Shown: one piece after another, positions 1-64,000 of the stretch
Numbering within the stretch: the stretch's first letter is position 1
How the letters are laid out: every line of letters starts with the position of its first letter
Assembly: GCF_000027125.1 (NCBI RefSeq)
Contig: NC_017626.1
From: Escherichia coli 042
GTDB taxonomy: Bacteria > Pseudomonadota > Gammaproteobacteria > Enterobacterales > Enterobacteriaceae
Reading direction: 5' to 3' (one strand)
Length of the DNA: 64,000 bases
The notes under the pieces: generated by a model
Seen by the model: only the letters and a program-made list of their open reading frames with translations
The model's database searches: none
Told to the model about the DNA's origin: nothing
Translations under genes and position numbers: made by a program

Positions 1-248
1 TCACGCTCAATGGCGTTGACCTGGTCGCATTTTTCCTTCGACAGTTTCATATTGGGAAAAACGGTTTTTCCATCCACCACTGTGGCACCCCGACAGATGG
101 TCCATATGCCAGAACCATCGCGGTATGCCATTGTGTGGTTACCTTCTTTTTCGTCCAGAAACTGGTCAAGTATCTGAGGAGCAGATGCGCCAGCACCAAT
201 CAGCGCCAGAACGGCAGCCGACAGGCCGTATCTGATTTTTGTGTTCAT
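1..248 (-). CDS. rrrQ: Prophage lysozyme RrrQ, N-terminal part (gene continues beyond window start)
   Basis: Reverse translation begins MNTKIRYGLSAAVLALIGAGASAPQILDQFLDEKEG; start codon at 246-248 on minus strand; matches recalled Qin lysozyme. Confidence 0.8.
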   Translation of the reverse strand, partial: MNTKIRYGLSAAVLALIGAGASAPQILDQFLDEKEGNHTMAYRDGSGIWTICRGATVVDGKTVFPNMKLSKEKCDQVNAIER

Positions 249-556
249 AGATATTTATGATGAGGACGCTCGTGCTTATTGGCAGGATTTTCAATCTTAA
301 AGGAGTACTGATGCTGCAGATAAGACTCAACTTTTTCTGACAATTTTTCTGCTACTTCCAGGAAGACTTGCCGGACGCTCCTTCTGGCTGCTGCCTCATA
401 AAACTCCAGCGCAGCTCCTTCAACACGGTCCATGGCGACATCTAGGTCAAAAATTTCACCGTCAAAGCGTTCTTTGTCCTGTAAGGCTACAGTTACCGTA
501 ACTTTATTCTCAAAATTACGGACTCCTTTCACAACCAGTTCATAGTCTTGAGTCAT
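245..556 (-). CDS. ydfR: Qin prophage protein YdfR (103 aa)
   Basis: ORF track 103 aa; position between holin and lysozyme; stop overlaps rrrQ start. Confidence 0.65.
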   Translation of the reverse strand: MTQDYELVVKGVRNFENKVTVTVALQDKERFDGEIFDLDVAMDRVEGAALEFYEAAARRSVRQVFLEVAEKLSEKVESYLQHQYSFKIENPANKHERPHHKYL

Positions 557-560
557 TGGA

Positions 561-776
561 TTACTCTCCTCTCGCAGCCTTACGCCTGTCTTCTTTAATC
601 TTGAAATAAAGATTTGTCAGATACGTCAGCAGGCCAAAAACCAGGCTACCCAGCACACCGATTGCAGCCCACTGTGACGGAGTTACTTTATCGAGTAACT
701 GCAATGCCCAGAAACCAGCATTACCCGCCGATGTGCCATAGGCAACACCTGTTGTTAACTTATCCATTGATTTCAT
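561..776 (-). CDS. essQ: Phage holin-like protein EssQ (71 aa)
   Basis: Translation [28 protein letters not shown]... with one TM segment; ATG at 774-776; upstream of lysis genes. Confidence 0.8.
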
Positions 777-995
777 ATCCTCACCCCGATGTACACGGAT
801 GGTGCAATATGTTTGAAAAGATCGGAGTCTACGGGGTAGTTTTGACAGCACACGTTGTTCTCAACGGCGCTAAAAAAACATACACATTAAAAATGTGGGT
901 AATTATTTTGAAAGAAAGTCATATATAAAATAATAATACGAGAAATGTTTTCATATTTAGTGTACTGTATACGGCCATTTATACAGGAAAAGCCT

Positions 996-1166
996 ATGTC
1001 AGAACGTAAAAACTCAAAATCACGCCGTAATTATCTCGTTAAATGTTCCTGCCCAAACTGCACCCAAGAGTCAGAACACAGTTTTTCAAGAGTACAAAAA
1101 GGTGCCCTTTTGATCTGCCCTCATTGCAACAAAGTATTCCAGACAAATCTTAAAGCTGTAGCCTGA
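996..1166 (+). CDS. Hypothetical small zinc-ribbon protein (two CxxC pairs)
   Basis: MSERKNSKSRRNYLVKCSCPNCTQ...ICPHCNKVF; AGGAAAA SD-like upstream; followed by hairpin near 1230-1252. Confidence 0.4.
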   Translation: MSERKNSKSRRNYLVKCSCPNCTQESEHSFSRVQKGALLICPHCNKVFQTNLKAVA

Positions 1167-1529
1167 TTGATTTTATTAGTAACAAGTATTTTTTATATTT
1201 TAATAATATATTTAAAGCAGATAATAAAAAACCCGCCTGAGCGGGTTTGAGATTGTGGTGCTTTTTGTGGGAGTCATCCACTTACGCACTTTGTTTTGCC
1301 ATGCCAGCAGTTAGCTTCTGCTGTAAAACTATTCATGCAGCAAACCTGCACTTCACCACAATGGTTAGCATACTTTTCCTGATTAAGATTTTGCCAAATA
1401 TGCTAGCCATTGTTTCATGTATTGGACCTCCTTACTTTTTATTAAAGAGATCCAATATTCACTACTCTGTCCGTATCTCTACTCAGGCATCAGCCTTCTT
1501 CGTTATCGTATACAGACGAGCGATGAATT

Positions 1530-1745
1530 TTAATCAGTAATGATGACATTTGCTGCTGCAGGACCTTTAGCACCACTCTCTATAGAGAAGGTAACCTTTT
1601 GACCTTCAAATAAGGTTCGATAATTATCATTCTGAATCGCAGAAAAATGCACAAACACATCTTTACTACCATCAACAGGAGAAATAAAGCCGAAACCTTT
1701 ATCAGCGTTAAACCATTTTACTAAACCAGTCATTTTATTTGACAT
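1530..1745 (-). CDS. cspB: Cold shock protein CspB
   Basis: Full-length CSD protein [21 protein letters not shown]...; recalled identity. Confidence 0.95.
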
Positions 1746-2045
1746 TCTACATTCCTTAACTTGAGCCTTTCGGCATAAATGGTTTGCATAACAGAAACGA
1801 CTTCGTACTTAATTGGAGAGACTCAAAGAAGGAATAAGTGAATAACACCTGAAATGAGAACTGCTTTAGTAAACTACTTCGTATATCGTCTGTTCTTCAA
1901 ACCGACGCAATCATTAACGCATAGTTGAACATATGAAGCAATGTTTATTTTAGACATCCAGCCATCTTCAACCCCATCAAAAAACTATAGCTTTCTTCAG
2001 GAACGTGTGTATAGTGCGCCAAGTTATCAGTATTAAGGAATTTTT

Positions 2046-2258
2046 TTGTCCCGTAAAATGACAGGAATTGTCAAAACCTTTGACGGCAAAAGCGGCAAGG
2101 GTCTTATCACCCCATCCGATGGTCGTATCGATGTCCAGCTTCATGTTTCAGCGCTCAATCTCCGCGATGCAGAAGAAATTACCACCGGATTACGCGTGGA
2201 ATTTTGCCGGATAAATGGTCTGCGTGGCCCTTCAGCTGCCAATGTTTACCTTTCATGA
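2046..2258 (+). CDS. cspF: Cold shock protein CspF (TTG start)
   Basis: [23 protein letters not shown]...; divergent from cspB as in K-12. Confidence 0.9.
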
Positions 2259-2550
2259 GCTATATTAAAGCTTTAATTTCAGGCCCCATCGGATCACACA
2301 TGGAGAGTTTTTATGAATAACCCCGTCTGTCTTGATGACTGGTTGATTGGCTTTAAAAGCTTATGCTGTACTTTGGCCGTAATAGCTCTGCTAATAATAT
2401 AATAAGCAGACTCATTGTGTTTAGGGACATTGTACTGGAAGAAAACATTTTAAACATCAGGCAAATAACCAAGTCACCAGCTAAATAATAAGTTAACAGA
2501 CATGAGTCCCGGGATGAGATTCAACATTACCATTGCCCCATTTAAAGCAC

Positions 2551-2574
2551 AAAACCCGCTCATCAGCGGGTTTT
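2551..2574. terminator. Bidirectional Rho-independent terminator between cspF and quuQ
   Basis: aaaaCCCGCTcatcAGCGGGtttt hairpin flanked by A and T tracts. Confidence 0.55.
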
Positions 2575-2679
2575 CTACTTTTTCTTAACGTCGGGTATAC
2601 AAAGCCCATCGTTGAAAAAATTTTATCCATATTTTTTGAAAAATGCAAACATCATGTCGCCATCTTCAGCAAAAATCAT

Positions 2680-3432
2680 TTATCTCGTCACCTTCCTCAA
2701 TTGCGCTTCCGCGTATGCTTCTTCCTGCCAGCACTTTGTTACCAGTTTACCAATGACGTCCGCATACCCCTTATACCACTGATAATCGGTCAGGTCTGGT
2801 ACCAGCTTCTGGACATGACGTCGTGCCAGCGTGGTCGGTAAACGACTAAACCGGTTTCCATTACAACGCCCACAAATCTTATATACCGGTACGCCATGAA
2901 ACCGGGTTCTTTTTTCATCCAGAACAATCCCTTTACCCTTACACCCTCTGCACGCTGTGCTGGCTTCGCCCTTACCATGGCAATGCTGACATAGTTCCTT
3001 CACCCATTCTTCCTTGATTACAGATTCCCCGCGTCTGTAGTGTTTCACCACTTCGCGCAATACATTATAAAATCCCGTACCTGAACAATGCTCACAGCGA
3101 GCCTTACTTGCCGCAGACCTGGAGTAATCAGCAAAGGCAAAACTCACGAGGTAAGGAATAATCTGTAACCGGATTTCTTCACTCAATTTGTTCAATGTCG
3201 GGTTATCCAGTGCCATCGCGTAATTTAGCAGGCCTTCAATCGCAAACTGAGGGTCCTGAACACCAACTTTTGCCAGAAATAAGGCCAACCCAAGTGGTGC
3301 TTTCGACTGCACCATCCCCTGCGCTGCCATTACATCCGTAATTGTTAAACAACCGGTGCCTGTCGCTGGAGCGTCATCGCTCAATTTTGGAGATTTTGGG
3401 GAGTAATATTTTGGTAAGGCTTCAAGGTTCAT
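2680..3432 (-). CDS. quuQ: Late-gene antiterminator Q homolog QuuQ (250 aa from MNLEALPKYY)
   Basis: Cys-rich zinc-binding region CEHCSGTG...CQHCHGKG...CRGCKGKG...CGRCNG typical of Q proteins; recalled identity. Confidence 0.85.
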   Translation of the reverse strand: MNLEALPKYYSPKSPKLSDDAPATGTGCLTITDVMAAQGMVQSKAPLGLALFLAKVGVQDPQFAIEGLLNYAMALDNPTLNKLSEEIRLQIIPYLVSFAFADYSRSAASKARCEHCSGTGFYNVLREVVKHYRRGESVIKEEWVKELCQHCHGKGEASTACRGCKGKGIVLDEKRTRFHGVPVYKICGRCNGNRFSRLPTTLARRHVQKLVPDLTDYQWYKGYADVIGKLVTKCWQEEAYAEAQLRKVTR

Positions 3433-3445
3433 GCTCGTTCTCCAC

Positions 3446-4534
3446 TTACGCCAGTACGCCAATTGCCAGCGCGCGATCGATAAAACGAAATATCAGCTCC
3501 AGTTGGGAGCCATACTTATCTTCAAATGCCACTGTATCCGTATGCAGCTCGTTGTGATGCTTTCTGCACAAAGGCAACACAAAGAGATCATGTGCTTTTG
3601 TTCCCATTCCGCCCTGCCCGTGACCAATCAGATGATGCGGATCGTCGGCTGGCATACCGCAGCAAGCACACGGCTGTGTCTTAACCCAACGTGTGTATTT
3701 CTCCTTAACCCAGCGGCGACGTTTAGGCAGCTTCATGAAAGATTCCGGAGACTCTGGATCAACGGTGATGCTTACCACCGTCTTTTCCTGTGGTGATTTT
3801 TGTTGCTGGTGGGCGTAAGGCAACGGTGCAAGATTTTTTGTGCGTTGTTTCAATATGCTGGTGGCGGTCTGCTCTCCCGGTACGATGTCGCTTTCGCGGT
3901 ACACCGAGCAGATTTTTTCCGCTGGTAATCCCAGCGAACGACGCGATACAGCCTCAGGTAGTGCATCCACCACCTGATTGCAGACCGCCCACCAGGATAA
4001 TTCAGCCAAAGATAATTCCCGCTCCTGCGTACCGCTTATTGCGTGACGGATGACGTCAATCACCCATGCTGTCAGATTTTGTTGAGCAAGCAGCTCCAGT
4101 GATTCCGATGTCTGGTCACGCAGTTGGTTGTCGCAGTGCCAGCACAACACCATTGCGCCGGTACCATAACGGTGAATGACTGTTTCAGTGTGATGGTAAT
4201 CGCCATTAGGCCACTGGCAGGATGTAACATGACGTAATAGCCAGTCGGACAATGCGCCAACGCCGCCAGCAGCACGAATCACCCGTTCGTTACTAAAAAA
4301 CGGCAGCAATGTTTTGTCTTCCGCCAGCGGCTGGCGAACGGCAGGAACGACTCCGGATGGCAGATTACGCATGCTTTTTGGTTCCGGTTCCACCAGCACT
4401 CGAGGATTATGAAATATCTGTATGGATTCACGGCCCGGCTTAAGGACCACCAGCCCAAGCTCAGGCACCAGAACAGGTCTAAGTAATACCCGCACGTTAC
4501 CTCCAGATCCGTTGCTGGAAAGTGCGGGACGCAC
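3446..4534 (-). CDS. ydfU: Qin prophage DUF968-type protein YdfU (start may be internal to ORF)
   Basis: 362-aa ORF with CACCGMPADDPHHLIGHGQGGMGTKAHD motif; recalled YdfU. Confidence 0.75.
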   Translation of the reverse strand: MRPALSSNGSGGNVRVLLRPVLVPELGLVVLKPGRESIQIFHNPRVLVEPEPKSMRNLPSGVVPAVRQPLAEDKTLLPFFSNERVIRAAGGVGALSDWLLRHVTSCQWPNGDYHHTETVIHRYGTGAMVLCWHCDNQLRDQTSESLELLAQQNLTAWVIDVIRHAISGTQERELSLAELSWWAVCNQVVDALPEAVSRRSLGLPAEKICSVYRESDIVPGEQTATSILKQRTKNLAPLPYAHQQQKSPQEKTVVSITVDPESPESFMKLPKRRRWVKEKYTRWVKTQPCACCGMPADDPHHLIGHGQGGMGTKAHDLFVLPLCRKHHNELHTDTVAFEDKYGSQLELIFRFIDRALAIGVLA

Positions 4535-4775
4535 GTGGTGGGCGTTCGGAATAAGGCAGCCTGACAGAGATTATCCAGTGCCGATAGTCGAGACTGAGAG
4601 CTTTCTTAACCTCGAACCCGCGCCTGCGGTAAGAATGAATCAGCCATTCGGCCTGTTCTGCAGTGCATGGAGGGTGCTGGAACCATTCAGACTTGAATGC
4701 GTGAGAATACCGCCCGTGCGTGCAGGCAAGAACGGGCGAATTATCAGAATTGTAATATTTTGCGTTGCGTGCCAT
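4497..4775 (-). CDS. rem: Small prophage protein Rem-like
   Basis: 92-aa ORF immediately upstream of ydfU in K-12 order; identity by position and recollection only. Confidence 0.45.
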   Translation of the reverse strand: MARNAKYYNSDNSPVLACTHGRYSHAFKSEWFQHPPCTAEQAEWLIHSYRRRGFEVKKALSLDYRHWIISVRLPYSERPPRASRTFQQRIWR

Positions 4776-4841
4776 CGGTTTTCTCCGGTGGCACGGTGTT
4801 ACTCAGCGGGAGTTCAGCCCCGCGCAAGATTGTAGATGAGT

Positions 4842-5093
4842 TTATTCTCCTGAAAAAGCAGAAAAGCCAGCTTTTATTCCGATCTCTTTCAATGCCTGTA
4901 ATGAAGTGACAAACTCACCTTCGCGCAAGATAAATCCGTCCGTGACCCGAGCATCCACAAAATTAATTAACGCAGCCCCATTCTTTCGCAAACACATAAT
5001 GCGGTAATGACTAACAAGATTTCCATTTTCAACGCACACAGCATAGAGGCCATCTTCACAAAAAATTTTACGCAGTTCTTCGATGTTCATCAT
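4842..5093 (-). CDS. Hypothetical protein (83 aa)
   Basis: ORF only; lies downstream of the hokD terminator; no recognisable motif. Confidence 0.3.
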   Translation of the reverse strand: MMNIEELRKIFCEDGLYAVCVENGNLVSHYRIMCLRKNGAALINFVDARVTDGFILREGEFVTSLQALKEIGIKAGFSAFSGE

Positions 5094-5220
5094 CAGAATC
5101 CTTCCGGATAATTAGCTCTCCCCTTTAAGGGACCATCCCTCTTATCCCTGCGCGCTACTTAAGTATTTTTGATTCTATTCCGGCACCGTCCAGAACTTCA
5201 AACGCGTTGAAAATAAAAAC

Positions 5221-5240
5221 AAAAACCCGCCGAAGCGGGT
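5221..5240 (-). terminator. Rho-independent terminator downstream of hokD
   Basis: ACCCGCcgaaGCGGGT hairpin preceded on + strand by A-tract (T-tract on minus strand). Confidence 0.5.
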
Positions 5241-5309
5241 TAAGTGCGGGTGCGTTGAGGATGCCTGCCACATCAGAGGTGGCGAGGGATTTCTCCCCCG
5301 CCGGGTCTC

Positions 5310-5465
5310 TTACTCCTCAGGTTCGTAAGCTGTGAAGACAGCGACCTCCGTCTGGCCGGTTCGGATTCGTACCTCGCAGAGGTCTTTCCTCGTTACCAGT
5401 GCCGTCACTATGACGGTTAAACAGATGACGATCAGGGCGATTAACATCGCCTTTTGCTGCTTCAT
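5310..5465 (-). CDS. hokD: Hok-family small membrane toxin HokD (51 aa)
   Basis: Hand translation MKQQKAMLIALIVICLTVIVTALVTRKDLCEVRIRTGQTEVAVFTAYEPEE; below ORF-track size cutoff. Confidence 0.85.
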   Translation of the reverse strand: MKQQKAMLIALIVICLTVIVTALVTRKDLCEVRIRTGQTEVAVFTAYEPEE

Positions 5466-5536
5466 AGCCTGCTTCTCCTGTCAACGCAAAGCAGAAGTGT
5501 CACCTTCGGTGCGAAACAGAGATGTCATGCTTTGGT

Positions 5537-5824
5537 TCAGAGAATGCGTTTGACCGCCTCGCTATATACTTCCGAGCGTTCTCTTTTCCCAACAGAAATC
5601 ACGAAAACGACAACTTTCTCGTCTATAACCTGGTATACAAGGCGATAGCCTGAAGACCGGAGCTTAATCTTGTAACAATCAGGCATACCACGGAGCTTGT
5701 TTGCTTCAATCCGGGGTGACTCAAGTACTTCAACCAGCTTCTTTTTCAACTGTTCACGTACCGTCGAGCCCAGCTTTCGCCATTCCTTTAGTGCCCGCTC
5801 GTCAAAATCCAGAAAATACGCCAT
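5537..5824 (-). CDS. relE: mRNA interferase toxin RelE
   Basis: 95 aa MAYFLDFDERALKEWRKLGSTVREQLKKKL...; recalled identity. Confidence 0.95.
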   Translation of the reverse strand: MAYFLDFDERALKEWRKLGSTVREQLKKKLVEVLESPRIEANKLRGMPDCYKIKLRSSGYRLVYQVIDEKVVVFVISVGKRERSEVYSEAVKRIL

Positions 5825-6063
5825 CAGAGTTCATCCAGCGTCACACGTACTGGCTTAGGATTACGAAGCCGTTCTTTCACTATCTCCACAAGTTCAGCAT
5901 CTTCATCACTCAGGAGTGTCTGTTTGAACGGCAAGCGTTCATTGTCAGCGATATACTCGAGCATGAGACGAAGCGCTTCAGAAGGAGTTACACCCATTTT
6001 TTCAAGCGCGGCGTAAGAACGCGCTTTAAGTTCATCGTCAATACGCAGGTTAATGCTACCCAT
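5824..6063 (-). CDS. relB: Antitoxin RelB
   Basis: 79 aa MGSINLRIDDELKARSYAALEKMGVTPSEALR...; overlaps relE start by 1 nt. Confidence 0.95.
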   Translation of the reverse strand: MGSINLRIDDELKARSYAALEKMGVTPSEALRLMLEYIADNERLPFKQTLLSDEDAELVEIVKERLRNPKPVRVTLDEL

Positions 6064-6087
6064 GTCTTACACCTCTTGTAATTACAA

Positions 6088-6393
6088 ATGTCATTACAAG
6101 TATCGCACTACAACATGCTTAGGGCAAGTCACGAAGGAAGTCAGAAAGTAGTCGTAAGAACGGTGATCACTGTCCGCTTTGTGCCAGGAGCAGCCATTGC
6201 TAAGTCCATCCTGTATTGTGCAGGTCAGCTCGTTTTTAAAGAGTCCGGCCATCATCTTACTGGTACAGACACCATATACTTTGTGACGGTCAGGCTACAT
6301 ATGCACAACTCAACTTATTCATCTATTTTTTGCTTTAGCATGTCAGTGTTGCTTTCTCGTCGGCGGGTGAGCGGTGACCTGACCTGTCGATAA
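6088..6393 (+). CDS. ydfV: Uncharacterised Qin protein YdfV-like (101 aa)
   Basis: 101-aa ORF at the K-12 position between relB and flxA; identity by length and position. Confidence 0.45.
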   Translation: MSLQVSHYNMLRASHEGSQKVVVRTVITVRFVPGAAIAKSILYCAGQLVFKESGHHLTGTDTIYFVTVRLHMHNSTYSSIFCFSMSVLLSRRRVSGDLTCR

Positions 6394-6595
6394 AGGAACG
6401 TAACACGTTTTATGCAACACCCGCATGCGGCAGAAAATTATTGCCGAACGTTTACCCCTGTCAACAAGCTTTACTTTCTGAGGCGCGCCAGCCCGCGAGG
6501 AAAACAATCTGAACATCAAACAATTAATGACACAAGAAATACGATTAAAGATTTTTTTGTGCATGCCGATAGTGCTTTTTTAAAAGGAGAAATCT

Positions 6596-6928
6596 ATGTC
6601 TGTCACAATTCAGGGAAATACCTCAACCGTTATTTCAAACAACTCCGCCCCGGAAGGAACATCAGAAATAGCCAAAATCACAAGACAAATTCAGGTGCTG
6701 ACTGAAAAGCTTGGGAAAATCTCATCGTAAGAGGGGATGACGACACAGCAGAAAAAAGAAATGGCTGCATTGGTACAGAAGCAAATTGAAAGCCTCTGGG
6801 CTCAACTGGAGCAGTTGTTAAGGCAGCAGGCAGAGAAAAAGAATGAAGACGCGACAGTTCAGCCTGATAAAAAAGAAGAGAAAAAAGACGATACAAATAC
6901 CGCTGGCACCATTGATATTTACGTCTAA
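6596..6928 (+). pseudogene. flxA: flxA interrupted by in-frame TAA at codon 45 (6728-6730); downstream 63-aa frame retained
   Basis: Frame MSVTIQGNTSTVISNNSAPEGTSEIAKITRQIQVLTEKLGKISS-stop-EG-MTTQQKKEMAALVQ... gives 110 codons in one frame, matching recalled FlxA length. Confidence 0.55.
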
Positions 6929-7364
6929 GTGACAGCCGTATTGTGGCCCTCATCGGGCCACTTTTCGCCATCAGCCTTTTCTTTAAAGACATATTATCTT
7001 TGTATCATTTCTGATAGTTAACATTACAAGATATAAGTAATGGACGCACTCCCAATTAGTCTATTTAAATCGCCACGAGTTTAACTGACAACCCATGATC
7101 AATTATGAATTGCAACTATTTCTGTAGTCACTTTTGTGGGGACAGTCCACAAAACTGCCAACTTCCGCTTCTTGCTCTTAGCGGACATTAGCATAGGCTA
7201 TTTACCATAACGCCTCATTACGCGCACCGCCCAGACTGACTCAGCGCGTTTCTGGCATATCCCCGGTAAAACAAGTAACAAACCACCCGAAAATGAACAC
7301 CAGAAACGCGACTTAAGAATCTACCCTATGAATGGATATGCACTCAACCGAATCGATCTTGGTT

Positions 7365-8678
7365 TCAATCTTTTTTATCGGGATCAGGCTTCTTTTTAGG
7401 TAACTTCGGGGGCTTAACTTGCTGATGACTTTGCGTTCGGCGCGTAAGCCAGGGATGGTCAGCTTTAGGTTTAACATAGTATTTTGAGCGTAAATCAATA
7501 CGGGCATTATCCACTCGTTCATGGACACTCTTTTCATCATCCAGTGGTATAGGCTCCGGGCCATCAACATACTTTTCCCAGCCCAGCGCTTTCCCGTCAT
7601 ACAGAACGTTAATTTCACCGTCAAAGTTCTCGCATACAGTAACAACCGAATGCCTAAGTCGATATCCCCGGCCCTCACTGCGTACCTGAAACGCACTGCT
7701 TTTGTACTGGAAAGTGAGATTTTTAGACAGAACGCGCTTCGCCTGTAGGCTGAAGATATAACCCAGTTCCTCTTCAGAATGGTGCACATCAAGATGAGCA
7801 TTATCAGTAGTACGAGGCGACGTAGCGAACCGGTTGTTATAGGCTTCAATAAAGGTCGGCAACCATGCATTTGCTGTTTCAATATCACTGATATTCTGAA
7901 GCCGCATTTCTTTGACCAGCCTGTCCTGTAGTGTCTGATTGGCGCGCTCTACCCGCCCTTTTGCCTGCGGGCTGTTGGCATGGATTGGCTCGATGCCCAG
8001 TGTCTTTATCGCACGAGTGAACTGGGTCAGCTCACCTTCCCGCTCTGGGTTATTTACCCTGAATATACTGTGTCTATCAGAGTAGAGAGCGAGCGGTACG
8101 CCATGATCATTAAGGTAACCCCGGAGGGTTTCCATGTAAGCCCGGGTTGTTTCAGCAGGCACAAAACGCAACGCCATCAACGCACTGGTGGCATCATCAA
8201 TGAAAACGATCAGTGTACATCTGGGGCCTCGATTTTCAAACCAGTCATGAGGTGAGCCATCAATCTGGATCAGTTCACCGTAAGATGGTCGTCGCATGCG
8301 GCGTTGATATATACGGGCAATTTTACGACGGCGTTCACGCCATAACCCCTCTTCTACCATCCACTTTCTGAGAGTTTCAACGGATAAAGATAAACCGTGT
8401 ATCTCGCGCAATTTTTCGCACGCAAACGTAGGTCCAAAATCAGCGTAACGGCCTTTGAGGAGTGAAATTACTGTTGCTCTGAATTCAGTAGAAAAGGAAT
8501 TATTAGGACGCTTTCCACGTCGGTGGGAAACCAGACCAGAAGGCCCTTCATTTCTATACCGTTGCACCAGACGTTTAACCTGCCGAATAGAAATGCCAAT
8601 GCGTGCCGCAGCTTGTTCCTGAATAATCTGAAGTCGGTGGAGTTCCTTATGACTCATCGTAACAGTCTCTTTGATCAT
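7365..8678 (-). CDS. DDE (rve-type) transposase, 437 aa, IS481/ISNCY-like
   Basis: N-terminal HTH (RIGISIRQVKRLVQRY) plus integrase-core DDE region (LIQIDGSPHDWF...LIVFIDDATS...SDRHSIF...GRVERANQTL); absent from K-12 at this position by recollection. Confidence 0.7.
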   Translation of the reverse strand: MIKETVTMSHKELHRLQIIQEQAAARIGISIRQVKRLVQRYRNEGPSGLVSHRRGKRPNNSFSTEFRATVISLLKGRYADFGPTFACEKLREIHGLSLSVETLRKWMVEEGLWRERRRKIARIYQRRMRRPSYGELIQIDGSPHDWFENRGPRCTLIVFIDDATSALMALRFVPAETTRAYMETLRGYLNDHGVPLALYSDRHSIFRVNNPEREGELTQFTRAIKTLGIEPIHANSPQAKGRVERANQTLQDRLVKEMRLQNISDIETANAWLPTFIEAYNNRFATSPRTTDNAHLDVHHSEEELGYIFSLQAKRVLSKNLTFQYKSSAFQVRSEGRGYRLRHSVVTVCENFDGEINVLYDGKALGWEKYVDGPEPIPLDDEKSVHERVDNARIDLRSKYYVKPKADHPWLTRRTQSHQQVKPPKLPKKKPDPDKKD

Positions 8679-9012
8679 GAAAAATCCCCCAGAGAATTGT
8701 CTGGGGACATTTTAGAATGGTTCAAAGGGGACATTACAGCTTGGTGTTAACAATAGCCTGCTTCTCCGTGCCTTTCGGCACGTAAGAGGCTAACCTACAT
8801 GTGTCTAGCATGAAATTGGCCTCAGATTAATGTTAAGCGTCTTGCAGGACGCGTAATGTTAACTGGGGCTTTTCTCTATCTGCCGTTGGTGTCCATGCCC
8901 GAGGCAGATAGCCTCAAGCACCCGCAGTCATTCTACTTAACTAAGATTTCCCCGCAAACCGTTTTTGTCCAGCACAGTAAATATCCAACTAAACCAATGG
9001 AGTTCGCTGTAT

Positions 9013-9192
9013 TTACCGCCAGTATTCAATGCACATGACCGCCATGAACACCCCTAAAAAAAGGGCATTTATATATCCAAATATTAATATCAAAACATCA
9101 ACTTTTTCCATATACCTTGCTGTGAAGATGATGGGCATACATGATGCGAACAACCAGAACGCAACAAACAAAAACTGCAATGCGTTTTTCAT
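9013..9192 (-). CDS. Small two-TM membrane protein (59 aa)
   Basis: AGGAGG 6 nt upstream of ATG; MKNALQFLFVAFWLFASCMPIIF...LILIFGYINALFLGVFMAVM hydrophobic. Confidence 0.45.
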   Translation of the reverse strand: MKNALQFLFVAFWLFASCMPIIFTARYMEKVDVLILIFGYINALFLGVFMAVMCIEYWR

Positions 9193-9446
9193 TATTCCTC
9201 CTACAATCAATGTGCAATTACATTTAAACACACCTCAATTTGGCCGGACATATAAATATCTAAACCAGAAAAAATCACTTACATAGCGTTACAAACTCTT
9301 TAGTCTAAAGGTTCATCGTAAAACATTCCCCATACTTATCAGTCCGTTCCGCGCCAGGTAGCTCATTGCCTTATCTGGCAACCTGTAATCAGGTTTCCGC
9401 TTTTTCAGTTGGCTGGTCGTTTAACCGACATAGTTAATCCATTAAT

Positions 9447-9734
9447 CTAGTTGCCGGATGTTGGTGGATTTTCGCGTTTTAGTTGTTCATAAAAGTGCAC
9501 AGCTTTAACCAGTTCTTCTGATGTAACTGGGACTGGTGAGGCAGTGAATAAGGCCTGAATTTGATAGTTCGGCCTGTCGTTACAATCCTCTTTTTTCGGT
9601 ACATATTTCCAGTCACCAGACCACTACTTCCCCTGAAAGTCCGTAACGCCTTTTTTCACGTAGCGATATCGCCATGCCACTGGTTTTGCTTGCCCCGCCG
9701 TTTCATGCCCTTCCTGATAATTAATCTCGCTCAT
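9447..9734 (-). pseudogene. Prophage ORF with in-frame amber (TAG) at codon 37
   Basis: MSEINYQEGHETAGQAKPVAWRYRYVKKGVTDFQGK-amber-WSGDWKYVPKKEDCNDRPNYQ... reads through a single TAG at 9624-9626. Confidence 0.35.
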
Positions 9735-10344
9735 TCATCGCCCCACTCATCACAATATGCTTCGACCGGAGTTTTTCCCGCTTCATAGTCATCACGCTAG
9801 GATTCGACATCAGCAGCACTTCCACCGCGTAACTCACCATAGTCCATTAATAGTTCATCCCGCTCTTCAAAACTGATGTTATATTTAGCTGAACAAAAAT
9901 CAGCCACTTTGTTCTTCCTCATCGTCTTTTATTTCGTGGTATGAGTAATTGCAGTAGTTAAAGAAAATTTCTTATGCTCCGTCATGAATTTCCTCAGGTG
10001 TTGCGTCATCGTCCACTTCGAATACATCCTCAAAATCTCCACCAGCTATTCCCGTTTCAATAATAATTTTGAACTTTCGCATTTCACTACCGCCCTTTCG
10101 GGCGGCCTCCTGATGTTCTGAGGGTGCAGAAATCCATCCGGTTAAGGATTAAATTTTATTTACAGAACTGAATTTAATTATTCAGATATACGTATCTGTA
10201 GCCTTACGAATCTACTCACTGGATGCCTCTTTCATAAAAATAATCCAGTGGGTTTTATCGTTTTTTCCCTGTTCGTTGACAGATAACAGGTTTTCTGTCT
10301 GTCAGTGCCAGAATCTGGCTTACCGGTATTTGCGTTTCATTCCA

Positions 10345-10701
10345 TTAAAAAATCAGAACGCCGTGCGGCCTCAACACCCGAAAGGCTTCTTTAAATCTCT
10401 GTCGCGAATCATCACGCCAGGCATCTTTATTCAGCCGTCCATATTTCTTTCCCATCCAGGCGTTATCACCAACACTCTCAAGATGCGGAGGGTCTAATAC
10501 AACCATCGAAAAAGATGCGTCTGCAAATGATAATGCACGAAAATCTGCGATAATGTCAGGGCTGATAATCAAGCGTCTCCCATTGCGTAATGTGTATCCT
10601 TCTTTTCTGATATCGCTGAATATCGCCCGTTCGTCAGACTTATCGAACCAGAACATGCGGCTGCCACAGCACATATCAAGAATGGTTGCCGGTGCACTCA
10701 C
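10345..10701 (-). CDS. Small SAM-dependent methyltransferase-like protein (118 aa), probably phage DNA MTase
   Basis: Motif I-like ILDMCCGSRMFW and motif IV-like VVLDPPH; nin-like region of lambdoid prophage. Confidence 0.45.
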   Translation of the reverse strand: MSAPATILDMCCGSRMFWFDKSDERAIFSDIRKEGYTLRNGRRLIISPDIIADFRALSFADASFSMVVLDPPHLESVGDNAWMGKKYGRLNKDAWRDDSRQRFKEAFRVLRPHGVLIF

Positions 10702-11120
10702 TGCGCCACGTCCTGAAAATTACCCTGATAGAAAGCCAGTATGCGCTGCATAACTTCGCTCTTCCGGCACTCGCGACAGATTATGTTTAGGCGACTGTCG
10801 TAGCGACGTATTTCTCCGTCAGGTGATGACCAGATAAGGTCCGGATCAACCACAGCAGGTTTCTTCACCTTTGCCCTCGAGAGTTTTTTGCGGGCGTTTT
10901 GCCAGTCCTTACGCGCCTGTTCAGAGGGGAATAACCCGTAGCCGGAGTTGTATACATCGCCACTGGCTACCAGCTCTCTGGCAAGAACGCTCATCAGATA
11001 TCTAGTCGCACCTGTTTTAGCTTCCAGTTGCCGTAACGTCTCACGGCCGCTCTGGCGCACGAGTTCCACCACCTGCCATTTAATTTTTTCCCGCTCTTCT
11101 TGTGTAAAAACTTTTGCCAC
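10698..11120 (-). CDS. Hypothetical phage early protein (140 aa)
   Basis: ORF in operon with replication gene; stop overlaps downstream gene start. Confidence 0.45.
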   Translation of the reverse strand: MAKVFTQEEREKIKWQVVELVRQSGRETLRQLEAKTGATRYLMSVLARELVASGDVYNSGYGLFPSEQARKDWQNARKKLSRAKVKKPAVVDPDLIWSSPDGEIRRYDSRLNIICRECRKSEVMQRILAFYQGNFQDVAQ

Positions 11121-11160
11121 AAGTCCCCCTTAAAATTACCTCATGACCTGAAATCAACAC

Positions 11161-12126
11161 TTATCCTCTGAAACCAGGCGGAATTTCTGTATCCGGTTCA
11201 GAAATATGATTAACACAACGCTGTACAGGTGAACGTCCCAGGCGGATGACCAGTTCGTCCCATTTTTCGCGGAGCTTTGACGGGCTCATGATGTTTTTGA
11301 CCCAGAATGGATCTCGCTGAACCCGACCAAACATTTCGCAAATTTGTCTGTGGCTTCTGCCATCCAGCATCCGCATTGTGCGCACGTCATTGGCCCAGGC
11401 AGTCCAGTTAGGCTCTTTTGGTCGCATGATCTCGCCATCATCACTGGCTGCCTGTTCGTAGAGACCCACGATCCGCCCCCAGATCCACTGCGCACACGCC
11501 AAATCCTCCCTGCTACCCCACTGGCGTTTTTTCGCACTAAACACAACCGCGTCGGAGTTCCGGGTTAAAAAATCCTGTTCAGTCGTCTGCGGGTCCGGTT
11601 GCGAAGCTTCCGGACGAAAAGTGTTTTTATTCTCTGTAGTAGTCTCTGTTGTATTCTCTGTAAGATCATCAGGCCATTTTGACCCGATGACATTGGGTCG
11701 TTTTGAACCAATGGAGCGTTTCATTTTGACCTCTTCCATCGTGTCATTTTGACCTGATGGAGCGGCGCATTTTGAACCGATGGATTCGCTCAATTTGCCA
11801 CCATCTAAAAGCTCGCTCCCATAGTTGATCGTGTAGAAATTGGTCATATCGCGCTTTGATTTATTGAGCTTTTCACAACGCAAAAGCCCCAGCGTTTTCA
11901 GACTTGCAAACGCGCGCTTTAACGTTGACTCTGACCAGAATGGGAACTGTTCCAGCCATTGTTCCGTTGTGTTATAAATCCAGCGAACACCATCACATTC
12001 CATGCCGGAGTTGGTATCTCTCAACCAGTAGTGCAGTTGTTGCAAAACAATGGCTTCGTTTAAGCCAATTTTCATTGCCAGCTGCGTGTTTATAACCAGT
12101 GGGCGTTCAGCAAAAAGAAGGCTCAT
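11161..12126 (-). CDS. Putative phage replication initiation protein (HTH N-domain)
   Basis: Position downstream of cro-like dicC; N-terminal region LNEAIVLQQLHYWLRD...WIYNTTEQWLEQFPFWSESTLKRAF resembles replisome-organiser HTH domains; start chosen at MSLLFAERP. Confidence 0.5.
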   Translation of the reverse strand: MSLLFAERPLVINTQLAMKIGLNEAIVLQQLHYWLRDTNSGMECDGVRWIYNTTEQWLEQFPFWSESTLKRAFASLKTLGLLRCEKLNKSKRDMTNFYTINYGSELLDGGKLSESIGSKCAAPSGQNDTMEEVKMKRSIGSKRPNVIGSKWPDDLTENTTETTTENKNTFRPEASQPDPQTTEQDFLTRNSDAVVFSAKKRQWGSREDLACAQWIWGRIVGLYEQAASDDGEIMRPKEPNWTAWANDVRTMRMLDGRSHRQICEMFGRVQRDPFWVKNIMSPSKLREKWDELVIRLGRSPVQRCVNHISEPDTEIPPGFRG

Positions 12127-12628
12127 AATTCCATCCAGCTTTTTGTTGGTATTGCTGTCGATACGCAAGTTTGAAAGCAATTGCTTTTTCTATAAGTTCG
12201 TCAGTTTCACGATCCACTACGGCAGGATCAGCAAAAAGCAGTCCGGACTCCACCACATCGCCATATTCTTTGTTTAACCCGGCGATCATGCACGTGATGC
12301 TTTTTCCGTCAGTAATTTCACGATACAACCTGAAATCATTAATCCGGATAGCCTCCATAATTGCAGGCACTAGCGCCGTGAACTTTTCACGCTTATCCCT
12401 GGTGTCGATAGCCTTCCAGCGTTCAAATATCTTCACTCGATTAACGCCAAGCGCTCGCTGATCAATCGCGCCACCTTCATATGTGACACGCTGAACATCG
12501 ATGTTCGGGCGCTCTTTCAAAGCCCAGAATGCTTCAGTGATTAATATCGTCGCCTGCTCCTGTGTCATTCCTGGTCGACATATCCAGGCATCCAGAGCCT
12601 CACGAGCCTGTTCAGGAGTGATTTTCAT
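12107..12628 (-). CDS. Phage early protein, YdfX-like (173 aa)
   Basis: ORF directly downstream of dicC in same operon. Confidence 0.45.
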   Translation of the reverse strand: MKITPEQAREALDAWICRPGMTQEQATILITEAFWALKERPNIDVQRVTYEGGAIDQRALGVNRVKIFERWKAIDTRDKREKFTALVPAIMEAIRINDFRLYREITDGKSITCMIAGLNKEYGDVVESGLLFADPAVVDRETDELIEKAIAFKLAYRQQYQQKAGWNYEPSFC

Positions 12629-12842
12629 TGTTCAACCGCCCCGCCCGCTTCGTCTTACGATATTCATCATAAACTTTGGGATCATACTGAAGCTCCCCGC
12701 CAGATGCCTCCTGTAGACGCATCGCGCGACCTTCGGGAACTAAATCCCCTTTCCAGCTATAAAGCGAAGCCAAACGAATACCTGCTGCTTGTGCAAGTTT
12801 TGTTTTTGAACCGAAATACAAAAGAGCGTCAGTTTTAAGCAT
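12612..12842 (-). CDS. dicC: Cro-like repressor DicC
   Basis: 76 aa MLKTDALLYFGSKTKLAQAAGIRLASLYSWKGDLVPEGRAMRLQEASGGE...; divergent from dicA. Confidence 0.9.
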   Translation of the reverse strand: MLKTDALLYFGSKTKLAQAAGIRLASLYSWKGDLVPEGRAMRLQEASGGELQYDPKVYDEYRKTKRAGRLNNENHS

Positions 12843-12925
12843 TTAAAACACCTTTATTGTTAGCCATAACTAACAAGATAGATGTTAACAAAAACATAGT
12901 CAATACGATTTAGCATTAGCTAACT

Positions 12926-13333
12926 ATGGAAACAAAAAATTTAACTATCGGCGAACGCATCAGGTATCGTCGGAAAAACCTCAAACACACCCAAAGGTCT
13001 CTTGCTAAAGCCCTGAAAATCTCCCATGTGTCTGTATCACAATGGGAACGGGGTGATAGTGAACCTACAGGGAAGAACCTTTTTGCCCTCAGCAAAGTAT
13101 TGCAATGCTCACCAACATGGATTCTATTTGGCGATGAAGACAAGCAACCAACACCACCTGTTGAGAAGCCAGTTGCCTTATCCCCCAAAGAACTAGAGCT
13201 CCTTGAGCTGTTTAATGCACTGCCAGAATCAGAACAGGATACCCAGCTCGCCGAAATGCGAGCTCGAGTAAAAAACTTCAATAAACTCTTTGAAGAATTA
13301 CTAAAAGCCCGTCAGCGGACAAATAAAAGATAA
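12926..13333 (+). CDS. dicA: CI-like HTH repressor DicA
   Basis: 135 aa METKNLTIGERIRYRRKNLKHTQRSLAKALKISHVSVSQWERGD...; recalled identity. Confidence 0.95.
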   Translation: METKNLTIGERIRYRRKNLKHTQRSLAKALKISHVSVSQWERGDSEPTGKNLFALSKVLQCSPTWILFGDEDKQPTPPVEKPVALSPKELELLELFNALPESEQDTQLAEMRARVKNFNKLFEELLKARQRTNKR

Positions 13334-13499
13334 CATCATCAATGAGTTATCTTTTACCACATCAATTATGTTAGCTATAGCATACAAAATCACTTGACCG
13401 ATATGTTAGTCATGGCTAATCTTGTTTGCATCAACACACCGCACGGTGTTCTCAGCAAACAGTTCCGCTACCCCAGCGTTAAGGGGAAATGAGGTCAGC

Positions 13500-13655
13500 A
13501 TGGATACTATCGATCTTGGCAACAACGAATCTCTGGTGTACGGCGTGTTTCCAAACCAGGACGGCACGTTCACCGCAATGACGTATACCAAAAGCAAAAC
13601 GTTTAAAACCGAAAATGGTGCCCGTCGCTGGCTGGAAAGAAACTCAGGTGAGTGA
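13500..13655 (+). CDS. ydfA: YdfA (51 aa)
   Basis: MDTIDLGNNESLVYGVFPNQDGTFTAMTYTKSKTFKTENGARRWLERNSGE. Confidence 0.8.
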   Translation: MDTIDLGNNESLVYGVFPNQDGTFTAMTYTKSKTFKTENGARRWLERNSGE

Positions 13656-13656
13656 T

Positions 13657-13785
13657 ATGGATTTCGACACAATCATGGAAAAGGCTTACGAAGAATACTT
13701 CGAAGGCCTTGCCGAAGGCGAAGAAGCTCTCAGCTTCAGTGAGTTTAAACAGGCGCTTTCCAGTTCGGCAAAATCTAACGGCTGA
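13657..13785 (+). CDS. ydfB: YdfB (42 aa)
   Basis: Hand translation MDFDTIMEKAYEEYFEGLAEGEEALSFSEFKQALSSSAKSNG. Confidence 0.75.
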   Translation: MDFDTIMEKAYEEYFEGLAEGEEALSFSEFKQALSSSAKSNG

Positions 13786-13814
13786 TAAGCGAAACAGCAC
13801 CGCGAGGAATCAGT

Positions 13815-14033
13815 ATGCAGAAACGAGAACCCGTCATCATCGCGCCAGACTATACCGATGATGAACTTTATGAGTGGATGCGCCAGAAAATTAATGCAGC
13901 GCAGGATCTGAAATGGGCTAATGAAGCCAGGGCTAAGCAGGCTGAAAATCTGTCCGCTCTGGAGCAGGATATCACCAATCTGGAAAAAGCAGCGGCATTA
14001 AGCATTGCCAGAATGATTACATACCCGCGTTAG
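13815..14033 (+). CDS. ydfC: YdfC (72 aa)
   Basis: MQKREPVIIAPDYTDDELYEWMRQKINAAQDLKWANEARAKQAENLSALEQDI... Confidence 0.85.
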   Translation: MQKREPVIIAPDYTDDELYEWMRQKINAAQDLKWANEARAKQAENLSALEQDITNLEKAAALSIARMITYPR

Positions 14034-14373
14034 TAGCTAATCAACAAAGCTAAGGTTAGTAATTAAGGAGTTCTCCACGGGTGAGGTGGAGTGCGTGCGC
14101 CGGACACGGGTGCGCATCCGGAACTGACAGTTTACTGAAAGGATATTTCCCTGAAAAGTCAGACCATAACGCGAAAGCGCACGGCGAGGTAGCTGGTTCA
14201 TAGATAGCCTGTCGTTAAATTTTCGTCGACCGTGCGCTTCCGGTTGTGGCAACCCGCGAAATGGCGCGGCGGTAAGTATGGCGGGGTTATTCCTTCCCCG
14301 TTGAGGACACCGGGTTGTCAGGTTGACCATACGCTTAAGTGACAACCCCGCTGCAACGCCCTCTGTTATCAAT

Positions 14374-14431
14374 TTTCTGGTGACGTTTGGCGGTATCAGT
14401 TTTACTCCGTGACTGCTCTGCCGCCCTTTTT
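14374..14431 (+). ncRNA. dicF: DicF small RNA (ftsZ-inhibiting sRNA of dicB operon)
   Basis: TTTCTGGTGACGTTTGGCGGTATCAGTTTTACTCCGTGACTGCTCTGCCGCCCTTTTT matches recalled DicF incl. terminator hairpin plus U-tract; boundaries approximate. Confidence 0.7.
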
Positions 14432-14600
14432 AAAGTGAATTTTGTGATGTGGTGAATGCGGCTGAGCGCACGCGGAACAGTTAAAACCAAAAACAGTGTT
14501 ATGGGTGGATTCTCTGTATCCGGCGTTAATTGTTAACTGGTTAACGTCACCTGGAGGCACCAGGCACTGCATCACAAAATTCATTGTTGAGGACGCGATA

Positions 14601-14789
14601 ATGAAAACGTTATTACCAAACGTTAATACGTCTGAAGGTTGTTTTGAAATTGGTGTCACTATCAGTAACCCAGTATTTACTGAAGATGCCATTAACAAGA
14701 GAAAACAAGAACGGGAGCTATTAAATAAAATATGCATTGTTTCAATGCTGGCTCGTTTACGTCTGATGCCAAAAGGATGTGCACAATGA
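14601..14789 (+). CDS. dicB: Cell division inhibitor DicB (62 aa)
   Basis: MKTLLPNVNTSEGCFEIGVTISNPVFTEDAINKRKQERELLNKICIVSMLARLRLMPKGCAQ. Confidence 0.9.
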   Translation: MKTLLPNVNTSEGCFEIGVTISNPVFTEDAINKRKQERELLNKICIVSMLARLRLMPKGCAQ

Positions 14790-14977
14790 ATTCAGCATTT
14801 GTGCTTGTTCTGACAGTTTTTCTTGTTTCCGGAGAGCCAGTTGATATTGCAGTCAGTGTTCACAGGACAATGCAGGAGTGTATGACTGCAGCAACCGAAC
14901 AGAAAATTCCCGGTAACTGTTACCCGGTCGATAAAGTTATTCACCAGGATAATATCGAAATCCCGGCAGGTCTTTAA
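14786..14977 (+). CDS. ydfD: YdfD (63 aa), small membrane protein
   Basis: MNSAFVLVLTVFLVSGEPVDIAVSVHRTMQECMTAATEQKIPGNCYPVDKVIHQDNIEIPAGL; start overlaps dicB stop. Confidence 0.8.
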   Translation: MNSAFVLVLTVFLVSGEPVDIAVSVHRTMQECMTAATEQKIPGNCYPVDKVIHQDNIEIPAGL

Positions 14978-15069
14978 AACAGTTCCGTAATAAATATCCG
15001 GTTTCATTCTTATATGCCAGCAATGGCAGGGATTTGTTCATCCTTAAATCTGTCATGAGGTTAAAACAA

Positions 15070-17541
15070 ATGAGTAAAGTCTTTATTTGCGCCGCTATTC
15101 CTGACGAACTGGCAACAAGGGAAGAAGGCGCTGTGGCTGTAGCCACAGCCATTGAAGCTGGCGACGAACGCCGTGCTCGAGCAAAATTTCACTGGCAATT
15201 CCTGGAACATTATCCGGCTGCTCAGGACTGCGCTTATAAATTTATTGTCTGCGAGGATAAACCTGGCATACCCCGCCCTGCCCTCGATTCATGGGATGCT
15301 GAATATATGCAGGAAAACCGCTGGGATGAGGAGTCTGCTTCTTTTGTCCCGGTTGAGACTGAATCCGATCCGATGAACGTCACTTTTGACAAGCTGGCCC
15401 CTGAAGTACAGAACGCTGTCATGGTTAAGTTCGACACATGTGAAAACATCACCGTTGATATGGTTATTAGCGCACAGGAATTGTTGCAGGAAGACATGGC
15501 AACATTCGACGGACATATCGTTGAAGCGTTGATGAAAATGCCAGAAGTTAACGCCATGTATCCGGAGCTTAAGTTGCACGCCATTGGGTGGGTTAAGCAT
15601 AAATGTATTCCTGGTGCTAAATGGCCCGAAATTCAGGCAGAGATGCGCATCTGGAAAAAACGTCGCGAAGGTGAACGCAAGGAAACCGGAAAATACACGT
15701 CTGTTGTTGATCTCGCCCGCGCCAGAGCCAATCAACAGTACACTGAAAATTCAACAGGAAAAATCAGCCCGGTCATTGCTGCCATTCATCGCGAATACAA
15801 GCAGACATGGAAAACACTGGATGACGAACTGGCCTACGCTCTCTGGCCTAGTGATGTGGATGCCGGAAACATTGACGGCAGCATCCATCGCTGGGCAAAA
15901 AAAGAAGTTATCGACAACGACCGCGAAGACTGGAAGCGTATCTCGGCATCAATGCGCAAACAGCCTGATGCCCTTCGCTACGACCGCCAAACTATTTTTG
16001 GCCTTGTCCGTGAGCGTCCGATCGACATTCACAAAGATCCCGTAGCACTGAACAAATATATCTGCGAATACCTGACGACAAAGGGCGTGTTTGAGAATGA
16101 AGAAACAGACCTGGGCACTGTTGATGTTCTCCAGTCATCAGAAACACAAACTGATGCAGTGGAAACTGAGGTATCTGATATCCCAAAAAATGAAACCGCG
16201 CCGGAAGCTGAACCATCTGTAGAGCGTGAGGGGCCGTTCTATTTCCTCTTCGCAGATAAGGACGGAGAAAAATACGGTCGCGCAAACAAACTCTCTGGTC
16301 TGGATAAGGCACTGGCTGCTGGCGCCACTGAAATCACAAAAGAAGAATATTTTGCCCGAAAAAATGGCACATACACGGGCTTACCGCAAAATGTAGATAC
16401 CGCTGAAGATTCAGAACAACCAGAGCCGATAAAAGTTACCGCTGACGAAGTAAACAAAATTATGCAGGCAGCCAATATCAGCCAGCCTGACGCCGATAAG
16501 TTGCTTGCTGCATCACGTGGTGAATTTGTTGAAGGGATTAGTGACCCGAATGATCCGAAATGGGTTAAGGGGCTCCAGACCCGCGATTCTGTGAACCAGA
16601 ACCAGCATGAATCGGAACGGAACTACCAAAAAGCGGAACAAAACAGTCCAAATGCGTTACAAAACGAGCCAGAAACGAAACAGCCTGAACCAGTAGCGCA
16701 ACAGGAAGTGGAAAAAGTCTGCACCGCCTGCGGTCAGACCGGCGGCGGCAACTGCCCTGATTGTGGCGCGGTGATGGGCGACGCAACATACCAAGAAACA
16801 TTCGATGAAGAGTATCAGGTTGAAGTTCAGGAAGATGATCCGGAGGAAATGGAAGGCGCTGAACATCCACACAAGGAGAACACTGGCGGCAATCAGCATC
16901 ACAATAGCGATAATGAAACTGGCGAGACGGCAGATCACCCAATTAAGGTGAACGGTCATCACGAAATCACATCCACCAGCAGGACGTGTGACCATCTAAT
17001 GATCGACCTTGAAACCATGGGAAAAAATCCTGATGCCCCGATCATCTCAATAGGTGCAATATTTTTCGATCCGCAAACCGGAGATATGGGACCGGAATTT
17101 AGTAAGACTATCGATCTGGAAACTGCTGGCGGAGTCATTGATCGGGACACCATTAAATGGTGGCTTAAGCAATTACGCGAAGCGCAATCTGCCATTATGA
17201 CCGATGAAATCCCGTTAGATGATGCACTGTTACAATTGCGAGAATTTATCGACGAAAACTCCGGTGAATTTTTTGTTCAGGTTTGGGGAAATGGAGCCAA
17301 CTTCGACAACACGATTTTGCGCCGTTCATACGAACGGCAGGGGATCCCCTGCCCGTGGCGTTACTACAACGATCGCGATGTACGCACAATCGTTGAGCTG
17401 GGGAAAGCCATAGACTTCGATGCCAGAACGGCTATTCCATTCGAAGGTGAGCGCCATAATGCACTTGATGACGCCCGTTACCAGGCAAAATACGTTTCAG
17501 TTATCTGGCAAAAACTGATCCCGAGTCAGGCTGATTCTTAA
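15070..17541 (+). CDS. ydfE: Intact YdfE-family protein with C-terminal DEDDh 3'-5' exonuclease domain (ORF-track frame 835 aa)
   Basis: N-terminus MSKVFICAAIPDELATREEG...; C-terminal motifs MIDLETMG, WGNGANFDNTIL, HNALDDARYQAKY; central CTACGQTGGGNCPDCG zinc ribbon and acidic linker. Confidence 0.7.
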   Translation: MSKVFICAAIPDELATREEGAVAVATAIEAGDERRARAKFHWQFLEHYPAAQDCAYKFIVCEDKPGIPRPALDSWDAEYMQENRWDEESASFVPVETESDPMNVTFDKLAPEVQNAVMVKFDTCENITVDMVISAQELLQEDMATFDGHIVEALMKMPEVNAMYPELKLHAIGWVKHKCIPGAKWPEIQAEMRIWKKRREGERKETGKYTSVVDLARARANQQYTENSTGKISPVIAAIHREYKQTWKTLDDELAYALWPSDVDAGNIDGSIHRWAKKEVIDNDREDWKRISASMRKQPDALRYDRQTIFGLVRERPIDIHKDPVALNKYICEYLTTKGVFENEETDLGTVDVLQSSETQTDAVETEVSDIPKNETAPEAEPSVEREGPFYFLFADKDGEKYGRANKLSGLDKALAAGATEITKEEYFARKNGTYTGLPQNVDTAEDSEQPEPIKVTADEVNKIMQAANISQPDADKLLAASRGEFVEGISDPNDPKWVKGLQTRDSVNQNQHESERNYQKAEQNSPNALQNEPETKQPEPVAQQEVEKVCTACGQTGGGNCPDCGAVMGDATYQETFDEEYQVEVQEDDPEEMEGAEHPHKENTGGNQHHNSDNETGETADHPIKVNGHHEITSTSRTCDHLMIDLETMGKNPDAPIISIGAIFFDPQTGDMGPEFSKTIDLETAGGVIDRDTIKWWLKQLREAQSAIMTDEIPLDDALLQLREFIDENSGEFFVQVWGNGANFDNTILRRSYERQGIPCPWRYYNDRDVRTIVELGKAIDFDARTAIPFEGERHNALDDARYQAKYVSVIWQKLIPSQADS

Positions 17542-17613
17542 TGTTCAACTGTCGCCGGTTGTGACTGGTATTCTGCAACCGGCGCTCGTCTGATGTAAGA
17601 GATAAAGAAATCG

Positions 17614-17865
17614 ATGAGCGAAGTAATCATGATTGTCTCTCCCGGCAAATGGGTATCCGAAGAGCAGTTAATTGCGCTGAAAGGAATAAAAAAAGGTACG
17701 TTAAAAAAGGCCCGAGAAAAATCGTTTATGGAAGGAAGGGAATATAAGTATGTCGCTCATGACGGTATGCCATGGGATAACAGTCCATGCTTTTACAACC
17801 TGGAAGAAATTGATCGCTGGATTGAGCGCCAGGCATCAGCGAGACCAAGACGTCATCTTACTTGA
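17614..17865 (+). CDS. Excisionase-like small protein (83 aa)
   Basis: Small basic protein immediately upstream of integrase gene. Confidence 0.45.
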   Translation: MSEVIMIVSPGKWVSEEQLIALKGIKKGTLKKAREKSFMEGREYKYVAHDGMPWDNSPCFYNLEEIDRWIERQASARPRRHLT

Positions 17866-17884
17866 CTAAAAGCCACACTAACTA

Positions 17885-19180
17885 ATGAGAGAAGTTGAAA
17901 TGAAATATCCGACAGGCGTGGAAAACCATGGAGGGAAATTACGTATCTGGTTTGTTTATAAAGACGTAAGAGTCAGGGAAAATCTGGGGGTTCCTGACAC
18001 AGCAAAAAACAGGCGCGTTGCAGGTGAACTACGCTCCTCTGTTTGTTACGCAATAAAAACTGGTGTTTTCGACTATGCAAAACAGTTTCCCTCCTCACGC
18101 AATCTGGAAAAATTTGGTGAGGCCCGACAAGATTTAACCATAAAAGAACTGGCTGAAAAATTTCTGGCACTGAAAGAAACTGAAGTCGCCAAAACATCAC
18201 TCAACACATACCGTGCCGTCATCAAAAATATCCTGAGCATAATCGGTGAAAAAAATCTTGCCTCATCGATTAATAAAGAAAAATTACTGGAGGTTCGTAA
18301 AGAGTTACTGACTGGATACCAGATCCCCAAAAGTAACTATATTGTTACACAACCAGGGAGATCGGCTGTAACTGTAAATAATTACATGACAAATCTTAAC
18401 GCCGTGTTCCAGTTTGGTGTTGATAACGGTTACCTGGCAGATAATCCGTTTAAGGGGATCTCGCCATTAAAGGAATCAAGAACCATTCCGGATCCTCTTT
18501 CGCGGGAAGAATTTATCCGTCTTATCGATGCGTGCAGAAATCAGCAAGCAAAAAATTTATGGTGTGTTTCTGTTTATACTGGAGTTCGCCCTGGTGAGCT
18601 GTGTGCACTTGGATGGGAGGACATAGATCTGAAAAATGGAACAATGATGATCAGGAGAAATTTAGCAAAAGACCGTTTCACGGTACCAAAAACACAGGCG
18701 GGAACCAATCGGGTCATTCATCTTATTAAGCCAGCAATCGACGCTCTCCGGAGTCAGATGACATTAACGAGACTGAGCAAAGAGCATATCATTGATGTTC
18801 ACCTCAGAGAGTATGGCAGAACAGAAAAACAAAAATGCACCTTTGTTTTTCAACCTGAAGTGTCAGCGAGAGTAAAAAATTATGGTGACCATTTTACCGT
18901 TGACTCAATAAGGCAGATGTGGGACGCAGCGATAAAACGTGCCGGACTCCGCCATCGAAAATCATATCAGTCGAGACATACTTATGCCTGCTGGTCGCTG
19001 ACAGCTGGTGCTAACCCGGCATTTATAGCAAACCAGATGGGCCATGCAGATGCGCAAATGGTATTTCAGGTATACGGAAAATGGATGTCTGAAAACAATA
19101 ATGCACAGGTAGCTTTGTTAAATACACAGTTAAGCGAGTTTGCCCCAACCATGCCCCATAACGAAGCAATGAAAAATTAA
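17885..19180 (+). CDS. intQ: Prophage tyrosine integrase IntQ (apparently intact)
   Basis: 431-aa ORF with C-terminal tyrosine-recombinase catalytic region (…GVRPGELCALGWEDIDL…HTYACWSLTAGANPAFIANQMGHADAQMVFQVYGKW); adjacent to rspB as in K-12. Confidence 0.85.
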   Translation: MREVEMKYPTGVENHGGKLRIWFVYKDVRVRENLGVPDTAKNRRVAGELRSSVCYAIKTGVFDYAKQFPSSRNLEKFGEARQDLTIKELAEKFLALKETEVAKTSLNTYRAVIKNILSIIGEKNLASSINKEKLLEVRKELLTGYQIPKSNYIVTQPGRSAVTVNNYMTNLNAVFQFGVDNGYLADNPFKGISPLKESRTIPDPLSREEFIRLIDACRNQQAKNLWCVSVYTGVRPGELCALGWEDIDLKNGTMMIRRNLAKDRFTVPKTQAGTNRVIHLIKPAIDALRSQMTLTRLSKEHIIDVHLREYGRTEKQKCTFVFQPEVSARVKNYGDHFTVDSIRQMWDAAIKRAGLRHRKSYQSRHTYACWSLTAGANPAFIANQMGHADAQMVFQVYGKWMSENNNAQVALLNTQLSEFAPTMPHNEAMKN

Positions 19181-19367
19181 TTTAATATTTATCAAATAGT
19201 TAACACGCATGACTCTTGAAATCCATAAATTCAAGCGCAGTGCCCAGCCATCCCGATACTGCTGCTTTCACCAAATCCTTAGTGCTTCTTTCGTGTTTTT
19301 CTATTGTCATAATGGTTATCTCTAAAAAAGAGGTAAGATGCGTACTACTTACTCGCCGTTATTGGTA

Positions 19368-20387
19368 TTATTCAGAAAAAGTGAGTAAGACTTTGCAGCA
19401 ATGCTTTTGATCCTGTTCAAATAAACTAATGGCATCAGCAACATGCTGGAAATCAAACGTATGGGTAATTAGTTTTTCTGGTTTAATTAACCCTTTACTT
19501 AACCAGTCGATAACGACCGGGAATTTATTTGCATTTAAGCGTGAAGAGAAAATAGAGAGTTCTTTTCCGGTAATTCCTTGCTGAATCACTTCAGACGGTT
19601 CACTGGAGAAGCCCATCAATACAATACGTGCCGCTGGAGAAGCCAGCGTTACGGCTTCTTTCAGGATTGAAGGATGACAAGCCGCATCGATAATTAATGT
19701 CGGCTTTATGCCTTTTTCAGCGAAAATCTCGCCAAGCGGTGTCTGGCTGTTATTAATCGCCCAGTCTGCCCCGCTCTCTTTCGCTTTTTCCAGTCGTTCA
19801 TCAATGCGATCGGCAACAATCACATTCTTAACGTTATAGACGCCTTTTAATACCTGAACGATCGTCAGGCCGATTGGACCTGCACCGTAAACCAGAACGG
19901 TATCATTTTCAGTCGGTTGCCCATGACCGGTAACGTTAGCCGCAATGGTAAAAGGTTCGATCATCACCGCATATTGATCGGCCACTGCTTCAGGAATTTT
20001 CCACGCATTTTTTGCCGGCACCATGGCATATTCACTGAAACCACCGTCAGCGTGCACACCTAATACAGCCAGTGTCGTACAAACGTTCGGCTTACCTATA
20101 GAGCACGGATAGCAATGCCCACAGCTGACCACCGGATCGACAGCAACGCGTTCACCGACTCTGGCGCTTTCCACGCCTTCACCCACTGCATCAATGACGC
20201 CAAAGAATTCATGACCAATGACGCGCGGATATTTCGCAAAAGGATTATGCCCACGATAAATATGGCTATCTGAACCACAAATTCCGGCAAGTTTCACTTT
20301 TACTCGTACTTCACCCGCTGACGGGGTGGGTATTTCACGTTCGATAATTGCCAGTTGATTCGGTTTTTCAATTAAAATGCTTTTCAT
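19368..20387 (-). CDS. rspB: Starvation-sensing protein RspB (Zn-dependent dehydrogenase)
   Basis: MKSILIEKPNQLAIIEREIPTPSAGEVRVKVKLAGICGSDSHIY...; recalled identity. Confidence 0.95.
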   Translation of the reverse strand: MKSILIEKPNQLAIIEREIPTPSAGEVRVKVKLAGICGSDSHIYRGHNPFAKYPRVIGHEFFGVIDAVGEGVESARVGERVAVDPVVSCGHCYPCSIGKPNVCTTLAVLGVHADGGFSEYAMVPAKNAWKIPEAVADQYAVMIEPFTIAANVTGHGQPTENDTVLVYGAGPIGLTIVQVLKGVYNVKNVIVADRIDERLEKAKESGADWAINNSQTPLGEIFAEKGIKPTLIIDAACHPSILKEAVTLASPAARIVLMGFSSEPSEVIQQGITGKELSIFSSRLNANKFPVVIDWLSKGLIKPEKLITHTFDFQHVADAISLFEQDQKHCCKVLLTFSE

Positions 20388-20398
20388 TATCTTACTCC

Positions 20399-21613
20399 TT
20401 ACCAGTTCCACAGCGTGCCATCTTCCAGACGTGCGACTGGCAGATAAGCAGGTTCATAGGGATATTTCGCCGCCAGCTTTTCATCGAATTCGATGCCAAG
20501 ACCCGGTTTGTCTCCCGGATGCATATAGCCGTTATCGAAAGTCCAGTTGTGCGGGAAGACTTCGAGCATTTGTTCGGAATAACCCATGTATTCCTGGACA
20601 CCGAAATTGGGGACCCACAGATCAAAGTGCAGCGCCGCAGCCATGCAGACTGGTGACAAATCGGAAGGACCGTGTGAGCCAGTACGTACCTGATACAACG
20701 AAGCAAAATCGGCAATCCGGCGCATACCGGTAATTCCGCCTGCATGGGTCAGCGTGGTGCGGATATAATCGATAAGTTGCTCTTCAATCAGTTGCTTGCA
20801 GTCCCAGATGCTGTTGAAGACTTCACCCACCGCGATGGGTGTGACGGTATGTTGGCGAATGAGACGGAAGCATTCCTGGTTTTCCGCAGGCGTCGGGTCT
20901 TCCATCCAGAACATGCGATAATCTTCAATGCTTTTACCAAAGCGCGCCGCTTCAATAGGCGTTAAGCGATGGTGCATGTCATGCAGCAAATGTTCATTAA
21001 AACCAAACTTGTTACGTACCGCGTCAAACAATTTCGGCATGAAATCGAGGTATTTCTCCGTCGACCACAGCTGCTCTTCCGGCCACTGTCCTTTGGTTGC
21101 GGGTTCATAAGCCAGACCTTTACCTTTCGACATGCCGTAGGTGGTTTTCATACCAGGGATTCCGCACTGCACGCGGATGGCTTTGAATCCCAGCTCCTGA
21201 TGACGGGCATAATCATCCAGAGCTTCATCAATACTGTGACCGGTGGTATGGCAATAAACCATCACCCCTTCACGAGACGCGCCGCCGAGTAACTGGTAAA
21301 GCGGCATGTTGGCAGCTTTGGCTTTAATATCCCACAGCGCCATATCAACCGCTGAAATGGCCGACATCGTCACCGGGCCGCGACGCCAGTAAGCTCCTTT
21401 ATAGAAAAACTGCCAGATATCTTCGATACGGTGTGCATCGCGACCAATAAGCTGCGGACAAAGGTGATCCTGCAAATAAGAGGCCACGGAAAGCTCACGT
21501 CCATTGAGGGTGGCATCCCCAAGGCCCGTAATACCGTCCTCAGTGGTGATTTTTAATGTGACGAAATTACGCCCCGGACAGGTAACAAAAACTTCAGCCT
21601 TTACGATCTTCAT
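20399..21613 (-). CDS. rspA: Starvation-sensing protein RspA (mannonate dehydratase family)
   Basis: [40 protein letters not shown]...; 404 aa. Confidence 0.95.
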
Positions 21614-21818
21614 GTTCGATTCCTTGCATCGCTTGTCGTGATGCATGAAATCTACGCAACTGAGCTACTACCATACAAGTATGAAAATCGAAAAAAGCCG
21701 GAGTGATCACAAAAAAAGGCGTATATTTGCGCCGTGAATGGTTGACAAAAGATGAAATAGAATACCTTTTGTCAGCTGACACTTCCTTGTATCTTATTGA
21801 TAAAATGGATTTATGTCC

Positions 21819-22145
21819 TTACGCGCGCCCCCAGCCCGCAACAATGATCAACATGCCGCAAAGCGCAATCAACGCCCCCGTCCAGTCATAAAGACTCAGT
21901 TTCACGCCATCCACAACGCGCAGCCAAATCAATGCCGTGCAGACATAAACGCCACCATAAGCCGCGTAAACACGCCCACTCGCCGCAGGATGCAACGTTA
22001 ACAACCAGACAAACAGTGCCAGAGAAATCCCCGCCGGAAGCAACAGCCAGATACTGGCGTTTCGTTTTAACCACAACCAGGGCAGAAAGCATCCAATAAT
22101 TTCACACAGCGCAGTAGCAAAAAATAGTAACGTTGTTTTAATCAT
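21819..22145 (-). CDS. ynfA: UPF0060 membrane protein YnfA
   Basis: [28 protein letters not shown]...; 108 aa. Confidence 0.9.
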
Positions 22146-22279
22146 CTTTGTCACTTATTGACATCATGTATAGTTATAGGACGACATAATATCATCAATA
22201 TAAACATCCTCCTGGTACGTTTTGCGTTCGCAGTGGATGGTGTAGAATCACCTTTAATCATTCATACAGGGAATGAATT

Positions 22280-22621
22280 ATGAAAATTACTCTCAGCAAA
22301 CGAATTGGCCTGCTCGCTTTTCTGCTGCCTTGCGCAATGGCATTGAGCACAACTGTTCATGCCGAAACTAACAAACTGGTGATTGAGTCTGGCGACAGTG
22401 CACAAAGCCGCCAGCACGCCGCTATGGAAAAAGAGCAATGGAATGAAACGCGCAATCTGCGCCAGAAAGTGAATAAACGCACTGAAAAAGAGTGGGATAA
22501 AGCCGACGCCGCTTTTGATAACCGCGATAAATGTGAGCAAAGCGCCAACATCAATGCCTACTGGGAGCCAAATACTTTGCGCTGCCTGGACCGTCGAACT
22601 GGCCGCGTTATTACCCCCTAA
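22280..22621 (+). CDS. ynfB: Secreted protein YnfB
   Basis: [28 protein letters not shown] signal peptide; 113 aa. Confidence 0.9.
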
Positions 22622-22655
22622 CCTGTTATTGATTTAAGGAATGTAAGGACACGTT

Positions 22656-23216
22656 ATGCCAAGCGCCCACAGTGTTAAGCTACGCCCGCTGGAGCGTGAA
22701 GATTTACGCTATGTACATCAACTCGACAATAACGCCAGTGTGATGCGTTACTGGTTTGAGGAACCCTACGAAGCCTTTGTTGAACTCTCTGATCTGTATG
22801 ATAAGCATATTCACGATCAGAGCGAACGGCGCTTTGTGGTGGAATGTGACGGCGAAAAAGCCGGTCTGGTGGAGCTGGTGGAAATTAACCATGTTCATCG
22901 CCGCGCAGAATTTCAGATAATTATCTCCCCGGAGTATCAAGGGAAAGGTCTGGCAACCCGTGCCGCCAAATTAGCAATGGACTATGGCTTCACCGTTCTC
23001 AATCTCTATAAGCTGTATCTGATCGTTGATAAAGAGAATGAAAAAGCGATTCACATTTACCGCAAGCTTGGCTTTACGGTTGAAGGTGAATTGATGCATG
23101 AGTTTTTTATTAATGGTCAATATCGTAATGCTATTCGCATGTGTATATTCCAGCATCAGTATCTGGCAGAGCACAAAACACCGGGTCAGACTCTCCTGAA
23201 GCCGACCGCACAATAG
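22656..23216 (+). CDS. speG: Spermidine N1-acetyltransferase SpeG
   Basis: [41 protein letters not shown]...; GNAT motifs. Confidence 0.95.
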
Positions 23217-23218
23217 CA

Positions 23219-23929
23219 TTAATAATAATCGATAGTATTTTTGATGGTGTAAACCCGTTCGACGGCGGGTTTTACTCCTTCATCAACAATGATTAGCTGA
23301 CAGTCCACCGGATTGGCGTGACTGTCATATTCACAGCTCTGTTTTACATTACCAACCCTTTGATTATTCAGTAAAGTAACCGCTGTGTAATCTAATTTTT
23401 TGATCGGATCCGTTGATGGCGTGGCGCTGACAGATAATGTTTTGTCGTTACTTTTCGTGGTTTTACCCAGCGGATACCCCTGATCATCATAGCGATATTC
23501 CATCTGCATCTGTTTGCTGCTGGCTTTAATCACAAAGCCATTATCATCGGTTTCCCAACTCACCCCGGCAGAAGGTAATTCTGCTAGCTGGCATTTTCCC
23601 TGCAAACGAACTCTTTTCTCCAGTGTCTGGGCATCACGGTAATAATTGGCGTCCAGTACCAGGGCAACCACGGTATTATTTTCCAGATCCAGTAATTCGA
23701 GTGAATCAAAACAGCCTTCTTCCGACAAAGTCCCCGAAACACGTTTCGTCACTTCACCTTGCTCATCCATTAATGTCTGAGTGAAATCTTTTACCGGACC
23801 ACGCAGCGGATCAAAATCGAATTCATTAGAGAAACTGGCCATCTCAGGGGTAAAGGAAAGTGTTACCTCTGTGCGGTCACATCCTGTGAGGAATATCGCG
23901 AGTAAGCATGGCAGTAATTTGTATTTCAC
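23219..23929 (-). CDS. ynfC: Lipoprotein YnfC (GTG start, 236 aa)
   Basis: MKYKLLPCLLAIFLTGCDRTEV lipobox. Confidence 0.85.
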   Translation of the reverse strand: MKYKLLPCLLAIFLTGCDRTEVTLSFTPEMASFSNEFDFDPLRGPVKDFTQTLMDEQGEVTKRVSGTLSEEGCFDSLELLDLENNTVVALVLDANYYRDAQTLEKRVRLQGKCQLAELPSAGVSWETDDNGFVIKASSKQMQMEYRYDDQGYPLGKTTKSNDKTLSVSATPSTDPIKKLDYTAVTLLNNQRVGNVKQSCEYDSHANPVDCQLIIVDEGVKPAVERVYTIKNTIDYY

Positions 23930-24036
23930 AACAGTCACCAGAGAGTAGAGATGATTCTCAATCATAGTAGCAAATACAGTACTTTACACGTTAAATGCTA
24001 TGCTTAAAGAAGTTATCTTCGCGTAAGGAGCTTATG

Positions 24037-24342
24037 ATGAAACTCTCAACCTGCTGTGCCGCGCTTCTGCTCGCCCTCGCCTCACCCGCGGTACTCGCCG
24101 CGCCGGGATCCTGTGAGCGCATACAGAGCGATATATCACAGCGCATTATCAATAATGGCGTACCCGAAAGCAGCTTCACGTTAAGTATTGTACCCAATGA
24201 CCAGGTTGATCAGCCTGATTCCCAGGTCGTCGGGCATTGCGCTAATGATACGCATAAAATTCTCTACACCCGCACCACCAGCGGTAACGTCTCTGCTCCC
24301 GCGCAGTCTACCCAGGATGGCGCGCCTGCCGAACCGCAGTAA
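24037..24342 (+). CDS. ynfD: Secreted protein YnfD
   Basis: MKLSTCCAALLLALASPAVLAAPGSCERIQS...; 101 aa. Confidence 0.85.
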   Translation: MKLSTCCAALLLALASPAVLAAPGSCERIQSDISQRIINNGVPESSFTLSIVPNDQVDQPDSQVVGHCANDTHKILYTRTTSGNVSAPAQSTQDGAPAEPQ

Positions 24343-24540
24343 CACATTATCGACTGAACGCCGGATACGACACATCCGGCGATTTGAACATACAACATAA
24401 TCCCACCTTATTACTCATACCCTTCTATTGATATGGATTAATAATTCTTAACCCAAAATAGGTAGACTTCCTCTATTGTTAGCGCGCTAAATATTCAATA
24501 TATAAACTTTTATATAACGATAAAGAACAGGGAGTGAGTT

Positions 24541-26967
24541 ATGTCCAAAAATGAACAAATGGTGGGCATCAGCCGCAGAACACTCGTTAAATCTACCGCG
24601 ATAGGTTCTCTGGCGCTGGCTGCAGGCGGTTTTTCTTTACCGTTCACCCTGCGCAGTGCAGCGGCAGCGGTACAACAGGCCAGCGAGAAAGTGGTCTGGG
24701 GTGCCTGTTCCGTCAACTGTGGTAGCCGCTGTGCACTTCGTCTGCATGTTAAAGATAATGAAGTGACCTGGGTGGAAACTGACAACACCGGCAGCGATGA
24801 GTATGGCAATCATCAAGTACGTGCCTGTTTGCGCGGTCGCTCCATCCGTCGGCGTATTAATCATCCCGATCGCTTGAATTACCCAATGAAACGCGTGGGC
24901 AAACGCGGCGAAGGCAAATTCGAACGGATTAGCTGGGATGAAGCCCTGGATACTATCGCCAGTAGCCTGAAAAAAACCGTCGAACAATATGGCAATGAGG
25001 CTGTATATATTCAGTACTCTTCGGGGATTGTTGGCGGCAATATGACCCGCTCTTCACCATCAGCCTCGGCGGTCAAACGCCTGATGAACTGCTACGGCGG
25101 TTCACTCAATCAGTATGGCTCCTACAGCACCGCGCAAATTTCCTGTGCCATGCCCTACACCTACGGCAGTAATGATGGCAACAGCACCACGGATATTGAA
25201 AACAGCAAGCTGGTCGTGATGTTTGGTAACAACCCGGCAGAAACCCGCATGAGCGGCGGTGGCATCACTTATCTTCTTGAAAAAGCGCGCGAGAAATCGA
25301 ACGCCAAAATGATTGTTATCGATCCGCGATATACCGATACAGCTGCTGGTCGTGAAGACGAATGGCTACCTATTCGCCCGGGCACCGATGCCGCGCTGGT
25401 TGCGGGTATTGCCTGGGTATTGATTAACGAAAATCTCGTTGATCAACCTTTTCTCGATAAATACTGCGTCGGCTATGACGAAAAAACCTTACCCGCAGAT
25501 GCACCAAAAAATGGTCACTATGAAGCCTATATTCTTGGTGAAGGTGACGATAAAACAGCGAAAACGCCGCAGTGGGCTTCGCAAATTACCGGTATCCCGG
25601 TGGAGCGTATCATCAAACTGGCGCGTGAAATTGGCACAGCAAAACCCGCTTATATCTGCCAGGGCTGGGGACCGCAACGCCAGGCAAACGGCGAGCTGAC
25701 TGCACGTGCTATTGCGATGTTGCCTATTCTGACGGGCAATGTCGGCATCAGCGGCGGGAGTAGTGGCGCGCGTGAATCGACCTATACCATTACCATAGAA
25801 CGCCTGCCGGTGCTGGATAATCCGGTCAAAACGTCAATCTCCTGCTTCAGCTGGACGGATGCTATCGATCATGGCCCGCAAATGACGGCAATCCGCGACG
25901 GTGTCCGGGGCAAAGATAAACTGGATGTGCCCATTAAGTTCATCTGGAACTACGCGGGAAATACCCTGGTTAATCAGCATTCTGACATCAACAAAACGCA
26001 TGAAATTCTGCAGGACGAATCGAAATGCGAAATGATTGTGGTCATCGAAAACTTTATGACCTCATCGGCAAAATATGCCGACATTCTGCTGCCAGACCTG
26101 ATGACCGTTGAGCAGGAAGATATTATTCCTAACGACTACGCCGGTAACATGGGATATCTCATTTTCCTTCAGCCAGTCACCAGCGAAAAATTCGAACGCA
26201 AACCGATTTACTGGATCCTGAGTGAGGTCGCGAAACGTCTTGGACCTGACGTCTATCAAAAGTTCACAGAAGGTCGCACGCAGGAACAATGGTTGCAACA
26301 TCTGTACGCCAAAATGCTTGCCAAAGATCCGGCGTTACCGTCTTACGACGAACTGAAAAAAATGGGTATCTATAAGCGTAAAGATCCTAATGGTCATTTT
26401 GTCGCCTACAAAGCATTTCGTGACGACCCCGAGGCAAATCCACTTAAAACGCCTTCCGGTAAGATTGAAATTTATTCCAGCAAGCTGGCGGAAATTGCCC
26501 GTACCTGGGAACTGGAAAAAGATGAAGTGATAAGCCCACTGCCGGTTTATGCCTCAACCTTTGAAGGCTGGGACTCCCCTGAACGTAGTACCTTTCCACT
26601 GCAACTGTTTGGTTTCCATTACAAATCCCGTACTCACTCGACCTACGGCAACATTGATGTCCTGAAGGCTGCCTGCCGTCAGGAGGTGTGGATCAACCCT
26701 ATAGACGCACAGAAACGTGGGATTGCCAACGGCGATATGGTGCGGGTGTATAACCATCGTGGCGAAGTTCGGCTACCAGCCAAAGTGACACCACGCATTC
26801 TCCCTGGGGTTAGCGCTATGGGCCAGGGAGCCTGGCACGAGGCCAATATGTCTGGCGATAAAATCGACCATGGCGGCTGTGTGAATACGCTAACCACTCT
26901 GCGCCCTTCACCACTGGCGAAGGGAAACCCGCAGCACACTAATCTGGTCGAGATCGAAAAAATATAA
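24541..26967 (+). CDS. ynfE: Tat-exported molybdopterin oxidoreductase YnfE (DmsA paralog, selenate reductase)
   Basis: Twin-arginine leader SRRTLVKSTAIGSLALAAGGF; CSVNCGSRC 4Fe-4S motif; 808 aa. Confidence 0.95.
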   Translation: MSKNEQMVGISRRTLVKSTAIGSLALAAGGFSLPFTLRSAAAAVQQASEKVVWGACSVNCGSRCALRLHVKDNEVTWVETDNTGSDEYGNHQVRACLRGRSIRRRINHPDRLNYPMKRVGKRGEGKFERISWDEALDTIASSLKKTVEQYGNEAVYIQYSSGIVGGNMTRSSPSASAVKRLMNCYGGSLNQYGSYSTAQISCAMPYTYGSNDGNSTTDIENSKLVVMFGNNPAETRMSGGGITYLLEKAREKSNAKMIVIDPRYTDTAAGREDEWLPIRPGTDAALVAGIAWVLINENLVDQPFLDKYCVGYDEKTLPADAPKNGHYEAYILGEGDDKTAKTPQWASQITGIPVERIIKLAREIGTAKPAYICQGWGPQRQANGELTARAIAMLPILTGNVGISGGSSGARESTYTITIERLPVLDNPVKTSISCFSWTDAIDHGPQMTAIRDGVRGKDKLDVPIKFIWNYAGNTLVNQHSDINKTHEILQDESKCEMIVVIENFMTSSAKYADILLPDLMTVEQEDIIPNDYAGNMGYLIFLQPVTSEKFERKPIYWILSEVAKRLGPDVYQKFTEGRTQEQWLQHLYAKMLAKDPALPSYDELKKMGIYKRKDPNGHFVAYKAFRDDPEANPLKTPSGKIEIYSSKLAEIARTWELEKDEVISPLPVYASTFEGWDSPERSTFPLQLFGFHYKSRTHSTYGNIDVLKAACRQEVWINPIDAQKRGIANGDMVRVYNHRGEVRLPAKVTPRILPGVSAMGQGAWHEANMSGDKIDHGGCVNTLTTLRPSPLAKGNPQHTNLVEIEKI

Positions 26968-27027
26968 CCCACTACAACCATAAATTCTGGCATGACATTT
27001 TGTTTGAAAAGCAATAAGTGAGTAATG

Positions 27028-29451
27028 ATGAAAATCCATACCACAGAGGCGCTCATGAAGGCTGAAATCAGCCGTAGAAGTCTGATGAAAACCTCCGCAC
27101 TTGGCAGTCTCGCGCTGGCAAGCAGTGCTTTCACTCTGCCATTTTCCCAAATGGTCCGAGCGGCAGAGACACCGGTAGAAGAGAAAGCGGTCTGGAGTTC
27201 CTGCACCGTTAACTGCGGGAGCCGCTGTCTGTTACGTTTGCATGTGAAAGATGACACCGTGTACTGGGTGGAGTCTGATACGACAGGAGACGACGTCTAC
27301 GGTAATCATCAGGTTCGAGCGTGTTTACGCGGGCGCTCTATCCGTCGACGGATGAATCATCCTGATAGGTTGAAATATCCCATGAAGCGCGTCGGCAAGC
27401 GCGGTGAAGGTAAATTTGAACGGATAAGTTGGGATGAAGCCCTGGATACCATCAGTGATAATCTTCGGCGGATCCTTAAAGATTACGGCAATGAGGCTGT
27501 ACATGTTCTCTATGGAACAGGCGTAGATGGCGGAAACATCACCAACTCAAACGTCCCGTACCGTCTGATGAACTCTTGCGGTGGTTTTCTCAGTCGCTAT
27601 GGCAGCTACAGTACCGCTCAAATCAGTGCCGCAATGAGTTATATGTTCGGTGCCAATGATGGCAACAGCCCGGATGATATCGCCAATACGAAACTGGTCG
27701 TTATGTTCGGAAATAACCCGGCAGAAACGCGGATGAGCGGCGGTGGTGTCACTTACTACGTCGAGCAAGCCCGAGAACGTTCAAACGCACGCATGATCGT
27801 CATCGATCCACGTTATAACGACACTGCTGCCGGGCGTGAAGATGAATGGCTGCCAATTCGCCCAGGCACCGATGGCGCACTGGCCTGTGCGATTGCCTGG
27901 GTACTGATTACTGAAAACATGGTCGATCAGCCATTTCTCGACAAATATTGTGTTGGTTACGATGAAAAAACGCTGCCCGCCAACGCACCACGTAACGCGC
28001 ATTATAAAGCCTATATTCTGGGCGAAGGGCCTGACGGCATAGCTAAAACGCCGGAATGGGCAGCAAAAATCACCAGCATCCCGGCAGAAAAAATTATCCA
28101 GTTGGCACGAGAGATCGGTTCAGCAAAACCTGCTTATATTTGTCAGGGTTGGGGGCCACAACGACACTCCAACGGCGAGCAAACGTCCCGCGCTATTGCC
28201 ATGCTTTCCGTTCTCACCGGTAACGTCGGCATAAACGGCGGCAACTCAGGTGTACGCGAAGGTAGCTGGGATCTGGGGGTAGAATGGTTCCCGATGCTCG
28301 AGAATCCTGTTAAAACGCAGATTTCCGTCTTTACATGGACAGATGCCATCGACCATGGTACGGAAATGACCGCGACCCGTGATGGTGTTCGTGGAAAAGA
28401 AAAACTGGATGTCCCCATCAAGTTTTTATGGTGCTACGCCAGTAACACATTGATCAATCAACATGGCGACATCAATCACACCCATGAGGTGCTTCAGGAT
28501 GACAGCAAGTGCGAGATGATTGTTGGCATTGACCACTTCATGACGGCCTCGGCTAAGTATTGCGATATCCTGTTGCCCGACCTGATGCCAACAGAGCAAG
28601 AAGACCTTATCTCTCATGAATCTGCAGGGAATATGGGCTATGTGATCCTCGCCCAACCCGCAACCTCAGCAAAATTTGAACGCAAACCCATCTACTGGAT
28701 GCTGAGTGAAGTCGCCAAACGCTTAGGACCGGACGTTTATCAAACCTTTACTGAAGGTCGCAGTCAGCATGAATGGATCAAATATCTCCATGCGAAAACG
28801 AAGGAACGTAACCCTGAGATGCCCGACTACGAGGAGATGAAAACGACCGGGATCTTTAAGAAAAAATGCCCGGAAGAACACTACGTCGCTTTCCGCGCAT
28901 TCCGTGAAGATCCACAGGCAAACCCGTTGAAAACACCTTCGGGGAAAATCGAAATTTATTCTGAACGACTGGCGACGATTGCGGATACCTGGGAATTGAA
29001 AAAAGATGAAATTATTCATCCCCTTCCTGCGTATACCCCAGGTTTTGATGGCTGGGACGATCCCCTGCGGAAAACCTATCCACTGCAGTTAACGGGCTTC
29101 CACTACAAAGCGCGTACCCACTCCAGCTACGGCAATATTGATGTGTTACAGCAGGCCTGCCCACAAGAGGTGTGGATCAACCCTATTGATGCTCAGGCAC
29201 GCGGTATCCGTCATGGCGATACCGTGCGGGTATTTAACAATAATGGAGAAATGCTGATTGCCGCAAAAGTGACTCCGCGTATTCTGCCTGGCGTTACCGC
29301 CATCGGGCAAGGTGCGTGGCTTAAAGCGGATATGTTTGGTGACCGGGTCGATCACGGCGGCAGTATCAATATTCTGACCTCTCACCGCCCTTCACCGCTG
29401 GCAAAGGGAAACCCGTCGCACAGCAATCTTGTCCAGATCGAAAAGGTTTAA
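27028..29451 (+). CDS. ynfF: Tat-exported molybdopterin oxidoreductase YnfF (DmsA paralog)
   Basis: SRRSLMKTSALGSLALASSAF Tat leader; CTVNCGSRC; tandem paralog of ynfE. Confidence 0.95.
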   Translation: MKIHTTEALMKAEISRRSLMKTSALGSLALASSAFTLPFSQMVRAAETPVEEKAVWSSCTVNCGSRCLLRLHVKDDTVYWVESDTTGDDVYGNHQVRACLRGRSIRRRMNHPDRLKYPMKRVGKRGEGKFERISWDEALDTISDNLRRILKDYGNEAVHVLYGTGVDGGNITNSNVPYRLMNSCGGFLSRYGSYSTAQISAAMSYMFGANDGNSPDDIANTKLVVMFGNNPAETRMSGGGVTYYVEQARERSNARMIVIDPRYNDTAAGREDEWLPIRPGTDGALACAIAWVLITENMVDQPFLDKYCVGYDEKTLPANAPRNAHYKAYILGEGPDGIAKTPEWAAKITSIPAEKIIQLAREIGSAKPAYICQGWGPQRHSNGEQTSRAIAMLSVLTGNVGINGGNSGVREGSWDLGVEWFPMLENPVKTQISVFTWTDAIDHGTEMTATRDGVRGKEKLDVPIKFLWCYASNTLINQHGDINHTHEVLQDDSKCEMIVGIDHFMTASAKYCDILLPDLMPTEQEDLISHESAGNMGYVILAQPATSAKFERKPIYWMLSEVAKRLGPDVYQTFTEGRSQHEWIKYLHAKTKERNPEMPDYEEMKTTGIFKKKCPEEHYVAFRAFREDPQANPLKTPSGKIEIYSERLATIADTWELKKDEIIHPLPAYTPGFDGWDDPLRKTYPLQLTGFHYKARTHSSYGNIDVLQQACPQEVWINPIDAQARGIRHGDTVRVFNNNGEMLIAAKVTPRILPGVTAIGQGAWLKADMFGDRVDHGGSINILTSHRPSPLAKGNPSHSNLVQIEKV

Positions 29452-29461
29452 GGAGTAGCCC

Positions 29462-30079
29462 ATGACCACACAATATGGATTTTTTATCGATTCCAGCCGC
29501 TGTACTGGCTGTAAAACCTGCGAACTGGCGTGCAAAGATTTTAAAGATCTTGGCCCGGAAGTCAGTTTCCGCCGTATTTATGAATATGCTGGCGGCGACT
29601 GGCAGGAAGATAATGGCGTCTGGCACCAGAACGTGTTCGCTTATTATCTCTCCATCTCCTGTAACCATTGCGATGACCCCGCATGTACAAAAGTCTGCCC
29701 CAGCGGCGCAATGCATAAGCGTGAAGATGGCTTTGTGGTGGTTGATGAAAATGTTTGTATCGGCTGCCGCTACTGCCACATGGCTTGTCCGTACGGCGCG
29801 CCACAGTACAATGCTGAAAAAGGGCACATGACGAAGTGCGATGGTTGTTATTCGCGCGTCGCCGAGGGGAAACAACCCATATGTGTCGAATCCTGCCCGC
29901 TGCGTACACTTGAGTTCGGTCCAATTGAAGAGCTGCGCCAGAAGCACGGCACTCTTGCTGCCGTCGCGCCACTGCCGCGCGCGCATTTCACAAAACCCAA
30001 TATCGTTATCAAACCTAACGCCAACAGCCGCCCGACCGGCGATACCACTGGTTATCTGGCTAATCCGGAGGAAGTGTAA
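29462..30079 (+). CDS. ynfG: Fe-S subunit YnfG (DmsB-like)
   Basis: Four ferredoxin Cys clusters (CTGCKTCELACK, CNHCDDPAC, CIGCRYCHMACP, CDGCYSRV...CVESCP). Confidence 0.95.
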   Translation: MTTQYGFFIDSSRCTGCKTCELACKDFKDLGPEVSFRRIYEYAGGDWQEDNGVWHQNVFAYYLSISCNHCDDPACTKVCPSGAMHKREDGFVVVDENVCIGCRYCHMACPYGAPQYNAEKGHMTKCDGCYSRVAEGKQPICVESCPLRTLEFGPIEELRQKHGTLAAVAPLPRAHFTKPNIVIKPNANSRPTGDTTGYLANPEEV

Positions 30080-30080
30080 A

Positions 30081-30935
30081 ATGGGAAATGGATGGCATGA
30101 ATGGCCACTGGTTATCTTTACCGTATTGGGTCAATGCGTAGTAGGCGCGCTGATTGTTAGCGGAATTGGCTGGTTCGCCGCCAAAAATGACGCAGACCGT
30201 CAGCACATTGTTCGTGGCATGTTTTTCCTCTGGCTGTTGATGGGCATCGGGTTTATTGCCTCTGTCATGCACCTGGGATCGCCACTGCGGGCGTTTAACT
30301 CGCTGAATCGAATCGGAGCTTCTGGTCTGAGTAACGAGATTGCTGCCGGTTCAATATTTTTTGCCGTAGGCGGATTATGGTGGCTGGTGGCGGTCATCGG
30401 TAAAATGCCGCAAGCGTTGGGGAAACTCTGGTTACTTGTCAGCATGGCGCTCGGCGTCATTTTCGTCTGGATGATGACCTGCGTGTATCAAATCGACACA
30501 GTGCCAACCTGGCATAACGGTTACACTACGCTGGCTTTCTTCCTGACAGTATTGTTGAGCGGTCCAATACTTGCTGCCGCAATTCTGCGGGCAGCCCGCG
30601 TTACATTTAATACCACACCATTTGCCATCATTAGCGTTCTGGCGCTGATCGCTTGTGCCGGGGTGATTGTGCTGCAAGGTTTGTCTCTGGCGTCTATTCA
30701 CTCATCCGTACAACAAGCCAGCGCACTGGTACCAGATTACGCCTCCTTACAGGTCTGGCGTGTGGTATTGTTATGCACAGGTCTAGGATGCTGGCTTTGT
30801 CCGCTCATTCGTCGCCGTGAACCTCACGTTGCCGGACTTATTCTGGGGCTAATCCTCATACTTGGCGGTGAGATGATCGGGCGTGTGCTCTTTTATGGCC
30901 TGCACATGACGGTAGGAATGGCCATTGCAGGTTAA
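30081..30935 (+). CDS. ynfH: Membrane anchor subunit YnfH (DmsC-like)
   Basis: MGNGWHEWPLVIFTVLGQCVVGALIVSG...; polytopic; ATG at 30081 one nt after ynfG stop. Confidence 0.9.
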   Translation: MGNGWHEWPLVIFTVLGQCVVGALIVSGIGWFAAKNDADRQHIVRGMFFLWLLMGIGFIASVMHLGSPLRAFNSLNRIGASGLSNEIAAGSIFFAVGGLWWLVAVIGKMPQALGKLWLLVSMALGVIFVWMMTCVYQIDTVPTWHNGYTTLAFFLTVLLSGPILAAAILRAARVTFNTTPFAIISVLALIACAGVIVLQGLSLASIHSSVQQASALVPDYASLQVWRVVLLCTGLGCWLCPLIRRREPHVAGLILGLILILGGEMIGRVLFYGLHMTVGMAIAG

Positions 30936-30977
30936 CAAATTGGTGCGGGGCAACCCGCACATTTCAGGATGTTAGGA

Positions 30978-31592
30978 ATGACCCATTTTTCACAGCAAGA
31001 TAATTTTTCTGTCGCGGCGCGCGTGTTGGGCGCGCTGTTTTATTACGCTCCAGAGAGTGCGGAAGCCGCACCACTGGTTGCGGTACTCACCAGTGACGGC
31101 TGGGAAACTCAGTGGCCTCTACCAGAAGCGTCATTAGCGCCGCTGGTGACGGCTTTTCAGGCACAGAGTGAAGAGACTCGCGCCCAGGCCTGGCAACGTT
31201 TGTTTGTCGGTCCGTGGGCTCTGCCATCACCGCCGTGGGGGTCGGTCTGGCTGGATCGCGAATCTGTGCTGTTTGGCGATTCAACATTGGCACTTCGTCA
31301 GTGGATGCGCGAGAAAGGCATTCAGTTTGAAATGCAGCAAAACGAACCGGAAGATCATTTTGGTTCACTGCTGTTGATGGCTGCGTGGTTGGCGGAGAAT
31401 GGTCGCCAGACAGAATGCGAAGAATTGCTGGCATGGCACCTTTTTCCGTGGTCAACACGTTTTCTTGACGTTTTTATCGAAAAAGCAGAACACCCTTTCT
31501 ACCGTGCACTGGGTGAACTGGCTCGCTTAACGCTGGCGCAATGGCAATCACAACTGTTAATTCCTGTCGCGGTTAAACCACTCTTTCGATAG
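30978..31592 (+). CDS. dmsD: Tat proofreading chaperone DmsD
   Basis: MTHFSQQDNFSVAARVLGALFYYAPESAEAAPLVAVL...; 204 aa. Confidence 0.95.
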   Translation: MTHFSQQDNFSVAARVLGALFYYAPESAEAAPLVAVLTSDGWETQWPLPEASLAPLVTAFQAQSEETRAQAWQRLFVGPWALPSPPWGSVWLDRESVLFGDSTLALRQWMREKGIQFEMQQNEPEDHFGSLLLMAAWLAENGRQTECEELLAWHLFPWSTRFLDVFIEKAEHPFYRALGELARLTLAQWQSQLLIPVAVKPLFR

Positions 31593-31785
31593 GATCACCG
31601 TAATATTGCCGGATGGTGGCGATTACGCGCAATTCGGCAATAATAGGTTACAGTGTCACGTTTTTTATCTCTTAAAGCACGCACTGCTTTTGCGTCTGGC
31701 TTCTTTTGCCGCAAAATAGTCGCCCGTGTTTCATTGCCCATTTCTGCTCATGCATCATCTACACATCTATCCGGATCTGCGCACT

Positions 31786-33042
31786 ATGTTCCGCCGTCTG
31801 CTTATCGCAACAGCTGTCGGTATTCTCGCGGCCTTTGCCGTTGCCGGGTTTCGTCATGCGATGCTGCTACTGGAGTGGTTGTTCCTCAATAATGACTCGG
31901 GCAGTCTGGTCAATGCAGCGACAAATCTTTCCCCGTGGCGACGGCTTCTAACTCCGGCGCTCGGCGGACTGGCGGCGGGTTTGTTGTTGATGGGCTGGCA
32001 GAAATTTACCCAGCAACGCCCTCATGCGCCGACCGATTACATGGAAGCGTTGCAAACCGATGGGCAGTTTGATTACGCAGCAAGCCTGGTTAAATCCCTT
32101 GCCTCTCTGCTGGTAGTAACCAGCGGCAGTGCAATTGGTCGCGAAGGTGCGATGATTCTTTTAGCTGCCCTTGCTGCCTCCTATTTTGCGCAACGTTTTA
32201 CGCCACGCCAGGAGTGGAAATTTTGGATCGCCTGTGGAGCTGCGGCGGGAATGGCTGCGGCCTATCGTGCCCCGCTTGCTGGCAGTTTATTTATAGCCGA
32301 AGTGCTGTTTGGCACTATGATGTTGGCCTCTCTCGGCCCGGTGATTATTTCCGCCGTCGTGGCGTTGCTGGTTAGCAATCTGATTAATCATAGCGACGCG
32401 TTACTCTACAGCGTACAACTCTCAGTGACGGTTCAGGCTCGTGACTATGCGCTGATTATCAGTACAGGTGTGCTGGCAGGTCTGTGCGGACCACTGTTGT
32501 TAACGTTGATGAACGCCTGTCATCGTGGATTTGTAAGTCTCAAGCTTGCGCCGCCCTGGCAACTGGCACTGGGCGGGTTGATCGTGGGTCTGCTTTCCCT
32601 GTTCACACCTGCAGTGTGGGGCAACGGCTATAGCACCGTACAATCCTTTTTAACCGCTCCGCCACTGTTAATGATCATTGCCGGGATCTTCCTCTGTAAA
32701 CTGTTTGCCGTGCTGGCGAGTAGTGGTTCTGGCGCGCCCGGTGGTGTCTTTACACCGACGCTATTTATCGGTCTTGCCATTGGCATGTTGTATGGTCGTA
32801 GCCTGGGATTATGGTTCCCTGATGGCGAAGAAATGACGCTTTTACTCGGATTGACCGGGATGGCGACACTGTTGGCGGCAACCACGCACGCGCCGATTAT
32901 GTCGACGTTGATGATATGTGAAATGACCGGGGAATATCAGCTACTCCCCGGTTTATTGATTGCCTGCGTAATTGCGTCGGTAATTTCGCGGACGTTACAC
33001 CGTGACTCTATCTACCGCCAGCACACTGCGCAGCATAGCTAA
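31786..33042 (+). CDS. clcB: Voltage-gated ClC-type chloride channel ClcB
   Basis: [33 protein letters not shown]...; GREG and GxFxP-type motifs. Confidence 0.9.
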
Positions 33043-33690
33043 GCGGATGTATTGCCCCAGTTCACGCTGTTCGGCGCGCGGCAGATAAGGCAGTTCACCA
33101 ATGAGCGGTGCCGGAAGTTTTTTACCCAGCACATCAATGATTTCCGCATAATGCGCCAGTCCTGGATTGATTCGGTTAGCCACCCAGCCAATGAGCGGCA
33201 GCCCGTCGTTGGCAATCGCCTGAGCTGTTAGTAGTGCATGGTTAATGCAACCTTCCTGAATACCGACAACCATCAATACCGGCAGTTGTTCCTGCACCAC
33301 CCATTCAGAGAGTGGACGCAAATCATTCATCAGACTGCGCCAGCCGCCAGTCCCTTCTACCACGACATGATCGACTTTTTCGGTCAGGTTTGCCAGGCCG
33401 TTTGAAATGAGGGTGTAATTGATTGGGCAACTGTGCGCCACGCTACTTTCTTCTTCGCTTAACGCGATAGGATTAACTGCTTCATAAGGCAGTTCGATGG
33501 TTGAAACACTCTGCAACACCAGGGCATCTTTATTACGCAGCCCTTCGGGTGTCTCTTTGCTCCCCTTCGCTACGGGTTTATATCCCGCAACCGTTTTTCC
33601 CTGGGAGGCTAACGCTTGTAGCAATGCGCGGGAAACCACCGTTTTCCCTACAGAAGTGTCTGTACCGGTAATAAAGAAACGCTTCAGCAT
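32995..33690 (-). CDS. ynfK: Dethiobiotin synthetase paralog YnfK/BioD2
   Basis: [28 protein letters not shown]-loop; convergent 3' overlap with clcB. Confidence 0.9.
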
Positions 33691-33814
33691 CACTAACTCC
33701 ACCGTTATGCTTCACAAATATAAACTAGGAAAATAATTAACTTTGAAAGTCTAAGTTATGCTTTCCTGGCCCAAATTGAGATAGCGCAAATTTTGGTAGA
33801 ACAGTTAAAAAATG

Positions 33815-35035
33815 TTAACCCTGCAACAGACGAATCAACAAAGAACCGTTATACATCGCGTCTTTTACCAGCGCAGCCCCTGCCATCGTACCCTGGTTAG
33901 AAAACTGAGTACTCTCAACGCTAATGTGCTGACTATACGCAGGAAGGGCCTGCTGACGGATGCTGTCCGAGATGACCGGGAAGAGGATATCTGCCGCTTT
34001 ACTTAACGGTGAGCCAATCAGTATTTTTTGTGGGTTAAATAAATTCACCATGATGGCAAGAATGCGCCCGACATGCGCGCCCACCCCGGTAATGATGTCT
34101 TTTGCCAGCAGATCGCCGCGCAATGCCGCCTGACACAATGAGTCCACGGTTAACGGCTGTCCATGTAACATCGAGCTCATGGATTGATTGAGACGCAGCT
34201 GTGCCAGCTCAAGAATACTGTCCACACTGGCGATGGTTTCGAGGCAGCCGTGATTCCCGCAATAACAACGTTTCCCATACGGGTCGACCTGTGTGTGGCC
34301 TATTTCCACGAGACTACTGCTGCCTGCGTGTAGCAGATGACCATCGGTAATGACGCCCGCCCCCACGTTGTGATCGATAACCACCTGAATCACATCGCGC
34401 GCCCCGCGTGAGGCACCAAACAAGGCCTCAGCCATCGTCCATGCGCTGATATCATGCTGAATATAAACCGGTACGCCGGTATGCTGCTCCAGCGCCTCGC
34501 CGAGCGGCATCTCTTTTACATCCTCGTAGAACGGCATGCGATGTACAATACCATTTTCCGTATCAATAATTCCCGGCAAGGTAATGGCAATCGAAGTCAG
34601 ACGCTCAAGTTTTTTCTGATGGCGGATAAAAAACTGATCGATATGGGAAATAATACGATCCAGCAATGGCAAGTCATCTTTTAACGCCAGTTCCTGCGAC
34701 TCTTCCACCACCAGTTTGCTGCTCAGATCGCGCAGAGCAAGGAAAATCTCCCCGCGACTAATGCGCAGAGAAAGATAGTGCCAGGCTTCAGTTTCAACCA
34801 CCAGCCCCACCGCCGGACGGCCACGGTTCCCCGCTTCTTTGATTTCCAGCTCTTGCACCAGGTGTGCTTCGAGCATCTCACGGACAATTTTAGTGATACT
34901 GGCAGGAGCCAGTTGCGCCAGACGGGAAAGATCGATACGCGAGACTGGACCAAGCTGATCAATCAGGCGATAAACCGCGCCCGCGTTGGTCTGCTTTATT
35001 TGATCAATGTGCCCAGGCTGGTTTTCAGCAACCAC
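33815..35035 (-). CDS. mlc: ROK-family global regulator Mlc (DgsA)
   Basis: MVAENQPGHIDQIKQTNAGAVYRLIDQLGPVSRIDLSRLAQL...; 406 aa. Confidence 0.95.
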   Translation of the reverse strand: MVAENQPGHIDQIKQTNAGAVYRLIDQLGPVSRIDLSRLAQLAPASITKIVREMLEAHLVQELEIKEAGNRGRPAVGLVVETEAWHYLSLRISRGEIFLALRDLSSKLVVEESQELALKDDLPLLDRIISHIDQFFIRHQKKLERLTSIAITLPGIIDTENGIVHRMPFYEDVKEMPLGEALEQHTGVPVYIQHDISAWTMAEALFGASRGARDVIQVVIDHNVGAGVITDGHLLHAGSSSLVEIGHTQVDPYGKRCYCGNHGCLETIASVDSILELAQLRLNQSMSSMLHGQPLTVDSLCQAALRGDLLAKDIITGVGAHVGRILAIMVNLFNPQKILIGSPLSKAADILFPVISDSIRQQALPAYSQHISVESTQFSNQGTMAGAALVKDAMYNGSLLIRLLQG

Positions 35036-35169
35036 CGCATACTCCCTATATTTTCGCGCTCCGAAATAATCTGTAGGCTATGGTGAAGCACTTCAATACG
35101 TGTCGTCAAATTTTTACTTAGGCATGTGATTAACAGCACATTTTTCGGGCTTTTTCGCTGAAATTTCCC

Positions 35170-36063
35170 TCACCTGAGAGCATTCAGCAGATGAATACGA
35201 AAGTTACGCGCAGCTGGACTTTGTTCATGATGTTTCGGCCAGACCAACCACATTTCAGAAACTGCATCCTCTTCAGCAATCGGCACCCAGCGCATTTCGT
35301 TGAGCTGAACACGTTTAAATGACGCAGGCAAAATTGAAACACCCAGACCGGCGGAAACCAGACCGATGATGGTCATTGCCTCGCCCACCTCCTGAGTGAT
35401 GACGGGCGTCAAATGGTAACGTCGCATCAGTCCGAGAATATCGTCATACAGCCCTGTCCCTACATGCGGATCAAAAAAGACAAAGGGTTCTTTCGCCAGT
35501 TCAGCCAGCGTTACATTCGGGTTATTTGCCAGGGGATGATCGTGCGGGATCATCGCCATAAGCGGTTCATGGACGATGACTGCGTGTTCAAGCGTCTCCG
35601 GTAACGCTGTGTTACGCAGCAATCCCATATCCAGCGTTCCTTCAATGAGCGGGGCGATTTGCTCGCGAGTGTTCATTTCGCGGGTTTGTAAATGGACATC
35701 AGGATAATCACGGCGAAACAGCGATAACGTATCGGACACCGCCCGAATAAAAGGAGCGGACGAAGTAAAACCAATGCGCAACTCCCCCGCTTCGCCCTGA
35801 TGCAGCCTTTCAGCGCGAGCGGCAGCGTCATCCACCATAGACAGGATTTGCCGACTATCTGCAAGAAACTGTTTTCCTGCTGCCGTCAGCAATACACTGC
35901 GATTGGTCCGTGCCAGCAGTCGGGCACCGATTTGTTGCTCCAGTGCCTGAATCTGCTGACTTAGCGGCGGTTGCGAAATATTCAGGCGGGCAGCCGCGCG
36001 CCCAAAATGCAGCTCTTCCGCAACAGCAACAAAGTAACGCAGATGACGAAGTTCAATATTCAT
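35170..36063 (-). CDS. ynfL: LysR-family transcriptional regulator YnfL
   Basis: MNIELRHLRYFVAVAEELHFGRAAARLNISQPPLSQQIQALE. Confidence 0.9.
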   Translation of the reverse strand: MNIELRHLRYFVAVAEELHFGRAAARLNISQPPLSQQIQALEQQIGARLLARTNRSVLLTAAGKQFLADSRQILSMVDDAAARAERLHQGEAGELRIGFTSSAPFIRAVSDTLSLFRRDYPDVHLQTREMNTREQIAPLIEGTLDMGLLRNTALPETLEHAVIVHEPLMAMIPHDHPLANNPNVTLAELAKEPFVFFDPHVGTGLYDDILGLMRRYHLTPVITQEVGEAMTIIGLVSAGLGVSILPASFKRVQLNEMRWVPIAEEDAVSEMWLVWPKHHEQSPAARNFRIHLLNALR

Positions 36064-36169
36064 ATTTAAAACATCTTATTTGAGATTATTAATATATTAG
36101 ACAGAACAATTCCATTTTCCTACCCTATGTATAAACCTGATCCACAGGCATACTTAGCAAGGATTTCAA

Positions 36170-37423
36170 GTGAGCCGTACTACAACTGTTGATGGCGCTC
36201 CGGCAAGCGACACTGACAAGCAAAGCATTTCTCAGCCAAATCAATTTATTAAACGCGGTACGCCGCAATTTATGCGCGTCACCCTGGCGCTGTTCTCTGC
36301 CGGACTGGCAACCTTCGCACTTCTCTATTGTGTGCAACCTATCCTTCCGGTGCTTTCACAAGAGTTTGGCTTAACGCCTGCTAACAGTAGTATTTCACTG
36401 TCCATTTCAACGGCGATGTTGGCTATCGGTTTGCTGTTTACTGGCCCGCTATCCGATGCCATTGGTCGCAAACCAGTGATGGTCACGGCGCTACTGTTGG
36501 CCTCCATTTGTACGTTACTTTCGACAATGATGACCAGCTGGCACGGCATTTTGATTATGCGCGCCTTGATTGGGCTTTCGTTAAGTGGCGTGGCAGCTGT
36601 TGGCATGACTTATCTTAGCGAGGAAATCCACCCCAGTTTCGTGGCCTTTTCGATGGGGTTGTATATCAGCGGCAACTCAATTGGCGGTATGAGCGGACGC
36701 TTAATTAGCGGTGTCTTCACGGACTTTTTCAACTGGCGAATTGCTTTGGCGGCAATCGGTTGTTTCGCGCTGGCCTCGGCGTTGATGTTCTGGAAAATCC
36801 TCCCGGAATCACGCCATTTTCGCCCGACTTCACTGCGCCCTAAGACGTTATTCATCAACTTTCGTCTGCACTGGCGTGACCGGGGATTACCGTTATTGTT
36901 CGCAGAAGGCTTTTTGCTGATGGGGTCGTTCGTCACGCTGTTTAATTACATCGGCTATCGGTTGATGCTCTCTCCCTGGCATGTCAGCCAGGCCGTGGTT
37001 GGCTTATTATCGCTGGCCTATTTGACCGGTACATGGAGCTCCCCCAAAGCCGGAACCATGACCACCCGCTATGGGCGCGGTCCGGTGATGTTGTTTTCGA
37101 CGGGGGTTATGCTGTTTGGTTTACTGATGACCTTATTTAGCTCGCTGTGGCTGATCTTTGCCGGAATGTTACTCTTCTCAGCCGGATTCTTCGCAGCCCA
37201 CTCAGTAGCCAGCAGCTGGATCGGCCCCCGCGCAAAACGCGCTAAAGGCCAGGCCTCCTCGCTGTATCTGTTCAGTTACTATCTGGGGTCGAGTATTGCC
37301 GGGACGCTGGGTGGTGTTTTCTGGCATAACTATGGCTGGAACGGCGTCGGCGCATTTATTGCTCTGATGCTGGTCATTGCTCTGCTGGTCGGGACGAGTT
37401 TGCATCGTCGTCTGCACGCCTGA
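36170..37423 (+). CDS. ynfM: MFS transporter YnfM
   Basis: 12-TM MFS profile; divergent from ynfL. Confidence 0.9.
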   Translation: MSRTTTVDGAPASDTDKQSISQPNQFIKRGTPQFMRVTLALFSAGLATFALLYCVQPILPVLSQEFGLTPANSSISLSISTAMLAIGLLFTGPLSDAIGRKPVMVTALLLASICTLLSTMMTSWHGILIMRALIGLSLSGVAAVGMTYLSEEIHPSFVAFSMGLYISGNSIGGMSGRLISGVFTDFFNWRIALAAIGCFALASALMFWKILPESRHFRPTSLRPKTLFINFRLHWRDRGLPLLFAEGFLLMGSFVTLFNYIGYRLMLSPWHVSQAVVGLLSLAYLTGTWSSPKAGTMTTRYGRGPVMLFSTGVMLFGLLMTLFSSLWLIFAGMLLFSAGFFAAHSVASSWIGPRAKRAKGQASSLYLFSYYLGSSIAGTLGGVFWHNYGWNGVGAFIALMLVIALLVGTSLHRRLHA

Positions 37424-37846
37424 AAAATAAGTCCGGACTGCGGTAAATACCCATCCGGACTTATTGCCTGCTCAAACCAACGTTAATAGCCATCCTAAAA
37501 TAGACGAAGCGCCAGCCAATTCCCGCAGCGCATCTAGCGTCATCAGGATTATAAGTACCCAAATAAACGGATTCATTTTGCTGTGTGTCATTTATTACTG
37601 ATGCGCAGTTATTCTACCGCTTTGTAAGTAGTAAAATAGTTAACCTGATCAAGACTACTATTATTGGTAGCTAAATTTCCCTTAAGTCACAATACGTTAT
37701 TATCAACGCTGTAATTTATTCAGCGTTTGTACATATCGTTACACGCTGAAACCAACCACTCACGGAAGTCTGCCATTCCCAGGGATATAGTTATTTCAAC
37801 GGCCCCGCAGTGGGGTTAAATGAAAAAACAAATTGAGGGTATGACA

Positions 37847-38155
37847 ATGAAAAAAGTATTAGCTCTGGTTGTTGCCGCTGCTATGGGTCTGTCTTCTGCT
37901 GCCTTTGCTGCAGAGACTGCGACCACACCTGCTCCGACTGCGACGACCACCAAAGCAGCGCCGGCGAAAACCACACATCATAAAAAACAGCATAAAGCAG
38001 CACCTGCCCAGAAAGCGCAGGCGGCTAAAAAGCATCATAAAAATGCCAAAGCTGAACAGAAAGCTCCTGAACAAAAAGCGCAGGCAGCGAAGAAACACGC
38101 CAAGAAACACAGCCATCAGCAACCGGCAAAACCTGCTGCACAACCCGCAGCGTAA
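37847..38155 (+). CDS. asr: Acid shock protein Asr
   Basis: [21 protein letters not shown] signal peptide, Lys/Ala/His-rich repeats. Confidence 0.9.
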
Positions 38156-38247
38156 GTTATCAATAGTAATGCTGGCGCGCCCCCTCGCGCCTGAAAATTA
38201 CGGTGCTAAGCGGATAACGTTTAGCACCGCCTTTAGCGGAGGGTAGT

Positions 38248-38331
38248 ATGGTGGGCCGTTATCGCTTTGAGTTCATTCTTATCATCCTTATTTTATGCGC
38301 ACTGATTGCCGCCCGTTTTTATCTTTCCTGA
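38248..38331 (+). CDS. ydgU: Small membrane protein YdgU (27 aa)
   Basis: Hand translation MVGRYRFEFILIILILCALIAARFYLS. Confidence 0.65.
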   Translation: MVGRYRFEFILIILILCALIAARFYLS

Positions 38332-38430
38332 TCGTAGTTATCTGATTTTACTCCCACTTTCATCCCGTCCCGTCTATAGTATTTATGAGGGTTTGCTTTT
38401 AATAATCATAATTACCCACCAGAGTGTGAT

Positions 38431-39252
38431 ATGCGTACAACCATTGCTGTAGTGTTGGGTGCAATTAGTTTGACGTCTGCTTTTGTGTTTGCAGATAAAC
38501 CAGACGTTGCCAAATCGGCAAACGATGAGGTCAGCACCCTGTTTTTTGGTCATGATGATCGTGTGCCAGTGAATGACACGACCCAATCACCGTGGGATGC
38601 GGTTGGCCAACTGGAAACGGCCAGCGGCAATTTATGTACGGCGACGCTGATTGCACCCAATCTGGCATTAACGGCAGGACACTGTTTATTGACGCCGCCA
38701 AAGGGTAAAGCCGATAAAGCGGTAGCGCTGCGTTTCGTGTCAAATAAAGGTCTTTGGCGCTATGAGATCCACGACATAGAAGGCCGCGTTGATCCGACAC
38801 TGGGAAAGCGGTTAAAAGCAGATGGGGATGGCTGGATTGTACCTCCCGCAGCTGCGCCCTGGGATTTCGGTTTGATTGTGCTACGTAATCCCCCTTCTGG
38901 CATTACACCGTTGCCGTTATTTGAGGGAGATAAAGCCGCGCTTACCGCCGCATTAAAAGAGGCAGGTCGTAAAGTGACTCAGGCGGGATACCCTGAAGAT
39001 CATCTCGATACGTTGTACAGTCATCAAAACTGTGAAGTGACTGGCTGGGCGCAAACGTCGGTGATGTCGCATCAGTGCGATACCTTGCCGGGTGACAGCG
39101 GTTCGCCTCTGATGTTGCATACCGATGACGGCTGGCAATTAATTGGGGTGCAAAGTTCGGCTCCTGCCGCGAAAGATCGCTGGCGCGCCGATAACCGGGC
39201 CATTTCTGTTACCGGTTTTCGCGACAGGCTGGATCAACTGTCGCAAAAATAA
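38431..39252 (+). CDS. ydgD: Secreted trypsin-like serine peptidase YdgD
   Basis: Signal peptide; TAGHC and GDSGSP catalytic motifs. Confidence 0.9.
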
Positions 39253-39290
39253 TGTTCAAACGCTGCCCGACAGCGCGGGCAGCGTGTTCA

Positions 39291-39620
39291 TCAGGCAAGT
39301 TTCACCATGATCATTCCAGCCAACAGCAAGACCAGGCCAATCCAGCCTTTACGATTTAACCGTTGACCAAACAAGATCCAACCTGCGGCTAACGTGGCGG
39401 CAATACCAAACCCGCCCCACAATGCATAAGCGACAGACAAGTCGATCCCTTTAACGGCCTGAGAAAGCGCACTAAAGGCAGCCAGCACCGCCGACAGGGA
39501 GAGCAAGCCAAATATTTTGCGACGAAAGCCGTCAGAAAATTTCAAAAAGACGTTAGCAACGATTTCCAGCACGATTGCCAATGCCAGCCAGGCGGCGTGA
39601 ACCCATTCAAACTGCGCCAT
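39291..39620 (-). CDS. mdtI: SMR-family spermidine exporter subunit MdtI
   Basis: 109 aa, 4 TM; overlaps mdtJ. Confidence 0.95.
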
Positions 39621-39972
39621 GGTTCACCTCCAGTTCAGGTTTACGCGCTTTACGGGTACCTGATTTGATCAATACAATCCCGGCCACCAGGGTGGTTAAC
39701 CCGGCAATTTTCATCAGCGATAAACTTTCGTCGAATAACAAAACGCTAAACAAGGTAATAAATAAAATACCGATACCTTCCCACAGCGCATAAGCCACGC
39801 CTAAGGCGATTTTTTTAACGGCGAAAGAGAGAAATATATACGACAGAGAAATCATCACCAGCATTAAAATAAAGCCGCCATTTCCCTCACTGACGCTCGC
39901 CCATTTCATGGACAGCGTACCGGTAATTTCTGTAGCAATAGCCAGGCCTAATAAAATCCAATAAATATACAT
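39607..39972 (-). CDS. mdtJ: SMR-family spermidine exporter subunit MdtJ
   Basis: 121 aa, 4 TM. Confidence 0.95.
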
Positions 39973-40383
39973 TGTCCTTCTCCTGCAAGAGAATTATTTT
40001 AATTTTCGCTTAATTCAGCGAAACCAAAGTAAAGTGGTCAAGCCCCGCGCTTAGCGCAAGCTTTGGCAGAAGAAAGGACTAAAGCGCGTTGCGCCAGTGC
40101 TGCTCACCTACGAGCAAGATAGTGGATGAGGTACGAAGATGGGTAAATGTAGAAAATAACGTCCTGAACAAATTGTCCATAATATTACAATTATCCGCAG
40201 TGTTGCTTCTCGTCATCGCGGATGATAATTGTCCTCGGTAGTTGAACACGCCTGATTTGTATCATAGCTTAAGAATTAACTCAAAATATTTTCACTTCTT
40301 TACCTGAGCGGTTTGATTTTCGTTATGATGACGGAGCGAAAAAGACATTATTATTAGCAAAGGAAGAAAAAACGGGGACAAGC

Positions 40384-40530
40384 ATGGCAAAGCCGATCAT
40401 CACGCTCAATGGCCTAAAAATCGTCATTATGTTGGGAATGCTGGTCATTATTCTCTGCGGTATCCGTTTTGCCGCCGAGATCATCGTGCCGTTTATTCTC
40501 GCATTATTTATTGCTGTTATATATAACTAA
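40384..40530 (+). pseudogene. tqsA: tqsA 5' fragment (first 46 native codons, then island-derived I-Y-N-stop)
   Basis: [46 protein letters not shown] then frame leaves native sequence at 40521. Confidence 0.85.
40512..40520. repeat. attL core direct repeat TGCTGTTAT
   Basis: Identical 9-mer at 51546-51554; joining the flanks restores ...[18 protein letters not shown]... of TqsA. Confidence 0.65.
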
Positions 40531-40593
40531 TTTCACTTAACGCATTGATTTAATTAAATGATTTGCACTACAAAAAGTGCCATAAATCGCAAA

Positions 40594-40617
40594 ATGACTA
40601 CACCAGTGACTACACCG
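40594..40617. repeat. Arm-type tandem repeat ATGACTACACC-AGTGACTACACCG near attL
   Basis: Same 23-24 nt tandem motif present at 51395-51418 near attR in same orientation. Confidence 0.55.
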
Positions 40618-40934
40618 TTCGGTGCACTGTATGAAACAACGTGGAACAAATAGACACAAGAAATATACAGGCGGGTCATCTTTCCAGGGGGAAGCGCGCT
40701 AATTCATGAGGGGCGTTAATGTTGATATGGGGATCCCCATAACGGGGCTACCGGATTTTTTTTCCGGTTAACTGTTAATCAGGCTGGTGGGCTTTACCTG
40801 TTTTGTAGGAGTGGTCATTATGACCATTCAGACAATGACCTTAATCAGAACTTTTCGCTAAAAAATGACGTTGGTCACGTCGTCCGGAAAGCACAAAATC
40901 CCGTCAATTTTTAATTAACGGTTAAACCGTCTTT

Positions 40935-40980
40935 TGTCACGGCGTGTCACTGGTTGTCACTCTCCGTCACGGTATGTCGC
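40935..40980. repeat. Five GTCAC-type half-sites phased at exactly 10 bp
   Basis: tGTCACggcgtGTCACtggttGTCACtctccGTCACggtatGTCGC; GTCAC is the reverse complement of the GTGAC of the arm repeats. Confidence 0.5.
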
Positions 40981-40986
40981 TACTCG

Positions 40987-41268
40987 TTAACGCCGTAACC
41001 GCTCCGGCTTCTTCCAGTGGTACGTAATTTTCTCCGTTTCCCGATACAGTGCCACGCGGCGATTGTAGGCCAGCATTTCAAGAACGCGGATCCGTATGTT
41101 GCGCATATCCACATCATTAAGCTGGATACCATCACGGCGCATCACCTCAGCAACCACACGCGCGTAATTTTCGGCGGTCACGCTGTCCGGCTGCGTGGCC
41201 TGTTCGTCATGCTGCTGGCTGATTCCGGTAACGCGGCGGATTAATCCCAGTAGTTCGGCTTCTGTCAT
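40987..41268 (-). CDS. Hypothetical island protein (93 aa from MTEAELLGLIRR)
   Basis: ORF; start chosen downstream of cos copy 1 with GGGGG SD-like upstream; longer ORF-track N-terminus would read through cos. Confidence 0.35.
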   Translation of the reverse strand: MTEAELLGLIRRVTGISQQHDEQATQPDSVTAENYARVVAEVMRRDGIQLNDVDMRNIRIRVLEMLAYNRRVALYRETEKITYHWKKPERLRR

Positions 41269-41301
41269 TGTGCCCCCATCGCTCTGATAGTCTGGTGTCG
41301 T

Positions 41302-41366
41302 CGGGTCCTTCCTGGAATTATGGCCCGTTACGGGGCGGCGACCTCGCGCGTTTTCACTATTTATGA
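41302..41366 (+). other. Lambda-type cos site copy 1 (cosN GGGCGGCGACCT at 41333-41344), followed by ACCGGACAT repeats at 41383-41479
   Basis: cgggtccttcc...gttacgGGGCGGCGACCTcgcgcgttttcactatttatgaaaatttt closely matches recalled lambda cosQ-cosN-left-end sequence. Confidence 0.7.
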
Positions 41367-41547
41367 AAATTTTTCGGGATCCATGTCCGGTTTCTCTGCA
41401 AGTTAACCATATGAAAAATATAAAAACATGCTTTCCATGAACCGGACATGCGCAAAAAACAGACACTAAAACCGGACATCGAACCAGTTAACCGAAAGTG
41501 TGCACAAATCACATGCATTGCTGCGAGTGATTAACAAGTTATCGGCT

Positions 41548-41982
41548 TTACTGTTCTGTATCGGCTGATTGCTCCATGCTGGCACGGCGAACGCTTATGG
41601 CATGACGCCACCCAGCCAGAAAGCCAGCCATTTTATTTCGTGCCTTGCTCACATCTTCCGGTGAATAGCCGTAAATCTGCAAACCTTCATCAAATCGATG
41701 TTCTGTTTCTTCACTGGAGTACTCGTCACGCTCAGATGAAAGCAGCCTGGCAAACATAATTTTTTCCAGCGCACTGGTTTCTACGTGATATCTGATGGTC
41801 TCAAGACGGCTTTTACCTGAAGACCAAAGCAATGTATGCCCGATGTGATAACCGCCAGACTTTCCGCGATCCGCATTAAGATACGGCATCCCCTGTTTGG
41901 TCCATGCGCGAATAGTGGTTCTGTTAACCTTGAAATGTTCAGCTATTTCCTGCTGACTTACAAAACAAGCTTTATCAATCAT
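41548..41982 (-). CDS. Nu1-like small terminase / packaging-specificity protein (144 aa)
   Basis: N-terminus VSQQEIAEHFKVNRTTIRAWTKQGMPYL parallels lambda Nu1 VNKKQLADIFGASIRTIQNWQEQGMPVL winged-HTH. Confidence 0.65.
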   Translation of the reverse strand: MIDKACFVSQQEIAEHFKVNRTTIRAWTKQGMPYLNADRGKSGGYHIGHTLLWSSGKSRLETIRYHVETSALEKIMFARLLSSERDEYSSEETEHRFDEGLQIYGYSPEDVSKARNKMAGFLAGWRHAISVRRASMEQSADTEQ

Positions 41983-42049
41983 AATGTTACCTTAACTGCA
42001 TGGTTAAATATTAATCAAGTGGTGGTGGTGTCACCTTCACGGAAAAACG

Positions 42050-42115
42050 TCATAAATAGCGAAAACCCGCGAGGTCGCCGCCCCGTAACGGGCCATAATT
42101 CCAGGAAGGACCCGT
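42050..42115 (-). other. Lambda-type cos site copy 2, inverted relative to copy 1 (cosN complement at 42072-42083), 88 bp upstream of terS
   Basis: Reverse complement reads ...gttacgGGGCGGCGACCTcgcgggttttcgctatttatga; 63/65 identity to copy 1. Confidence 0.7.
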
Positions 42116-42137
42116 AAAAAAGCCGGATTTCTCCGGC
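42115..42137 (-). terminator. Rho-independent terminator ending capsid operon
   Basis: Minus strand GCCGGAgaaaTCCGGC followed by T-tract. Confidence 0.6.
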
Positions 42138-42143
42138 CTTGTC

Positions 42144-42557
42144 TCAGATGTTTTTCAGTATGCGATCGATGTCGCCGTCATCGCCCTGGTTTCTGCCATC
42201 GTATGCCATGCCAGCTGATACGGCTTGCGGGCTGTGCATGTCCATAAAGTTTTCAAAGGCTGCGGTAAGTTCCGGCGCAACCTTCGGACGTTCCTGCTCT
42301 ATGGTCATGCTAAGGATGCTTTTAGCCGTACCAACATCGATACAAGGCACGTTTGCCATTGCACGCAACAGCGGCTGATAGTCTTTATGCTCATGAAGCG
42401 CCATAATCGCATCAGCGCGCGGCTTGTCCTGCTCTTCCAGTTTGTTTAGTTGATGTACGGCCTCATAGGTTGATAAACCTCTGTCAGCCATTGCCCGCGC
42501 TTCGACTTTAAATTTACTCGCCAGCGGTAGCGTCATGATGCTTTCATTCGTTGCCAT
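42144..42557 (-). CDS. Hypothetical island protein (137 aa), last gene of capsid operon
   Basis: ORF co-directional and tightly spaced after D-like gene. Confidence 0.45.
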   Translation of the reverse strand: MATNESIMTLPLASKFKVEARAMADRGLSTYEAVHQLNKLEEQDKPRADAIMALHEHKDYQPLLRAMANVPCIDVGTAKSILSMTIEQERPKVAPELTAAFENFMDMHSPQAVSAGMAYDGRNQGDDGDIDRILKNI

Positions 42558-42569
42558 CGTTCCCCCTGC

Positions 42570-42905
42570 TTATCGGGCCAGCGGCTGAACGGATACGCCG
42601 GAACCCGCAAAGGCGGCGCATTTTTTCGCATCGGTGTCGACGCTCTCAGGCCAGTTAACGGCGGCAATATTGAATATCCCCGTCTTGTAACACTGTGCTG
42701 ATTTCTGCTTTGACGTGTCCACAGGGTACGAGGTCAGATAAACAGCCTTGCCAGATTCCTGACCATCCCACGGCTTAAACTCGCCATTGTCTGCCAGCAT
42801 CAGCGGGGTAAATTCCTGAATAACGCCAGCATCAGCGGCAAAATGTACCAACGTCGTGGATACCTGCTGACTGCCTGCAAATAACTCAATGTATGGAGTG
42901 TCCAT
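42570..42905 (-). CDS. Head decoration protein, lambda gpD homolog (111 aa)
   Basis: TPLMLADNGEFKPWDG...YKTGIFNIAAVNWPESVDTDAKKCAAFAGSGVSV parallels lambda D TPLMLDTSSRKLVAWDG...[35 protein letters not shown]. Confidence 0.8.
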   Translation of the reverse strand: MDTPYIELFAGSQQVSTTLVHFAADAGVIQEFTPLMLADNGEFKPWDGQESGKAVYLTSYPVDTSKQKSAQCYKTGIFNIAAVNWPESVDTDAKKCAAFAGSGVSVQPLAR

Positions 42906-42917
42906 AGAATCCCCCCG

Positions 42918-43973
42918 TTAACCAATTTTGACGGTAACAAATTTGCGAATATCTGCCGGTACCGGCTGCGGTGCACTGTGTGTCTGCACGTACTCAATCG
43001 CCGGATCGCCGTCCTCAATCCAGTTTTTCGGGTAAAACATGTTTTGTGTTGCGCCCGTTCTTACCGCTTCCTGATCCATTATCGCACCATAGGCCACCAG
43101 CCCTTTATTGTTGGTGTTACCCAGGACCAGCAAATCAGGCTCAAGGAAATATTTTTCGGTACCATCGCTGTCAGTGTATTTGCCGGAATAGACGATAAGG
43201 GCCAGATCACCAAGATAGCCTTTAAAGCTCACCACTTCGCCCAGGTTTTTACAGGCCAGTTCGGCGGCGGATTCTGAACCACGGGAAAGATCGTACAGCT
43301 CACGGAATTTTTTAAAGCTGCGTAATGTGCGCCATACCTCAGCGCCCATAATCATGACGTTTGCGGGGCAACCAGCCTGATCAGCATAAAGCTCGATGTC
43401 ATAGATTGGGTCGTGCATGTCTTTATCCTGCTCGGACCATTTTTTACCCTTGGCCTGCTCTATGATGCAGTTTTCCGGTATTTTCCAGTCGATTTCATAG
43501 CGTTCTATGCCTTCGCCCTCAATGATGTTTTTTCCGGTCGTTACCGCATTCACCGCCAGCCATTCCACGCGTGCCTTAATGGCGTTTATCTGGCGGCGCA
43601 TGTTGCCAGTAATCAGGCGCATACGGCGATAGGTAGGGTCGTTAAGCTGTGCCGGATCTTCTCCAGCCATGCGCATGATGGTTTTCGTTGGATCGATTTC
43701 GTGCTTTGGCTTCATGTAGCCAGGTTTGATTGTGCTGGTTTCGTACCCTTTATCGCGCTGAACCTGGCTACCCACCATAGGCGAACAAAACGCCGACATG
43801 GTGACTTCTTCAATGTCCAGGGTATCCAGCATGATGTTTTGCGTGCTGAATGTCGCCACGTTCGGGAAAAACAGCGTGGTAAACAGAGGGCTGAATTTAA
43901 AATCCGCAATATCCCCGCGATTCAGGTACATGAAAAGCTGGTTAGTGTTAAGTGCCGTTGCTTTGCCTGCCAT
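42918..43973 (-). CDS. Major capsid protein, lambda gpE homolog (351 aa)
   Basis: KPGYMKPKHEIDP, DPTYRRMRLITGNMR, VSFKGYLGDLALIVYSGKY, YPKNWIEDGDPA align along recalled lambda E. Confidence 0.85.
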   Translation of the reverse strand: MAGKATALNTNQLFMYLNRGDIADFKFSPLFTTLFFPNVATFSTQNIMLDTLDIEEVTMSAFCSPMVGSQVQRDKGYETSTIKPGYMKPKHEIDPTKTIMRMAGEDPAQLNDPTYRRMRLITGNMRRQINAIKARVEWLAVNAVTTGKNIIEGEGIERYEIDWKIPENCIIEQAKGKKWSEQDKDMHDPIYDIELYADQAGCPANVMIMGAEVWRTLRSFKKFRELYDLSRGSESAAELACKNLGEVVSFKGYLGDLALIVYSGKYTDSDGTEKYFLEPDLLVLGNTNNKGLVAYGAIMDQEAVRTGATQNMFYPKNWIEDGDPAIEYVQTHSAPQPVPADIRKFVTVKIG

Positions 43974-44179
43974 TATTCACCCCCATAATTTTTATGCATC
44001 CCAAGCGCCGCAAGTAAATAAGAGCGTACAAGTGAACCTATCGACGGCTCCGGCGTCATCAGCGGATCCAGTCCAGCCGCAACGCCAGCTTCATAGTTTT
44101 TTTTGTGGCGCTGCTTGAGCACCTCCACGATTTCGGGGCTTATGTACACCGAAACACCGCCTTTTTTCTCTTCAGCCAT
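43973..44179 (-). CDS. Small protein upstream of capsid gene, possible ribbon-helix-helix fold (68 aa)
   Basis: MAEEKKGGVSVYISPEIVEVLKQRHKK; GAGGA SD; stop overlaps capsid start. Confidence 0.35.
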   Translation of the reverse strand: MAEEKKGGVSVYISPEIVEVLKQRHKKNYEAGVAAGLDPLMTPEPSIGSLVRSYLLAALGMHKNYGGE

Positions 44180-44208
44180 AGTAAGAAATTCCTCTTCGAC
44201 TAAAAAAA

Positions 44209-44236
44209 TCATAACTGGATGTTTATCCAGTTATGA
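44209..44236. promoter_or_regulatory. Perfect 12-bp inverted repeat TCATAACTGGAT-gttt-ATCCAGTTATGA in capsid-operon promoter region
   Basis: Seen directly; 30 bp upstream of operon start; second palindrome ATTGCATtttATGCAAT at 44248-44264. Confidence 0.5.
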
Positions 44237-44388
44237 TTATAATCAGAATTGCATTTTATGCAATGATATTGAGTTATGTTGCAAATTATGAAATGATTAT
44301 CCCGATCACGAACGCCAGTGCATCCAAAAACCTCATATGCAAAAGCCCGATAAGAACCCTCTGACCTTATCGGGCTTTTTTTGGGCGC

Positions 44389-44410
44389 AAAAAAGCCGGA
44401 TTGCTCCGGC
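44389..44410 (-). terminator. Rho-independent terminator after 74-aa gene
   Basis: Same GCCGGA-loop-TCCGGC module plus T-tract; preceded by second hairpin 44345-44382. Confidence 0.55.
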
Positions 44411-44430
44411 TATGTGTGCTGTGTGCTGGC

Positions 44431-44655
44431 TCAGTCTCTGATCTCTTTCAGAAATTCTATCAATGCATCTATCTGTTCAGGATTTACCGCCAGCATTTCA
44501 CCGGATAGAGCACATCTCACAAAACCATGCTGATCCTTTTCAATCAGTGCGCCCGTCTCCAGGAATGCGCGGTAATCATTGATGCTCATCGTCTCCATGT
44601 TGTCAGCATGGTATTTATCACGCTGTTTTAATATCTCATCAAATTTCATCGGCAT
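44431..44655 (-). CDS. Hypothetical island protein (74 aa)
   Basis: ORF bracketed by terminators. Confidence 0.4.
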   Translation of the reverse strand: MPMKFDEILKQRDKYHADNMETMSINDYRAFLETGALIEKDQHGFVRCALSGEMLAVNPEQIDALIEFLKEIRD

Positions 44656-44751
44656 TGTTTTTTTCCTCTGTTGTGTCTGTTTGTTTCAGATAGTAACTAT
44701 GCCTGACCGTGACGAAAACCCGGTAATGCGCCATACCGTTTCAACTGGTGC

Positions 44752-44774
44752 AAAAAAAGCCGGATTTCTCCGGC
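44752..44774 (-). terminator. Rho-independent terminator after PerC-like gene
   Basis: GCCGGAgaaaTCCGGC plus T7 on minus strand. Confidence 0.6.
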
Positions 44775-44781
44775 TGTTTGA

Positions 44782-45054
44782 TTAGCTGTCCTGGTAATTG
44801 CGCCATATTTCATCACCAGCACCATCTATACCCATTTCGGCATAAGTGCGATCGACTGCCTTTTTCAGGTCTCCGAAATTATCCGGCGGCTCCGGTGCCC
44901 TCTGTGCCTTCCTTGAACATTCCAGCCGTCGCATCGTGATGTGATGCCGTTCCTTGTCTGTCTCCACCAGCTGCATGACTTCACCCCATCGCGCCGCCGC
45001 CCTCCGGTAAAAGCCTTTCGCCTCCAGTTCCTCCGCTATGCGGTCATGTACCAT
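44782..45054 (-). CDS. PerC/Pch-family transcriptional regulator (90 aa)
   Basis: AEELEAKGFYRRAAARWGEVM resembles recalled Pch/PerC signature (…LEAQGLWRRAAARW…); GAGGGGG SD before ATG. Confidence 0.55.
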   Translation of the reverse strand: MVHDRIAEELEAKGFYRRAAARWGEVMQLVETDKERHHITMRRLECSRKAQRAPEPPDNFGDLKKAVDRTYAEMGIDGAGDEIWRNYQDS

Positions 45055-45064
45055 CGTCACCCCC

Positions 45065-45475
45065 TCAGAACGAAATATCATCACCGTAAGGGTCATCGCC
45101 TCCCGCTGGTGGCTGATTACCCTGTGTGCCTGTGGTTTTGCGTCTGTTCCCGCCTGGACGTGCCGCGCGGGCACTGATTACGCTGTCTGCGATAACCTGC
45201 CAGCCCTGCCGCGTTTCTCCGTTCTGTCCGGTCCACTGGCTTACCTGCATCGTGCCGGATACGCTGGCAACATCGCCTTTTTGATGTTTAGCCAGGAAGT
45301 CGGCCTGTTTGCCAAATGCGATGACCGATAACCATAACGTCGCCTGTCCGTCCTGTGCCTGGCTGCATGGCAAAGATACCGCCATACGCGCCAGCGTCAT
45401 CGGTGTGCCCTTGCTGGTCTGTTTTACCTGCGGGTCGTCCACCAGCCGCCCGTAAGCGGCTATCTGTGCCGTCAT
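45065..45475 (-). CDS. ssb: Single-stranded DNA-binding protein (SSB)
   Basis: OB-fold region and Gly/Pro-rich tail ending DDPYGDDISF (cf. E. coli SSB C-terminal DDDIPF). Confidence 0.8.
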   Translation of the reverse strand: MTAQIAAYGRLVDDPQVKQTSKGTPMTLARMAVSLPCSQAQDGQATLWLSVIAFGKQADFLAKHQKGDVASVSGTMQVSQWTGQNGETRQGWQVIADSVISARAARPGGNRRKTTGTQGNQPPAGGDDPYGDDISF

Positions 45476-45723
45476 AATTCCACCTCTCCGGTTTTAACGT
45501 TGATGGTTGTTACCTGTTCCGCTTCGGCAATCTCCCGTTCTGTCAGCGTGGCAAAGTTTGCCGCCGCCGTGGTCATGAATGCGCTTATCAGGTCGGGATG
45601 TTCCTTCGCGTATCCTTCCCGCGTGTGGCGGTCTATCGTTCTGATTGCCACCTTTAAGGTGTGCTCAGTCATGTCTAACGCTTTATATTTTGGCTCTGTT
45701 CTGTCTCTGCGTTTTTGGGTCAT
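45472..45723 (-). CDS. Hypothetical small protein between ori and ssb
   Basis: ORF; start uncertain (45723 or 45672). Confidence 0.3.
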   Translation of the reverse strand: MTQKRRDRTEPKYKALDMTEHTLKVAIRTIDRHTREGYAKEHPDLISAFMTTAAANFATLTEREIAEAEQVTTINVKTGEVEL

Positions 45724-45734
45724 TTCTCGCAACC

Positions 45735-45926
45735 TCTCACTTTTTCGCCTCACTTTTTCAAGCGTCTCACTTCGTCGCAGTTGGGATTTTCGGTTTTTCT
45801 ATGTGTGTGTTTCATAAGTATTTTTTTACCCCTCACTTTTGAGGATGTATACAGGTCGAAAAGTGAGGGAGAGCGGGCTAATTTTGGCCCTCTTTCTATC
45901 CCCCTCGCTTTTGCTCCTCACTTTTA
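45735..45926. repeat. Iteron array (CTCACTTTT, at least 6 copies, both orientations) with AT-rich spacer: putative island replication origin
   Basis: Copies at 45735, 45748, 45766, 45832, 45858 (inverted), 45916; directly 3' of pri-rep gene. Confidence 0.55.
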
Positions 45927-47324
45927 TAGCGGCGCTACATCATCCCCATCGATACGAATAACCCCATCTTTTTCCAGCTTGTACAGCCAGCGCCGGAAGT
46001 TTTTCATTTCATACCCCAGCTTTTTCATGTCATCACGTAACAGCGGGATCGTGCACTTGTCGCCGTTCTGTGTGCGTGAACGGATGCACCCCCATAGCGC
46101 GGTATGGTTTTCCGTCTTGTTCCCTGCCTCCTCGATGCGCTCCAGTTCAACAGGAGGGCGCGGATCATCCACCACCACCAGCGACGTGATTAATTCACCG
46201 TCAGCGTCGGTAAAAAGCTCCACCACGCGTAAGTCATATGCGGCTTCTTTGAGTTCCTCCGCGTCCTTCATTTTGGTGCATGAGATAACCAGCGCTTCGC
46301 TTCCTGCGTCCTCCCTGCGTATCCGGTATTCAGCATCCAGCGAAGCACGAAATGCACTGGAACCGCGCGCGCCTTTCGTCTCATCCTTGCCGGAATGGTG
46401 AACCACCAGCACCGTGGCCCCTGTGCGTCGTTTCAGTTCGTCACAACCACGGATAAACGCCCCCATATCACGGGAATCATTTTCATCATTCCCACCAAAG
46501 CAACGCGCCAGCGTATCCAGAATAATCATGCGTACAGGTTTACCCGTTTCCCGCTCCACCTGACGGGCAGCGATAACCATTTCATCAACATCAAGCGGGG
46601 CAGCCGGAAAGATGGGGCGGTTTACCAGATACAGATTTTTCACCTGCTCATCGTGCACAACCTCCCAGGCTTTTACACGACGCGGAACACCTATACCGCC
46701 TTCACCAACCACATAGAGAACCGCACCATGTGCAACCCTGCGGCCTCCCCACTGGCGACCAGTGGCAACATGGCACGCCCACGATCCAGCAAGGAATGAT
46801 TTATAGGACCCGCTAGCCCCGTATATGCTGCATAGCGATACCGCCGGAATAATCCCCTTAACCACGTAATCCAGTTGCGTGTCGTATCCGGTAGATCCAA
46901 CGCTCATCGGTAGCGTGGTTTTTCGCTGGTGTTTTTTTTCTTCCGCCGGCTCTTTCCCGCGCACCCGTTCCAGGTATTCGCGCCAGTTCTCCCGCATATG
47001 GCTGTGCATCCCTTCGGGGTAATAATTCGCATCAGTTACACCCGCCGCCGCCAGCTTGTGCGCAATGGCATTAATATTTGATGGCCTGATGTGGCCTGCC
47101 TTGTACAGCCGGACACAATAGCGCCCCTCGTCGATGATTCTCAGGTCTGCCAGTTCATCCAGTTGATCATCAGCCAGCACAACGGGAGGCACATTATCGC
47201 CAGCCAGTCGCCCGTCCTGTTCCTGCCACTGTTTCGCATGTGCCCAGGCATCACTACCCGCAAAAATAATGACTTCGGTCATCTTGTCGTAAGGCTGTTT
47301 TTTTAAGTTCGGTGCGCTTTTCAT
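45924..47324 (-). CDS. Primase/replicase-type AAA ATPase (RepA/AAA_25-like, 466 aa)
   Basis: Walker A GASGSYKS, Walker B MIILDTLARCFGG, VVHHSGKDETKGARGSSAF sensor region. Confidence 0.8.
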   Translation of the reverse strand: MKSAPNLKKQPYDKMTEVIIFAGSDAWAHAKQWQEQDGRLAGDNVPPVVLADDQLDELADLRIIDEGRYCVRLYKAGHIRPSNINAIAHKLAAAGVTDANYYPEGMHSHMRENWREYLERVRGKEPAEEKKHQRKTTLPMSVGSTGYDTQLDYVVKGIIPAVSLCSIYGASGSYKSFLAGSWACHVATGRQWGGRRVAHGAVLYVVGEGGIGVPRRVKAWEVVHDEQVKNLYLVNRPIFPAAPLDVDEMVIAARQVERETGKPVRMIILDTLARCFGGNDENDSRDMGAFIRGCDELKRRTGATVLVVHHSGKDETKGARGSSAFRASLDAEYRIRREDAGSEALVISCTKMKDAEELKEAAYDLRVVELFTDADGELITSLVVVDDPRPPVELERIEEAGNKTENHTALWGCIRSRTQNGDKCTIPLLRDDMKKLGYEMKNFRRWLYKLEKDGVIRIDGDDVAPL

Positions 47325-47620
47325 TTCTTGCCCCTGAATCCGTTAACCATGGTTTTCAGCTTCTGGATGTTTGCCCGTGCCCTGGCGTTGCTGGTGGGCA
47401 CGTTATGCGGCGCGGTCTGTACCAGAGAAAAATCACGCCGGAACTGATAAACAGGCATCACGCAATCATATTCGTAACCTTCACGGCGGTAGGTTACGCG
47501 CCGTTCTTCCACGTCCTTAATCATTACCGTGCCGCCGTACTGGTCGCGGTAAATATCACCGCGCGTAAATTTAGGGTGAGTGTTGCCACTGGCAGTTAAG
47601 CCAGAATATTTAAGTTTCAT
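47321..47620 (-). CDS. Hypothetical island protein (99 aa)
   Basis: ORF in tight operon; stop overlaps pri-rep start. Confidence 0.45.
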   Translation of the reverse strand: MKLKYSGLTASGNTHPKFTRGDIYRDQYGGTVMIKDVEERRVTYRREGYEYDCVMPVYQFRRDFSLVQTAPHNVPTSNARARANIQKLKTMVNGFRGKK

Positions 47621-47625
47621 TATTT

Positions 47626-47859
47626 TTATTCTCCGGTGTGCTGTTCTTTATATCTGTCGTGCAATAGATCTATTTCTTGCAGTTCCATTATTACAGGCTC
47701 AAGAAGCGTTATTAATGCTGTGGCAATTCTTGATTTTTGTTTGTCGCGTTCATTGTCGCCAAGTGTTTCAAGCCATATGCGCAATATTTCCATCATGTTT
47801 TCACTGTGAGAAAGTGCAAGAAATGCGCGGTCTATTGTTTGGTGGTAAATATCACGCAT
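47626..47859 (-). CDS. Hypothetical island protein (77 aa)
   Basis: ORF in operon. Confidence 0.4.
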   Translation of the reverse strand: MRDIYHQTIDRAFLALSHSENMMEILRIWLETLGDNERDKQKSRIATALITLLEPVIMELQEIDLLHDRYKEQHTGE

Positions 47860-48319
47860 GGCTTACATCCTCAGGAAATTTTCTTCTATAACGCGCCTCT
47901 GCCACATATTCCGCATAATCGGCGGCGATATTCAGTACATCAAGCCCCGTTGATTTATATTCTCTCGTGGAAAGTAAGAAAAAAGCCGCTCTAATAAGTT
48001 CTGGCATTGACGAAAGCGCATCAGCCGCATCATCAGGAACGCCGGAAAATTCCTGTTTCAGGGAATTAAAACGATCATCACGCATAACCCCCCCCCCATT
48101 TTCACAATCAGCAATCAGGATAGCTTTGGCCTCATTCAGCGCCGTATCAGCACTAAATTGCATGACAGCCAGTGAGTGAGGAACGAAAGCACCGGCATAT
48201 TCTGTTTCGCTGGTGGCGTGCTTATGTGCCCTGTCCGCGATAACAGAAATATCAATCAGCGCGTGCATCAGCGTTTTGATGGCTTCGGCGGCTGCGTCCG
48301 GTGTGGTTTTATTGTGCAT
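47852..48319 (-). CDS. Hypothetical island protein (155 aa)
   Basis: ORF in operon. Confidence 0.45.
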   Translation of the reverse strand: MHNKTTPDAAAEAIKTLMHALIDISVIADRAHKHATSETEYAGAFVPHSLAVMQFSADTALNEAKAILIADCENGGGVMRDDRFNSLKQEFSGVPDDAADALSSMPELIRAAFFLLSTREYKSTGLDVLNIAADYAEYVAEARYRRKFPEDVSHA

Positions 48320-48521
48320 AAAGCATCCCCTGAATATTCGTGTTAATCATTCCGGCACGTTTTGTGATTTCCTGTAATGATTCCCTTGTGGCGACAATTG
48401 CTTCATCTGGTAAGTGGTAATTACACACCACGCGACCTTTATCCACATTGACCAGTAGCTGCCCTGTGAATTTCTCACGAAACTGAATGCGGTTAAGGTC
48501 AGTAAGTGACAGATTAATCAT
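48309..48521 (-). CDS. Hypothetical island protein (70 aa)
   Basis: AGGAGG immediately upstream of ATG at 48521. Confidence 0.45.
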   Translation of the reverse strand: MINLSLTDLNRIQFREKFTGQLLVNVDKGRVVCNYHLPDEAIVATRESLQEITKRAGMINTNIQGMLYAQ

Positions 48522-48711
48522 GGCGCACCTCCTGACGAATACGGGCGGCAAATACAGCAACACAACCGGACGGGCAACGGTTACGCGCTTCGCGTTCCGT
48601 CCAGGCGGTTACGTGGATGATTTGAGATTCTCCGGCACTCAGTGCCAGAAAACGCCACACAAAGGCCGTTTGTGTGTGTACAAGGTGTGGTATATGATTT
48701 ACAGCAACCAT
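48514..48711 (-). CDS. Hypothetical island protein (65 aa), first gene of leftward operon
   Basis: AGGAG SD upstream of ATG at 48711. Confidence 0.4.
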   Translation of the reverse strand: MVAVNHIPHLVHTQTAFVWRFLALSAGESQIIHVTAWTEREARNRCPSGCVAVFAARIRQEVRHD

Positions 48712-48804
48712 AACGGCTCCTAGTTTACGTTGTTGGTTAGAAGCCCTGCGAGTGGTAACGACACTTGCGGGGCTTTGTCTTTTCATCGATTACCTTGATA
48801 AAGG

Positions 48805-48884
48805 TGTCAGCCACTATATTAGTAACGGGTGTCAGCCACGTCAATAGTGTTTTTCCGTTTTCTTGTGTGTATACTGTCAGCCAC
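48805..48884. promoter_or_regulatory. Three direct repeats TGTCAGCCAC in divergent promoter region, with TATACT -10-like element
   Basis: Repeats at 48805-48814, 48830-48839, 48875-48884. Confidence 0.5.
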
Positions 48885-48905
48885 CTAATAACGAGGAAAT
48901 CAGAT

Positions 48906-49085
48906 ATGGCAACAAAAGCAGTTAATGCAAAATCCAAAAAGCTTGAGGCTCGAGTACCACACGCAATAGCTGATGCTGTAGAAAATTTAAAGGAAGATGG
49001 CGAAAGTACAGGGCAATTTATCGTTTCGGCACTTGAAGGCGAGATCAAACGCCGCCAGCGCCGCAAGGCCAAAGAATCAGAATAA
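48906..49085 (+). CDS. Ribbon-helix-helix (CopG/Arc-like) putative repressor (59 aa)
   Basis: KKLEARVPHAIADAVENLKEDGESTGQFIVSALEGEIKR fits beta-strand/helix/helix RHH pattern; divergent from main operon. Confidence 0.5.
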   Translation: MATKAVNAKSKKLEARVPHAIADAVENLKEDGESTGQFIVSALEGEIKRRQRRKAKESE

Positions 49086-49127
49086 TCACTATCAGCGCCG
49101 TGGTGTGAGGTATTACGGCGCATTGCT

Positions 49128-49316
49128 ATGCAGGACAACACAATGACCGATAAAGAATTGACCAAAACATTATCACCGGCACGGAAAAGACGGCGCAGAA
49201 AGATAGAGCATGAATCAGAAAGATTCGCACCATGTGCTTTTGCCCTTGAGCAATTCCTTAAAGAGTACAGGGAAAAGCGCTCATTGCAGGTATGGCAACG
49301 AACTGAACCAGACTGA
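49128..49316 (+). CDS. Hypothetical small basic protein (62 aa or shorter from MTDKEL)
   Basis: ORF followed by hairpin plus T7 at ~49410-49440. Confidence 0.3.
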   Translation: MQDNTMTDKELTKTLSPARKRRRRKIEHESERFAPCAFALEQFLKEYREKRSLQVWQRTEPD

Positions 49317-49585
49317 TTGCATTGCCCACCAGCCTGATAGCGGCTATCATCCCCGTGCTTATGTTTGGGATCACACACACAAACGGCGCAGCGGGTTATC
49401 TGTTCAGAAAGGCGGCTCCATTTCGGGGCCGCTTTTTTTATACCTGAAAAACCCCAATTTTGTTGTTTTTCAGTTTCACCAGGGCGAACGAATCCCCGCC
49501 CACGTTCTGGCGTATATTCAATCTTCATGGTTATAGCTCTGTGTTCAGATGATTGATGTGTGGCGGCTGCGTGCCGCCAGCGTGA

Positions 49586-49774
49586 TTAATGAACTGCCTT
49601 GCAGCTATCCTTCCAGGCCAGAACCTCGGATAAAGACCAGCCAACGGAACGACCGCCAAGTTTACGACGTGATGGGAATTGTCCGGCCTTTTCCAGGCGG
49701 TAGCGACACGTACGGCTAAGGCCGGTTAGTTTTTCGCATTCTTTTTCACGTATAAACCGATCAGTGCTTAACAC
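49586..49774 (-). CDS. alpA: AlpA-family excision/transcription regulator
   Basis: 62 aa MLSTDRFIREKECEKLTGLSRTCRYRLEKAGQFPSRRKLGGRSVGWSLSEVLAW. Confidence 0.8.
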   Translation of the reverse strand: MLSTDRFIREKECEKLTGLSRTCRYRLEKAGQFPSRRKLGGRSVGWSLSEVLAWKDSCKAVH

Positions 49775-50048
49775 TATTGCCCCCCCTTTCGTTTCTTAAA
49801 GAGTCATCAGGTGTCTTATTGTGTCGTATTGTTCCCGCTAGAGTGATGAATGGCAAATATTGAGGATGTATGATTTACAGAAAATGAAACAGTAAGAATA
49901 AAATCTTTTAAATTCATGTTAATACAAAGGCATAAAATATTGTTTCATGCCTTTTTTCTCGCTCTTTAAAGAGTGATTCGCTAGTGTATAAAAAACCAGT
50001 GACACATTAAAAATCAGCCACTTATAAATCTGTATGCTTTTTCGCCTC

Positions 50049-50123
50049 TTGTTCGTGGTTGTTCCACATTGTTGCTCATTGTTGCACGTTGTATCTGTTC
50101 GCATATACAGTATGCGCATACTG
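50049..50123. promoter_or_regulatory. Five TTGTTSC-like repeats at ~10-bp spacing plus 16-bp perfect palindrome CAGTATGCGCATACTG (50108-50123) in int-alpA intergenic region
   Basis: Seen directly. Confidence 0.4.
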
Positions 50124-50140
50124 AAAAAACACGAAAAAAA

Positions 50141-51370
50141 TTATTTTCTTCTGGCTACTGGTAGCGTGGTTACGTTTTCATGTGTTCCCGCCAGTATCCC
50201 TAACCGCTCCGTCCACATATCCAGCGCATTGCGTTTAGCATCCAGATAACGGGAATGATTATAAACTCGCTGCATTCCTGGCATCTGGTGGCCTGTAAGC
50301 TGCTCCACGACATGCGGATCAACGCCTAAATCGTTCAGCATGGTTGTAAAGGTGCGCCGGATGTCATGCAGTGACCAGTGAGGATGATTAAGCCTCCTGT
50401 GCGCTAATCTTCCATACTGCGATACGCTGGCCTCCTGTTTCACTTCCCCCAGCAATAAGCCCGTGTGCCTGTTCTGCTCCACCAGCTGCGTGACGAACGG
50501 CAGGATCGCTTCCGGTATGGGCCGGAATATTGCGACCTTCGTTTTGCTGTGCTCCTTCGGAACGGTCCATAGCATTTCCGTAAAATCCCACTCCCCGATC
50601 TCCGATAACCTCAGTTCTACCGTTCTGGCTCCGAAGACAATCAGGAGGCGGATTAACGCGACGTAGTAAGGGGAGAATATTTTTTTGTCCAGTGCCTGCA
50701 ATAATTCGCCAAGTTCTTTGTTACTTAAGACACGTTCGCTTATATCCGGTTTTTTCCCAACGTCCGCCACGTTCAGATCGTCCAGAACGTTGCTGATTGC
50801 ATAGCGCCGCCTACGGCAGAACTTAAGCGCCTGTTTGCACGCCTGTAGCACGAATCCGGCAGTAACAGGCGTTCGCTTTGCCACCTGGTCAAAACAGGCC
50901 AGCCAGTGCCGTAGCTCGCATTTATCCAGCGGCATAGCACCAATCTGCTGTATTACGTGATTATTAAGTCGCCTTTTCAGGGCGATATAATCCACGCGGT
51001 TTTCCTTTACGTAATACTCAAGCCAGTAGGTGAGCGCATCGCCAACCGTTACCGGCTTTAACGCTTCCTGTACGGTGTAATTAAGCTCATGACGTGGATT
51101 TTTCCCCTCTGCCAGCCATGCGCGACACTGGGCGGCTTTTTCCCTGGCTGATTTCAGGCTCAGATCAGGATAACTTCCCAGCTTAATGCGTTCGGGTCGT
51201 GTCTCCCTTCCCGTTCCGGCCCTGTATGTGAAATACCAGGTCAATTTCCCTGATGTTAAATATTTCACGCTCAGGTTTCCGCCATCACTATAAAACGTGT
51301 TTTTCTCCGCTGGCTTACCATGAAGTTTCCTTAGCAAGGTATCGCTCAGTTTGTTCATTGCTCTGCTCAC
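50141..51370 (-). CDS. int: P4-type tyrosine integrase (start GTG 51370 or ATG 51358)
   Basis: 409-aa ORF; catalytic region ...HDIRRTFTTMLNDLGVDPHVVEQLTGHQMPGMQRVYNHSRY; adjacent to attR. Confidence 0.9.
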   Translation of the reverse strand: MSRAMNKLSDTLLRKLHGKPAEKNTFYSDGGNLSVKYLTSGKLTWYFTYRAGTGRETRPERIKLGSYPDLSLKSAREKAAQCRAWLAEGKNPRHELNYTVQEALKPVTVGDALTYWLEYYVKENRVDYIALKRRLNNHVIQQIGAMPLDKCELRHWLACFDQVAKRTPVTAGFVLQACKQALKFCRRRRYAISNVLDDLNVADVGKKPDISERVLSNKELGELLQALDKKIFSPYYVALIRLLIVFGARTVELRLSEIGEWDFTEMLWTVPKEHSKTKVAIFRPIPEAILPFVTQLVEQNRHTGLLLGEVKQEASVSQYGRLAHRRLNHPHWSLHDIRRTFTTMLNDLGVDPHVVEQLTGHQMPGMQRVYNHSRYLDAKRNALDMWTERLGILAGTHENVTTLPVARRK

Positions 51371-51394
51371 GTTTTACCCCCTCTTTACGAAAAA

Positions 51395-51418
51395 GTGACT
51401 ACACCAGTGACTACACCG
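51395..51418. repeat. Arm-type tandem repeat GTGACTACACC-AGTGACTACACCG near attR
   Basis: Matches 40594-40617. Confidence 0.55.
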
Positions 51419-51545
51419 ATCGTTGCACAAAGGGCTACAACGTGAAACAAGCTGGAACAAGGAAAATCACAAATCTGTTGATAATCAAAAACATAATGCA
51501 CAGCCTGAAACATTATGAAACAGCAAAAAACACCAAATGATAAAA

Positions 51546-51554
51546 TGCTGTTAT
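51546..51554. repeat. attR core direct repeat TGCTGTTAT
   Basis: Identical to 40512-40520. Confidence 0.65.
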
Positions 51555-51567
51555 TCTTAACCCGCTG

Positions 51568-52452
51568 GTGCAACACATGGTCCGCTGGCGAGTGCCGCGT
51601 GTACTGGCGGTGTCGATTTTGATGACCATCATCGTGATGGCGATGGTGTTGCTGTTAGCTTATCTGGGTTCCGCGCTCAACGAGTTGACGCGGACGTTAC
51701 CGCAATATCGCAACTCTATTATGACGCCGCTGCAAGCGATTGAACCGTTGTTGCAACGCGTAGGGATTGATGTCTCAGTTGACCAACTGGCGCATTACAT
51801 TGATCCGAACGCGGCGATGACGTTGCTCACCAACTTATTGACGCAGTTATCTAATGCCATGTCATCAATATTTTTATTGCTGCTGACGGTGCTGTTTATG
51901 CTGCTCGAAGTGCCACAATTGCCCGGAAAATTTCAGCAAATGATGGCGCGTCCGGTTGAAGGGATGGCGGCGATTCAGCGTGCGATTGACAGTGTTTCTC
52001 ATTATCTGGTGCTGAAAACAGCCATCAGCATCATCACCGGCCTGGTCGCCTGGGCGATGCTCGCCGCACTCGATGTTCGCTTCGCTTTTGTCTGGGGATT
52101 GCTGGCCTTTGCGCTTAATTACATCCCTAATATTGGTTCAGTTCTCGCAGCAATTCCCCCTATCGCTCAGGTACTGGTGTTTAATGGCTTCTACGAAGCG
52201 TTGTTGGTGCTGGCGGGATATCTGCTGATTAATCTGGTCTTCGGCAATATTCTGGAGCCGCGCATCATGGGACGTGGGCTGGGGCTTTCGACATTGGTGG
52301 TATTTTTGTCGTTGATTTTTTGGGGATGGTTGTTAGGACCGGTGGGTATGCTGCTTTCCGTGCCGTTGACAATTATTGTCAAAATTGCGCTTGAACAAAC
52401 AGCGGGAGGTCAAAGCATCGCCGTTCTGTTAAGCGATCTCAATAAAGAGTGA
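51568..52452 (+). pseudogene. tqsA: tqsA 3' fragment (lacks first ~55 codons; internal GTG/ATG present)
   Basis: [26 protein letters not shown]... continues TqsA frame to native stop. Confidence 0.85.
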
Positions 52453-52476
52453 CGGCCTCCGCAGAGGCCGTCAGGG

Positions 52477-53868
<1,392 letters not shown>

Positions 53869-53875
53869 TTACCCC

Positions 53876-55471
<1,596 letters not shown>

Positions 55472-55931
55472 TCATGTACGAGCTAAATGTTACTCCGTTA
55501 AAATAAATTAGTAACAAACGCCCTATAACGTACTGAAAATTATGCCTGTGATCTAGCGCCAAAAATCAGTATTTCGGCGTGAACTCGCAAAATATTAACG
55601 ATTCAGCCGTGATAGTGGGATAAACACCTTAGAACGCCGGATAAAGACTGATAATTGTCTTCGACGGTCGGGTAAAACGTGATATCACCCCGGCACGAAT
55701 CACTACTTAACATTAAATTAACTTATACAATTCAGTTGCTTCAGTAGTATTGATGCTGATACGGCTGTTTTTTAAGCATAGACGGTCATTTGAGCAGGAT
55801 TAAAATTGGCTTAAGGAATGTGATATGAAAAATGACGCAGACAGTTACACCGTTTAAATGCAATAATCAGCCACGTTTCTCGTTAATAACAATACCAGTA
55901 CCTGGTTTGCGCAAGGCGAAGGATTATTTTT

Positions 55932-56876
55932 ATGAAGCTTAAGAACACCCTCCTGGCGTCGGCACTGCTTTCTGCTACGGCATTCTCCGTTAACGCAGCA
56001 ACAGAACTGACACCGGAGCAAGCGGCAGCGGTTAAACCTTTTGACCGTGTAGTGGTTACCGGTCGTTTTAATGCTATTGGCGAAGCGGTGAAAGCCGTTT
56101 CTCGTCGCGCAGATAAAGAAGGTGCCGCCTCTTTTTATGTTGTCGACACTTCTGATTTTGGTAACAGCGGTAACTGGCGTGTGGTCGCTGACCTCTATAA
56201 AGCCGATGCTGAAAAAGCAGAAACTGAAAAGAATCGTGTCTTCAACGGGGTAATTGAACTGCCTAAAGACCAGGCTGTTTTGATCGAACCGTATGACACA
56301 GTTACCGTCCAGGGCTTCTTCCGCAGCCAACCGGAAGTGAACGATGCCATCACCAAAGCGGCAAAAGCGAAAGGTGCCTACTCTTACTACATCGTTCGTC
56401 AAATCGATGCCAACCAGGGCGGCAACCAGCGTATTACTGCATTCATCTATAAAAAAGATGCAAAGAAACGTATCGTCCAGAGCCCGGATGTAATCCCGGC
56501 AGATTCCGAAGCAGGACGTGCAGCTCTGGCTGCCGGTGGCGAAGCCGCGAAGAAAGTTGAGATTCCGGGTGTTGCGACTACCGCATCACCAAGCTCTGAA
56601 GTCGGTCGCTTCTTTGAAACCCAGTCATCAAAAGGCGGGCGTTACACCGTCACGCTCCCGGATGGCACTAAAGTCGAAGAACTGAACAAAGCGACCGCAG
56701 CGATGATGGTCCCGTTCGACAGCATCAAATTCTCTGGCAACTACGGCAACATGACTGAAGTCTCCTATCAGGTTGCGAAACGTGCCGCGAAGAAAGGTGC
56801 TAAGTATTACCACATCACCCGCCAGTGGCAGGAACGTGGTAATAACCTGACCGTCAGCGCAGATCTGTATAAATAA
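55932..56876 (+). CDS. ydgH: Periplasmic DUF1471-repeat protein YdgH
   Basis: Signal peptide MKLKNTLLASALLSATAFSVNA; 314 aa. Confidence 0.9.
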   Translation: MKLKNTLLASALLSATAFSVNAATELTPEQAAAVKPFDRVVVTGRFNAIGEAVKAVSRRADKEGAASFYVVDTSDFGNSGNWRVVADLYKADAEKAETEKNRVFNGVIELPKDQAVLIEPYDTVTVQGFFRSQPEVNDAITKAAKAKGAYSYYIVRQIDANQGGNQRITAFIYKKDAKKRIVQSPDVIPADSEAGRAALAAGGEAAKKVEIPGVATTASPSSEVGRFFETQSSKGGRYTVTLPDGTKVEELNKATAAMMVPFDSIKFSGNYGNMTEVSYQVAKRAAKKGAKYYHITRQWQERGNNLTVSADLYK

Positions 56877-57061
56877 CTATTCAGTTACTCCTATAAGGCG
56901 GCTTGATGCCGCCTTTCGCATTTTTAGTCACAAATTTCCCCGCGACCATTGCATGCAGACACATCTCTTCGTAAAATCCCGCGCTTCAGTGGCAAACTCC
57001 ATTTTTATGCGTTTTGCCCTAATATTTATTCTTCTTATCACGTTTTAATCACTGGATATCG

Positions 57062-58444
57062 ATGGAAAAGAAACTGGGACTGAGCGCACTCACCGCGCTG
57101 GTATTAAGCTCAATGCTGGGCGCGGGTGTTTTCAGTCTGCCGCAAAATATGGCGGCAGTTGCCAGCCCGGCAGCACTGCTCATCGGCTGGGGCATTACTG
57201 GCGCTGGCATTTTATTGCTGGCCTTTGCCATGCTGATCCTCACGCGCATTCGTCCCGAACTTGACGGCGGTATCTTTACCTATGCCCGCGAAGGGTTTGG
57301 CGAGCTAATCGGCTTTTGTTCCGCATGGGGATACTGGCTGTGCGCAGTCATCGCCAACGTCTCCTATCTGGTGATCGTTTTTTCCGCGTTAAGCTTTTTT
57401 ACGGACACGCCGGAATTGCGCCTGTTTGGCGATGGTAATACCTGGCAATCGATCCTCGGTGCATCGGCTTTATTGTGGATTGTTCACTTTTTGATCCTGC
57501 GCGGAGTGCAAACCGCTGCCAGCATTAACCTGGTGGCGACACTGGCAAAATTGTTGCCGCTGGGTCTGTTTGTTGTGCTGGCGATGATGATGTTCAAACT
57601 GGATACCTTCAAGCTCGACTTCACCGGACTTGCACTTGGCGTACCCGTTTGGGAACAGGTGAAAAACACCATGCTGATCACCCTGTGGGTTTTCATTGGT
57701 GTGGAAGGTGCCGTGGTTGTTTCTGCGCGTGCGCGTAATAAACGTGATGTTGGCAAAGCGACACTGCTGGCGGTTCTCTCCGCTCTGGGCGTTTACTTGC
57801 TGGTAACGCTGCTTTCGCTGGGCGTGGTGGCACGTCCTGAACTGGCTGAAATTCGTAACCCGTCAATGGCCGGTCTGATGGTGGAAATGATGGGACCGTG
57901 GGGCGAAATCATCATCGCTGCCGGTTTGATCGTTTCCGTTTGCGGCGCGTACTTAAGCTGGACCATCATGGCGGCAGAAGTTCCGTTCCTGGCTGCCACT
58001 CATAAAGCATTCCCACGCATTTTTGCGCGCCAGAACGCACAAGCTGCGCCATCCGCCTCACTGTGGTTGACCAACATCTGCGTGCAAATTTGTCTGGTAC
58101 TCATCTGGCTGACCGGTTCCGATTACAACACGTTGCTGACCATCGCCTCAGAAATGATTCTGGTGCCCTATTTCCTGGTCGGCGCGTTCTTGCTGAAAAT
58201 CGCAACCCGTCCACTGCATAAAGCGGTAGGTGTCGGTGCCTGCATTTATGGCTTATGGTTATTGTACGCCTCTGGTCCAATGCACTTGCTGTTATCCGTT
58301 GTTCTGTATGCGCCGGGGCTGCTGGTTTTCCTGTATGCGCGTAAAACGCATATACATGATAACGTACTGAACCGTCAGGAAATGGTGCTAATTGGCATGC
58401 TGTTAATTGCCTCAGTTCCGGCGACCTGGATGCTGGTGGGATAA
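57062..58444 (+). CDS. ydgI: Putative arginine:ornithine antiporter YdgI (ArcD-like)
   Basis: 460-aa APC-family transporter. Confidence 0.9.
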   Translation: MEKKLGLSALTALVLSSMLGAGVFSLPQNMAAVASPAALLIGWGITGAGILLLAFAMLILTRIRPELDGGIFTYAREGFGELIGFCSAWGYWLCAVIANVSYLVIVFSALSFFTDTPELRLFGDGNTWQSILGASALLWIVHFLILRGVQTAASINLVATLAKLLPLGLFVVLAMMMFKLDTFKLDFTGLALGVPVWEQVKNTMLITLWVFIGVEGAVVVSARARNKRDVGKATLLAVLSALGVYLLVTLLSLGVVARPELAEIRNPSMAGLMVEMMGPWGEIIIAAGLIVSVCGAYLSWTIMAAEVPFLAATHKAFPRIFARQNAQAAPSASLWLTNICVQICLVLIWLTGSDYNTLLTIASEMILVPYFLVGAFLLKIATRPLHKAVGVGACIYGLWLLYASGPMHLLLSVVLYAPGLLVFLYARKTHIHDNVLNRQEMVLIGMLLIASVPATWMLVG

Positions 58445-58480
58445 CGTTCATCCCATCGTTGGATAGCAAAGGAGATAACG

Positions 58481-59203
58481 ATGGGTAAAGCCCAGCCCTT
58501 GCCAATATTAATTACTGGCGGAGGTCGTCGCATCGGCCTCGCACTCGCCTGGCATTTCATTAATCAAAAGCAACCGGTGATTGTCAGCTATCGGACGCAC
58601 TATCCAGCCATTGATGGACTGATTAAGGCAGGTGCGCAGTGTATTCAAGCTGATTTTTCGACCAACGACGGTGTGATGGCGTTTGCCGATGAAGTACTAA
58701 AAAGTACCCATGGTCTGCGTGCTATTTTGCATAACGCCAGCGCGTGGATGGCGGAAAAACCGGGTGCGCCACTGTCCGACGTGCTGGCTTGCATGATGCA
58801 GATCCACGTTAATACCCCATACCTGCTCAACCATGCGCTAGAAAGATTACTGCGTGGGCACGGACACGCCGCCAGCGATATCATTCACTTTACCGATTAT
58901 GTGGTGGAGCGCGGTAGCGACAAACATATTGCCTATGCTGCAAGCAAAGCGGCACTGGATAATATGACCCGCTCGTTTGCCCGCAAGCTGGCACCGGAAG
59001 TGAAAGTGAATTCTATTGCGCCATCGCTGATCCTGTTTAATGAACATGATGATGCCGAATATCGACAACAGGCGCTGAATAAATCACTGATGAAAACCGC
59101 GCCTGGCGAGAAAGAAGTGATCGACCTGGTCGATTACTTACTTACCAGCTGCTTTGTCACCGGACGCAGTTTCCCTCTTGATGGCGGTCGTCATCTGCGT
59201 TAA
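58481..59203 (+). CDS. folM: Dihydromonapterin reductase FolM (SDR)
   Basis: ILITGGGRRIGLALA Rossmann motif, YAASKAAL catalytic motif. Confidence 0.95.
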   Translation: MGKAQPLPILITGGGRRIGLALAWHFINQKQPVIVSYRTHYPAIDGLIKAGAQCIQADFSTNDGVMAFADEVLKSTHGLRAILHNASAWMAEKPGAPLSDVLACMMQIHVNTPYLLNHALERLLRGHGHAASDIIHFTDYVVERGSDKHIAYAASKAALDNMTRSFARKLAPEVKVNSIAPSLILFNEHDDAEYRQQALNKSLMKTAPGEKEVIDLVDYLLTSCFVTGRSFPLDGGRHLR

Positions 59204-59535
59204 TGCAGCTTAATCCAGCATATAATCAACACCCATACGCTTATCCCCCAGCATGCAACAGAACCAACAAAAGCGGCGGGCAAGCGCATCATTCCGGTGA
59301 AATACCACAGCGACGCCAGGTAAACAAAATAGGGAATAATCGACCACATGCTAAAAATGATGGTTGCGCGTAAGGCTTCAATGCCGCGTTCGCTGGCAAC
59401 AATATAATGCGCGATGAGCGCAAAGGTCGGGAAAAGTGGGATCAGCCCGGCGATATAATAATTTTTCGTTTTTGCTAAAACACCAATCAACAGCACTACC
59501 AGCGCACCGAGCGCGGCTTTGATTACCAGCCCCAT
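59200..59535 (-). CDS. ydgC: GlpM-family membrane protein YdgC
   Basis: 111 aa, 4 TM. Confidence 0.9.
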   Translation of the reverse strand: MGLVIKAALGALVVLLIGVLAKTKNYYIAGLIPLFPTFALIAHYIVASERGIEALRATIIFSMWSIIPYFVYLASLWYFTGMMRLPAAFVGSVACWGISVWVLIICWIKLH

Positions 59536-59663
59536 CTTTTTACCTTAACACTTCCATAACAAGTCATCAGTAGAATACCTGATGAAACCTTGTTTAGAAA
59601 CGATTGATAGTAAGTAAAAACAGCGCGGTGTATTGTGACGTTTTTATATCTACCGTGAATAAT

Positions 59664-60383
59664 ATGAACACTATCGTATTTGTGGAAGATGATGCGGAAG
59701 TCGGTTCACTGATTGCTGCGTACCTGGCAAAACATGATATGCAGGTTAACGTAGAGCCGCGCGGCGACCAGGCCGAAGAAACTATTCTGCGAGAAAATCC
59801 GGATTTGGTGTTACTCGACATCATGCTACCAGGCAAGGATGGCATGACCATTTGTCGTGATTTACGCGCAAAGTGGTCCGGACCGATTGTTCTTCTAACC
59901 TCTCTCGATAGCGATATGAACCACATCCTGGCACTGGAAATGGGTGCCTGCGACTATATTCTCAAAACGACACCCCCTGCTGTATTGTTAGCGCGCTTAC
60001 GTTTGCATTTGCGTCAAAATGAGCAAGCCACACTGAGCAAAGGTCTTCAGGAAACGTCTCTGACGCCCTACAAAGCCCTGCATTTCGGCACGTTGACCAT
60101 CGATCCCATCAACCGCGTAGTCACCCTCGCTAACACTGAAATCTCGCTCTCGACAGCTGATTTCGAATTATTGTGGGAATTAGCTACCCATGCTGGGCAA
60201 ATTATGGACCGCGATGCATTGCTGAAAAATTTACGCGGCGTCAGTTATGACGGACTGGATCGTAGCGTGGACGTGGCTATTTCGCGGTTAAGAAAAAAAC
60301 TGCTCGATAACGCCGCAGAACCTTATCGCATTAAAACTGTGCGTAACAAAGGCTATCTTTTTGCGCCTCATGCATGGGAATAA
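59664..60383 (+). CDS. rstA: Two-component response regulator RstA
   Basis: MNTIVFVEDDAEVGSLIAAYL...; receiver plus OmpR-type winged helix; 239 aa. Confidence 0.95.
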   Translation: MNTIVFVEDDAEVGSLIAAYLAKHDMQVNVEPRGDQAEETILRENPDLVLLDIMLPGKDGMTICRDLRAKWSGPIVLLTSLDSDMNHILALEMGACDYILKTTPPAVLLARLRLHLRQNEQATLSKGLQETSLTPYKALHFGTLTIDPINRVVTLANTEISLSTADFELLWELATHAGQIMDRDALLKNLRGVSYDGLDRSVDVAISRLRKKLLDNAAEPYRIKTVRNKGYLFAPHAWE

Positions 60384-60386
60384 GCG

Positions 60387-61688
60387 ATGAAAAAACTGTT
60401 TATCCAGTTTTACCTGTTATTGTTTGTCTGCTTCCTTGTGATGTCTCTGCTGGTTGGGCTGGTGTACAAATTTACCGCCGAACGCGCGGGCAAACAGTCG
60501 CTGGATGATTTGATGAACAGTTCGCTGTATCTGATGCGCAGCGAATTGCGTGAGATCCCCCCACACGACTGGGGTAAGACGCTGAAAGAGATGGATTTAA
60601 ATCTCTCTTTCGATCTGCGTGTCGAGCCACTGAGTAAATATCATCTTGATGATATTTCCATGCACCGGCTGCGTGGCGGCGAAATTGTCGCCCTGGACGA
60701 TCAGTACACGTTTTTGCAACGTATCCCGCGCAGCCACTACGTGCTGGCAGTTGGTCCTGTTCCTTATCTTTATTACCTCCATCAGATGCGATTACTGGAT
60801 ATCGCCCTGATCGCTTTTATTGCCATTTCCCTCGCCTTTCCGGTGTTTATCTGGATGCGTCCGCACTGGCAGGATATGTTAAAACTGGAAGCAGCGGCGC
60901 AACGATTTGGCGATGGGCATCTCAATGAGCGTATCCACTTTGATGAGGGTTCGAGCTTTGAACGACTTGGCGTCGCATTTAACCAGATGGCGGACAATAT
61001 CAACGCCTTGATTGCCAGCAAAAAACAGCTTATTGACGGTATCGCTCATGAACTGCGAACACCGTTAGTGCGCCTGCGTTATCGACTGGAGATGAGCGAT
61101 AACCTGAGCGCCGCCGAATCCCAGGCGTTGAATCGCGATATCAGTCAACTTGAAGCTTTAATTGAAGAGCTGCTGACTTATGCCCGACTCGATCGCCCAC
61201 AAAACGAGCTTCATCTTAGCGAACCAGACCTGCCGTTGTGGCTGTCAACGCATCTGGCAGACATTCAGGCAGTAACGCCCGATAAAACGGTACGGATTAA
61301 AACGCTCGCGCAAGGCCATTATGCGGCGTTGGATATGCGCTTAATGGAGCGCGTGCTGGATAATTTGCTCAATAACGCCCTGCGCTACTGTCACTCAACG
61401 GTTGAAACCAGCCTGCTACTGTCGGGGAATAGAGCGACATTAATTGTTGAGGATGATGGCCCAGGGATTGCCCCAGAAAACCGCGAACATATCTTTGAAC
61501 CTTTTGTTCGCCTCGATCCCAGCCGGGATCGCTCAACCGGCGGCTGCGGGCTGGGGCTGGCAATTGTCCACTCTATAGCACTGGCAATGGGCGGTACGGT
61601 TAATTGTGACACCAGCGAACTGGGTGGTGCTCGCTTCTCGTTTAGCTGGCCGTTATGGCATAACATCCCGCAATTTACCTCTGCCTGA
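60387..61688 (+). CDS. rstB: Sensor histidine kinase RstB
   Basis: HAMP, H-box IAHELRTPL, GGCGLGLAIV G-box. Confidence 0.95.
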   Translation: MKKLFIQFYLLLFVCFLVMSLLVGLVYKFTAERAGKQSLDDLMNSSLYLMRSELREIPPHDWGKTLKEMDLNLSFDLRVEPLSKYHLDDISMHRLRGGEIVALDDQYTFLQRIPRSHYVLAVGPVPYLYYLHQMRLLDIALIAFIAISLAFPVFIWMRPHWQDMLKLEAAAQRFGDGHLNERIHFDEGSSFERLGVAFNQMADNINALIASKKQLIDGIAHELRTPLVRLRYRLEMSDNLSAAESQALNRDISQLEALIEELLTYARLDRPQNELHLSEPDLPLWLSTHLADIQAVTPDKTVRIKTLAQGHYAALDMRLMERVLDNLLNNALRYCHSTVETSLLLSGNRATLIVEDDGPGIAPENREHIFEPFVRLDPSRDRSTGGCGLGLAIVHSIALAMGGTVNCDTSELGGARFSFSWPLWHNIPQFTSA

Positions 61689-61730
61689 CACTACGCGCAC
61701 GATGGTCAAGTCACCACCATTGTGCTATAA

Positions 61731-64000
<2,270 letters not shown>

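Follow-up and report, generated by a model that had tools for sequence, protein, structure and literature searches.

The tqsA gene of Escherichia coli 042 is interrupted by an integrated element, and the sequence makes it very probable that a PICI-type satellite has inserted site-specifically at a dedicated attB in this gene. The insertion would leave a tqsA null allele with a silent 3' piece, and precise excision of the element should be possible. All positions refer to the window, the 64,000-nt stretch of DNA that was analysed.

Intact tqsA has 344 codons. It is broken after codon 46 by an island of 11,034 bp, and window coordinates 40384 and 52452 are the exact start and stop of the gene (Table 1). 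The ORF 40384..40530 (+) encodes 46 native TqsA residues (MAKPII...FIAVI) followed by Y-N-stop, 48 aa in total, and the SD pairing of its start is -5.7 kcal/mol. The native sequence restarts at L47 (51556), so that 298 native codons and the stop are left. The ORF 51568..52452 (+), of 294 aa, is the native TqsA frame starting at V51, and the candidate starts in this fragment are GTG 51568 (V51) and ATG 51577 (M54). Joining 40384..40520 to 51555..52452 in silico gave an uninterrupted 344-aa TqsA that differs by one residue from the TqsA of PDB 7NB6. The ORFs, the 9-bp repeat and this rejoining confirm the claim of the preliminary description that an insertion cuts TqsA after 46 native residues. 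Its claim of an open downstream frame with the two candidate starts was likewise borne out, the exact count being 298 native codons against the ~295 given there. Over TGCTGTTATWYWTAAC the attL and attR copies are identical at 13 of 16 positions. The pieces equivalent to both fragments in other carriers are pseudogene fragments in the NCBI PGAP annotation: the 5' piece in strain 300033 is named 'pheromone autoinducer 2 transporter, incomplete', and the 3' piece in other carriers 'AI-2 transporter TqsA, incomplete, missing N-terminus'.

Table 1. Features of the split tqsA gene and of the island within it (window positions).
Feature	Position	Strand	Remarks
tqsA 5' fragment, native codons 1-46	40384..40520	+	native promoter region and SD retained
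attL core TGCTGTTAT	40512..40520		9-bp direct repeat, exact, shared with attR
Integrated island, 11,034 bp, mosaic PICI phage satellite, EcCICFT073 family	40521..51554
Left attP arm, tandem GTGACTACACC/ATGACTACACC	40591..40666		76% identical to right arm
Small conserved satellite ORF	40987..41466	-	phrog_1561 match over last 93 aa
Second lambda-type cosN-like site	41333..41356	+	2 mismatches
Rpp-type protein, 144 aa, TerS-like N-terminal DNA-binding domain	41548..41982	-	99% identical to EcCICFT073 counterpart
Lambda-type cosN	42060..42083	-	exact match to GGGCGGCGACCTCGCGGGTTTTCG; just upstream of rpp
137-aa head-module protein	42144..42557	-	weak match, C-terminal part of head maturation protease/scaffold
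Head decoration protein, lambda gpD-like	42570..42905	-	phrog_49, 1.5e-27; PGAP name
Major capsid protein, lambda gpE-like, 351 aa	42918..43973	-	phrog_29, 1.5e-107; PGAP name
PerC-family transcriptional activator, 90-aa version	44782..45054	-	phrog_994; PGAP name; mechanical ORF to 45174
Single-stranded DNA-binding protein	45065..45475	-	phrog_44, 9.7e-40
Iteron cluster CCTCACTTTT, four direct and one inverted copy	45741..45925		directly 3' of replication gene
Replication protein, RepA-family helicase, 466 aa	45924..47324	-	phrog_2850, phrog_906; PGAP name
DUF4222 protein and small conserved satellite ORFs, one Icd-like	47321..48563	-
YlcI/YnfO-family ORF	48765..49085	+	NCBIfam YlcI_YnfO_N
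AlpA-type excisionase/regulator, 62 aa	49586..49774	-	phrog_2790, 2.5e-17; position as in EcCICFT073
Tyrosine integrase, 409 aa	50141..51370	-	phrog_1, 1.4e-71; reads away from attR
Right attP arm, same tandem GTGACTACACC motif	51392..51467		repeat-family comparison
Tandem stops TGA TAA, tqsA frame	51538..51543	+	directly upstream of attR core; end island-side ORF 51253-51540
attR core TGCTGTTAT	51546..51554		second copy of exact 9-bp direct repeat
tqsA 3' fragment, native codons 47-344 and stop	51555..52452	+	frame intact

By its sequence, the island is an EcCICFT073-family PICI, a phage satellite, of mosaic origin. It has a tyrosine integrase at one end and an attachment site with direct repeats, an alpA-type regulator/excisionase downstream of int, and its own replication protein followed by iterons that are presumed to form the satellite ori. 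A packaging hijack module, consisting of Rpp and a lambda-type cos site, is also present, and the size of 11,034 bp falls in the range of about 10-15 kb. The chance expectation for the exact cosN match was 0. PHROG scans of 20 ORFs detected capsid, decoration and TerS-like proteins as the only head functions, and no tail, lysis, portal or terminase large-subunit genes. A PADLOC scan of ten small island ORFs gave no defence-system match, and no RNA family was found by an Rfam scan of 39000-53000 at E <= 0.1.

EcCICFT073, from E. coli CFT073, is the prototype Gram-negative PICI (Fillol-Salom et al. 2018, 2019). The island has the same order of int, alpA, small ORFs, DUF4222, replication gene and iterons, followed by SSB, PerC, capsid, decoration protein, 137-aa protein, Rpp and a terminal small ORF, for which homologues in related islands are annotated at 282 nt. 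The two elements also share the 144-aa Rpp-type protein (99% identical), lambda-type cosN sites and a size of about 11 kb, and EcCICFT073 covers 77% of the window island at 82-95% nt identity. Position and the TerS-like domain suggest that the 144-aa gene corresponds to c1503 (rppA). RppA function and cos biology were described for EcCICFT073, in which two cos sites were reported (PMC6739421).

Whereas EcCICFT073 lies in the roxA-phoQ interval without breaking a gene, the window island splits tqsA. Its integrase is a sister type with about 92% aa identity to the phoQ-roxA-specific enzyme, a figure measured on the O157:H7 TW14359 island at the same phoQ-roxA site as EcCICFT073. The sister integrase (O157:H7, CFT073) is associated with this other site and with different arm repeats, and the O157:H7 island matches were ruled out as tqsA insertions because of their site and sister integrase. 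The 466-aa RepA-family helicase is as in the O157:H7 island, whereas EcCICFT073 has a 584-aa primase. Furthermore, the central part of the window island (42042-48783) matches the O157:H7 phoQ-roxA island at 99.5% identity. The exact combination of this middle cargo with the tqsA integration module was found in none of the complete genomes in the collection.

The integrases of other tqsA islands are 98-99% identical to that of the window, and this one integrase type stands at tqsA before three cargoes: the window mosaic, a primase-type PICI in strain 300033 and a capsid-forming PICI in PCN033. The latter two islands have the same att core, arms, orientation and tqsA split as the window, both of their tqsA pieces are marked incomplete by PGAP, and their cargo differs. 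The tqsA alleles of the three carrier hosts are 12-13 nt apart. Of 5,426 complete E. coli genomes, 5,171 contain a 200-bp junction representing the rebuilt empty site, and 245 and 246 contain the identical attL and attR junctions, respectively; about 4.5% of complete genomes have an island at tqsA. At least 1,000 public contigs carry calls of the exact truncated tqsA products. No tRNA was found in the window by a tRNA scan, and the island is therefore not tRNA-targeting. These sequences identify the 9-bp core inside tqsA codons 44-46 as the dedicated attB of the satellite integrase, and the attP arm repeats are presumably arm-type integrase binding sites. Splitting of tqsA by an integrative element is a common E. 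coli polymorphism that has already been published (2013, 2020). Both the dedicated attB and this frequent, published polymorphism had been overlooked in the preliminary description.

TqsA is a putative exporter of the AI-2 quorum signal, the evidence for this role itself being indirect. In the structure, helix H1 (T7-F29) makes the main cytoplasmic contact of the pentamer and is followed by H2 (A31-W57); neither spans the membrane, and the docked AI-2 site is in the C-terminal domain (PMC9475539). The break removes H1 and cuts H2, while the C-terminal domain with the docked AI-2 site is retained. The Pfam AI-2E_transport model (PF01594) scored 267.7 bits on rebuilt TqsA (model positions 2-326) and 236.7 bits on the 294-aa piece (positions 40-326), with loss of model positions 2-39. 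No single polypeptide carries the full-length domain, as the codons for the first 46 residues lie at a distance of 11 kb. The split gene would thus be a null allele with loss of function. Deletion of tqsA in K-12 reportedly altered biofilm formation, motility and intracellular AI-2 (Herzberg 2006, as cited in PMC9475539), and this cited report backs the earlier suggestion that tqsA loss could alter AI-2 and biofilm phenotypes.

An alternative is that the insertion serves as a regulatory switch, a case of regulated gene integrity (RGI), with tqsA off while the island is integrated and restored on excision, and with a target choice that benefits element or host, for instance by way of increased intracellular AI-2, lsr expression or biofilm. 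Bobay et al. (2013, PMC3603311) listed tqsA among genes disrupted by prophage/IGE integration without restoration, and Mageeney et al. (2020, PMC7192596) named it as a new RGI candidate. In the latter study RGI was defined by Pfam domain disruption without restoration, with an attB score at least 1.1 times the attL/attR score. At tqsA this ratio is 1.13 (267.7/236.7), and the core is flanked by stop codons on its island side at attL as well as at attR. The same position has also been used in several independent integrations, with three cargoes, integrases 98-99% identical and tqsA alleles 12-13 nt apart. As in the RGI cases mlrA/yehV, comK and sigK, a site-specific integrase breaks a conserved domain, always at one position, no replacement sequence comes with the element, and precise excision, permitted by the identical 9-bp cores, would restore the gene. 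A switch of this kind would show what is seen here, namely an unrestored domain disruption that recurs at a single position in many genomes, made by closely related integrases and with several cargoes; repeated use of one attB is, however, equally expected from plain site specificity. In classical RGI, development or physiology governs excision and the cells survive it, whereas no such regulation is known for tqsA. PICI excision is tied to helper-phage induction and normally ends in cell lysis, so that a restored tqsA would rarely be used. Islands are at tqsA in only about 4.5% of genomes, and a link between AI-2 and satellite biology was not found. We therefore consider a regulatory switch unlikely.

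Insertion close to the 5' end of a conserved gene is a feature shared with dusA-specific islands, whose integrases target the 5' end of the host gene (Farrugia et al. 2015, PMC4482086). At tqsA, the core comes after tandem stops, and the split gene is left unrestored. The dusA islands, in contrast, reportedly supply a replacement for the displaced 5' end of dusA and keep the gene intact.

A broader proposal, to which we give little probability, is that ordinary and capsid-forming PICIs share one int-attP module whose dedicated role is to turn off the AI-2 exporter. The satellite would gain through raised intracellular AI-2 and lsr, changed biofilm or helper-prophage induction, and the effect would be modulated by excision in surviving cells or by a low level of TqsA lacking H1 and H2 made from ATG 51577.

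The preliminary description had also considered that an N-terminally truncated protein might be driven from island sequences. Such a product would require a promoter in the 184-bp spacer between int and attR and a start at GTG 51568 or ATG 51577, giving a TqsA without H1 and most of H2 that might have residual or altered transport. In the window, as in two other carriers, the 294-codon frame has stayed open, and a 291-aa product is called by gene callers on at least 1,000 public contigs. Its N-terminus, MVRWRVPR, is positively charged and would remain cytoplasmic. Since neither H1 nor H2 is a transmembrane helix and the residues of the docked AI-2 pocket (Y196, K200, P237, N238, E280, M284) are kept, a truncated product is not topologically impossible. 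The lost H1, however, is the major cytoplasmic pentamer contact, and H2 crosses H5. An intact frame is expected after a recent insertion and is uninformative on expression; three carriers, all intact and 12-13 nt apart, give no power to detect decay or selection on the 3' piece. The V51 and M54 codons occur in every intact tqsA, and the insertion therefore did not create the candidate starts. Anti-SD pairing was +1.5 kcal/mol for GTG 51568 and -2.8 kcal/mol for ATG 51577, no better than for internal codons, the 34 internal ATG/GTG codons of the fragment averaging -1.85 +/- 2.6 kcal/mol; nine real window starts and the native tqsA start gave -5.7 to -12.4 kcal/mol.

Transcription signals were likewise lacking. 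In a PWM scan of the + strand at 51300-51600 no sigma-70-like site exceeded the window-wide background: the highest score was 6.9 bits, whereas the background averaged 7.15 per 300 nt. No promoter emerged on either strand when the surroundings of attR and attL were scanned for promoter and terminator consensus sequences, although these scans are insensitive, as they revealed no clear promoter for int either, which must have one. The int gene, which adjoins attR, lies on the opposite strand and reads away from the 3' fragment, as do nearly all of the remaining island genes; the only family-supported island ORF on the tqsA strand is the YlcI/YnfO ORF, about 2.5 kb upstream of attR. The in-frame TGA TAA (51538-51543) directly upstream makes a fusion ORF impossible. 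An island-supplied N-terminus was rejected on these stops and on the attL-side ORF, which stops two codons past the core. Translational coupling to a PGAP-called 60-aa ORF in the same frame (51358-51540), which has no PHROG family and overlaps the integrase arm sites, was judged unlikely; the nearest restart codon after it, ATG 51545, is out of frame and closer to the stops than the two candidate starts. The absence of canonical signals suggests that the 3' piece is silent, and its expression appears very unlikely. Thus, the truncation of TqsA and the open 3' frame of the earlier account stand, while a 3' product driven from the island finds no sequence support in stops, SD pairing, promoter or int direction.

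That the split was an accident, whether by off-target integration, assembly artefact or an unrelated insertion rather than a site-specific event, is exceedingly improbable, being refuted by recurrence of the same junctions in 245-246 complete genomes, and the direct-repeat core and conserved arm repeats adjoin an intact integrase.

Under site-specific integration of a PICI-type satellite, the reading we prefer, recombination would have taken place at the 9-bp attB core in tqsA codons 44-46, with the null allele as its product. The 5' piece should still be transcribable and translatable, yielding the 48-aa peptide, and the 3' piece would be an unexpressed remainder of tqsA rather than a new gene. 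Given two identical cores and intact int and alpA genes, Int- and AlpA-mediated excision would join the tqsA pieces exactly, and the window island is probably competent for it. In EcCICFT073-type satellites this step follows helper-phage induction.

A wider importance would arise only if docking at tqsA serves the satellite or if the 3' remnant is expressed, neither of which is supported here. For annotation, the strain would be a natural tqsA null and a carrier of an EcCICFT073-type satellite, which would regain tqsA on excision. This is relevant when AI-2 and biofilm phenotypes are compared among E. coli strains, as the allele is common to about 4.5% of complete genomes.

The tqsA gene, which codes for the putative AI-2 exporter TqsA, lies in the E. 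coli neighbourhood mdtJI / tqsA / pntBA and is interrupted by 11,034 bp. As the preliminary description stated, TqsA is cut after 46 native residues and the 3' frame stays open (table); after residue 46 the 5' ORF reads Y-N-stop. An exact 9-bp direct repeat, TGCTGTTAT, bounds the insert at 40512-40520 and 51546-51554, and the two att copies agree at 13 of 16 positions across TGCTGTTATWYWTAAC. Joining 40384..40520 to 51555..52452 in silico gave an open gene of 344 codons, the product of which differs by one residue from the TqsA of PDB 7NB6. The reconstructed 200-bp empty site was found in 5,171 of 5,426 complete E. coli genomes, while the attL and attR junctions of the window were present in 245 and 246 of them, respectively. 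The split is therefore real, and it is exact to the base; the identical junctions in these genomes rule out chance or an assembly artefact as its source.

The stop codon closing the 5' piece is polymorphic (window 40525-40548). In a 54-aa variant the ending ...IAVIYN becomes ...IAVIYNLFHLTH, six residues beyond the stop of the window ORF, and the downstream frame of the window suggests a TAA to TTA change. The 48-aa and 291-aa products of the window and the 54-aa variant each have gene calls on 1,000 or more public contigs, and the 54-aa form also occurs in records named O157:H7. In the genomes of strains 300033 and PCN033, which carry phage satellites (PICIs) in tqsA as well, the NCBI pipeline marks both tqsA pieces as incomplete.

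Coordinates of the tqsA pieces, of the island genes (listed from attR) and of a second mobile element in the window
Feature	Coordinates	Strand	Remarks
tqsA 5' piece ORF	40384..40530	+	ends ...ALFIAVI-YN-stop; residues 1-46 are TqsA
tqsA 3' piece ORF	51568..52452	+	294 aa; TqsA from V51 (GTG 51568) to end; ATG 51577 is M54
Tyrosine integrase	50141-51370	-	409 aa
AlpA-type regulator	49586-49774	-	
Icd-like and other small ORFs; DUF4222 protein			between AlpA-type and RepA-family helicase genes
RepA-family helicase	45924-47324	-	
SSB; PerC-family activator			between iterons and capsid gene
Major capsid protein	42918-43973	-	lambda gpE-like
Decoration protein	42570-42905	-	gpD-like
137-aa head-module protein			between decoration and 144-aa genes
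144-aa protein	41548-41982	-	TerS-like N-terminus
Terminal small ORF			beyond 144-aa gene, far end from attR
ISNCY-family transposase	7365-8678		
RecE-like protein	15034-17541		835 aa
Tyrosine integrase	17885-19180		431 aa

The split gene is very probably null. By cryo-EM, the H1 helices (T7-F29) of the five protomers are entwined round the fivefold axis and provide the main contact on the cytoplasmic side; H2 (A31-W57) runs flat within the inner leaflet, and the docked AI-2 pocket is in the C-terminal domain (PMC9475539). The break after I46 falls within H2 and parts its initial 16 residues (A31-I46), along with H1, from the remainder. Against the Pfam AI-2E_transport model the reconstructed protein scored 267.7 bits (model positions 2-326) and the 3' piece 236.7 bits (40-326), a ratio of 1.13, above the cut-off of 1.1 used for 'disruption without restoration' (PMC7192596). 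K-12 cells deleted for tqsA are reported to form more biofilm, to be more motile and to have higher intracellular AI-2 and lsr expression (Herzberg 2006, cited through PMC9475539), and an AI-2 or biofilm phenotype of E. coli 042 would therefore be a reasonable expectation.

The preliminary description also considered an N-terminally truncated TqsA driven from island sequences, a proposal that found no support. Its two candidate starts, GTG 51568 and ATG 51577, are native internal codons of every tqsA and were not made by the insertion. The island-side frame is the tqsA frame, but TGA TAA at 51538-51543 closes it one codon before the core, and this excludes a fusion of an island ORF with the 3' piece. 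For the sequence preceding each candidate, predicted pairing with the 16S 3' end came to +1.5 kcal/mol (GTG 51568) and -2.8 kcal/mol (ATG 51577), as against -5.7 to -12.4 kcal/mol for genuine starts of the window, that of native tqsA and nine others; the 34 internal ATG/GTG codons of the 3' piece gave a mean of -1.85 +/- 2.6 kcal/mol. The integrase gene beside attR reads away from it, and the only family-supported plus-strand ORF of the island, YlcI/YnfO, lies about 2.5 kb upstream behind the convergent integrase gene. Any transcript of the 3' piece would need to begin in the 184-bp spacer between the integrase gene and the core. A consensus scan detected no sigma-70-like site in 51000-51800. 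On the plus strand of 51300-51600 a PWM scan reached at most 6.9 bits; across the window the top sites of 300-nt stretches averaged 7.15 bits, and the sequence before the native tqsA start scored 9.65 bits. The only points in favour of the proposal are that neither H1 nor H2 crosses the membrane and that the N-terminus, MVRWRVPR, carries positive charge, which leaves a truncated product topologically conceivable. Given the in-frame stops, the background-level pairing and promoter scores and the divergent integrase gene, expression of the 3' piece as a functional truncated TqsA is nevertheless very improbable, and we infer that the piece is silent.

A plus-strand ORF at 51253-51540 spans the spacer in the frame of the 3' piece and ends in the TGA TAA directly before the core; it has no PHROG family, and a 60-aa version (51358-51540 here) is called by PGAP in other genomes. 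The spacer frame is open too in the sister island, the one with the 92% identical integrase (below), probably owing only to conservation of attP arm DNA.

Island genes were assigned by PHROG family scans and by PGAP names in related islands, and nearly all are encoded on the minus strand, tqsA on the plus strand. For EcCICFT073, the prototype Gram-negative PICI, published studies describe a homologue of capsid proteins (c1499), a decoration protein (c1500), a pair of cos sites and RppA, which redirects packaging (PMC6092414; PMC6739421). Judged by sequence, the island has the same architecture, with every feature of an EcCICFT073-type PICI that can be sought in this way. At the nucleotide level 77% of the island is matched by EcCICFT073, with 82-95% identity, and the EcCICFT073 counterpart of the 144-aa protein, at the equivalent position, is 99% identical. 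An exact lambda cosN with flank, GGGCGGCGACCTCGCGGGTTTTCG, matching the lambda left end, lies at 42060-42083 (minus strand), just upstream of the 144-aa gene, and a second copy with two mismatches at 41333-41356 (plus strand); no such matches are expected by chance. This pair mirrors the two reported cos sites of EcCICFT073. The two lambda-type sites are inverted relative to each other, on either side of the 144-aa, Rpp-type gene. Directly 3' of the replication gene, four direct copies of the iteron CCTCACTTTT are spaced at about 84 bp, except for one pair that stands closer (45741-45925), together with one inverted copy (45859-45868); this cluster is presumed to be the satellite origin.

Three copies of a 30-nt hairpin-containing repeat, AAAAAAGCCGGATTTCTCCGGC..., lie between gene blocks (42113-42142, 44386-44415 and 44750-44779) and are probably terminators or regulatory sites. 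A mechanically called 263-aa ORF (48737-49528, minus strand) had no family in the PHROG or PADLOC scans; it overlaps the YlcI/YnfO ORF and the part for which PGAP annotation of related islands gives a truncated Icd-like pseudogene.

By its identities the island is a recombinant of known modules. Its ends, 40512-42041 and 49055-51554, comprise the packaging end and the att/int/alpA module and match the tqsA island of strain 300033 at 98.6% identity; the middle (42042-48783) matches the phoQ-roxA island of O157:H7 at 99.5%. Neither of these islands has a counterpart of the stretch at about 48784-49054, part of which is matched by EcCICFT073 (83%) and the PCN033 island (98%). Among the complete E. 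coli genomes of our collection, the best one-place coverage of a 12-kb island query was 82%, and the exact mosaic was not found in one place in any of them.

Integration most probably proceeded by Int-mediated recombination, via arm-type sites in the conserved 76-nt arms (40591-40666 and 51392-51467), of attP with the TGCTGTTAT core in tqsA, yielding what is very probably a null allele. The island carries all parts that EcCICFT073 is known to require for excision with a helper, replication and cos-packaging, and we infer that it is mobile; with this full set, excision would rejoin tqsA exactly. At 7365-19180, beside rspB, the window contains the end of another mobile element (table), which may be a lambdoid prophage and is a candidate helper phage for the satellite. 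The tqsA disruption has the published sequence features of a candidate for 'regulated gene integrity'. Regulation of tqsA by satellite excision is doubtful, because such excision accompanies helper-phage lysis.

Bobay et al. 2013 (PMC3603311) list tqsA among core genes that prophage integration disrupts, and Mageeney et al. 2020 (PMC7192596) list it as a candidate for regulated gene integrity. Publications and routine annotation thus already cover both the element family and the disruption; the observation is correct but ordinary, and only the particular mosaic of known modules is new.

The int and att sequences indicate that tqsA is the dedicated attB of the window integrase. The same integrase and att precede the capsid-forming PICI of PCN033 (our locus L003, 1-13100), which carries HK97 capsid, protease, portal, head-tail connector, HNH, TerS and TerL genes, at the same tqsA position; the int-attP module is therefore common to two satellite classes. 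At least three cargoes stand behind one such module at this position, and the 3' tqsA pieces of hosts with different cargoes differ by 12-13 nt. The integrase of the window shares 99% identity with its counterpart in strain 300033 and 92% with the sister integrase of the O157:H7 island, from which its amino-acid differences cluster in the N-terminal ~60 residues. The O157:H7 island and EcCICFT073 share a layout and are both located between phoQ and roxA. The O157:H7 core, AAATATGTCC, differs from the tqsA core, and the O157:H7 island has TGACTACACCATTAACTACACC arm repeats in place of GTGACTACACCAGTGACTACACC (locus L001, 2990-3090 and 14030-14200). These 92% identical integrases with different attB sites are a natural pair for the study of integrase site specificity.

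Follow-up and report, generated by a model that had tools for sequence, protein, structure and literature searches.

A portable GTCAC array with a 10-bp period in the non-coding tail of Escherichia coli PICIs

The lambda Xis sites X1-X1.5-X2 and the P2 Cox boxes are phased direct repeats with a period of about one helical turn, and the clustered arm-type sites P'1-P'3 of lambda have the core GTCAC. In the satellite P4, Cox boxes upstream of the late promoter are bound by the Cox protein of the helper phage P2. P4 activation depends on P2 Cox, and in the PICI replication origin, located 3' of rep, an A/T-rich region has an iteron set on either side (PMC6092414). The integrase, AlpA, origin, cos sites and Rpp of PICIs have already been studied, and for the non-coding tail, from the last late gene to the att site, we found no description in the literature searched.

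We analyzed a repeat array in this tail, carried by an 11-kb phage satellite (PICI) inserted in tqsA of E. coli, within a 64,000-nucleotide stretch of the E. coli 042 genome (the window). Like the RDF arrays of lambda Xis and P2 Cox and like lambda P'1-P'3, it is made up of short direct repeats that recur about once per turn within an att arm, and it shares GTCAC with the lambda arm-type core; unlike them, it does not track the Int or RDF type, and its distance from the core is long and varies. Like the P4 Cox boxes, it would, in the role proposed below, be a phased satellite array read by a helper-encoded DNA-binding protein, whereas the P4 boxes are a promoter site with a known binder and the PICI array lies at the 3' end of an operon, where we found no convincing promoter adjoining it.

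The array and its host element

The array was read directly and by allele comparison (Table 1). A motif scan of the window places exact GTCAC on the + strand at 40936, 40946, 40956 and 40966, while the fifth unit (40976-40980) is GTCGC, with one mismatch and a step to its neighbor that is still exactly 10 bp. The sequence-only reading had described five GTCAC at exactly 10 bp, near attL and on one face of the DNA. The spacing holds, but the exact copies number four; "near attL" is loose, as the first unit lies 416 bp inward of the int-distal junction, and the single face is approximate, because four 10-bp steps set against about 10.5 bp per turn give a drift of roughly 70 degrees across the array. 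On the ORF93-sense (-) strand the core is GTGAC. The array is preceded by ...cttT, and its 3' side reads TGTCGCtact and then cgTTA, TTA being the ORF93 stop.

The array is real and non-random. The pattern of four GTCAC, and also its five-unit version with one mismatch, occurs nowhere else in the 64-kb window, and none of 100 dinucleotide-preserving shuffles of the window matched it. Lone GTCAC is not enriched, with 103 occurrences against 99.7 expected.

The array lies 416 to 460 bp from the att core, 320 bp past the int-distal arm-type doublet and 6 bp past the stop of ORF93, the last PICI gene. An A/T-rich stretch (40896-40934) is on its 5' side and ORF93 coding DNA on its 3' side. The terminator-like hairpins are downstream of it on the operon strand, which puts the array inside the 3' tail of the late operon, and since it sits between the ORF93 stop and the terminators it is transcribed.

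The same arm-doublet architecture has been described in PICI attPs (PMC10111431). Counted from the cohesive end, the start codon of rpp is at bp 102, matching the reported PICI-C. Between the ORF93-proximal cos and that of PhiR12 phages the identity is 93%. ORF93 is kept in both Rpp-type and capsid-forming PICIs, with or without the array.

Table 1. Features of the PICI in tqsA, in window coordinates
Feature	Position	Strand	Remarks
att identity block TGCTGTTAT (9 bp)	40512..40520	+	int-distal junction, inside tqsA
Arm-type doublet TGACTACACC-ag-TGACTACACC	40595..40616	+	int-distal; 12-bp period
Phased GAAACAA-n4-GGAACAA pair	40633..40649	+	beside int-distal arm doublet; candidate AlpA/Int-module site
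End block GGGGATCCCC...CCGGATTTTTTTTCCGG...TCAGGCTGGTGGG	40729..40792	+	common to PICIs with different integrases
Chi site GCTGGTGG	40783-40790		conserved; within end block
Two terminator-like hairpins	40860..40921	-	40921 to 40901 and 40881 to 40867, then ATTTTTT
GTCAC array	40935..40980	+	TGTCACggcg / TGTCACtggt / TGTCACtctc / cGTCACggta / TGTCGC
ORF93 (93 aa)	40987..41268	-	phrog_1561, without Pfam family; last late-operon gene
ORF93-proximal lambda-type cos	41302..41500	+	cosQ-like GGGTCCT, then cosN (GGGCGGCGACCT, 41333-41344), then phage-type cosB (three CCGGACAT R-like sites)
Rpp-like gene	41548..41982	-	Nu1/TerS-like N-terminal HTH (PMC6739421, PMC9026076)
rpp-proximal lambda-type cos	42037..42114	-	cosN 42072-42083
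PICI origin	45742..45925	-	AAAGTGAGG iterons, two sets around AT-rich stretch; directly 3' of RepA-type gene
RepA-type helicase gene	45924-47324
AlpA (62 aa)	49586..49774	-	PF05930
Three phased G[ACG]AACAA plus fourth degenerate unit	50059..50085	-	int-alpA intergenic, upstream of alpA
Tyrosine integrase with arm-DNA-binding domain	50141..51370	-	PF13356 + PF00589
Arm-type doublet TGACTACACC-ag-TGACTACACC	51396..51417	+	int-proximal
Phased GAAACAA-n4-GGAACAA pair	51444..51460	+	beside int-proximal arm doublet
att identity block TGCTGTTAT	51546..51554	+	int-proximal junction

Constraint and distribution of the array

Among 13 alleles, 1 of 30 positions in the TGTCAC cores is variable compared to 12 of 20 in the spacers (Fisher p = 1e-5). 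Units 4 and 5 contain recombination junctions and were left out of a more conservative test, in which none of 18 core positions but 5 of 12 spacer positions varied (p = 0.006). Copy-number changes seen between alleles are unit-precise 10-bp deletions. Judged from these sequences, the comparison shows that core and phase are constrained and the spacers are not. Invariant cores, variable spacers and whole-unit deletions together fit a phased protein-binding site, which supports the general type of function, a protein-binding array, that had been suggested from the window alone. Many of the loci are near-identical copies, and this weakens the allele statistics as well as the gene associations given below.

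In 70 usable ORF93 loci the array was present in 36 and absent from 34. Across complete E. coli genomes it was found in 280/5426, with ORF93 in 1566/5426. Between the ORF93 stop and the array there are 6 to 401 bp, which hold anywhere from none to several hairpin cassettes; the orientation of the array relative to ORF93 is constant and it is always upstream of terminator-like hairpins. The same array stands alongside RepA-type, primase-type and DUF927-type replication proteins, and both with and without rpp, including capsid-forming PICIs that have no rpp. When all ORFs of the 70 loci were clustered, no PICI gene family was strongly linked to the array; the best association, subject to truncated contigs and redundant copies, was with the RepA type (17/36 with the array vs 7/34 without, p = 0.02). 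Whether an element has the array does not depend on which type of integrase, AlpA, replication protein, Rpp/cos or capsid module it carries. In the non-coding tail of E. coli PICIs the array forms a cis-module that is self-contained and portable. Neither ORF93 nor a PICI-type array was found in GTDB species representatives, so the family, confined to E. coli strains, is evolutionarily shallow.

The tail as a whole is a mosaic of cassettes gained and lost among relatives. In the hairpin cassettes of related tails the stems differ while the flanks are conserved, and a BLAST comparison of these cassettes with phages found nothing. Their half-sites resemble lambda-O half-sites. They were rejected as lambda-O iterons, their arms being 2 to 3 bp closer than in lambda ITN1-4.

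Several known kinds of site were compared with the array and rejected. It is not the PICI origin, which is a separate locus 3' of repA that also has short direct repeats but of a different motif (AAAGTGAGG). Nor is it a set of Rep-type iterons, as the Rep iteron of another element (L001) is CTGTCTACC while its array is identical to that of the window. A cosB or Rpp site would lie within about 200 bp of cosN on its cosB side and be linked to a lambda-type cos or rpp; the array is 353 bp from the nearest cosN, on the wrong (cosQ) side, present without rpp, and not associated with either cosB type, including the phage type. The proposed R3-PICI (GGTGACACCACCACC) has GTGAC as a single pentamer. 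A phage-derived segment was also rejected, as no phage record spans the array or ORF93 and only the cos part matches; no plasmid matched the array region.

Candidate binders and competing explanations

GTCAC arrays are also found in phages. A sample of IMG/VR gave 92 distinct non-PICI arrays of four GTCAC, with 67 of the 92 inside ORFs. Fifty-one of these 67 are in one BLAST-linked protein family, on the coding strand in all 51, and the family matches the PHROG annotations "replication initiation protein" and "primosomal protein" as well as a DnaT domain. In a lambdoid genome the initiator gene occupies the O position, after cI-cro-cII, and in the E. coli phage vB_EcoS-640R1 it contains five GTCAC at 10 to 11 bp followed by an A/T-rich block. 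The gene region is in 2077/5426 complete E. coli genomes (38%), and PGAP labels some of these copies "phage replisome organizer".

These in-gene iterons of the organizer or YdaU-DnaT type (the "O" of vB_EcoS-640R1; PHROG 1408) and the PICI array share the (T)GTCAC core, four to six direct copies, a period of 10 to 11 bp and a single orientation. They differ in that the phage iterons lie on the coding strand of their own initiator gene with an A/T-rich (GAT/AGA-rich) block just 3', whereas the PICI array is intergenic and has its A/T-rich stretch on the opposite, 5' side. The PICI array thus fails to reproduce such an origin faithfully, even though the A/T tail is a loosely defined feature, with 10 of 94 sampled arrays passing a crude test for it. 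Phage units are mostly GTCACG (182/357), two of the five PICI units are GTCACT, and spacers are not shared between PICI and phage arrays above chance. Direct descent from a phage array was rejected, as the one 17-mer in common (TGTCACGGCGTGTCACT, in L013 and the window) is within chance when all comparisons are counted. A second kind of phage initiator, the lambda-type O of PhiR12-like phages (PF04492), also uses the half-site TGTCAC(C), and PhiR12_1, which has TGTCACC/GGTGACA half-sites in its in-gene iterons, has a cos that matches the phage-type cos and cosB of the window PICI. The O iterons are, however, dimer-bound inverted pairs, TGTCACC-AAAAC-GGTGACA, about 20 bp apart, unlike the direct 10-bp repeats of the PICI.

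We infer that the binder of the array is supplied in trans, with no linked PICI gene encoding it. The strongest candidate is the replisome-organizer-type initiator of resident or helper lambdoid prophages, since its origin iterons match the array in core, number, orientation and spacing. On this resemblance we tentatively propose that the array may be an orphan, iteron-like docking site for the initiator of a helper phage. With an active helper that encodes such an initiator, the five cores would be occupied by monomers arranged head-to-tail on about the same side of the helix. Either the helper replication machinery would then be drawn onto the excised satellite, or the initiator would be soaked up by amplified satellite copies and the helper handicapped. 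The array would thus be a helper-specific accessory site, comparable to the element's own phage-type cos. That the satellite borrows, by means of orphan origin iterons matching common lambdoid-prophage initiators, the initiator of its helper, or titrates it as an amplified decoy, is a more doubtful step than docking itself. The window encodes no homologue of the replisome-organizer initiator (tblastn), so that the partner protein is hypothetical, and beside the PICI of clone D i2 there are only housekeeping genes and IS elements and no helper prophage. GTCAC arrays also occur between terL and a portal gene and beside a tRNA and an integrase, and the motif alone therefore cannot identify the binder.

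A protein common to these PICIs, or a host DNA-binding protein, is an unlikely binder, although several observations suit it. Candidates for the common protein are ORF93, a PerC-like protein, DUF4222 and a small ORF at 43973-44212, and the site, placed where the late operon ends and before the terminators and the att arm, could for example be a roadblock or an insulator. The fixed orientation relative to ORF93, the invariable position upstream of the hairpins and the constrained core and phase would agree with such a role, and the absence of a type-specific partner fits a universal or host factor. However, the array is missing from about half of the sampled ORF93 elements and from about 80% of ORF93-positive genomes, ORF93 alleles are not sorted by array status, and two elements (L156 and L164) keep the flanking block while lacking both the array and the hairpin cassettes. 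ORF93 itself is unsupported as a binder: its homologues are only close E. coli ones, all hypothetical, and its low-confidence AF2 model (three helices, pLDDT 65) has no recognizable DNA-binding fold. No known E. coli factor fits the array either. The PhoB pho box consists of 11-bp direct repeats with a CTGTCAT core and an A/T-rich 4-bp spacer, whereas the array has a period of exactly 10 bp and G+C-rich spacers. The matS site of MatP is a 13-bp palindrome (GTGACRNYGTCAC), whereas all five cores of the array are direct and GTGAC-n3-GTCAC is absent from it.

The sequence-only reading had named integrase, AlpA or another recombination directionality factor (RDF), or a nucleoid protein, as candidate binders. 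As a recombination accessory site, the array would bind AlpA, the arm-binding domain of Int or another RDF (perhaps the helper Xis) and bend the int-distal arm, thereby controlling excision or integration. One-turn phased direct repeats, here five units at 10 bp, are the usual layout of RDF and clustered arm-type sites, and the array occupies the int-distal arm, where lambda has its Xis sites. Window-type Int is present in 10 of the 11 array-bearing elements with known Int, the array shares GTCACTGGT with the arm doublet in reverse complement, and cross-talk between a PICI and its helper at the level of the excisionase has been reported (PMC11773190). Comparison between relatives makes this reading quite improbable. 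L199 also occupies this tqsA site, its Int and AlpA are 99% and 98% identical to those of the window element and its arm doublets are the same, and it has the array nowhere; the array is also absent from L152, L144 and L178, which have the window's Int/AlpA type (94 to 99% identical, L199 included). Conversely, L002 has the same five-unit array together with an unrelated Int (25% identity), an AlpA-type gene without a tblastn match to the window AlpA (E <= 1e-3, at least half length), and a different attachment site and arm repeats. Thus the array follows neither Int nor RDF type, and its position relative to the core and arm sites is neither close nor fixed: it is 416 to 460 bp away from the core, and in relatives the arm doublet lies at anything between about 260 and about 500 bp.

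The array had further been described as the reverse complement of the GTGAC in the arm-type repeats. This is correct for one of the two arm repeats of the window (AGTGACTACACC), but only the doublet of the window element has the pentamer in common with the array; in related elements the arm repeats are TTGACTACACC / ATTAACTACACC while the arrays are still GTCAC. The conserved arm core among relatives is ACTACACC, the TGAC/TTAAC part being variable, so the shared GTGAC is not a conserved link and the array lacks the conserved motif of an arm-type site. A role with AlpA or Int is better matched by the phased G[ACG]AACAA repeats. In the window these are confined to three places, next to the arm doublet of each att arm and between int and alpA, and their presence or absence follows the Int/AlpA type. 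We regard these repeats as candidate AlpA/Int-module sites, better supported than the GTCAC array.

It is similarly improbable that the array is a neutral relic, either a decaying 10-bp minisatellite or a captured piece of phage origin, travelling as a passenger when the hypervariable non-coding tail recombines. The mosaic nature of the tail, the dispensability of the array in many elements, its restriction to little-diverged E. coli strains and the lost core of the fifth window unit (GTCGC) would all be expected of a relic. Substitutions fall in spacers and not in cores, though, in the full and the conservative comparison alike, and indels keep the phase; concerted evolution would have made the spacers uniform too. 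Moreover, the array block is about 92% identical between elements whose ORF93 proteins are only 76 to 79% identical.

An RNA-level element, with the GUGAC repeats of the late-transcript 3' UTR serving an RNA-binding protein or transcript stability, is highly improbable: the array is transcribed and its neighboring cassettes in relatives are hairpins with differing stems and conserved flanks, but the tail folds only marginally better than shuffles (z = -2.0), most of the array is in no distinctive predicted structure, an Rfam search of the array tail gave no match, and it is not obvious what an exact 10-nt register would mean for RNA.

Implications for PICI biology

PICIs are abundant in E. coli: 29% of complete genomes have one that carries ORF93. 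The present analysis removes a tempting mis-annotation, that of the GTCAC array as an AlpA/Int site, and offers in its place the G[ACG]AACAA repeats of both att arms and the region upstream of alpA as a better-supported candidate. It also shows that the PICI tail is built of interchangeable cis-modules. If helper initiators do dock on the array, PICIs would have in it their first DNA-only means of sensing, exploiting or handicapping helper replication, and to the known hijacking of packaging by Rpp it would add a DNA-only layer of satellite-helper conflict at the level of replication.

The array and the element that carries it

The phased GTCAC repeats beside ORF93, the 93-aa last gene of the late operon, form a cis-module that is constrained, phased and portable, and that shows no dependence on any PICI module we typed. 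The sequence-only reading had described five GTCAC half-sites phased at one helical turn. The phasing stood, and the count became four exact units (starting at 40936, 40946, 40956 and 40966) plus a degenerate fifth, GTCGC at 40976, with a step of exactly 10 bp throughout. The pentamer alone occurs in the window about as often as expected (103 times against 99.7). We take the array in this form as real because its units are exactly phased, because the phased four-unit pattern and the five-unit form with one mismatch each occur within the window only here, and because they occur in 0 of 100 dinucleotide-preserving shuffles.

The array is part of an 11-kb insertion that splits tqsA, the AI-2 exporter gene, into a short and a long fragment on its two sides. 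The identity block shared by the junctions falls within coding sequence, and the N-terminal fragment now terminates at a new stop that lies two codons inside the island. From its right end, along the - strand, the element runs from int and alpA to the capsid genes, cos/rpp, the inverted cos and ORF93. The element is an Rpp-type PICI of the Gram-negative kind, and the literature already describes paired cos sites, Rpp and the placement of an origin 3' of rep as PICI features (PMC6092414, PMC6739421, PMC9026076). The array starts 6 bp past the ORF93 stop codon, and on the operon strand two terminator-like hairpins, a Chi-bearing block common to PICIs, the att arm and the core lie beyond it, so that 416-460 bp separate array and core.

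In the PICI (40783-50486) Chi (GCTGGTGG) shows about five-fold over-representation: 11 sites lie in its 11 kb, as many as in the remaining 53 kb, and whole-window shuffles give an expectation of 1.6. The 137-aa ORF matches only the C-terminal part of head-maturation protease/scaffold proteins (phrog_53 positions 496-567) and may be a Nu3-like scaffold fragment retained by the PICI.

Features of the PICI and of compared loci (window positions unless a locus is named)
Feature	Position	Strand	Remark
tqsA fragments	40384-40530; 51568-52452		split by the insertion
9-bp identity block TGCTGTTAT	40512-40520; 51546-51554		both junctions
int-distal arm doublet, TGACTACACC twice	40595-40616		between shared Chi block and core
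G[ACG]AACAA cluster	40633-40649	+	left arm, 17 bp beyond arm doublet
Chi site	40783-40790		inside end block conserved across PICIs whose integrases differ
array region	40931-40989	+	reads ttttGTCACggcgtGTCACtggttGTCACtctccGTCACggtatGTCGCtactcgTTA
ORF93	41268-40987	-	last gene in element
ORF93-proximal lambda-type cos	41302-41379		inverted relative to rpp-proximal cos
rpp-proximal lambda-type cos	42037-42114		PICI arrangement
137-aa ORF	42144-42557	-	between decoration gene and cos
lambda E-type capsid, D-type decoration and Nu3-like genes		-	follow SSB and PerC-like gene
SSB, PerC-like gene		-	follow origin
origin, AAAGTGAGG iterons around A/T-rich stretch	45742-45925		after RepA-type helicase
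RepA-type helicase	47324-45924	-	
Icd-like and small genes, then DUF4222		-	downstream of alpA
AlpA	49774-49586	-	
G[ACG]AACAA cluster	50059-50085	-	between int and alpA
tyrosine integrase	51370-50141	-	arm-binding domain
G[ACG]AACAA cluster	51444-51460	+	right arm, same relative position as in left arm
in-gene GTCAC repeats, phage loci	L013 6030-6095; L202 2656-2693 and 2907-2995		
PhiR12_1 O gene, four in-gene iterons	L203 12750-12850		inverted repeats TGTCACC-AAAAC-GGTGACA

Relation to the other PICI modules and to host factors

ORF93 has no support as the binder. It is present whether or not the array is (36 and 34, respectively, of 70 usable ORF93 loci); its homologues are close and unannotated only, and its predicted model is a low-confidence three-helix fold. 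Clustering of all ORFs from the 70 loci revealed no linked PICI partner, the best association being with the RepA type (17/36 loci with the array versus 7/34 without, p = 0.02). Among host factors, PhoB reads boxes that repeat every 11 bp with A/T spacers, and matS, the MatP site, is palindromic; the 10-bp direct array has the geometry of neither. A site for a universal PICI factor or for a host factor is unlikely, if the least so of the alternatives to the reading we prefer.

The proposal that integrase or AlpA binds the array finds no support from either direction. The related PICI L199 has the same tqsA insertion site, identical arm doublets and an Int and AlpA 99% and 98% identical to those of the window, and phased GTCAC occurs nowhere in it, nor in L152, L144 or L178, which have the same Int/AlpA type. 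The L002 element, adjoining a tRNA-Pro gene, has an Int just 25% identical to the window's, an AlpA-type gene without a tblastn match to the window's AlpA and different arm repeats (CGTATAAC / TATCCGTTAT), yet carries five perfect array units. The GTGAC of the arm repeats, cited as a link to the array, is not conserved: with TTGACTACACC / ATTAACTACACC as the arm repeats in related elements, the arm core is ACTACACC.

When phased G[ACG]AACAA at 9-12 bp spacing was searched for across all 64 kb, there were only three clusters of direct repeats, 10-11 bp apart, where about 0.07 pairs are estimated by chance. They recur in every element examined with window-type arms or Int/AlpA (L001, L003, L004, L152, L187, L199, L200 and L204) and are absent in all three with unrelated Int/AlpA (L002, L129 and L164). 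In other PICIs the arm motif is doubled on both sides of attP, which matches the window layout, and AlpA activates its own promoter (PMC10111431). Since the G[ACG]AACAA repeats track the Int/AlpA type and fit the arm layout, they behave as sites of that module, whereas the GTCAC array does not; they are likely to be the real AlpA sites (RDF or autoregulation). That the array is an accessory site for recombination is improbable.

The array was also rejected as the PICI's own origin, which lies elsewhere with its own iterons; the related PICI L001 has an identical array and a primase-type Rep with CTGTCTACC iterons (L001 16050-16290). PICI iterons 3' of rep vary with Rep type, and the two elements are nearly identical apart from the rep/origin part. 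A cosB/Rpp site was rejected because the nearest cosN is 353 bp away and turns its cosQ side to the array, which is also found in capsid-forming PICIs with TerS/TerL/HNH and without rpp; it showed no association with either cosB type. The two cos sites (78 nt, inverted, 91% complementary) flank the rpp-like gene. In the rpp-proximal one the cohesive end lies 102 bp before the Nu1-like rpp gene (ATG at bp 102). The ORF93-proximal one has a cosB of phage type, in which three CCGGACAT R-like sites surround an A/T-rich stretch, and is 93% identical to that of the PhiR12 phages. Two cos sites were known already in EcCICFT073.

Constraint on the array and its place in the PICI tail

Relatives drawn from complete E. 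coli genomes and IMG/VR gave 13 distinct alleles. Within this E. coli-only family, many of whose loci are near-copies of one another, the TGTCAC cores have one variable position, the window's own unit 5, against 12 of 20 in the spacers (Fisher p = 1e-5). For units 1-3 only, a restriction chosen to avoid recombination junctions, 0/18 core and 5/12 spacer positions vary (p = 0.006). In two alleles a single 10-bp unit, either the first or the second, is precisely missing and the phase is kept. Elements whose ORF93 has no more than 76-79% protein identity to the window's have an array block that is ∼92% identical, spacers included. This conservation of core and phase is the pattern that phased protein contacts would show, and a neutral relic seems a poor prospect. 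An RNA element is highly improbable, with a weak fold of the array tail (z = -2.0) and no Rfam match for the array region. The array occurs in 280 of 5426 complete E. coli genomes and in none of the GTDB species representatives, the family being confined to E. coli strains.

Across related elements the tail downstream of ORF93 is a mosaic of 0 to ∼8 hairpin cassettes, an optional GTGAC array, a AAAGACGGT(T/A)TTAA block and a shared end block, in that order. Between the ORF93 stop and the array lie 6 to 401 bp, and in L156 and L164 the flanking block is kept and the array is absent. Each cassette combines a stem-loop with a TGATATT...GGTAAC motif fitting the IHF consensus. Up to ∼8 lie between ORF93 and att (L004 11440-12000; also L199, L152, L178 and L187); their stems differ between copies (CCTCAATTTGAGG, CGCAAAATTGCG, CCCCCATTGGGGG, CTACGAAATTTTCGTAG and others), their flanks are conserved (TGATATT...GGCGGTAAC; consensus WATCAANNNNTTR), and the stems resemble lambda O iteron half-sites with arms 2-3 bp closer together.

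GTCAC arrays in phage initiator genes and a candidate ligand

An exact-pattern scan of IMG/VR for four GTCAC at 10 bp found at least 120 loci. Among the matches listed, 17 belong to the window's PICI family, and 67 of 92 distinct non-PICI arrays fall within ORFs no shorter than 100 aa, 51 of these 67 in one BLAST-linked protein family and always on the coding strand. The unit consensus over all sampled arrays is T-GTCAC-G, with a 10-bp period in 324 of 357 steps among the matches listed. A DnaT domain and a match to PHROG 1408/3729 'replication initiation protein' mark the E. coli-type family member; a separate smaller cluster of array-containing ORFs matches PHROG replication-initiation and primosomal families. 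The initiator gene sits at the O position after cI-cro-cII in lambdoid genomes, and its region is present in 2077/5426 complete E. coli genomes (38%), where PGAP calls some copies 'phage replisome organizer'.

In this large family (51 IMG/VR loci among the matches listed) 4-6 direct GTCAC stand 10-11 bp apart within the coding sequence, translate as VT.(C/S)H-type linkers and are often followed by GAT/AGA-rich DNA. We take them to be the phages' putative origins. In Escherichia phage vB_EcoS-640R1 the gene reads GTCACggcgaGTCACgaaatGTCACgcacatGTCACgacgaGTCAC then GATAAAGATACAGATAAAGATACAGATCAAGAAGATC, iterons and an A/T-rich block as in the lambda-ori layout. PhiR12_1, whose cos/cosB matches the phage-type cos of the window PICI, has a Pfam Phage_rep_O protein; its O iterons differ from lambda's (TCCCTC-AAAAC-GAGGGA), and the A/T-rich part of its origin is nearly identical to lambda's. 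Given the prevalence of the organizer genes and the PhiR12_1 iterons, GTCAC-reading initiators are common in lambdoid prophages resident in the same cells as these PICIs; none is encoded in the window PICI.

We infer from these comparisons that the array would dock a protein supplied in trans. The only candidate with a match at the sequence level (same core, copy number, orientation and spacing) is the helper's replication initiator, an assignment we offer tentatively. GTCAC arrays in viral loci also lie between terL and the portal gene and beside a tRNA and integrase, which speaks against initiator docking. A further point against it is that the array copies an origin imperfectly: its A/T-rich stretch lies on the other side, and GTCACT stands in two of its units.

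Phased repeat arrays as such are well established, and the PICI literature searched makes no mention of this one. More useful by-products are that the array is uncoupled from Int/AlpA, that the G[ACG]AACAA repeats are candidate sites, and that the tail is modular. Docking of the helper's initiator could recruit helper replication functions to the satellite, or the amplified satellite might titrate that initiator.

Follow-up and report, generated by a model that had tools for sequence, protein, structure and literature searches.

Convergent cos sites flanking rppA in an EcCICFT073-family island of Escherichia coli 042, with a cos2 that resembles a prophage cos site

The pair of cos sites described here lies in a 64-kb window, the whole stretch of E. 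coli 042 DNA that was analysed, and is almost certainly the packaging module of a phage-inducible chromosomal island (PICI) of the EcCICFT073 family, in the published arrangement cos1/rppA/cos2. The core of this finding is already known, because cos1 and cos2 were tested by Fillol-Salom et al. in 2018 and 2019; cos1 proved essential and cos2 dispensable with lambda and phi80 as helpers. What is new concerns cos2: judged from its sequence, it reproduces in full the cos site that a common E. coli prophage lineage carries. The initial annotation of this DNA located and described the two sites accurately, and its sole factual error was the name of the gene between them, which it took to be terS. 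It also called two opposed cos sites in one replicon unusual, which is fair as a description, but the feature had been published: EcCICFT073 "carries two cosN sequences" (Fillol-Salom et al., ISME J 2018, PMC6092414).

The cos pair, its island and the gene between the sites

Between positions 40000 and 44000 of the window, a repeat search finds a single strong inverted repeat, and this repeat consists of the two cos arms (Table 1), which are 78 nt long, show 91% complementarity and are separated by 657 nt. By direct count, the arms are identical at 71 of 78 positions, and their 65-nt core at 62 of 65; a figure of 63/65 had been given previously. The cosN sequence GGGCGGCGACCT has exactly two exact matches in the window, one in cos2 and the other in cos1 at 42072-42083 on the minus strand, with 727 nt between them. 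In shuffled versions of the window, the mean is 0.22 matches, and two of 100 shuffles reach two. A cosQ sequence, CGGGTCCTTCC, is present 31 nt upstream of each cosN and in the same orientation, at 41302-41312 (+) and 42104-42114 (-). The minus-strand cosN is separated from the rppA ATG at 41982 by 89 nt.

Alignment of both copies to lambda cos, for which the sequence from phage DE3 served as the reference, confirms that cosQ (CGGGTCCTT), cosN and approximately 33-35 nt of the lambda left end are common to both, with divergence beyond that point. In this alignment, the lambda R sequences (CGTTTCC...) are absent from both copies, as has also been stated for the cos sites of EcCICFT073 (PMC6739421). 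Each site therefore has the cosN, the conserved flank and the cosQ of a lambda-type cos, and neither has the lambda-R-type cosB that would serve gpNu1. The two inverted lambda-type sites are real, and they face each other: packaging from cos2 would go rightward in the window, and packaging from cos1 would go leftward, co-directional with rppA.

Table 1. Features of the cos region and the surrounding island (window coordinates)
Feature	Position	Strand	Basis or content
Whole EcCICFT073-type PICI, ~11 kb, inserted in tqsA	40512..51554	-	Direct repeats, PHROG matches, collinearity with CFT073
93-aa PICI gene just outside cos2, C_RS07030 homologue	40987..41268	-	phrog_1561, E 5.9e-56
cos2, left arm	41302-41379	+	cosQ, spacer, cosN, post-cosN stretch; matches published "EcCICFT073 cos2" (Fig S1A, PMC6739421)
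cos2 cosN, GGGCGGCGACCT	41333-41344	+	Exact match
cos2 phage-type cosB	41345..41479	+	Three R-like elements; A/T-rich spacer between the first two
rppA, c1503 homologue, 144 aa, redirecting-phage-packaging protein	41548..41982	-	RppC structure match, c1503 identity and primer
cos1 cosB, experimentally defined segment swapped into phi80	41902..42042	-	Primers mapped from PMC6739421
cos1, right arm	42037-42114	-	cosQ, cosN, post-cosN stretch; matches published "EcCICFT073 cos1"
Terminator-like hairpin, AAGGCCGGAGAAAUCCGGCUUUUUU	42118..42142	-	Closes the capsid-like operon directly before cosQ of cos1
int	50141-51370	-	PHROG integrase match

The island that carries this pair is bounded by a 9-bp direct repeat, TGCTGTTAT, at 40512-40520 and 51546-51554. 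Its insertion splits tqsA: the N-terminal part ends at about 40530, and the other 294 aa are encoded at 51568-52452, a stretch that matches the AI-2E transporter family (E 1.5e-173). The modules follow in the order int, regulators, primase-helicase, ssb, capsid-like genes, cos1, rppA, cos2 and the 93-aa gene, and PHROG matches within the island comprise an integrase, a primase/helicase, an SSB, a major head protein and decoration proteins. The same PHROG search finds no terminase gene in the island. These are the components of a PICI backbone (an integrase, a replication module, neither terS nor terL, a length of about 11 kb and att-like direct repeats), and, more specifically, of an Rpp-PICI, in which an Rpp protein is encoded and cos1, with its Rpp-specific cosB, lies upstream of rpp.

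The island is collinear with that of CFT073 (L001), where the matching region is the end of EcCICFT073 and the gene order is int ... primase ... ssb ... major capsid-like ... decoration-like. Over 1 kb, the cos region shares 98.3% identity with E. coli CFT073 1387440-1388441 and 99-99.8% with about 12 further genomes, and it is present in its entirety in 82 of 5426 complete genomes. The 93-aa gene is annotated at the same place in CFT073 and in the related E. coli PICI loci L004-L008. No informative NCBIfam family is found for RppA, for the 93-aa protein or for the TerS of phage PhiR12. The hairpin ahead of cos1 has an RNA fold of -18.3 kcal/mol (z -3.96), which none of 200 shuffles equals; a consensus terminator scan does not list it.

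The identification of the bracketed gene as terS is not borne out. Its best solved relative is RppC (PDB 6hlk and 6hn7; E 4.5e-31), to which it is similar over its full length. It is also 99.5% identical at the nucleotide level to c1503 of CFT073, and the published c1503 (rppA) primer falls within it. Its likeness to TerS is confined to the N-terminal helix-turn-helix (HTH) region: phrog_57 matches only aa 7-46 (E 4.2e-8; 40 of 199 profile positions), and the DNA-binding domain of lambda Nu1 is 30% identical over aa 3-55 (E 2e-6). Sequence comparison finds no similarity to Nu1 beyond aa 71, and a TerS of the PhiR12 type is scarcely alike at all (E 0.05). The protein thus has the N-terminal winged HTH of a TerS, without full-length homology that includes the oligomerisation and TerL-binding C-terminal part. 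Because the full-length match is to RppC, the TerS likeness is limited to the HTH and the c1503 primer maps here, the gene is assigned as rppA and terS is rejected. The island is reported to need the TerS of a phage (PMC6092414).

Two cosB regions with different addresses

The published cos sequences (Fig S1A, PMC6739421) can be placed in the window exactly. Those of cos1 are exact substrings at 42009-42061 (-), within the right-hand copy, and that of cos2 is an exact substring at 41375-41407 (+), within the left-hand copy. The functional extent of the cos1 cosB is defined by primers phi80quimera-cosB-3m and -4c (PMC6739421), which map to 42021-42042 and 41902-41923. The segment includes the motif ACACCACCACCACTTGATTAA (42011-42031) as well as the promoter region of rppA, and it takes in the gene's first 81 nt. 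This cosB1 motif is not found in the phage collection, and it is kept upstream of rpp in every surveyed rpp-intact element that has two cos sites.

Both cos sites of EcCICFT073 are functional. Each of them, when placed in pET28a, permits plasmid transfer by lambda and phi80; deletion of cos1 lowers transfer of the island, deletion of cos2 raises it (significantly for lambda), and deletion of both abolishes it (PMC6092414). RppA binds phage TerS (Fillol-Salom et al., Mol Cell 2019, PMC6739421), and the resulting complex no longer recognises the phage cos and recognises the cosB of cos1. RppA stimulates only plasmids or chimeras with the cos1 cosB, a phi80 chimera with this cosB requires RppA, and plasmids with the cos2 cosB receive no boost from it (PMC6739421). 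According to the main texts of both papers, no phage cosB could be identified (PMC6092414, PMC6739421), and the relative orientation of cos1 and cos2 is not discussed in either main text. A literature search found no later paper on cos1/cos2 or EcCICFT073 that explains cos2 or its orientation; a search on PhiR12 phages found nothing relevant.

A phage counterpart of cos2 does appear when the phage collection is searched: PhiR12_1 to PhiR12_5 match positions 41301-41479 of the window at 93%, and identity to the PhiR12_1 cos is 97% over the 135 nt from cosN to the third copy of ACCGGACAT. In PhiR12_1, this stretch sits between Rz and Nu1/terS, 48 bp upstream of terS, and is therefore that phage's own cos site. 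The alignment is near-perfect up to the third ACCGGACAT, and the homology between island and phage ends directly after it. The three copies in cos2 (41383-41391 (-), 41441-41449 (+) and 41471-41479 (+)) are the only ones in the window, against an expectation of 0.46, and none of 100 shuffles reaches three. Measured from the first base of cosN, their offsets are 51/109/139, compared with 53/109/154 for R3/R2/R1 of lambda.

The cosB and terS stretch of this lineage has a match in 1155 of the 5426 complete E. coli genomes, where it is annotated "terminase small subunit." In the two prophages sampled, from O157:H7 and ATCC 25922, three CCGGACAT elements and the A/T-rich stretch are kept, and the other spacer bases vary; invariant elements among diverged spacers are the pattern expected of protein-binding sites. 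cos2 follows the same plan, in which three CCGGACAT elements come after cosN with a fixed spacing. The initial annotation had proposed that the three elements after this copy are cosB R-sites, and homology supports the proposal, as the same elements with the same spacing precede terS in PhiR12_1, O157:H7 and ATCC 25922. The reading of the ACCGGACAT elements as probable R-sites for a TerS other than that of lambda is well supported. The PhiR12-type TerS resembles lambda Nu1 only in its C-terminal part (47% over 66 aa), and its N-terminal DNA-binding part gives no alignment to Nu1. Elements suited to a non-lambda TerS would explain why cos2 is not preferred by lambda, phi80 or RppA.

Co-occurrence of the cos2 allele with a PhiR12-type prophage in one genome was queried with a 138-nt megablast, which finds 254 genomes and misses diverged prophage copies that lack a 28-nt exact word; counts of places per record are unusable for this reason, and no enrichment is claimed. 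With such a short query, which passes over diverged copies, no second cosB of the ACCGGACAT type is found in CFT073 or in strain 300033, the genome closest to the window.

Variation among related elements

A total of 31 elements with enough flanking sequence were compared: the window, CFT073, five further E. coli genomes picked across the range of rppA identity, and 24 IMG/VR contigs. The IMG/VR search, which yielded 26 Rpp loci, was used in place of a cross-species contig scan with an Rpp alignment, in which 176 pattern matches were obtained and none was confirmed. Two inward-facing cos sites are present in 30 of the 31 elements. The exception is L034, a 59.8-kb contig with a single cos site and an Rpp that is 70% identical. 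Wherever rpp is intact and two cos sites are present, the rpp-proximal site is of the cosB1 type (CACCACCACCAC...). The distal site of rpp-intact elements is more varied: 12 are of the ACCGGACAT type, 15 are of the GTTGTTGT type, which has GGTTGTTGT repeats, and two are of other types.

The second of these distal types also has prophage relatives. Past the cosN region, the phage collection contains no match to its cosB; E. coli prophages do have this cosB upstream of terS, and in the lambdoid prophages L009 (O111:H8) and L010 (strain 144) the GGTTGTTGT-repeat type directly precedes that gene. Here, too, homology between island and prophage stops just after the third repeat. Among islands with an rppA identity of 97% or more, the distal site is occupied by different phage-type cosB alleles, each of them complete. 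In islands of the RppB and RppC types, the cosN core is a different one and is unequal between the two arms. From these alignments, the distal cosB is shown to behave as a swappable module, and the convergent pair to be conserved.

It may be that cos2 has no function and is a relic: a duplication scar, as had been suggested when the sites were first described, or a leftover of a phage ancestor that is tolerated as nearly harmless. Such a relic would be in keeping with the observations that deletion of cos2 does not lower transfer by lambda or phi80, and even raises it, and that plasmids with the cos2 cosB get no help from RppA. However, a relic would hardly be kept as one of a pair in 30 of 31 related elements, nor would its three R-like elements be expected to remain intact, with the phage homology cut exactly after the third. 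The different complete cosB alleles in near-identical islands point instead to repeated replacement under selection. In addition, cos2 alone supports plasmid transfer, and only the double deletion loses island transfer. A relic is thus unlikely, and a duplication scar in particular is hard to reconcile with a conserved pair whose cosB alleles have been exchanged.

In L007 and L008, rpp has been lost wholly or partly, and two different phage-type cos sites are present, one on each side. After the right-hand site of L008 come the phage cosB and 19 nt from the start of the phage Nu1 gene, which are joined to the 3' end of rpp (its last 206 nt), and this junction is clear and direct evidence of recombination between phage and PICI at cos. 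A simple inversion of the rppA segment was considered as the source of the ACCGGACAT cosB on the other side in these two elements and was rejected, as the orientation of the rpp 3' remnant is unchanged. The 5' fragment of the phage Nu1 in L008 also rules out a simple flip, and both elements are better described as module replacements.

The two arms of a single element exchange sequence with each other as well. A variant, GGGCGTCGACCT, occurs in both arms of L004, L007 and L030. A cos1 arm with the exact cosQ-cosN spacer of the cos2 type is present in the window, L014 and L028, but not in CFT073, and the cos1-arm spacers of L012, L015 and L019 are one inserted base away from it. The inverted repeat is longer and cleaner in the window than in CFT073 because the cos1 arm took the cos2-type spacer. 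Exchange of this kind could be extended to a model in which rppA is an invertible cassette, with recombination between the 78-nt repeats flipping the segment and switching which cosB faces which flank. Arms of this length suffice for RecA-mediated exchange, and the converted spacer of the window, by comparison with CFT073, shows that they have exchanged sequence. Nevertheless, rpp points the same way with respect to its neighbours, the 93-aa gene and the capsid-like genes, in all 31 loci, with no flipped isoform seen; the retained orientation of the rpp remnant sets L007 and L008 apart from simple inversions; and the PHROG search finds no invertase gene nearby. Inversion of the cassette is accordingly considered very improbable.

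The Rpp-less elements also bear on the possibility that cos2 acts against the helper, a reading put forward in the initial annotation. As a decoy on a multicopy replicon, it could titrate the helper terminase or misdirect it into abortive cleavage, adding to the interference exerted by Rpp. PICIs do interfere with helper packaging (PMC6739421), cos2 bears a genuine phage cosB, and some titration would be compatible with the data. However, concatemeric island DNA with a cognate cos would simply be packaged, which makes a decoy and a key hard to separate by sequence alone, and plasmids with cos2 are transduced productively. The retention of two phage-type cos sites by L007 and L008 fits transfer better than it fits interference. 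A role for cos2 primarily as a decoy therefore seems quite improbable.

A proposed role for cos2 and comparison with known systems

The explanation that best accommodates these results, and that is held as a whole to be moderately probable, involves two convergent cos sites with separate cosB addresses, a cos2 that acts as the key to a second helper, and an inversion that prevents cross-termination. Each convergent site would combine a shared lambdoid cosQ-cosN with its own cosB "address." The cosB of cos1, which is PICI-specific, would be read by RppA together with the helper TerS, and a terminase of the lambda/phi80 type would be redirected to the island; RppA-TerS redirection at cos1 has been shown in the 98%-identical CFT073 element (PMC6739421). 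In contrast, cos2 would have been acquired from a lambdoid prophage lineage that is widespread (PhiR12_1, O157:H7-type) and whose TerS has a different DNA-binding domain. From its position and conservation, it would be recognised directly by the TerS of this PhiR12/O157-type lineage, resulting in RppA-independent packaging and a broader helper range.

Some support for such a division comes from RppA itself, which resembles the DNA-binding domain of lambda Nu1 and not the PhiR12-type TerS (E 2e-6 and E 0.05, respectively), and a PICI that shares 258 bp with its helper at cos offers a precedent (PMC10111431). Against the idea of a helper key, when lambda or phi80 is the helper, the sole measured consequence of cos2 for island transfer is a cost, and the sole positive result for cos2 is the low-frequency transfer of plasmids that carry it (PMC6092414). 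Weighed on the sequence comparisons, a helper-key function for cos2 has about an even chance of being correct. The fuller proposal is that cos2 is a swappable "helper key," acquired as a complete cos site through recombination with local lambdoid prophages, whether of the ACCGGACAT type, the GTTGTTGT type or another, and allowing Rpp-independent packaging by helpers whose TerS cannot be hijacked by RppA, and that convergence is the only arrangement that spares rppA; it might hold or fail with equal probability.

The cost of cos2 could itself follow from the proposed arrangement. With lambda or phi80, cos2 would be non-cognate but still nickable, and concatemers would be broken 740 bp downstream of cos1, which would explain the higher transfer that follows deletion of cos2. 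As for orientation, termination in lambda requires that cosQ-cosN be encountered in the direction of translocation (summarised in PMC6739421). A packaging run started at one cos would then pass over the inverted other, and each site would start and end its own run. If two cos sites were instead direct repeats 740 bp apart, a run begun at one site could finish at the other, with rppA deleted or duplicated as a result. We infer, by analogy with the cosQ/cosN biology of lambda, that the reason for the inversion is that a run started at one cos ignores a second cos facing the other way.

The presence of two cos sites in the model Gram-negative PICI has already been published, and the finding as it was first written adds nothing new. 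The comparisons made here, however, render both the reason for two sites and their facing orientation directly testable. If cos2 is indeed a second helper key, the helper range of virulence-associated islands would be wider than the lambda and phi80 experiments suggest. The same would apply to PICI delivery vectors based on EcCICFT073, and helper range would become predictable from the cosB allele.

The closest known system is EcCICFT073, which belongs to the same family and has the same module; cos1-rppA-cos2 is 98.3% identical over 1 kb, rppA is 99.5% identical, and both cosB regions match the published sequences. The two islands differ in location, as EcCICFT073 lies between phoQ and roxA and the island of the window lies in tqsA, and they also differ in int (only about 85% identical) and in the primase gene. 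With its cos2-type cosQ-cosN spacer in the cos1 arm, the window has a more perfect inverted repeat than CFT073. In the published work on EcCICFT073, no phage cosB could be identified, whereas the cosB of cos2 is here matched to a prophage lineage.

The cos site of lambda shares the 12-nt cosN, the cosQ core and some 33 nt after cosN with both island sites. Like lambda cos, cos2 has three short repeats at similar offsets, the first two of which are inverted relative to each other. The repeat words differ, however: the lambda R sequence is CGTTTCC, and its place is taken by ACCGGACAT in cos2 and by a CACCACCACCAC-containing motif in cos1. The third repeat of cos2 is also opposite in orientation to R1 of lambda, and the island replicon bears two cos sites that face each other. 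A nearer relative of cos2 is the prophage cos of the PhiR12_1/O157:H7 type (with a TerS like WP_000235436), with which it shares 97% identity between cosN and the third R-like element as well as the spacing of the elements. That phage site precedes terS; in the island, no terS follows cos2, the homology ends past the third element, and the cosQ-cosN spacer is a PICI-specific allele.

Other satellites likewise carry cos sites of the helper type, among them SaPIbov4, SaPIbov5 and the helper-embedded PICI 11capE. SaPIbov4 has been reported to have two putative cos sites (PMC6092414), and 11capE has 258 bp in common with its helper at cos (PMC10111431). These elements belong to sequence families unrelated to the island described here, and the Rpp-dependent second specificity of the EcCICFT073 family is not described for them.

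Divergence and recombination at cos

Six islands carrying the RppB or RppC type of the redirecting-phage-packaging protein Rpp were compared (L005, L006, L031-L033 and L036). These retain cosQ and the TATTTATGA box, and their cosN core is quite different, for example CCGGGGGTAGCCATACGCGCAAAAACGCGC, and varies both between islands and between the two arms within one island. Such divergence suggests that the islands would use helpers with other cohesive ends.

Two alleles of the cosQ-cosN spacer occur, CCTGGAATTATGGCCC and TCCGGCATATGGACCC. Both arms of the window carry CCTGGAATTATGGCCC, whereas those of the CFT073 island (L001) are unlike each other, which indicates gene conversion between the window's two cos arms. 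In L008, another E. coli island locus, an annotated 69-aa ORF starts with the opening codons of Nu1/terS from a PhiR12-type phage, continues as the C-terminal third of rpp, and is adjoined by a phage-type cosB; this locus is a phage-PICI recombinant at cos. The IMG/VR locus L034 encodes an Rpp homologue (70% identical) and has one upstream cos only (GGGCGACGACCT), together with a motif like cosB1, the conserved motif upstream of rpp in cos1-type sites. Unrelated genes come next, and the contig is phage-sized. L034 may therefore represent either an rpp-bearing phage or an island lodged within a prophage.

Coordinates of the features discussed
Feature	Source	Position	Strand	Remark
69-aa ORF	L008, E. 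coli MFDS1022581	2515-2724	-	annotated
Spacer regions	window	41302-41332, 42084-42114		compared
Spacer regions	L001	11104-11134, 11885-11914		compared
Single-cos locus	L034, IMGVR_UViG_2840363982_000001			59.8-kb contig
cspA-type thermoregulator	window	1514-1906	-	Rfam match
sok antitoxin RNA	window	8752-8923	-	Rfam match
DicF	window	14375-14426	+	Rfam match
Capsid-like genes	window	42144-43973	-	within island
tqsA N-terminal part	window	40384-40530		48 codons, left of island
tqsA remainder	window	51568-52452		294 codons, right of island

Phage-related genes in the window

PHROG profiles identify two head proteins among the island's products: a major capsid protein resembling lambda gpE (351 aa; phrog_29, E 1.5e-107) and a decoration protein resembling gpD (111 aa). 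The same search showed no portal or protease gene in the island. A 137-aa island protein, which matches head-maturation protease profiles over their C-terminal end only, is possibly Nu3/scaffold-like. PMC6092414 mentions the genes c1499 and c1500 but leaves their role unsettled.

Beyond the island, Rfam matches indicate that the window's first ~25 kb hold a putative cryptic prophage similar to Qin. A sequence pattern search of the 64-kb window found no lambda-type cosN other than the cos1/cos2 pair.

Integration site

The island splits tqsA, which encodes an AI-2 exporter of the AI-2E family, and both island/tqsA junctions carry the 9-bp repeat TGCTGTTAT. The CFT073 island, in contrast, lies between phoQ and roxA.

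Follow-up and report, generated by a model that had tools for sequence, protein, structure and literature searches.

The window analyzed here is a 64-kb stretch of DNA from Escherichia coli 042. On its minus strand lies a 144-aa open reading frame that begins with an ATG at 41982 and ends with a stop codon at 41548-41550, exactly where the first-pass annotation had placed it. This gene is carried by an island that interrupts tqsA, and the minus-strand order of the island is integrase, AlpA-like regulator, small ORFs, RepA-type helicase, SSB-like protein, PerC-like activator, capsid, decoration protein, 137-aa protein, rppA, and a 93-aa ORF. The principal features, in order of coordinates, are as follows.

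40512-51554, no strand: EcCICFT073-type PICI, 11,034 bp between att cores; splits tqsA; gene order as in EcCICFT073
40512-40520 and 51546-51554, no strand: att cores, 9-bp direct repeats TGCTGTTAT, from the junction sequences
40987-41268, minus: conserved 93-aa ORF 3' of cos2 (PHROG 1561, E 5.9e-56)
41302-41479, plus: cos2 (cosQ-cosN-cosB2), inverted relative to cos1 and the same as EcCICFT073 cos2
41548-41982, minus: rppA (redirecting phage packaging protein A), 144 aa
41983-42114, minus: cos1 (cosQ-cosN-cosB1), identical to EcCICFT073 cos1 in Fig. S1A of PMC6739421
about 42117-42140, minus: terminator-like hairpin with U tract, 3' of the 137-aa gene and 5' of cos1
42144-42557, minus: 137-aa protein, similar to the C-terminal scaffold region of a head protease (PHROG 1999/53)
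42570-42905, minus: head decoration protein (PHROG 49, E 1.5e-27)
42918-43973, minus: major capsid protein (PHROG 29, E 1.5e-107)
45924-47324, minus: replication protein, RepA-family helicase/primase-like, 466 aa (PHROG 2850/906)
49586-49774, minus: AlpA-like HTH regulator, 62 aa; an equivalent 189-bp HTH-regulator gene adjoins int in related islands
50141-51370, minus: tyrosine integrase (PHROG 1, E 1.4e-71), 91% identical to the EcCICFT073 integrase

Gram-negative PICIs were taken to be elements of ~10-15 kb lacking genes for the terminase large subunit, portal, or tail. The present island measures 11,034 bp and has att repeats, int, alpA, a helicase gene, and two cos sites.

The 144-aa protein matches RppA

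The first-pass annotation had proposed this gene as a candidate for packaging redirection, and we compared its product with published PICI redirection proteins. The protein is identical at 142 of 144 positions to RppA of strain CFT073 (C_RS07025, old locus c1503); the CFT073 reference was the chromosome around phoQ, which takes in the end of the model island EcCICFT073. Only two substitutions separate the proteins, with T62 in place of A and I129 in place of V. Among solved structures, the top match is RppC of EcCIEC2733.1 (PDB 6HLK; 6HN7) with an E value of 4.5e-31 over residues 2-125, and the next best are DNA-binding domain structures of lambda-type TerS/Nu1 (E 0.06-0.2, with the Nu1 domains at 0.06-0.1; residues 8-56, phmmer). 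The homology to RppC includes the winged helix-turn-helix (wHTH) and residues R21, T22, R25, K29, and K41, all of which are present in the window protein. RppC differs in that only about half of its residues are shared (the published RppA-RppC identity is 43.65%; PMC6739421), it is 153 aa long, and it carries R at position 30 rather than the Q of the window RppA.

The architecture of the protein is likewise that of an Rpp. Its N-terminal TerS-like wHTH carries the alpha2 recognition residues R21 and T22, and the residues for TerS heterodimerization (L51) and homodimerization (F121, in alpha6) are conserved, such that all four mutationally tested residues are kept. It is shorter than TerS (144 versus 181 aa) and lacks the TerL-binding C-terminal domain, a combination whose reasoning is given for Rpp proteins in PMC9026076. 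Finally, it is encoded by a PICI, directly 3' of a cos site that pairs lambda-like cosQ and cosN with a non-phage cosB. A tblastn search of 50,697 phage records returned no RppA homolog, which is consistent with a satellite-specific protein.

Because the tested residues are kept, the identity is 99%, and the corresponding protein has been studied experimentally, we assign a probability of about 0.93 to the conclusion that ORF 41548-41982 is the rppA gene of an 11-kb EcCICFT073-type PICI in tqsA and that it works as published. The mechanism and structure of this gene's product have already been described in detail, and what we report is the re-identification of a well-studied satellite gene. 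The main value of that re-identification is annotation; in RefSeq this protein still carries the label "hypothetical protein."

A cos site with a lambda-like cosQ/cosN precedes rppA

The cohesive end of cos1 runs from 42083 to 42072, and the ATG of rppA falls at bp 102, which is the cos-rpp layout of Murialdo and Feiss (PMC9026076). In Fig. S1A of PMC6739421, cos1 is the site 5' of rppA, whose cosB includes "...CCGTGAAGGTGACACCACCACCAC...", and cos2 is the site that contains ACCGGACAT. We located a candidate R3-PICI element in cos1 at bp 48-65 (AGGTGACACCACCACCAC, 42036 to 42019). The earlier observation that cos sites lie on both sides of the gene proved correct: the lambda cohesive-end sequence GGGCGGCGACCT has exactly two copies in the 64-kb window, at 41333-41344 (plus) and 42072-42083 (minus), and both fall inside a 78-nt inverted repeat that is 91% complementary (41302-41379 and 42037-42114). 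In the phage collection, the cosQ/cosN part of cos1 has matches and cosB1 has none. The whole 1.2-kb segment from the terminator through the 93-aa ORF (cos1-rppA-cos2-ORF93) is nearly base-for-base that of CFT073.

The terminator that had been noted 5' of the gene also holds up. The hairpin 5' of cos1 consists of GGCCGGAGAAAUCCGGCU followed by U6, and it folds at -18.3 kcal/mol with z = -3.5; a consensus terminator scan missed it, and folding confirmed the hairpin. The same arrangement, GCCGGA-loop-TCCGGC plus a T run on the minus strand, occurs in three island copies (42113-42142, 44386-44415, and 44750-44779), which stand 3' of the 137-aa gene, the 74-aa gene, and the PerC-like gene. Promoter-like sites near rppA number 4 compared to 2.3 +/- 1.6 in shuffles, which is not above expectation.

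RppA is expected to redirect helper TerS to cos1

Experiments with the 99%-identical RppA have proven the proposal, made in the first-pass annotation, that packaging is redirected through mixed complexes with helper Nu1 (PMC6739421). Expressed alone, RppA blocks lambda and phi80. Island transfer needs RppA, the helper TerS is also still required, and TerS mutants that escape RppA lose island transfer too (PMC6739421). RppC imitates a single TerS DNA-binding domain and assembles into a TerS-RppC2-TerS complex (PMC6739421); structure 6HN7 is RppC complexed with lambda TerS 1-98. The substitution L51D abolishes TerS binding and F121R abolishes dimerization, and with R21A/T22A cos1-directed packaging is lost and interference is kept (PMC6739421). 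Published genetics and structures thus show that RppA heterodimerizes with helper TerS, blocks recognition of the phage cos, and directs the complex to cosB1, and by analogy the window RppA is expected to do the same.

During lytic growth of a lambda-type helper (one with a lambda, phi80, or 21-like TerS), RppA would dimerize via its C-terminal helices. The N-terminal wHTH of each RppA would act as a mimic of half of the TerS DNA-binding dimer and would capture one monomer of the helper TerS. The hybrid DNA-binding domain would no longer read the phage cosB, and interference would result, whereas helix alpha2 (R21/T22) would steer the hybrid to cosB1, beside the lambda-like cosN just 5' of rppA. 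The captured TerS would bring TerL, such that cosN1 is nicked and island concatemers are packaged into phage-sized heads. Four 11.03-kb units would amount to 44.1 kb (91% of the length of lambda), where the tetramer size is our own estimate. In this scheme, the identity of the protein and the layout of the sites come from the window, and the protein-protein and protein-DNA steps come from experiments on CFT073 RppA and RppC. Induction, replication, and high-frequency transfer by helper phage are published for EcCICFT073 only (PMC6092414). There is no helper prophage with a lambda-type terS within the 64-kb window.

The second cos site is a captured phage cos

Three copies of ACCGGACAT are present in the window, all within 41383-41479 (0.46 expected; 0 of 100 shuffles reach 3). 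They are R-type elements located at 41383-41391 (inverted, bp 51), 41441-41449 (bp 109), and 41471-41479 (bp 139) of cos2. The first-pass annotation had proposed an EMSA on these repeats, which implies that they are a target of the protein. We found that five PhiR12 phages among the phage records match cos2 at 93% over 179 bp. Over bp 1-147, cos2 is identical to the PhiR12_1 cos at 143 of 147 positions (99 of 100 in the cosB part, bp 48-147), and past the last repeat the identity falls to random (9/53). The R repeats occupy equal positions in the two sites (bp 51 inverted, 109, and 139). In PhiR12_1, this cos follows the lysis genes and is immediately 5' of the phage's own Nu1-type terS and terL, with terS starting at bp 196 compared to bp 191 in lambda. 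The lambda elements R3 and R2 lie at bp 53 and 114 and are likewise mutually inverted. As in lambda, the R3-R2 spacer of cos2 is A+T rich (71%), and no IHF consensus WATCAANNNNTTR with up to one mismatch is present between R3 and R2 of cos2.

From the 143/147 identity, the equal R positions, and the phage terS that follows, we conclude that cos2 is a complete cos captured from lambdoid prophages of the PhiR12 type. The published cosB swap shows that RppA does not target it. The ACCGGACAT repeats belong, as R elements, to the cosB of a different phage family. The N terminus of PhiR12 TerS is unrelated in sequence to RppA, and only the C-terminal half of PhiR12 TerS aligns with TerS of the CFT073 icd prophage (40% identity). 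In contrast to cos2, cosB1 and RppA have no phage counterpart in our searches.

The main competing view of the repeats is that RppA, alone or with TerS, binds ACCGGACAT and that cos2 is the Rpp-dependent packaging site of the island. Three exact repeats near the gene in an R3/R2/R1-like arrangement would suit this view, as would the small RppA effect (p = 0.04) that was published for a plasmid with cos2 (PMC6739421). However, cosB-swap plasmids showed RppA-dependent transfer from the cosB of cos1 only (PMC6739421). Island transfer needs cos1 and not cos2, such that deletion of cos1 lowers transfer and deletion of cos2 raises lambda-mediated transfer (PMC6092414). Moreover, the phages that share cosB2 at 99 of 100 positions have their own unrelated TerS DNA-binding domain. 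We therefore consider it improbable that cos2 is the site served by RppA.

Two papers from the Penades laboratory report that they could identify no phage cosB in the island, and they raise the question of why two cos sites occur in some PICIs. Within the set of papers searched, we found none of relevance on PhiR12 phages or on later cos2 work. The new elements of our analysis, of modest value, are the recognition of cos2 as a copy of a PhiR12-type cos and the cassette boundaries described below. Other satellites that copy a phage cos (11capE, cos SaPIs, and P4) resemble the window island in that cos2 is a near-exact phage cos copy including cosB; for example, HE-PICI 11capE and its helper have 258 bp of cos in common at 90% identity (PMC10111431). 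The difference is that here the copied cos coexists, in inverted orientation, with a satellite-specific cos that is served by an Rpp.

RppA resembles Nu1 only in its N-terminal domain

The first-pass annotation had described the N-terminal wHTH as closely paralleling lambda Nu1. The resemblance is real, but "closely" is an overstatement because the similarity is weak at the sequence level. By BLASTP, lambda Nu1 and RppA share 29.7% identity over 64 aa (pairwise E 4.7e-6), PHROG 57 ("terminase small subunit") covers residues 7-46 alone (E 4.2e-8), and Pfam Phage_Nu1 (PF07471) is sub-threshold (i-E 0.034, residues 8-40, positions 3-36 of the 164 in the model). No NCBIfam terminase match was found for RppA. 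The companion statement that the C-terminal half diverges was accurate, as the BLASTP similarity ends at about residue 71 and nothing past this point is Nu1-like. The genes are also similarly placed, with each following cosQ-cosN-cosB in equal order and orientation, whereas RppA differs from Nu1 in lacking the TerL-binding C-terminal domain, in falling below the Pfam threshold, and in being associated with a different cosB. Compared to Nu1, RppA acts as a partner and mimic of TerS rather than as a terminase subunit.

These findings bear on the alternative that the gene encodes a true island small terminase, which would bind the island cos, recruit the helper TerL (gpA), and replace Nu1, much as SaPI TerS does for pac SaPIs. 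In addition to the TerS-like wHTH, this alternative draws on the closest sister island, that of O55:H7 strain CB9615, which has a full-length 180-aa TerS at exactly this position. However, a small terminase of the Nu1 type would be expected to match the Nu1 profile over its full length, including the oligomerization and TerL-binding regions, and the 144-aa protein does not. Direct pairing of RppA with gpA, which the first-pass annotation had put forward, is unlikely because there is no counterpart of the Nu1 C terminus and because the helper TerS is still required; indeed, EcCICFT073 is not transferred by a helper that lacks terS. Given also the concurrent loss of island transfer in the TerS escape mutants, we view a genuine island small terminase as very improbable.

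Searches of the 144-aa protein with NCBIfam, PADLOC, and Pfam yielded sub-threshold generic HTH matches alone, including HTH_28, HTH_17, and MerR_1 of Pfam (i-E 0.007-0.03), BldC of NCBIfam (below cut-off), and mad1 of PADLOC (5e-5). These weak matches and the RefSeq label could suggest an ordinary HTH transcription regulator or excisionase-like island protein with no packaging role, but the 99% identity to characterized RppA, the clear homology to RppC, and the location directly behind a cos site make this the least probable of the alternatives.

The cosB1-rppA-cosB2 segment may be an exchangeable cassette

The nearest relatives of the island backbone are islands located between roxA and phoQ in O55:H7 strain CB9615 and in O157:H7. 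Their backbone is 97.9% identical to that of the window island over 86% of the length, and they have the same two inverted cosN repeats. They differ in carrying the full-length TerS at the rppA position and a different cosB on both sides. The O55:H7 TerS is 36% identical to Nu1 over the whole length, and its neighboring cosB2' yields weak matches alone (72-76% identity) when compared with phage cos sites. In an alignment of the window and O55:H7 islands, homology stops at ~bp 34 of cos1 and resumes at ~bp 34 of cos2. Because the homology breaks at ~bp 34 on both sides, the exchanged unit is exactly cosB1-gene-cosB2, within the inverted cosQ/cosN repeats. The cosB1-rppA-cosB2 segment thus appears, from these alignments, to be an exchangeable cassette between inverted cosN repeats.

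A broader proposal is that packaging of the island can start at two sites, one for each of two helper families, and that cosB1-rppA-cosB2 serves as a swappable helper-specificity cassette, and we give this proposal even odds. Under such an arrangement, cos1 together with RppA would hijack TerS of the lambda, phi80, or 21 type, whereas cos2 (cosQ-cosN-R3-spacer-R2-R1) would be read directly by PhiR12-type TerS without an Rpp, with packaging then running the other way; a role of cos2 with PhiR12-type helpers is our inference. A 653-bp query made up of PhiR12-type cosB and terS was recovered at >=80% coverage from at least 1149 of the 5426 complete genomes of E. coli. The match of cos2 to the cos of a prophage family that roughly one in five of these genomes carries offers a concrete, testable explanation for the puzzle of two cos sites. 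If cos2 is a phage cos, a wider helper range is predicted for EcCICFT073-type islands, which are carriers of virulence and accessory genes.

Architecture and distribution of the host island

The island resembles EcCICFT073 in the rppA protein and in both cos sites, which are identical to the published versions (PMC6739421), including cosB1 and the position of the ATG, and also in its flanks, which comprise the 137-aa gene, decoration, and capsid genes upstream and the 93-aa ORF downstream. The genes of the capsid-related module (42144-43973) are shared with EcCICFT073 (c1499, c1500). In CFT073, O55:H7, and strain 300033, the annotation of the 93-aa ORF is that of a hypothetical gene of 282 bp; its PHROG 1561 match corresponds to the last 93 residues of a longer, mechanically defined ORF. 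The differences are that EcCICFT073 lies between roxA and phoQ, whereas the window island is in tqsA, that the integrases are 91% identical and the att core is different, that EcCICFT073 has a 584-aa primase rather than the 466-aa RepA-type helicase, and that five phased GTCAC repeats are absent from CFT073.

At least 80% of the island was found in 359 of 5426 complete E. coli genomes, and at least 80% of the rppA-cos block in 48 of the 5426. Strain 300033 has a near-identical rppA block in an island at the same annotated tqsA site. The replication gene of the O55:H7 island is annotated as "helicase RepA family protein."

Several additional observations were made for the island. It is mosaic, in that a packaging cassette of the CFT073 type is combined with the 466-aa RepA-type helicase that serves as replication gene in the O55:H7 islands; the 584-aa primase is the replication gene in EcCICFT073 and strain 300033, and not in the window island. 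In the O55:H7 and O157:H7 islands, segment 41345-42071 is replaced by a TerS cassette with GGATCTGA-type repeats in cos2. The window island encodes lambda-E-like capsid, D-like decoration, and Nu3/scaffold-like proteins, and is without portal, protease, or terminase large subunit genes. For EcCICFT073, deletion of the capsid or decoration gene brought no relief from interference, and the DNA that was packaged had phage size (PMC6092414).

The integrase is 91-92% identical to its CFT073 and O55:H7 counterparts, though those islands sit between roxA and phoQ, and its amino acid differences cluster most densely within the first 60 residues. The att core is AAATATGTCC in the O55:H7 island compared to TGCTGTTAT in the window island. 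Just inside both island ends is a 76-nt direct repeat with 76% identity (40591-40666 and 51392-51467), and each copy contains two tandem TGACTACACC motifs. These repeats are possible arm-type sites for the integrase. Just past the stop codon of the 93-aa ORF, five GTC(A/G)C elements with exactly 10-bp spacing occupy 40936-40980. They are lacking in the CFT073 and O55:H7 islands, and the region lies inside a 99.9% match to strain 300033.

We also considered a 263-aa ORF (48737-49528, minus) as a candidate accessory or defense gene. It is probably not a gene because it has no family match in PHROGs, NCBIfam, or PADLOC and its composition is not protein-like. A plus-strand ORF (48765-49085) is located at the position of an opposite-strand YlcI/YnfO-family gene in the CFT073 and strain 300033 islands. 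Elsewhere, positions 1-19200 of the window hold one arm of a lambdoid/Rac-like prophage that adjoins rspAB; any packaging genes of this prophage lie beyond the window, and its genes in this arm include a tyrosine integrase (17885-19180), a RecE-like exonuclease VIII (15034-17541), and an ISNCY-family transposase (7365-8678).

Follow-up and report, generated by a model that had tools for sequence, protein, structure and literature searches.

Near-identical hairpins at gene-block borders of an Escherichia coli phage satellite: probable copies of one portable intrinsic terminator

Analysis of a 64 kb stretch of DNA from E. coli 042, hereafter referred to in its entirety as the window, has revealed three near-identical hairpins, designated T1, T2 and T3, at gene ends within a single phage-satellite island. 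The hairpins are probably all copies of a single portable Rho-independent terminator that belongs to one lineage of E. coli phage satellites, namely the EcCICFT073-type PICIs together with the related capsid-forming cf-PICIs. The kind of signal is already known, each hairpin having the form of an ordinary intrinsic terminator, and no new mechanism is revealed.

The satellite island and its packaging region

The hairpins lie in an EcCICFT073-type PICI of ~10.8 kb (40591-51467, minus strand) located between mdtJ and tqsA and edged by imperfect direct repeats (40591-40666 and 51392-51467). Read along the minus strand, the island carries int (50141-51370), alpA (49586-49774), rgdR (a 99-aa DUF4222 ORF at 47321-47620 in which an RGD motif at residues 20-22 matches PMC3378721), pri-rep (45924-47324), ssb (45065-45475) and a PerC-family gene (core 44782-45054, ORF to 45174), the last two forming a pair with matches to PF06069 (1.2e-42) and PF00436 (1.7e-16). 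T3 follows perC, the final gene of this block, and is succeeded by a 74-aa gene, T2, a gpE-type capsid operon, T1 and, finally, cos1, rpp and cos2. The combination of int, alpA and pri-rep, one-directional gene order and attachment repeats, with neither lysis nor tail genes, is that of a PICI (a class of ~10-15 kb), as are the lambda-type cosQ and cosN, the island's own cosB, and Rpp.

Named here after PMC6092414, the two cos sites are both detected by nhmmer (1.8e-21). The first, cos1 (42037-42115, minus strand), contains cosQ (42108-42115), cosN (GGGCGGCGACCT, 42072-42083) and the beginning of a cosB particular to PICIs. The second, cos2 (41302-41379, plus strand), repeats cos1 in inverted orientation over 78 nt with 91% complementarity and adjoins no T module. 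Between them lies rpp (redirecting phage packaging; 41548-41982, minus strand), whose product is an RppC homolog (PDB 6HLK, E 4.5e-31) identical to the EcCICFT073 protein at 142 of 144 residues. For EcCICFT073, helper-phage induction, excision and transfer have been shown (PMC6092414).

The window island and EcCICFT073 (PMC6092414, PMC6739421) share gene order, capsid and decoration genes, Rpp and two inverted cos sites, but differ in attachment site (mdtJ/tqsA versus phoQ/roxA) and in the presence, in the window island, of an extra 74-aa cassette and a third T. EcCICFT073 itself has two T modules, one between perC and the capsid module with its upstream hairpin hp2 (described below), the other between the gene for the 137-aa protein (p137) and cosQ. 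The published PICI descriptions consulted, including the two cited above, make no mention of terminators, and the hairpin sequence was not found in the searchable literature.

Three copies of one hairpin

The window contains exactly three instances of the pattern AAAAAAGCCGGA(T)T(T/G)CTCCGGC (42116-42137, 44389-44410 and 44753-44774). Likewise, AAAAAAGCCGGAKTKCTCCGGC finds three matches with no mismatches in the 64 kb, where shuffles give 0.00 expected, and the palindromic core GCCGGANNNNTCCGGC is confined to T1, T2 and T3 (0.01 expected). These counts bear out the claim of an earlier note, made from the sequence alone, that a near-identical module recurs three times. Of the positions given there, the third start, 44752, is correct in that a run of seven A residues begins at that base, whereas the first, 42115, is one base early, the residue there being a T. 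The same note spoke of a repeated identical hairpin; repeated it is, but near-identical only. T1, T2 and T3 agree at 21-22 of 22 positions, loop included; the minus-strand loop is GCAA in T2 versus GAAA in T1 and T3, and the base of the stem is G in T1 versus A in T2 and T3. Similarity spans ~24-30 nt, beyond which the flanks are unalignable.

On the minus, or gene, strand each module reads AGCCGGA-G(A/C)AA-UCCGGCU followed by U6-7. T1 (42116-42140), read as AAGGCCGGAGAAAUCCGGC-UUUUUU, lies 6 nt past the stop codon of the 137-aa ORF (42144-42557) and closes the capsid operon, its U-tract continuing directly into cosQ (ACGGGTCC). T2 (44389-44411), read as AGCCGGAGCAAUCCGGC-UUUUUU, lies 20 nt past the stop codon of the 74-aa ORF (44431-44655), and T3 (44752-44775), read as AGCCGGAGAAAUCCGGC-UUUUUUU, lies 6-7 nt past that of perC and ends the replication and regulation block. 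Each module does, as had been proposed, follow a minus-strand gene end, with gaps of 6-20 nt after the 137-aa, 74-aa and PerC-family ORFs. Over T3, RefSeq annotates small ORFs that are spurious, or else a 'trigger factor' pseudogene.

It could be argued that three generic terminators had come to resemble one another independently and by chance. The shape A5-GCCGGA-N4-TCCGGC, sought with a loop-degenerate pattern in a genome-contig scan, is indeed common in unrelated bacteria of many phyla (at least 120 stretches, the matches being unrelated terminators), and for this reason the stem sequence itself is not special. Such convergence is nevertheless extremely improbable and is effectively refuted for the T copies: all three lie within 2.7 kb versus 0.01 expected, they are alike even in the loop, and the module is common to ~150 related islands at homologous junctions. 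Furthermore, it is present in only 795 of 5426 complete E. coli genomes and, among the annotated matches listed, all are in island contexts and belong to this PICI family. The near-identity of the copies would instead be due to common ancestry and recombinational exchange.

Form of the hairpin and comparison with known elements

Each T comprises a G+C-rich stem of 7-9 bp with at least five G-C pairs, a 4-nt GNRA loop and a 3' U-tract. Predicted folds reach -13.6 kcal/mol for T1, -12.5 kcal/mol for T2 and -12.6 kcal/mol for T3, with z-scores of -3.3 to -4.5 against minus-strand shuffles. The U-tract is U6 in T1 and T2 and U7 in T3, and in 48 of 48 distinct family variants a tract of U5-9 is found on the gene strand only. 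A terminator scan called T2 and T3 on the minus strand but did not list T1, whose tail, UUUUUUAC, is broken early by cosQ. A stable G+C stem-loop, a 3' U-tract and co-oriented placement after a unit-final gene together support the view that T1, T2 and T3 are textbook-type predicted intrinsic terminators. Pairing of the stem, at 98.8% of cells, comes with zero compensatory pairs and is equalled by shuffles, as the stem barely varies; covariation thus lends the fold no support.

In E. coli and its phages, canonical Rho-independent terminators such as the trp attenuator, trpA and lambda tR2 similarly consist of a G+C stem, a stable tetraloop and at least 5-6 U on the 3' side, just past stop codons; the folded references range from -14 to -16 kcal/mol, compared with about -12 to -14 kcal/mol for T. 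Neighbouring genes usually end in ordinary terminators whose sequences are unrelated, whereas in this one mobile-element lineage a single near-invariant hairpin is reused at up to four gene ends. No part of the island matches an Rfam family, even with E allowed up to 1. REP/BIME elements are, like T, intergenic palindromes in 3' regions, and the outer REP stem begins GCCGGAT...ATCCGGC, similar to T, but REP sequences are ~35 nt long with a conserved interior and hundreds of core-genome copies, whereas T is 16-18 nt long, carries a U-tract and is not found in most E. coli genomes. With a 16-nt core, three copies in 64 kb and the limited distribution given above, assignment of T to REP/BIME was rejected.

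Placement across related islands

Comparison was extended to 158 related loci from IMG/VR and six from E. coli genomes, gene-end counts being of distinct sequences. The signal is considered real because the same hairpin marks block borders in ~150 related islands. At the T1 site, p137 is followed by T in 47 of 47 distinct relatives, always with a gap of 5-6 nt and a GAAA loop; perC is followed by T in 35 of 43 (the T3 site) and the 74-aa gene, p74, in 12 of 14 (the T2 site). T comes after ssb only in the 12 distinct sequences whose unit ends with that gene, and after gpD in a single case, p137 being absent there. Within the related loci it is never found after the internal genes, namely those encoding the major capsid protein, p79 and the 93-aa protein, and pri-rep. 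Distance from the stop codon is 5-20 nt throughout, and island architectures are combinatorial, with T at each junction. While the stem is invariant in more than 300 copies, the loop varies at the free N of GNRA (GAAA 173, GCAA 103, GUAA 21, GGAA 2 and GAAG 4). A search of 50,697 phage records found no alignment spanning 80% or more of the 35-nt module, and an origin of the module in a helper phage was rejected on this ground. Homology to lambdoid phage cos begins immediately 3' of the T1 hairpin.

Form, position after unit-final genes and comparison of related islands all favour the earlier description of a reused modular terminator. That AGCCGGA-N4-TCCGGCT might instead be a DNA site for a dimeric protein (e.g., PerC, AlpA, Rpp or terminase), or part of a packaging signal by cosQ, is suggested by its perfect 7-bp inverted repeat, its tolerance of central change, the lack of covariation, and the adjacency of T1 to cosQ; the second T of L001/L185-type islands also precedes cos-like sequence. 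We regard this as very unlikely, given that spacer variation is limited to one of four positions with GNAA kept on the gene strand, that the T-run lies downstream in every case and never upstream, and that the position of the hairpin tracks stop codons. In addition, T2, T3 and the cf-PICI copies are not beside cos, and the hairpin is absent from cos2 and from all helper-phage cos sites compared.

A vestigial cos beside T3 or T2 is not claimed: global alignment there is weakly above shuffles (z ~2.5 and 2.3), and nhmmer found nothing at either site. A stronger case exists for the cos-like sequence that follows the ssb terminator in L001/L185-type islands (z 3.9 and 6.6; nhmmer E 0.045).

A further possibility is that the terminators are conditional, with a helper or island factor binding the GNRA hairpin (cf. 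lambda N-boxB) or modifying RNA polymerase such that an AlpA-driven transcript reads through T3, T2 and T1 after induction and co-expresses the capsid genes and rpp. The one-directional island, with three strong predicted stops between alpA and rpp, is consistent with such a scheme, as is the finding that EcCICFT073 induction works via alpA (PMC6092414). Likewise, an invariant stem in which only the N of GNRA is variable suits sequence-specific recognition, and one relative, L130, has a boxB-like 5-nt GAAAA loop. Recent common descent explains the invariance equally well, however, and of the island proteins none emerged as a candidate RNA-binding antiterminator, while independent promoter-like elements occur after T2 and T1. 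Lambda nut boxB does share with T a small G+C stem, a GNRA-type loop and a place in a phage-related transcript, but differs in its 5-bp stem, its pentaloop, its need for boxA and its lack of a U-tract. No boxA lies beside any T, the sole exact CGCTCTTA being in a coding region ~1.9 kb upstream of T1, and T carries a U-tract; a lambda-type nut site was rejected on these grounds, and conditional termination as a whole is judged unlikely.

Mosaic junctions and the 74-aa cassette

Homology breakpoints between islands fall at T2 in 80 cases and at T3 in 55, out of 807, while T1 is not a breakpoint, the break there being at cosB. Junctions at which perC, T and p79 adjoin are exact hybrids of the T3 upstream flank and the T2 downstream flank, and the same hairpin stands between replication blocks and capsid modules of two unrelated kinds, gpE-type and HK97-type. 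The 74-aa gene (44431-44655, minus strand; PHROG 1957) together with one T behaves as an optional cassette flanked by direct T repeats, present in some islands and absent from others.

These observations lend weight to a reading in which the repeat is mainly a DNA 'linker', its 22-24 bp of identity serving cassette swaps or deletions by RecA or helper Red between co-resident satellites, with termination secondary or ancestral. Concentration of breakpoints at T2 and T3, the precise T3/T2 hybrids and an invariant stem without compensatory change are all as such a reading would have them, and we consider it plausible, though less probable than not to be the main role of T. A length of 22-24 bp is at the lower limit for efficient RecA recombination, which counts against it. 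Moreover, a one-sided U-tract, a GNAA-restricted loop and a fixed distance of 5-20 nt from stop codons are unexplained by recombination alone, T1 is not a breakpoint, and the linker role is compatible with, and not exclusive of, the terminator explanation. A bolder combination, in which the GNRA hairpin is a lineage-specific 'joint', at once the crossover point for PICI and cf-PICI cassettes and a handle for factor-dependent read-through after helper induction, with T1 shielding cos1 and rpp, seems rather unlikely; if true, both the modularity and the timing of these satellites would be organised around a 22-nt terminator.

Hendrix and colleagues and Clark et al. (2001) have reportedly described phage morons, as well as boundary or linker sequences in mosaic lambdoid phages. 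Like a moron, the 74-aa gene with its T is a small, optional insertion between conserved neighbours that brings its own terminator, and, as in lambdoid linkers, short conserved sequences coincide with mosaic junctions. Morons normally carry their own promoter, whereas the 74-aa cassette has no convincing one, and its junction sequence is a predicted terminator repeated on both sides. A scan between T3 and the 74-aa start codon found no promoter site scoring at least 9/12; the best by eye, a weak TTTTCG-17-TACTAT, scores 7/12. Since no convincing promoter lies in this interval, expression of the 74-aa gene may depend on read-through of T3. The earlier suggestion that the modules isolate the capsid operon and the 74-aa gene is supported, T bracketing the latter and closing the former in all architectures seen, with the caveat that the 74-aa unit may need T3 read-through. 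The 74-aa, 79-aa, 137-aa and 93-aa proteins have no informative Pfam, NCBIfam or PDB match, only PHROG families without assigned function. A weak match of p137 to a protease C-terminus is the exception, and p137 homologs are confined to E. coli.

The capsid operon and a proposed transcription map

The capsid operon (42144-44212, minus strand) consists of four ORFs: a 79/68-aa ORF (43973-44212), a gpE-family major capsid protein (42918-43973; PF03864, 5.5e-50), a gpD-family decoration protein (42570-42905; PF02924, 5.1e-18) and p137 (42144-42557), which resembles the C-terminus of a head protease or scaffold. Just downstream of, and in tandem with, T2 is a second hairpin, hp2 (44345-44382; GCCCGATAAG-loop-CTTATCGGGC), which has a conserved stem and a variable loop and, with a U4 run on the gene strand and a T7 run on the other, looks like a two-way terminator. 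A 101-nt fold bearing on hp2 reaches -39.9 kcal/mol, and hp2 is always joined to the 5' side of a gpE-type capsid operon. Further downstream lies a candidate capsid-operon promoter (44236-44263, minus strand) with -35 TTGCAT (44263-44258), a 16-nt spacer and -10 TATAAT (44241-44236). It is conserved in 54 distinct upstream regions, and its -35 sits within the inverted repeat ATTGCA-N5-TGCAAT. A perfect palindrome (44207-44238, minus strand) with 14-bp arms followed by T5-7 and a fold of -17.7 kcal/mol occupies the operon leader, where it may act as an operator or as an attenuator.

Taken together, these data suggest the following map for a portable terminator in this island. Transcription of all island genes would proceed leftward on the minus strand, and RNA polymerase passing perC, the 74-aa gene or the capsid operon would transcribe AGCCGGA-GNAA-UCCGGCU and U6-7 at T3, T2 or T1, respectively. 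The GNRA-capped hairpin would fold in the exit channel, and the weak rU:dA hybrid would free the transcript. T would in this way divide the island into a replication and regulation block (alpA to perC), the optional 74-aa cassette, the capsid operon and a cos1-rpp packaging block. The gpE/gpD capsid operon would have a conserved promoter of its own, TTGCAT-16-TATAAT, accompanied by palindromic sites resembling operators, and its transcripts would end at T1, exactly at cosQ, with the consequence that cos1 and rpp would not be transcribed from upstream. T2 and T3 join otherwise unrelated modules: gpE-type or HK97-type capsid genes, with or without perC and with or without p74. What the analysis demonstrates directly is the sequence, predicted stability and placement of T, its conservation across the family and the clustering of breakpoints; that T ends transcripts, how efficiently it does so, and that recombination takes place inside the 22-24 bp repeat are inferred. 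The adjacency of T1 to cosQ and the role of T2 and T3 as recombination junctions are additions to the earlier reading.

Significance

The analysis yields a predicted map of the transcription units of a class of E. coli phage satellites that is widespread and includes EcCICFT073 and the O157:H7 island with rgdR. A prediction of this map is that neither the capsid operon nor the 74-aa gene nor rpp shares its control with the AlpA-driven early block. In addition, AGCCGGAGNAATCCGGCTTTTT offers a simple sequence marker of module borders, one that could aid annotation, the tracing of module exchange between PICIs and cf-PICIs, and the engineering of PICI-based delivery vehicles.

Three copies of one hairpin in a phage-inducible island

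The island concerned is a 10.8 kb element lying between imperfect direct repeats (40591-40666 and 51392-51467) and inserted in the chromosome between mdtJ and tqsA. It encodes a tyrosine integrase, an AlpA-type regulator, RgdR (47321-47620, minus strand; a 99-aa DUF4222 ORF whose residues 20-22 are RGD), a RepA-type primase/helicase, behind which lie iteron-like repeats, ssb with a PerC-family gene, a 74-aa protein (p74; 44431-44655, PHROG 1957), and a capsid operon in which a small ORF precedes genes for a capsid protein of the lambda gpE family, a gpD-family decoration protein and a 137-aa protein similar to the C-terminal part of the head protease/scaffold. Finally, rpp, encoding a 144-aa winged-helix protein, lies between two inversely oriented cos sites of lambda type; its product matches RppC (PDB 6HLK, E 4.5e-31) and is identical to its EcCICFT073 counterpart at 142 of 144 residues. 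Gene content and the Rpp match together identify the element as an EcCICFT073-type Gram-negative phage-inducible chromosomal island (PICI). An O157:H7 island between phoQ and roxA is 99.7% identical to the capsid-perC segment, and in O157:H7 RgdR (ECs1581) has been described as an island protein that activates LEE type III secretion (PMC3378721). Just downstream of pri-rep (45714-45925), TTTT.C.CCTCACTTTT occurs three times at intervals of 83-85 bp; the copies are probably the iterons of the island replication origin. A 263-aa minus-strand ORF (48737-49528), probably spurious, faces a small plus-strand YlcI/YnfO-family gene (48765-49085) annotated in related islands, the only gene running against the island direction; the plus strand has a strong hairpin at 48740-48776.

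The earlier note had proposed that three near-identical terminator modules, each following a minus-strand gene end, partition this island into transcription units. The modules are where it placed them to within one base: AAAAAAGCCGGAKTKCTCCGGC matches exactly three times, without mismatch, in the 64-kb window (T1, 42116-42137; T2, 44389-44410; T3, 44753-44774), no match being expected in shuffled sequence, and the 16-nt palindromic core GCCGGANNNNTCCGGC has no further copy. Likeness is limited to approximately 24-30 nt, with unrelated flanks. Every surrounding gene is on the minus strand, and the modules follow their stop codons by 6-20 nt. Specifically, T1 (AAGGCCGGA-GAAA-UCCGGCUU plus U-tract, 6 U in all) lies 6 nt past the 137-aa ORF, T2 (AGCCGGA-GCAA-UCCGGCU, 6 U) 20 nt past the 74-aa ORF, and T3 (AGCCGGA-GAAA-UCCGGCU, 7 U) 6-7 nt past the PerC-family ORF. 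Both gene-strand loop variants are GNRA tetraloops; the opposite strand would give UUUC and UUGC. Predicted folding energies (-12.5 to -13.6 kcal/mol) fall within the range of classical terminators folded in the same way, and the 46-nt minus-strand contexts are more stable than 200 of 200 shuffles. A terminator consensus scan listed T2 and T3 on the minus strand. Rfam has no family over the hairpin region. Since the plus-strand 3' flanks lack U-richness, save for a weak GUUUGAUU after T3, the modules appear essentially one-directional. Across T3, RefSeq annotates either a 'hypothetical protein' of 129 nt or a 'trigger factor' pseudogene with a frameshift (L006, 6655-6783; L003, 4298-4413; about 44700-44830 in the window), calls that look like annotation artefacts.

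Placement at unit ends in related islands

Comparison with 158 IMG/VR loci, gathered via the 137-aa and PerC proteins, six E. coli loci and EcCICFT073 revealed one to three hairpin copies per locus. Among distinct sequences, the hairpin follows the 137-aa gene in 47 of 47, perC in 35 of 43 and the 74-aa gene in 12 of 14; it follows ssb only where ssb ends its block (12 cases, versus 34 with perC directly next), and gpD in a single case in which the 137-aa gene is absent. Behind pri-rep, the 93-aa gene, the small first ORF or the capsid gene it occurs in none of the related loci. Its position therefore corresponds to where a unit stops and not to any one gene. Loop changes (GAAA 173, GCAA 103, GUAA 21, GGAA 2, GAAG 4) fall almost wholly on the free N of GNRA, and all 48 distinct hairpin versions carry U5-9. 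The stem is near-invariant, with 98.8% of cells pairing and no compensatory changes, too little variation for covariation analysis. Fold, U-tract and unit-end placement thus bear out, at the level of sequence, the proposal of a reused modular terminator that would close units.

Module junctions and mosaicism

Architectures of the related islands are combinatorial: ssb-perC, T, p74, T, gpE-type capsid operon, T and cos; the same order without p74 or without perC; and ssb-perC and T, with or without p74 and T, joined to the HK97-type capsid/portal/protease module of capsid-forming PICIs, which is unrelated to the gpE-type module. In both island types the 74-aa gene is an optional cassette with a T repeat on either side. 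Megablast matches to the window stop exactly at T2 (44381/44390) and T3 (44754), and in a local all-against-island comparison these sites account for 80 and 55 of 807 internal HSP ends; other peaks (87 and 58) fall at the border of each cos site on its cosB side, and breakpoints also cluster at the 45714-45925 repeats. Where perC, T and the capsid operon adjoin, the upstream flank is that of T3 and the downstream flank that of T2, fitting a crossover between two T repeats and, equally, insertion of p74 plus T. T1 is no breakpoint; with cosQ and cosN it forms one conserved block that breaks at cosB. That the hairpin additionally acts as a recombination linker is well supported; linkage as its primary role is a tentative reading to which we give less than even weight.

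T1, cos and rpp

The minus-strand U-tract of T1 runs straight into cosQ, ACGGGTCC, after which comes cosN, GGGCGGCGACCT. The two cosQ-cosN sites flanking rpp (41302-41379, plus; 42037-42114, minus) are 78 nt long and 91% complementary, an inverted cos1/cos2 pair already described for EcCICFT073 (PMC6092414). The T module adjoins cos1 only, not cos2. Homology to lambdoid phage cos begins precisely where the hairpin ends; none of the lambdoid phages sharing cos has the hairpin, nor did a search of 50,697 phage records find it. In helper phages, late transcription has to cross cos; capsid-operon transcripts of the satellite, by contrast, would stop at cosQ. If so, rpp, being downstream of cos1, most likely relies on a promoter-like sequence (GTGACA-16-AATATT) within the cosB region.

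In L001/L185-type relatives, the sequence directly 3' of the ssb terminator is cos-like (z 3.9 and 6.6 versus shuffles; nhmmer E 0.045) and its cosN a variant, ACGGGGCGGGAG(C)GGCGCGG, suggesting past duplication of a unit of T plus cos. As the cos after T1 in L185 carries nearly the same variant, this may be a second type of cos serving a different helper, and not a defunct copy. Such a duplication is not supported for the T3 and T2 flanks of the window, where alignments to cos scored just weakly above shuffles and nhmmer had no hit.

Control of the capsid operon

Just past T2 lies a second conserved hairpin (44345-44375, within 44345-44382), whose T-run is better on the plus strand (T7) than on the gene strand (U4). 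It is followed by a conserved candidate promoter, TTGCAT-16-TATAAT (44263-44236), and by a perfect palindrome with 14-bp arms and a T-run (44207-44238) overlapping the -10/+1 and leader. Three TTGCA-type motifs occur within 44207-44265, including ATTGCA-N5-TGCAAT over the -35; these and the palindrome look like operator or attenuator elements, and the arrangement as a whole supports independent regulation of the capsid operon. More speculatively, the palindrome GATTATAATC (44235-44244), with TATAAT on either strand, and the second hairpin could delimit an RNA of some 130 nt from the plus strand, its end being at 44382. A promoter scan found no convincing promoter between T3 and the 74-aa gene. 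Conditional, factor-dependent read-through of the T hairpins is improbable: a search showed no boxA beside the T modules, and the island proteins included no candidate factor.

A probable terminator of ordinary kind in lineage-specific use

The T module is an ordinary kind of element. Among the matches listed, the shape A5-GCCGGA-N4-TCCGGC is frequent in bacteria of unrelated lineages, so that the stem is an easy solution and not a signature. The 35-nt T3 module, by comparison, occurs in only 795 of 5426 complete E. coli genomes, at 1-6 places each, K-12-like genomes not being among them; the annotated matches among those listed adjoin PerC genes in island contexts, and shorter matches carry no annotation. 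This distribution, together with the loop pattern, the unit-end placement and the U-tracts, speaks against two further readings, namely that the palindrome is a DNA-binding site or that the copies arose by pure convergence, both of which are unlikely. The literature searched contained no occurrence of the hairpin sequence, and that on PICIs no mention of terminators; such tidy, family-wide use of an ordinary kind of element appears previously undescribed. Judged from sequence, the three sites most likely stem from a single intrinsic terminator, portable and specific to this lineage; common descent and recombination would explain why the copies are near-identical, and the copies would split a one-directional island into separately controlled units.
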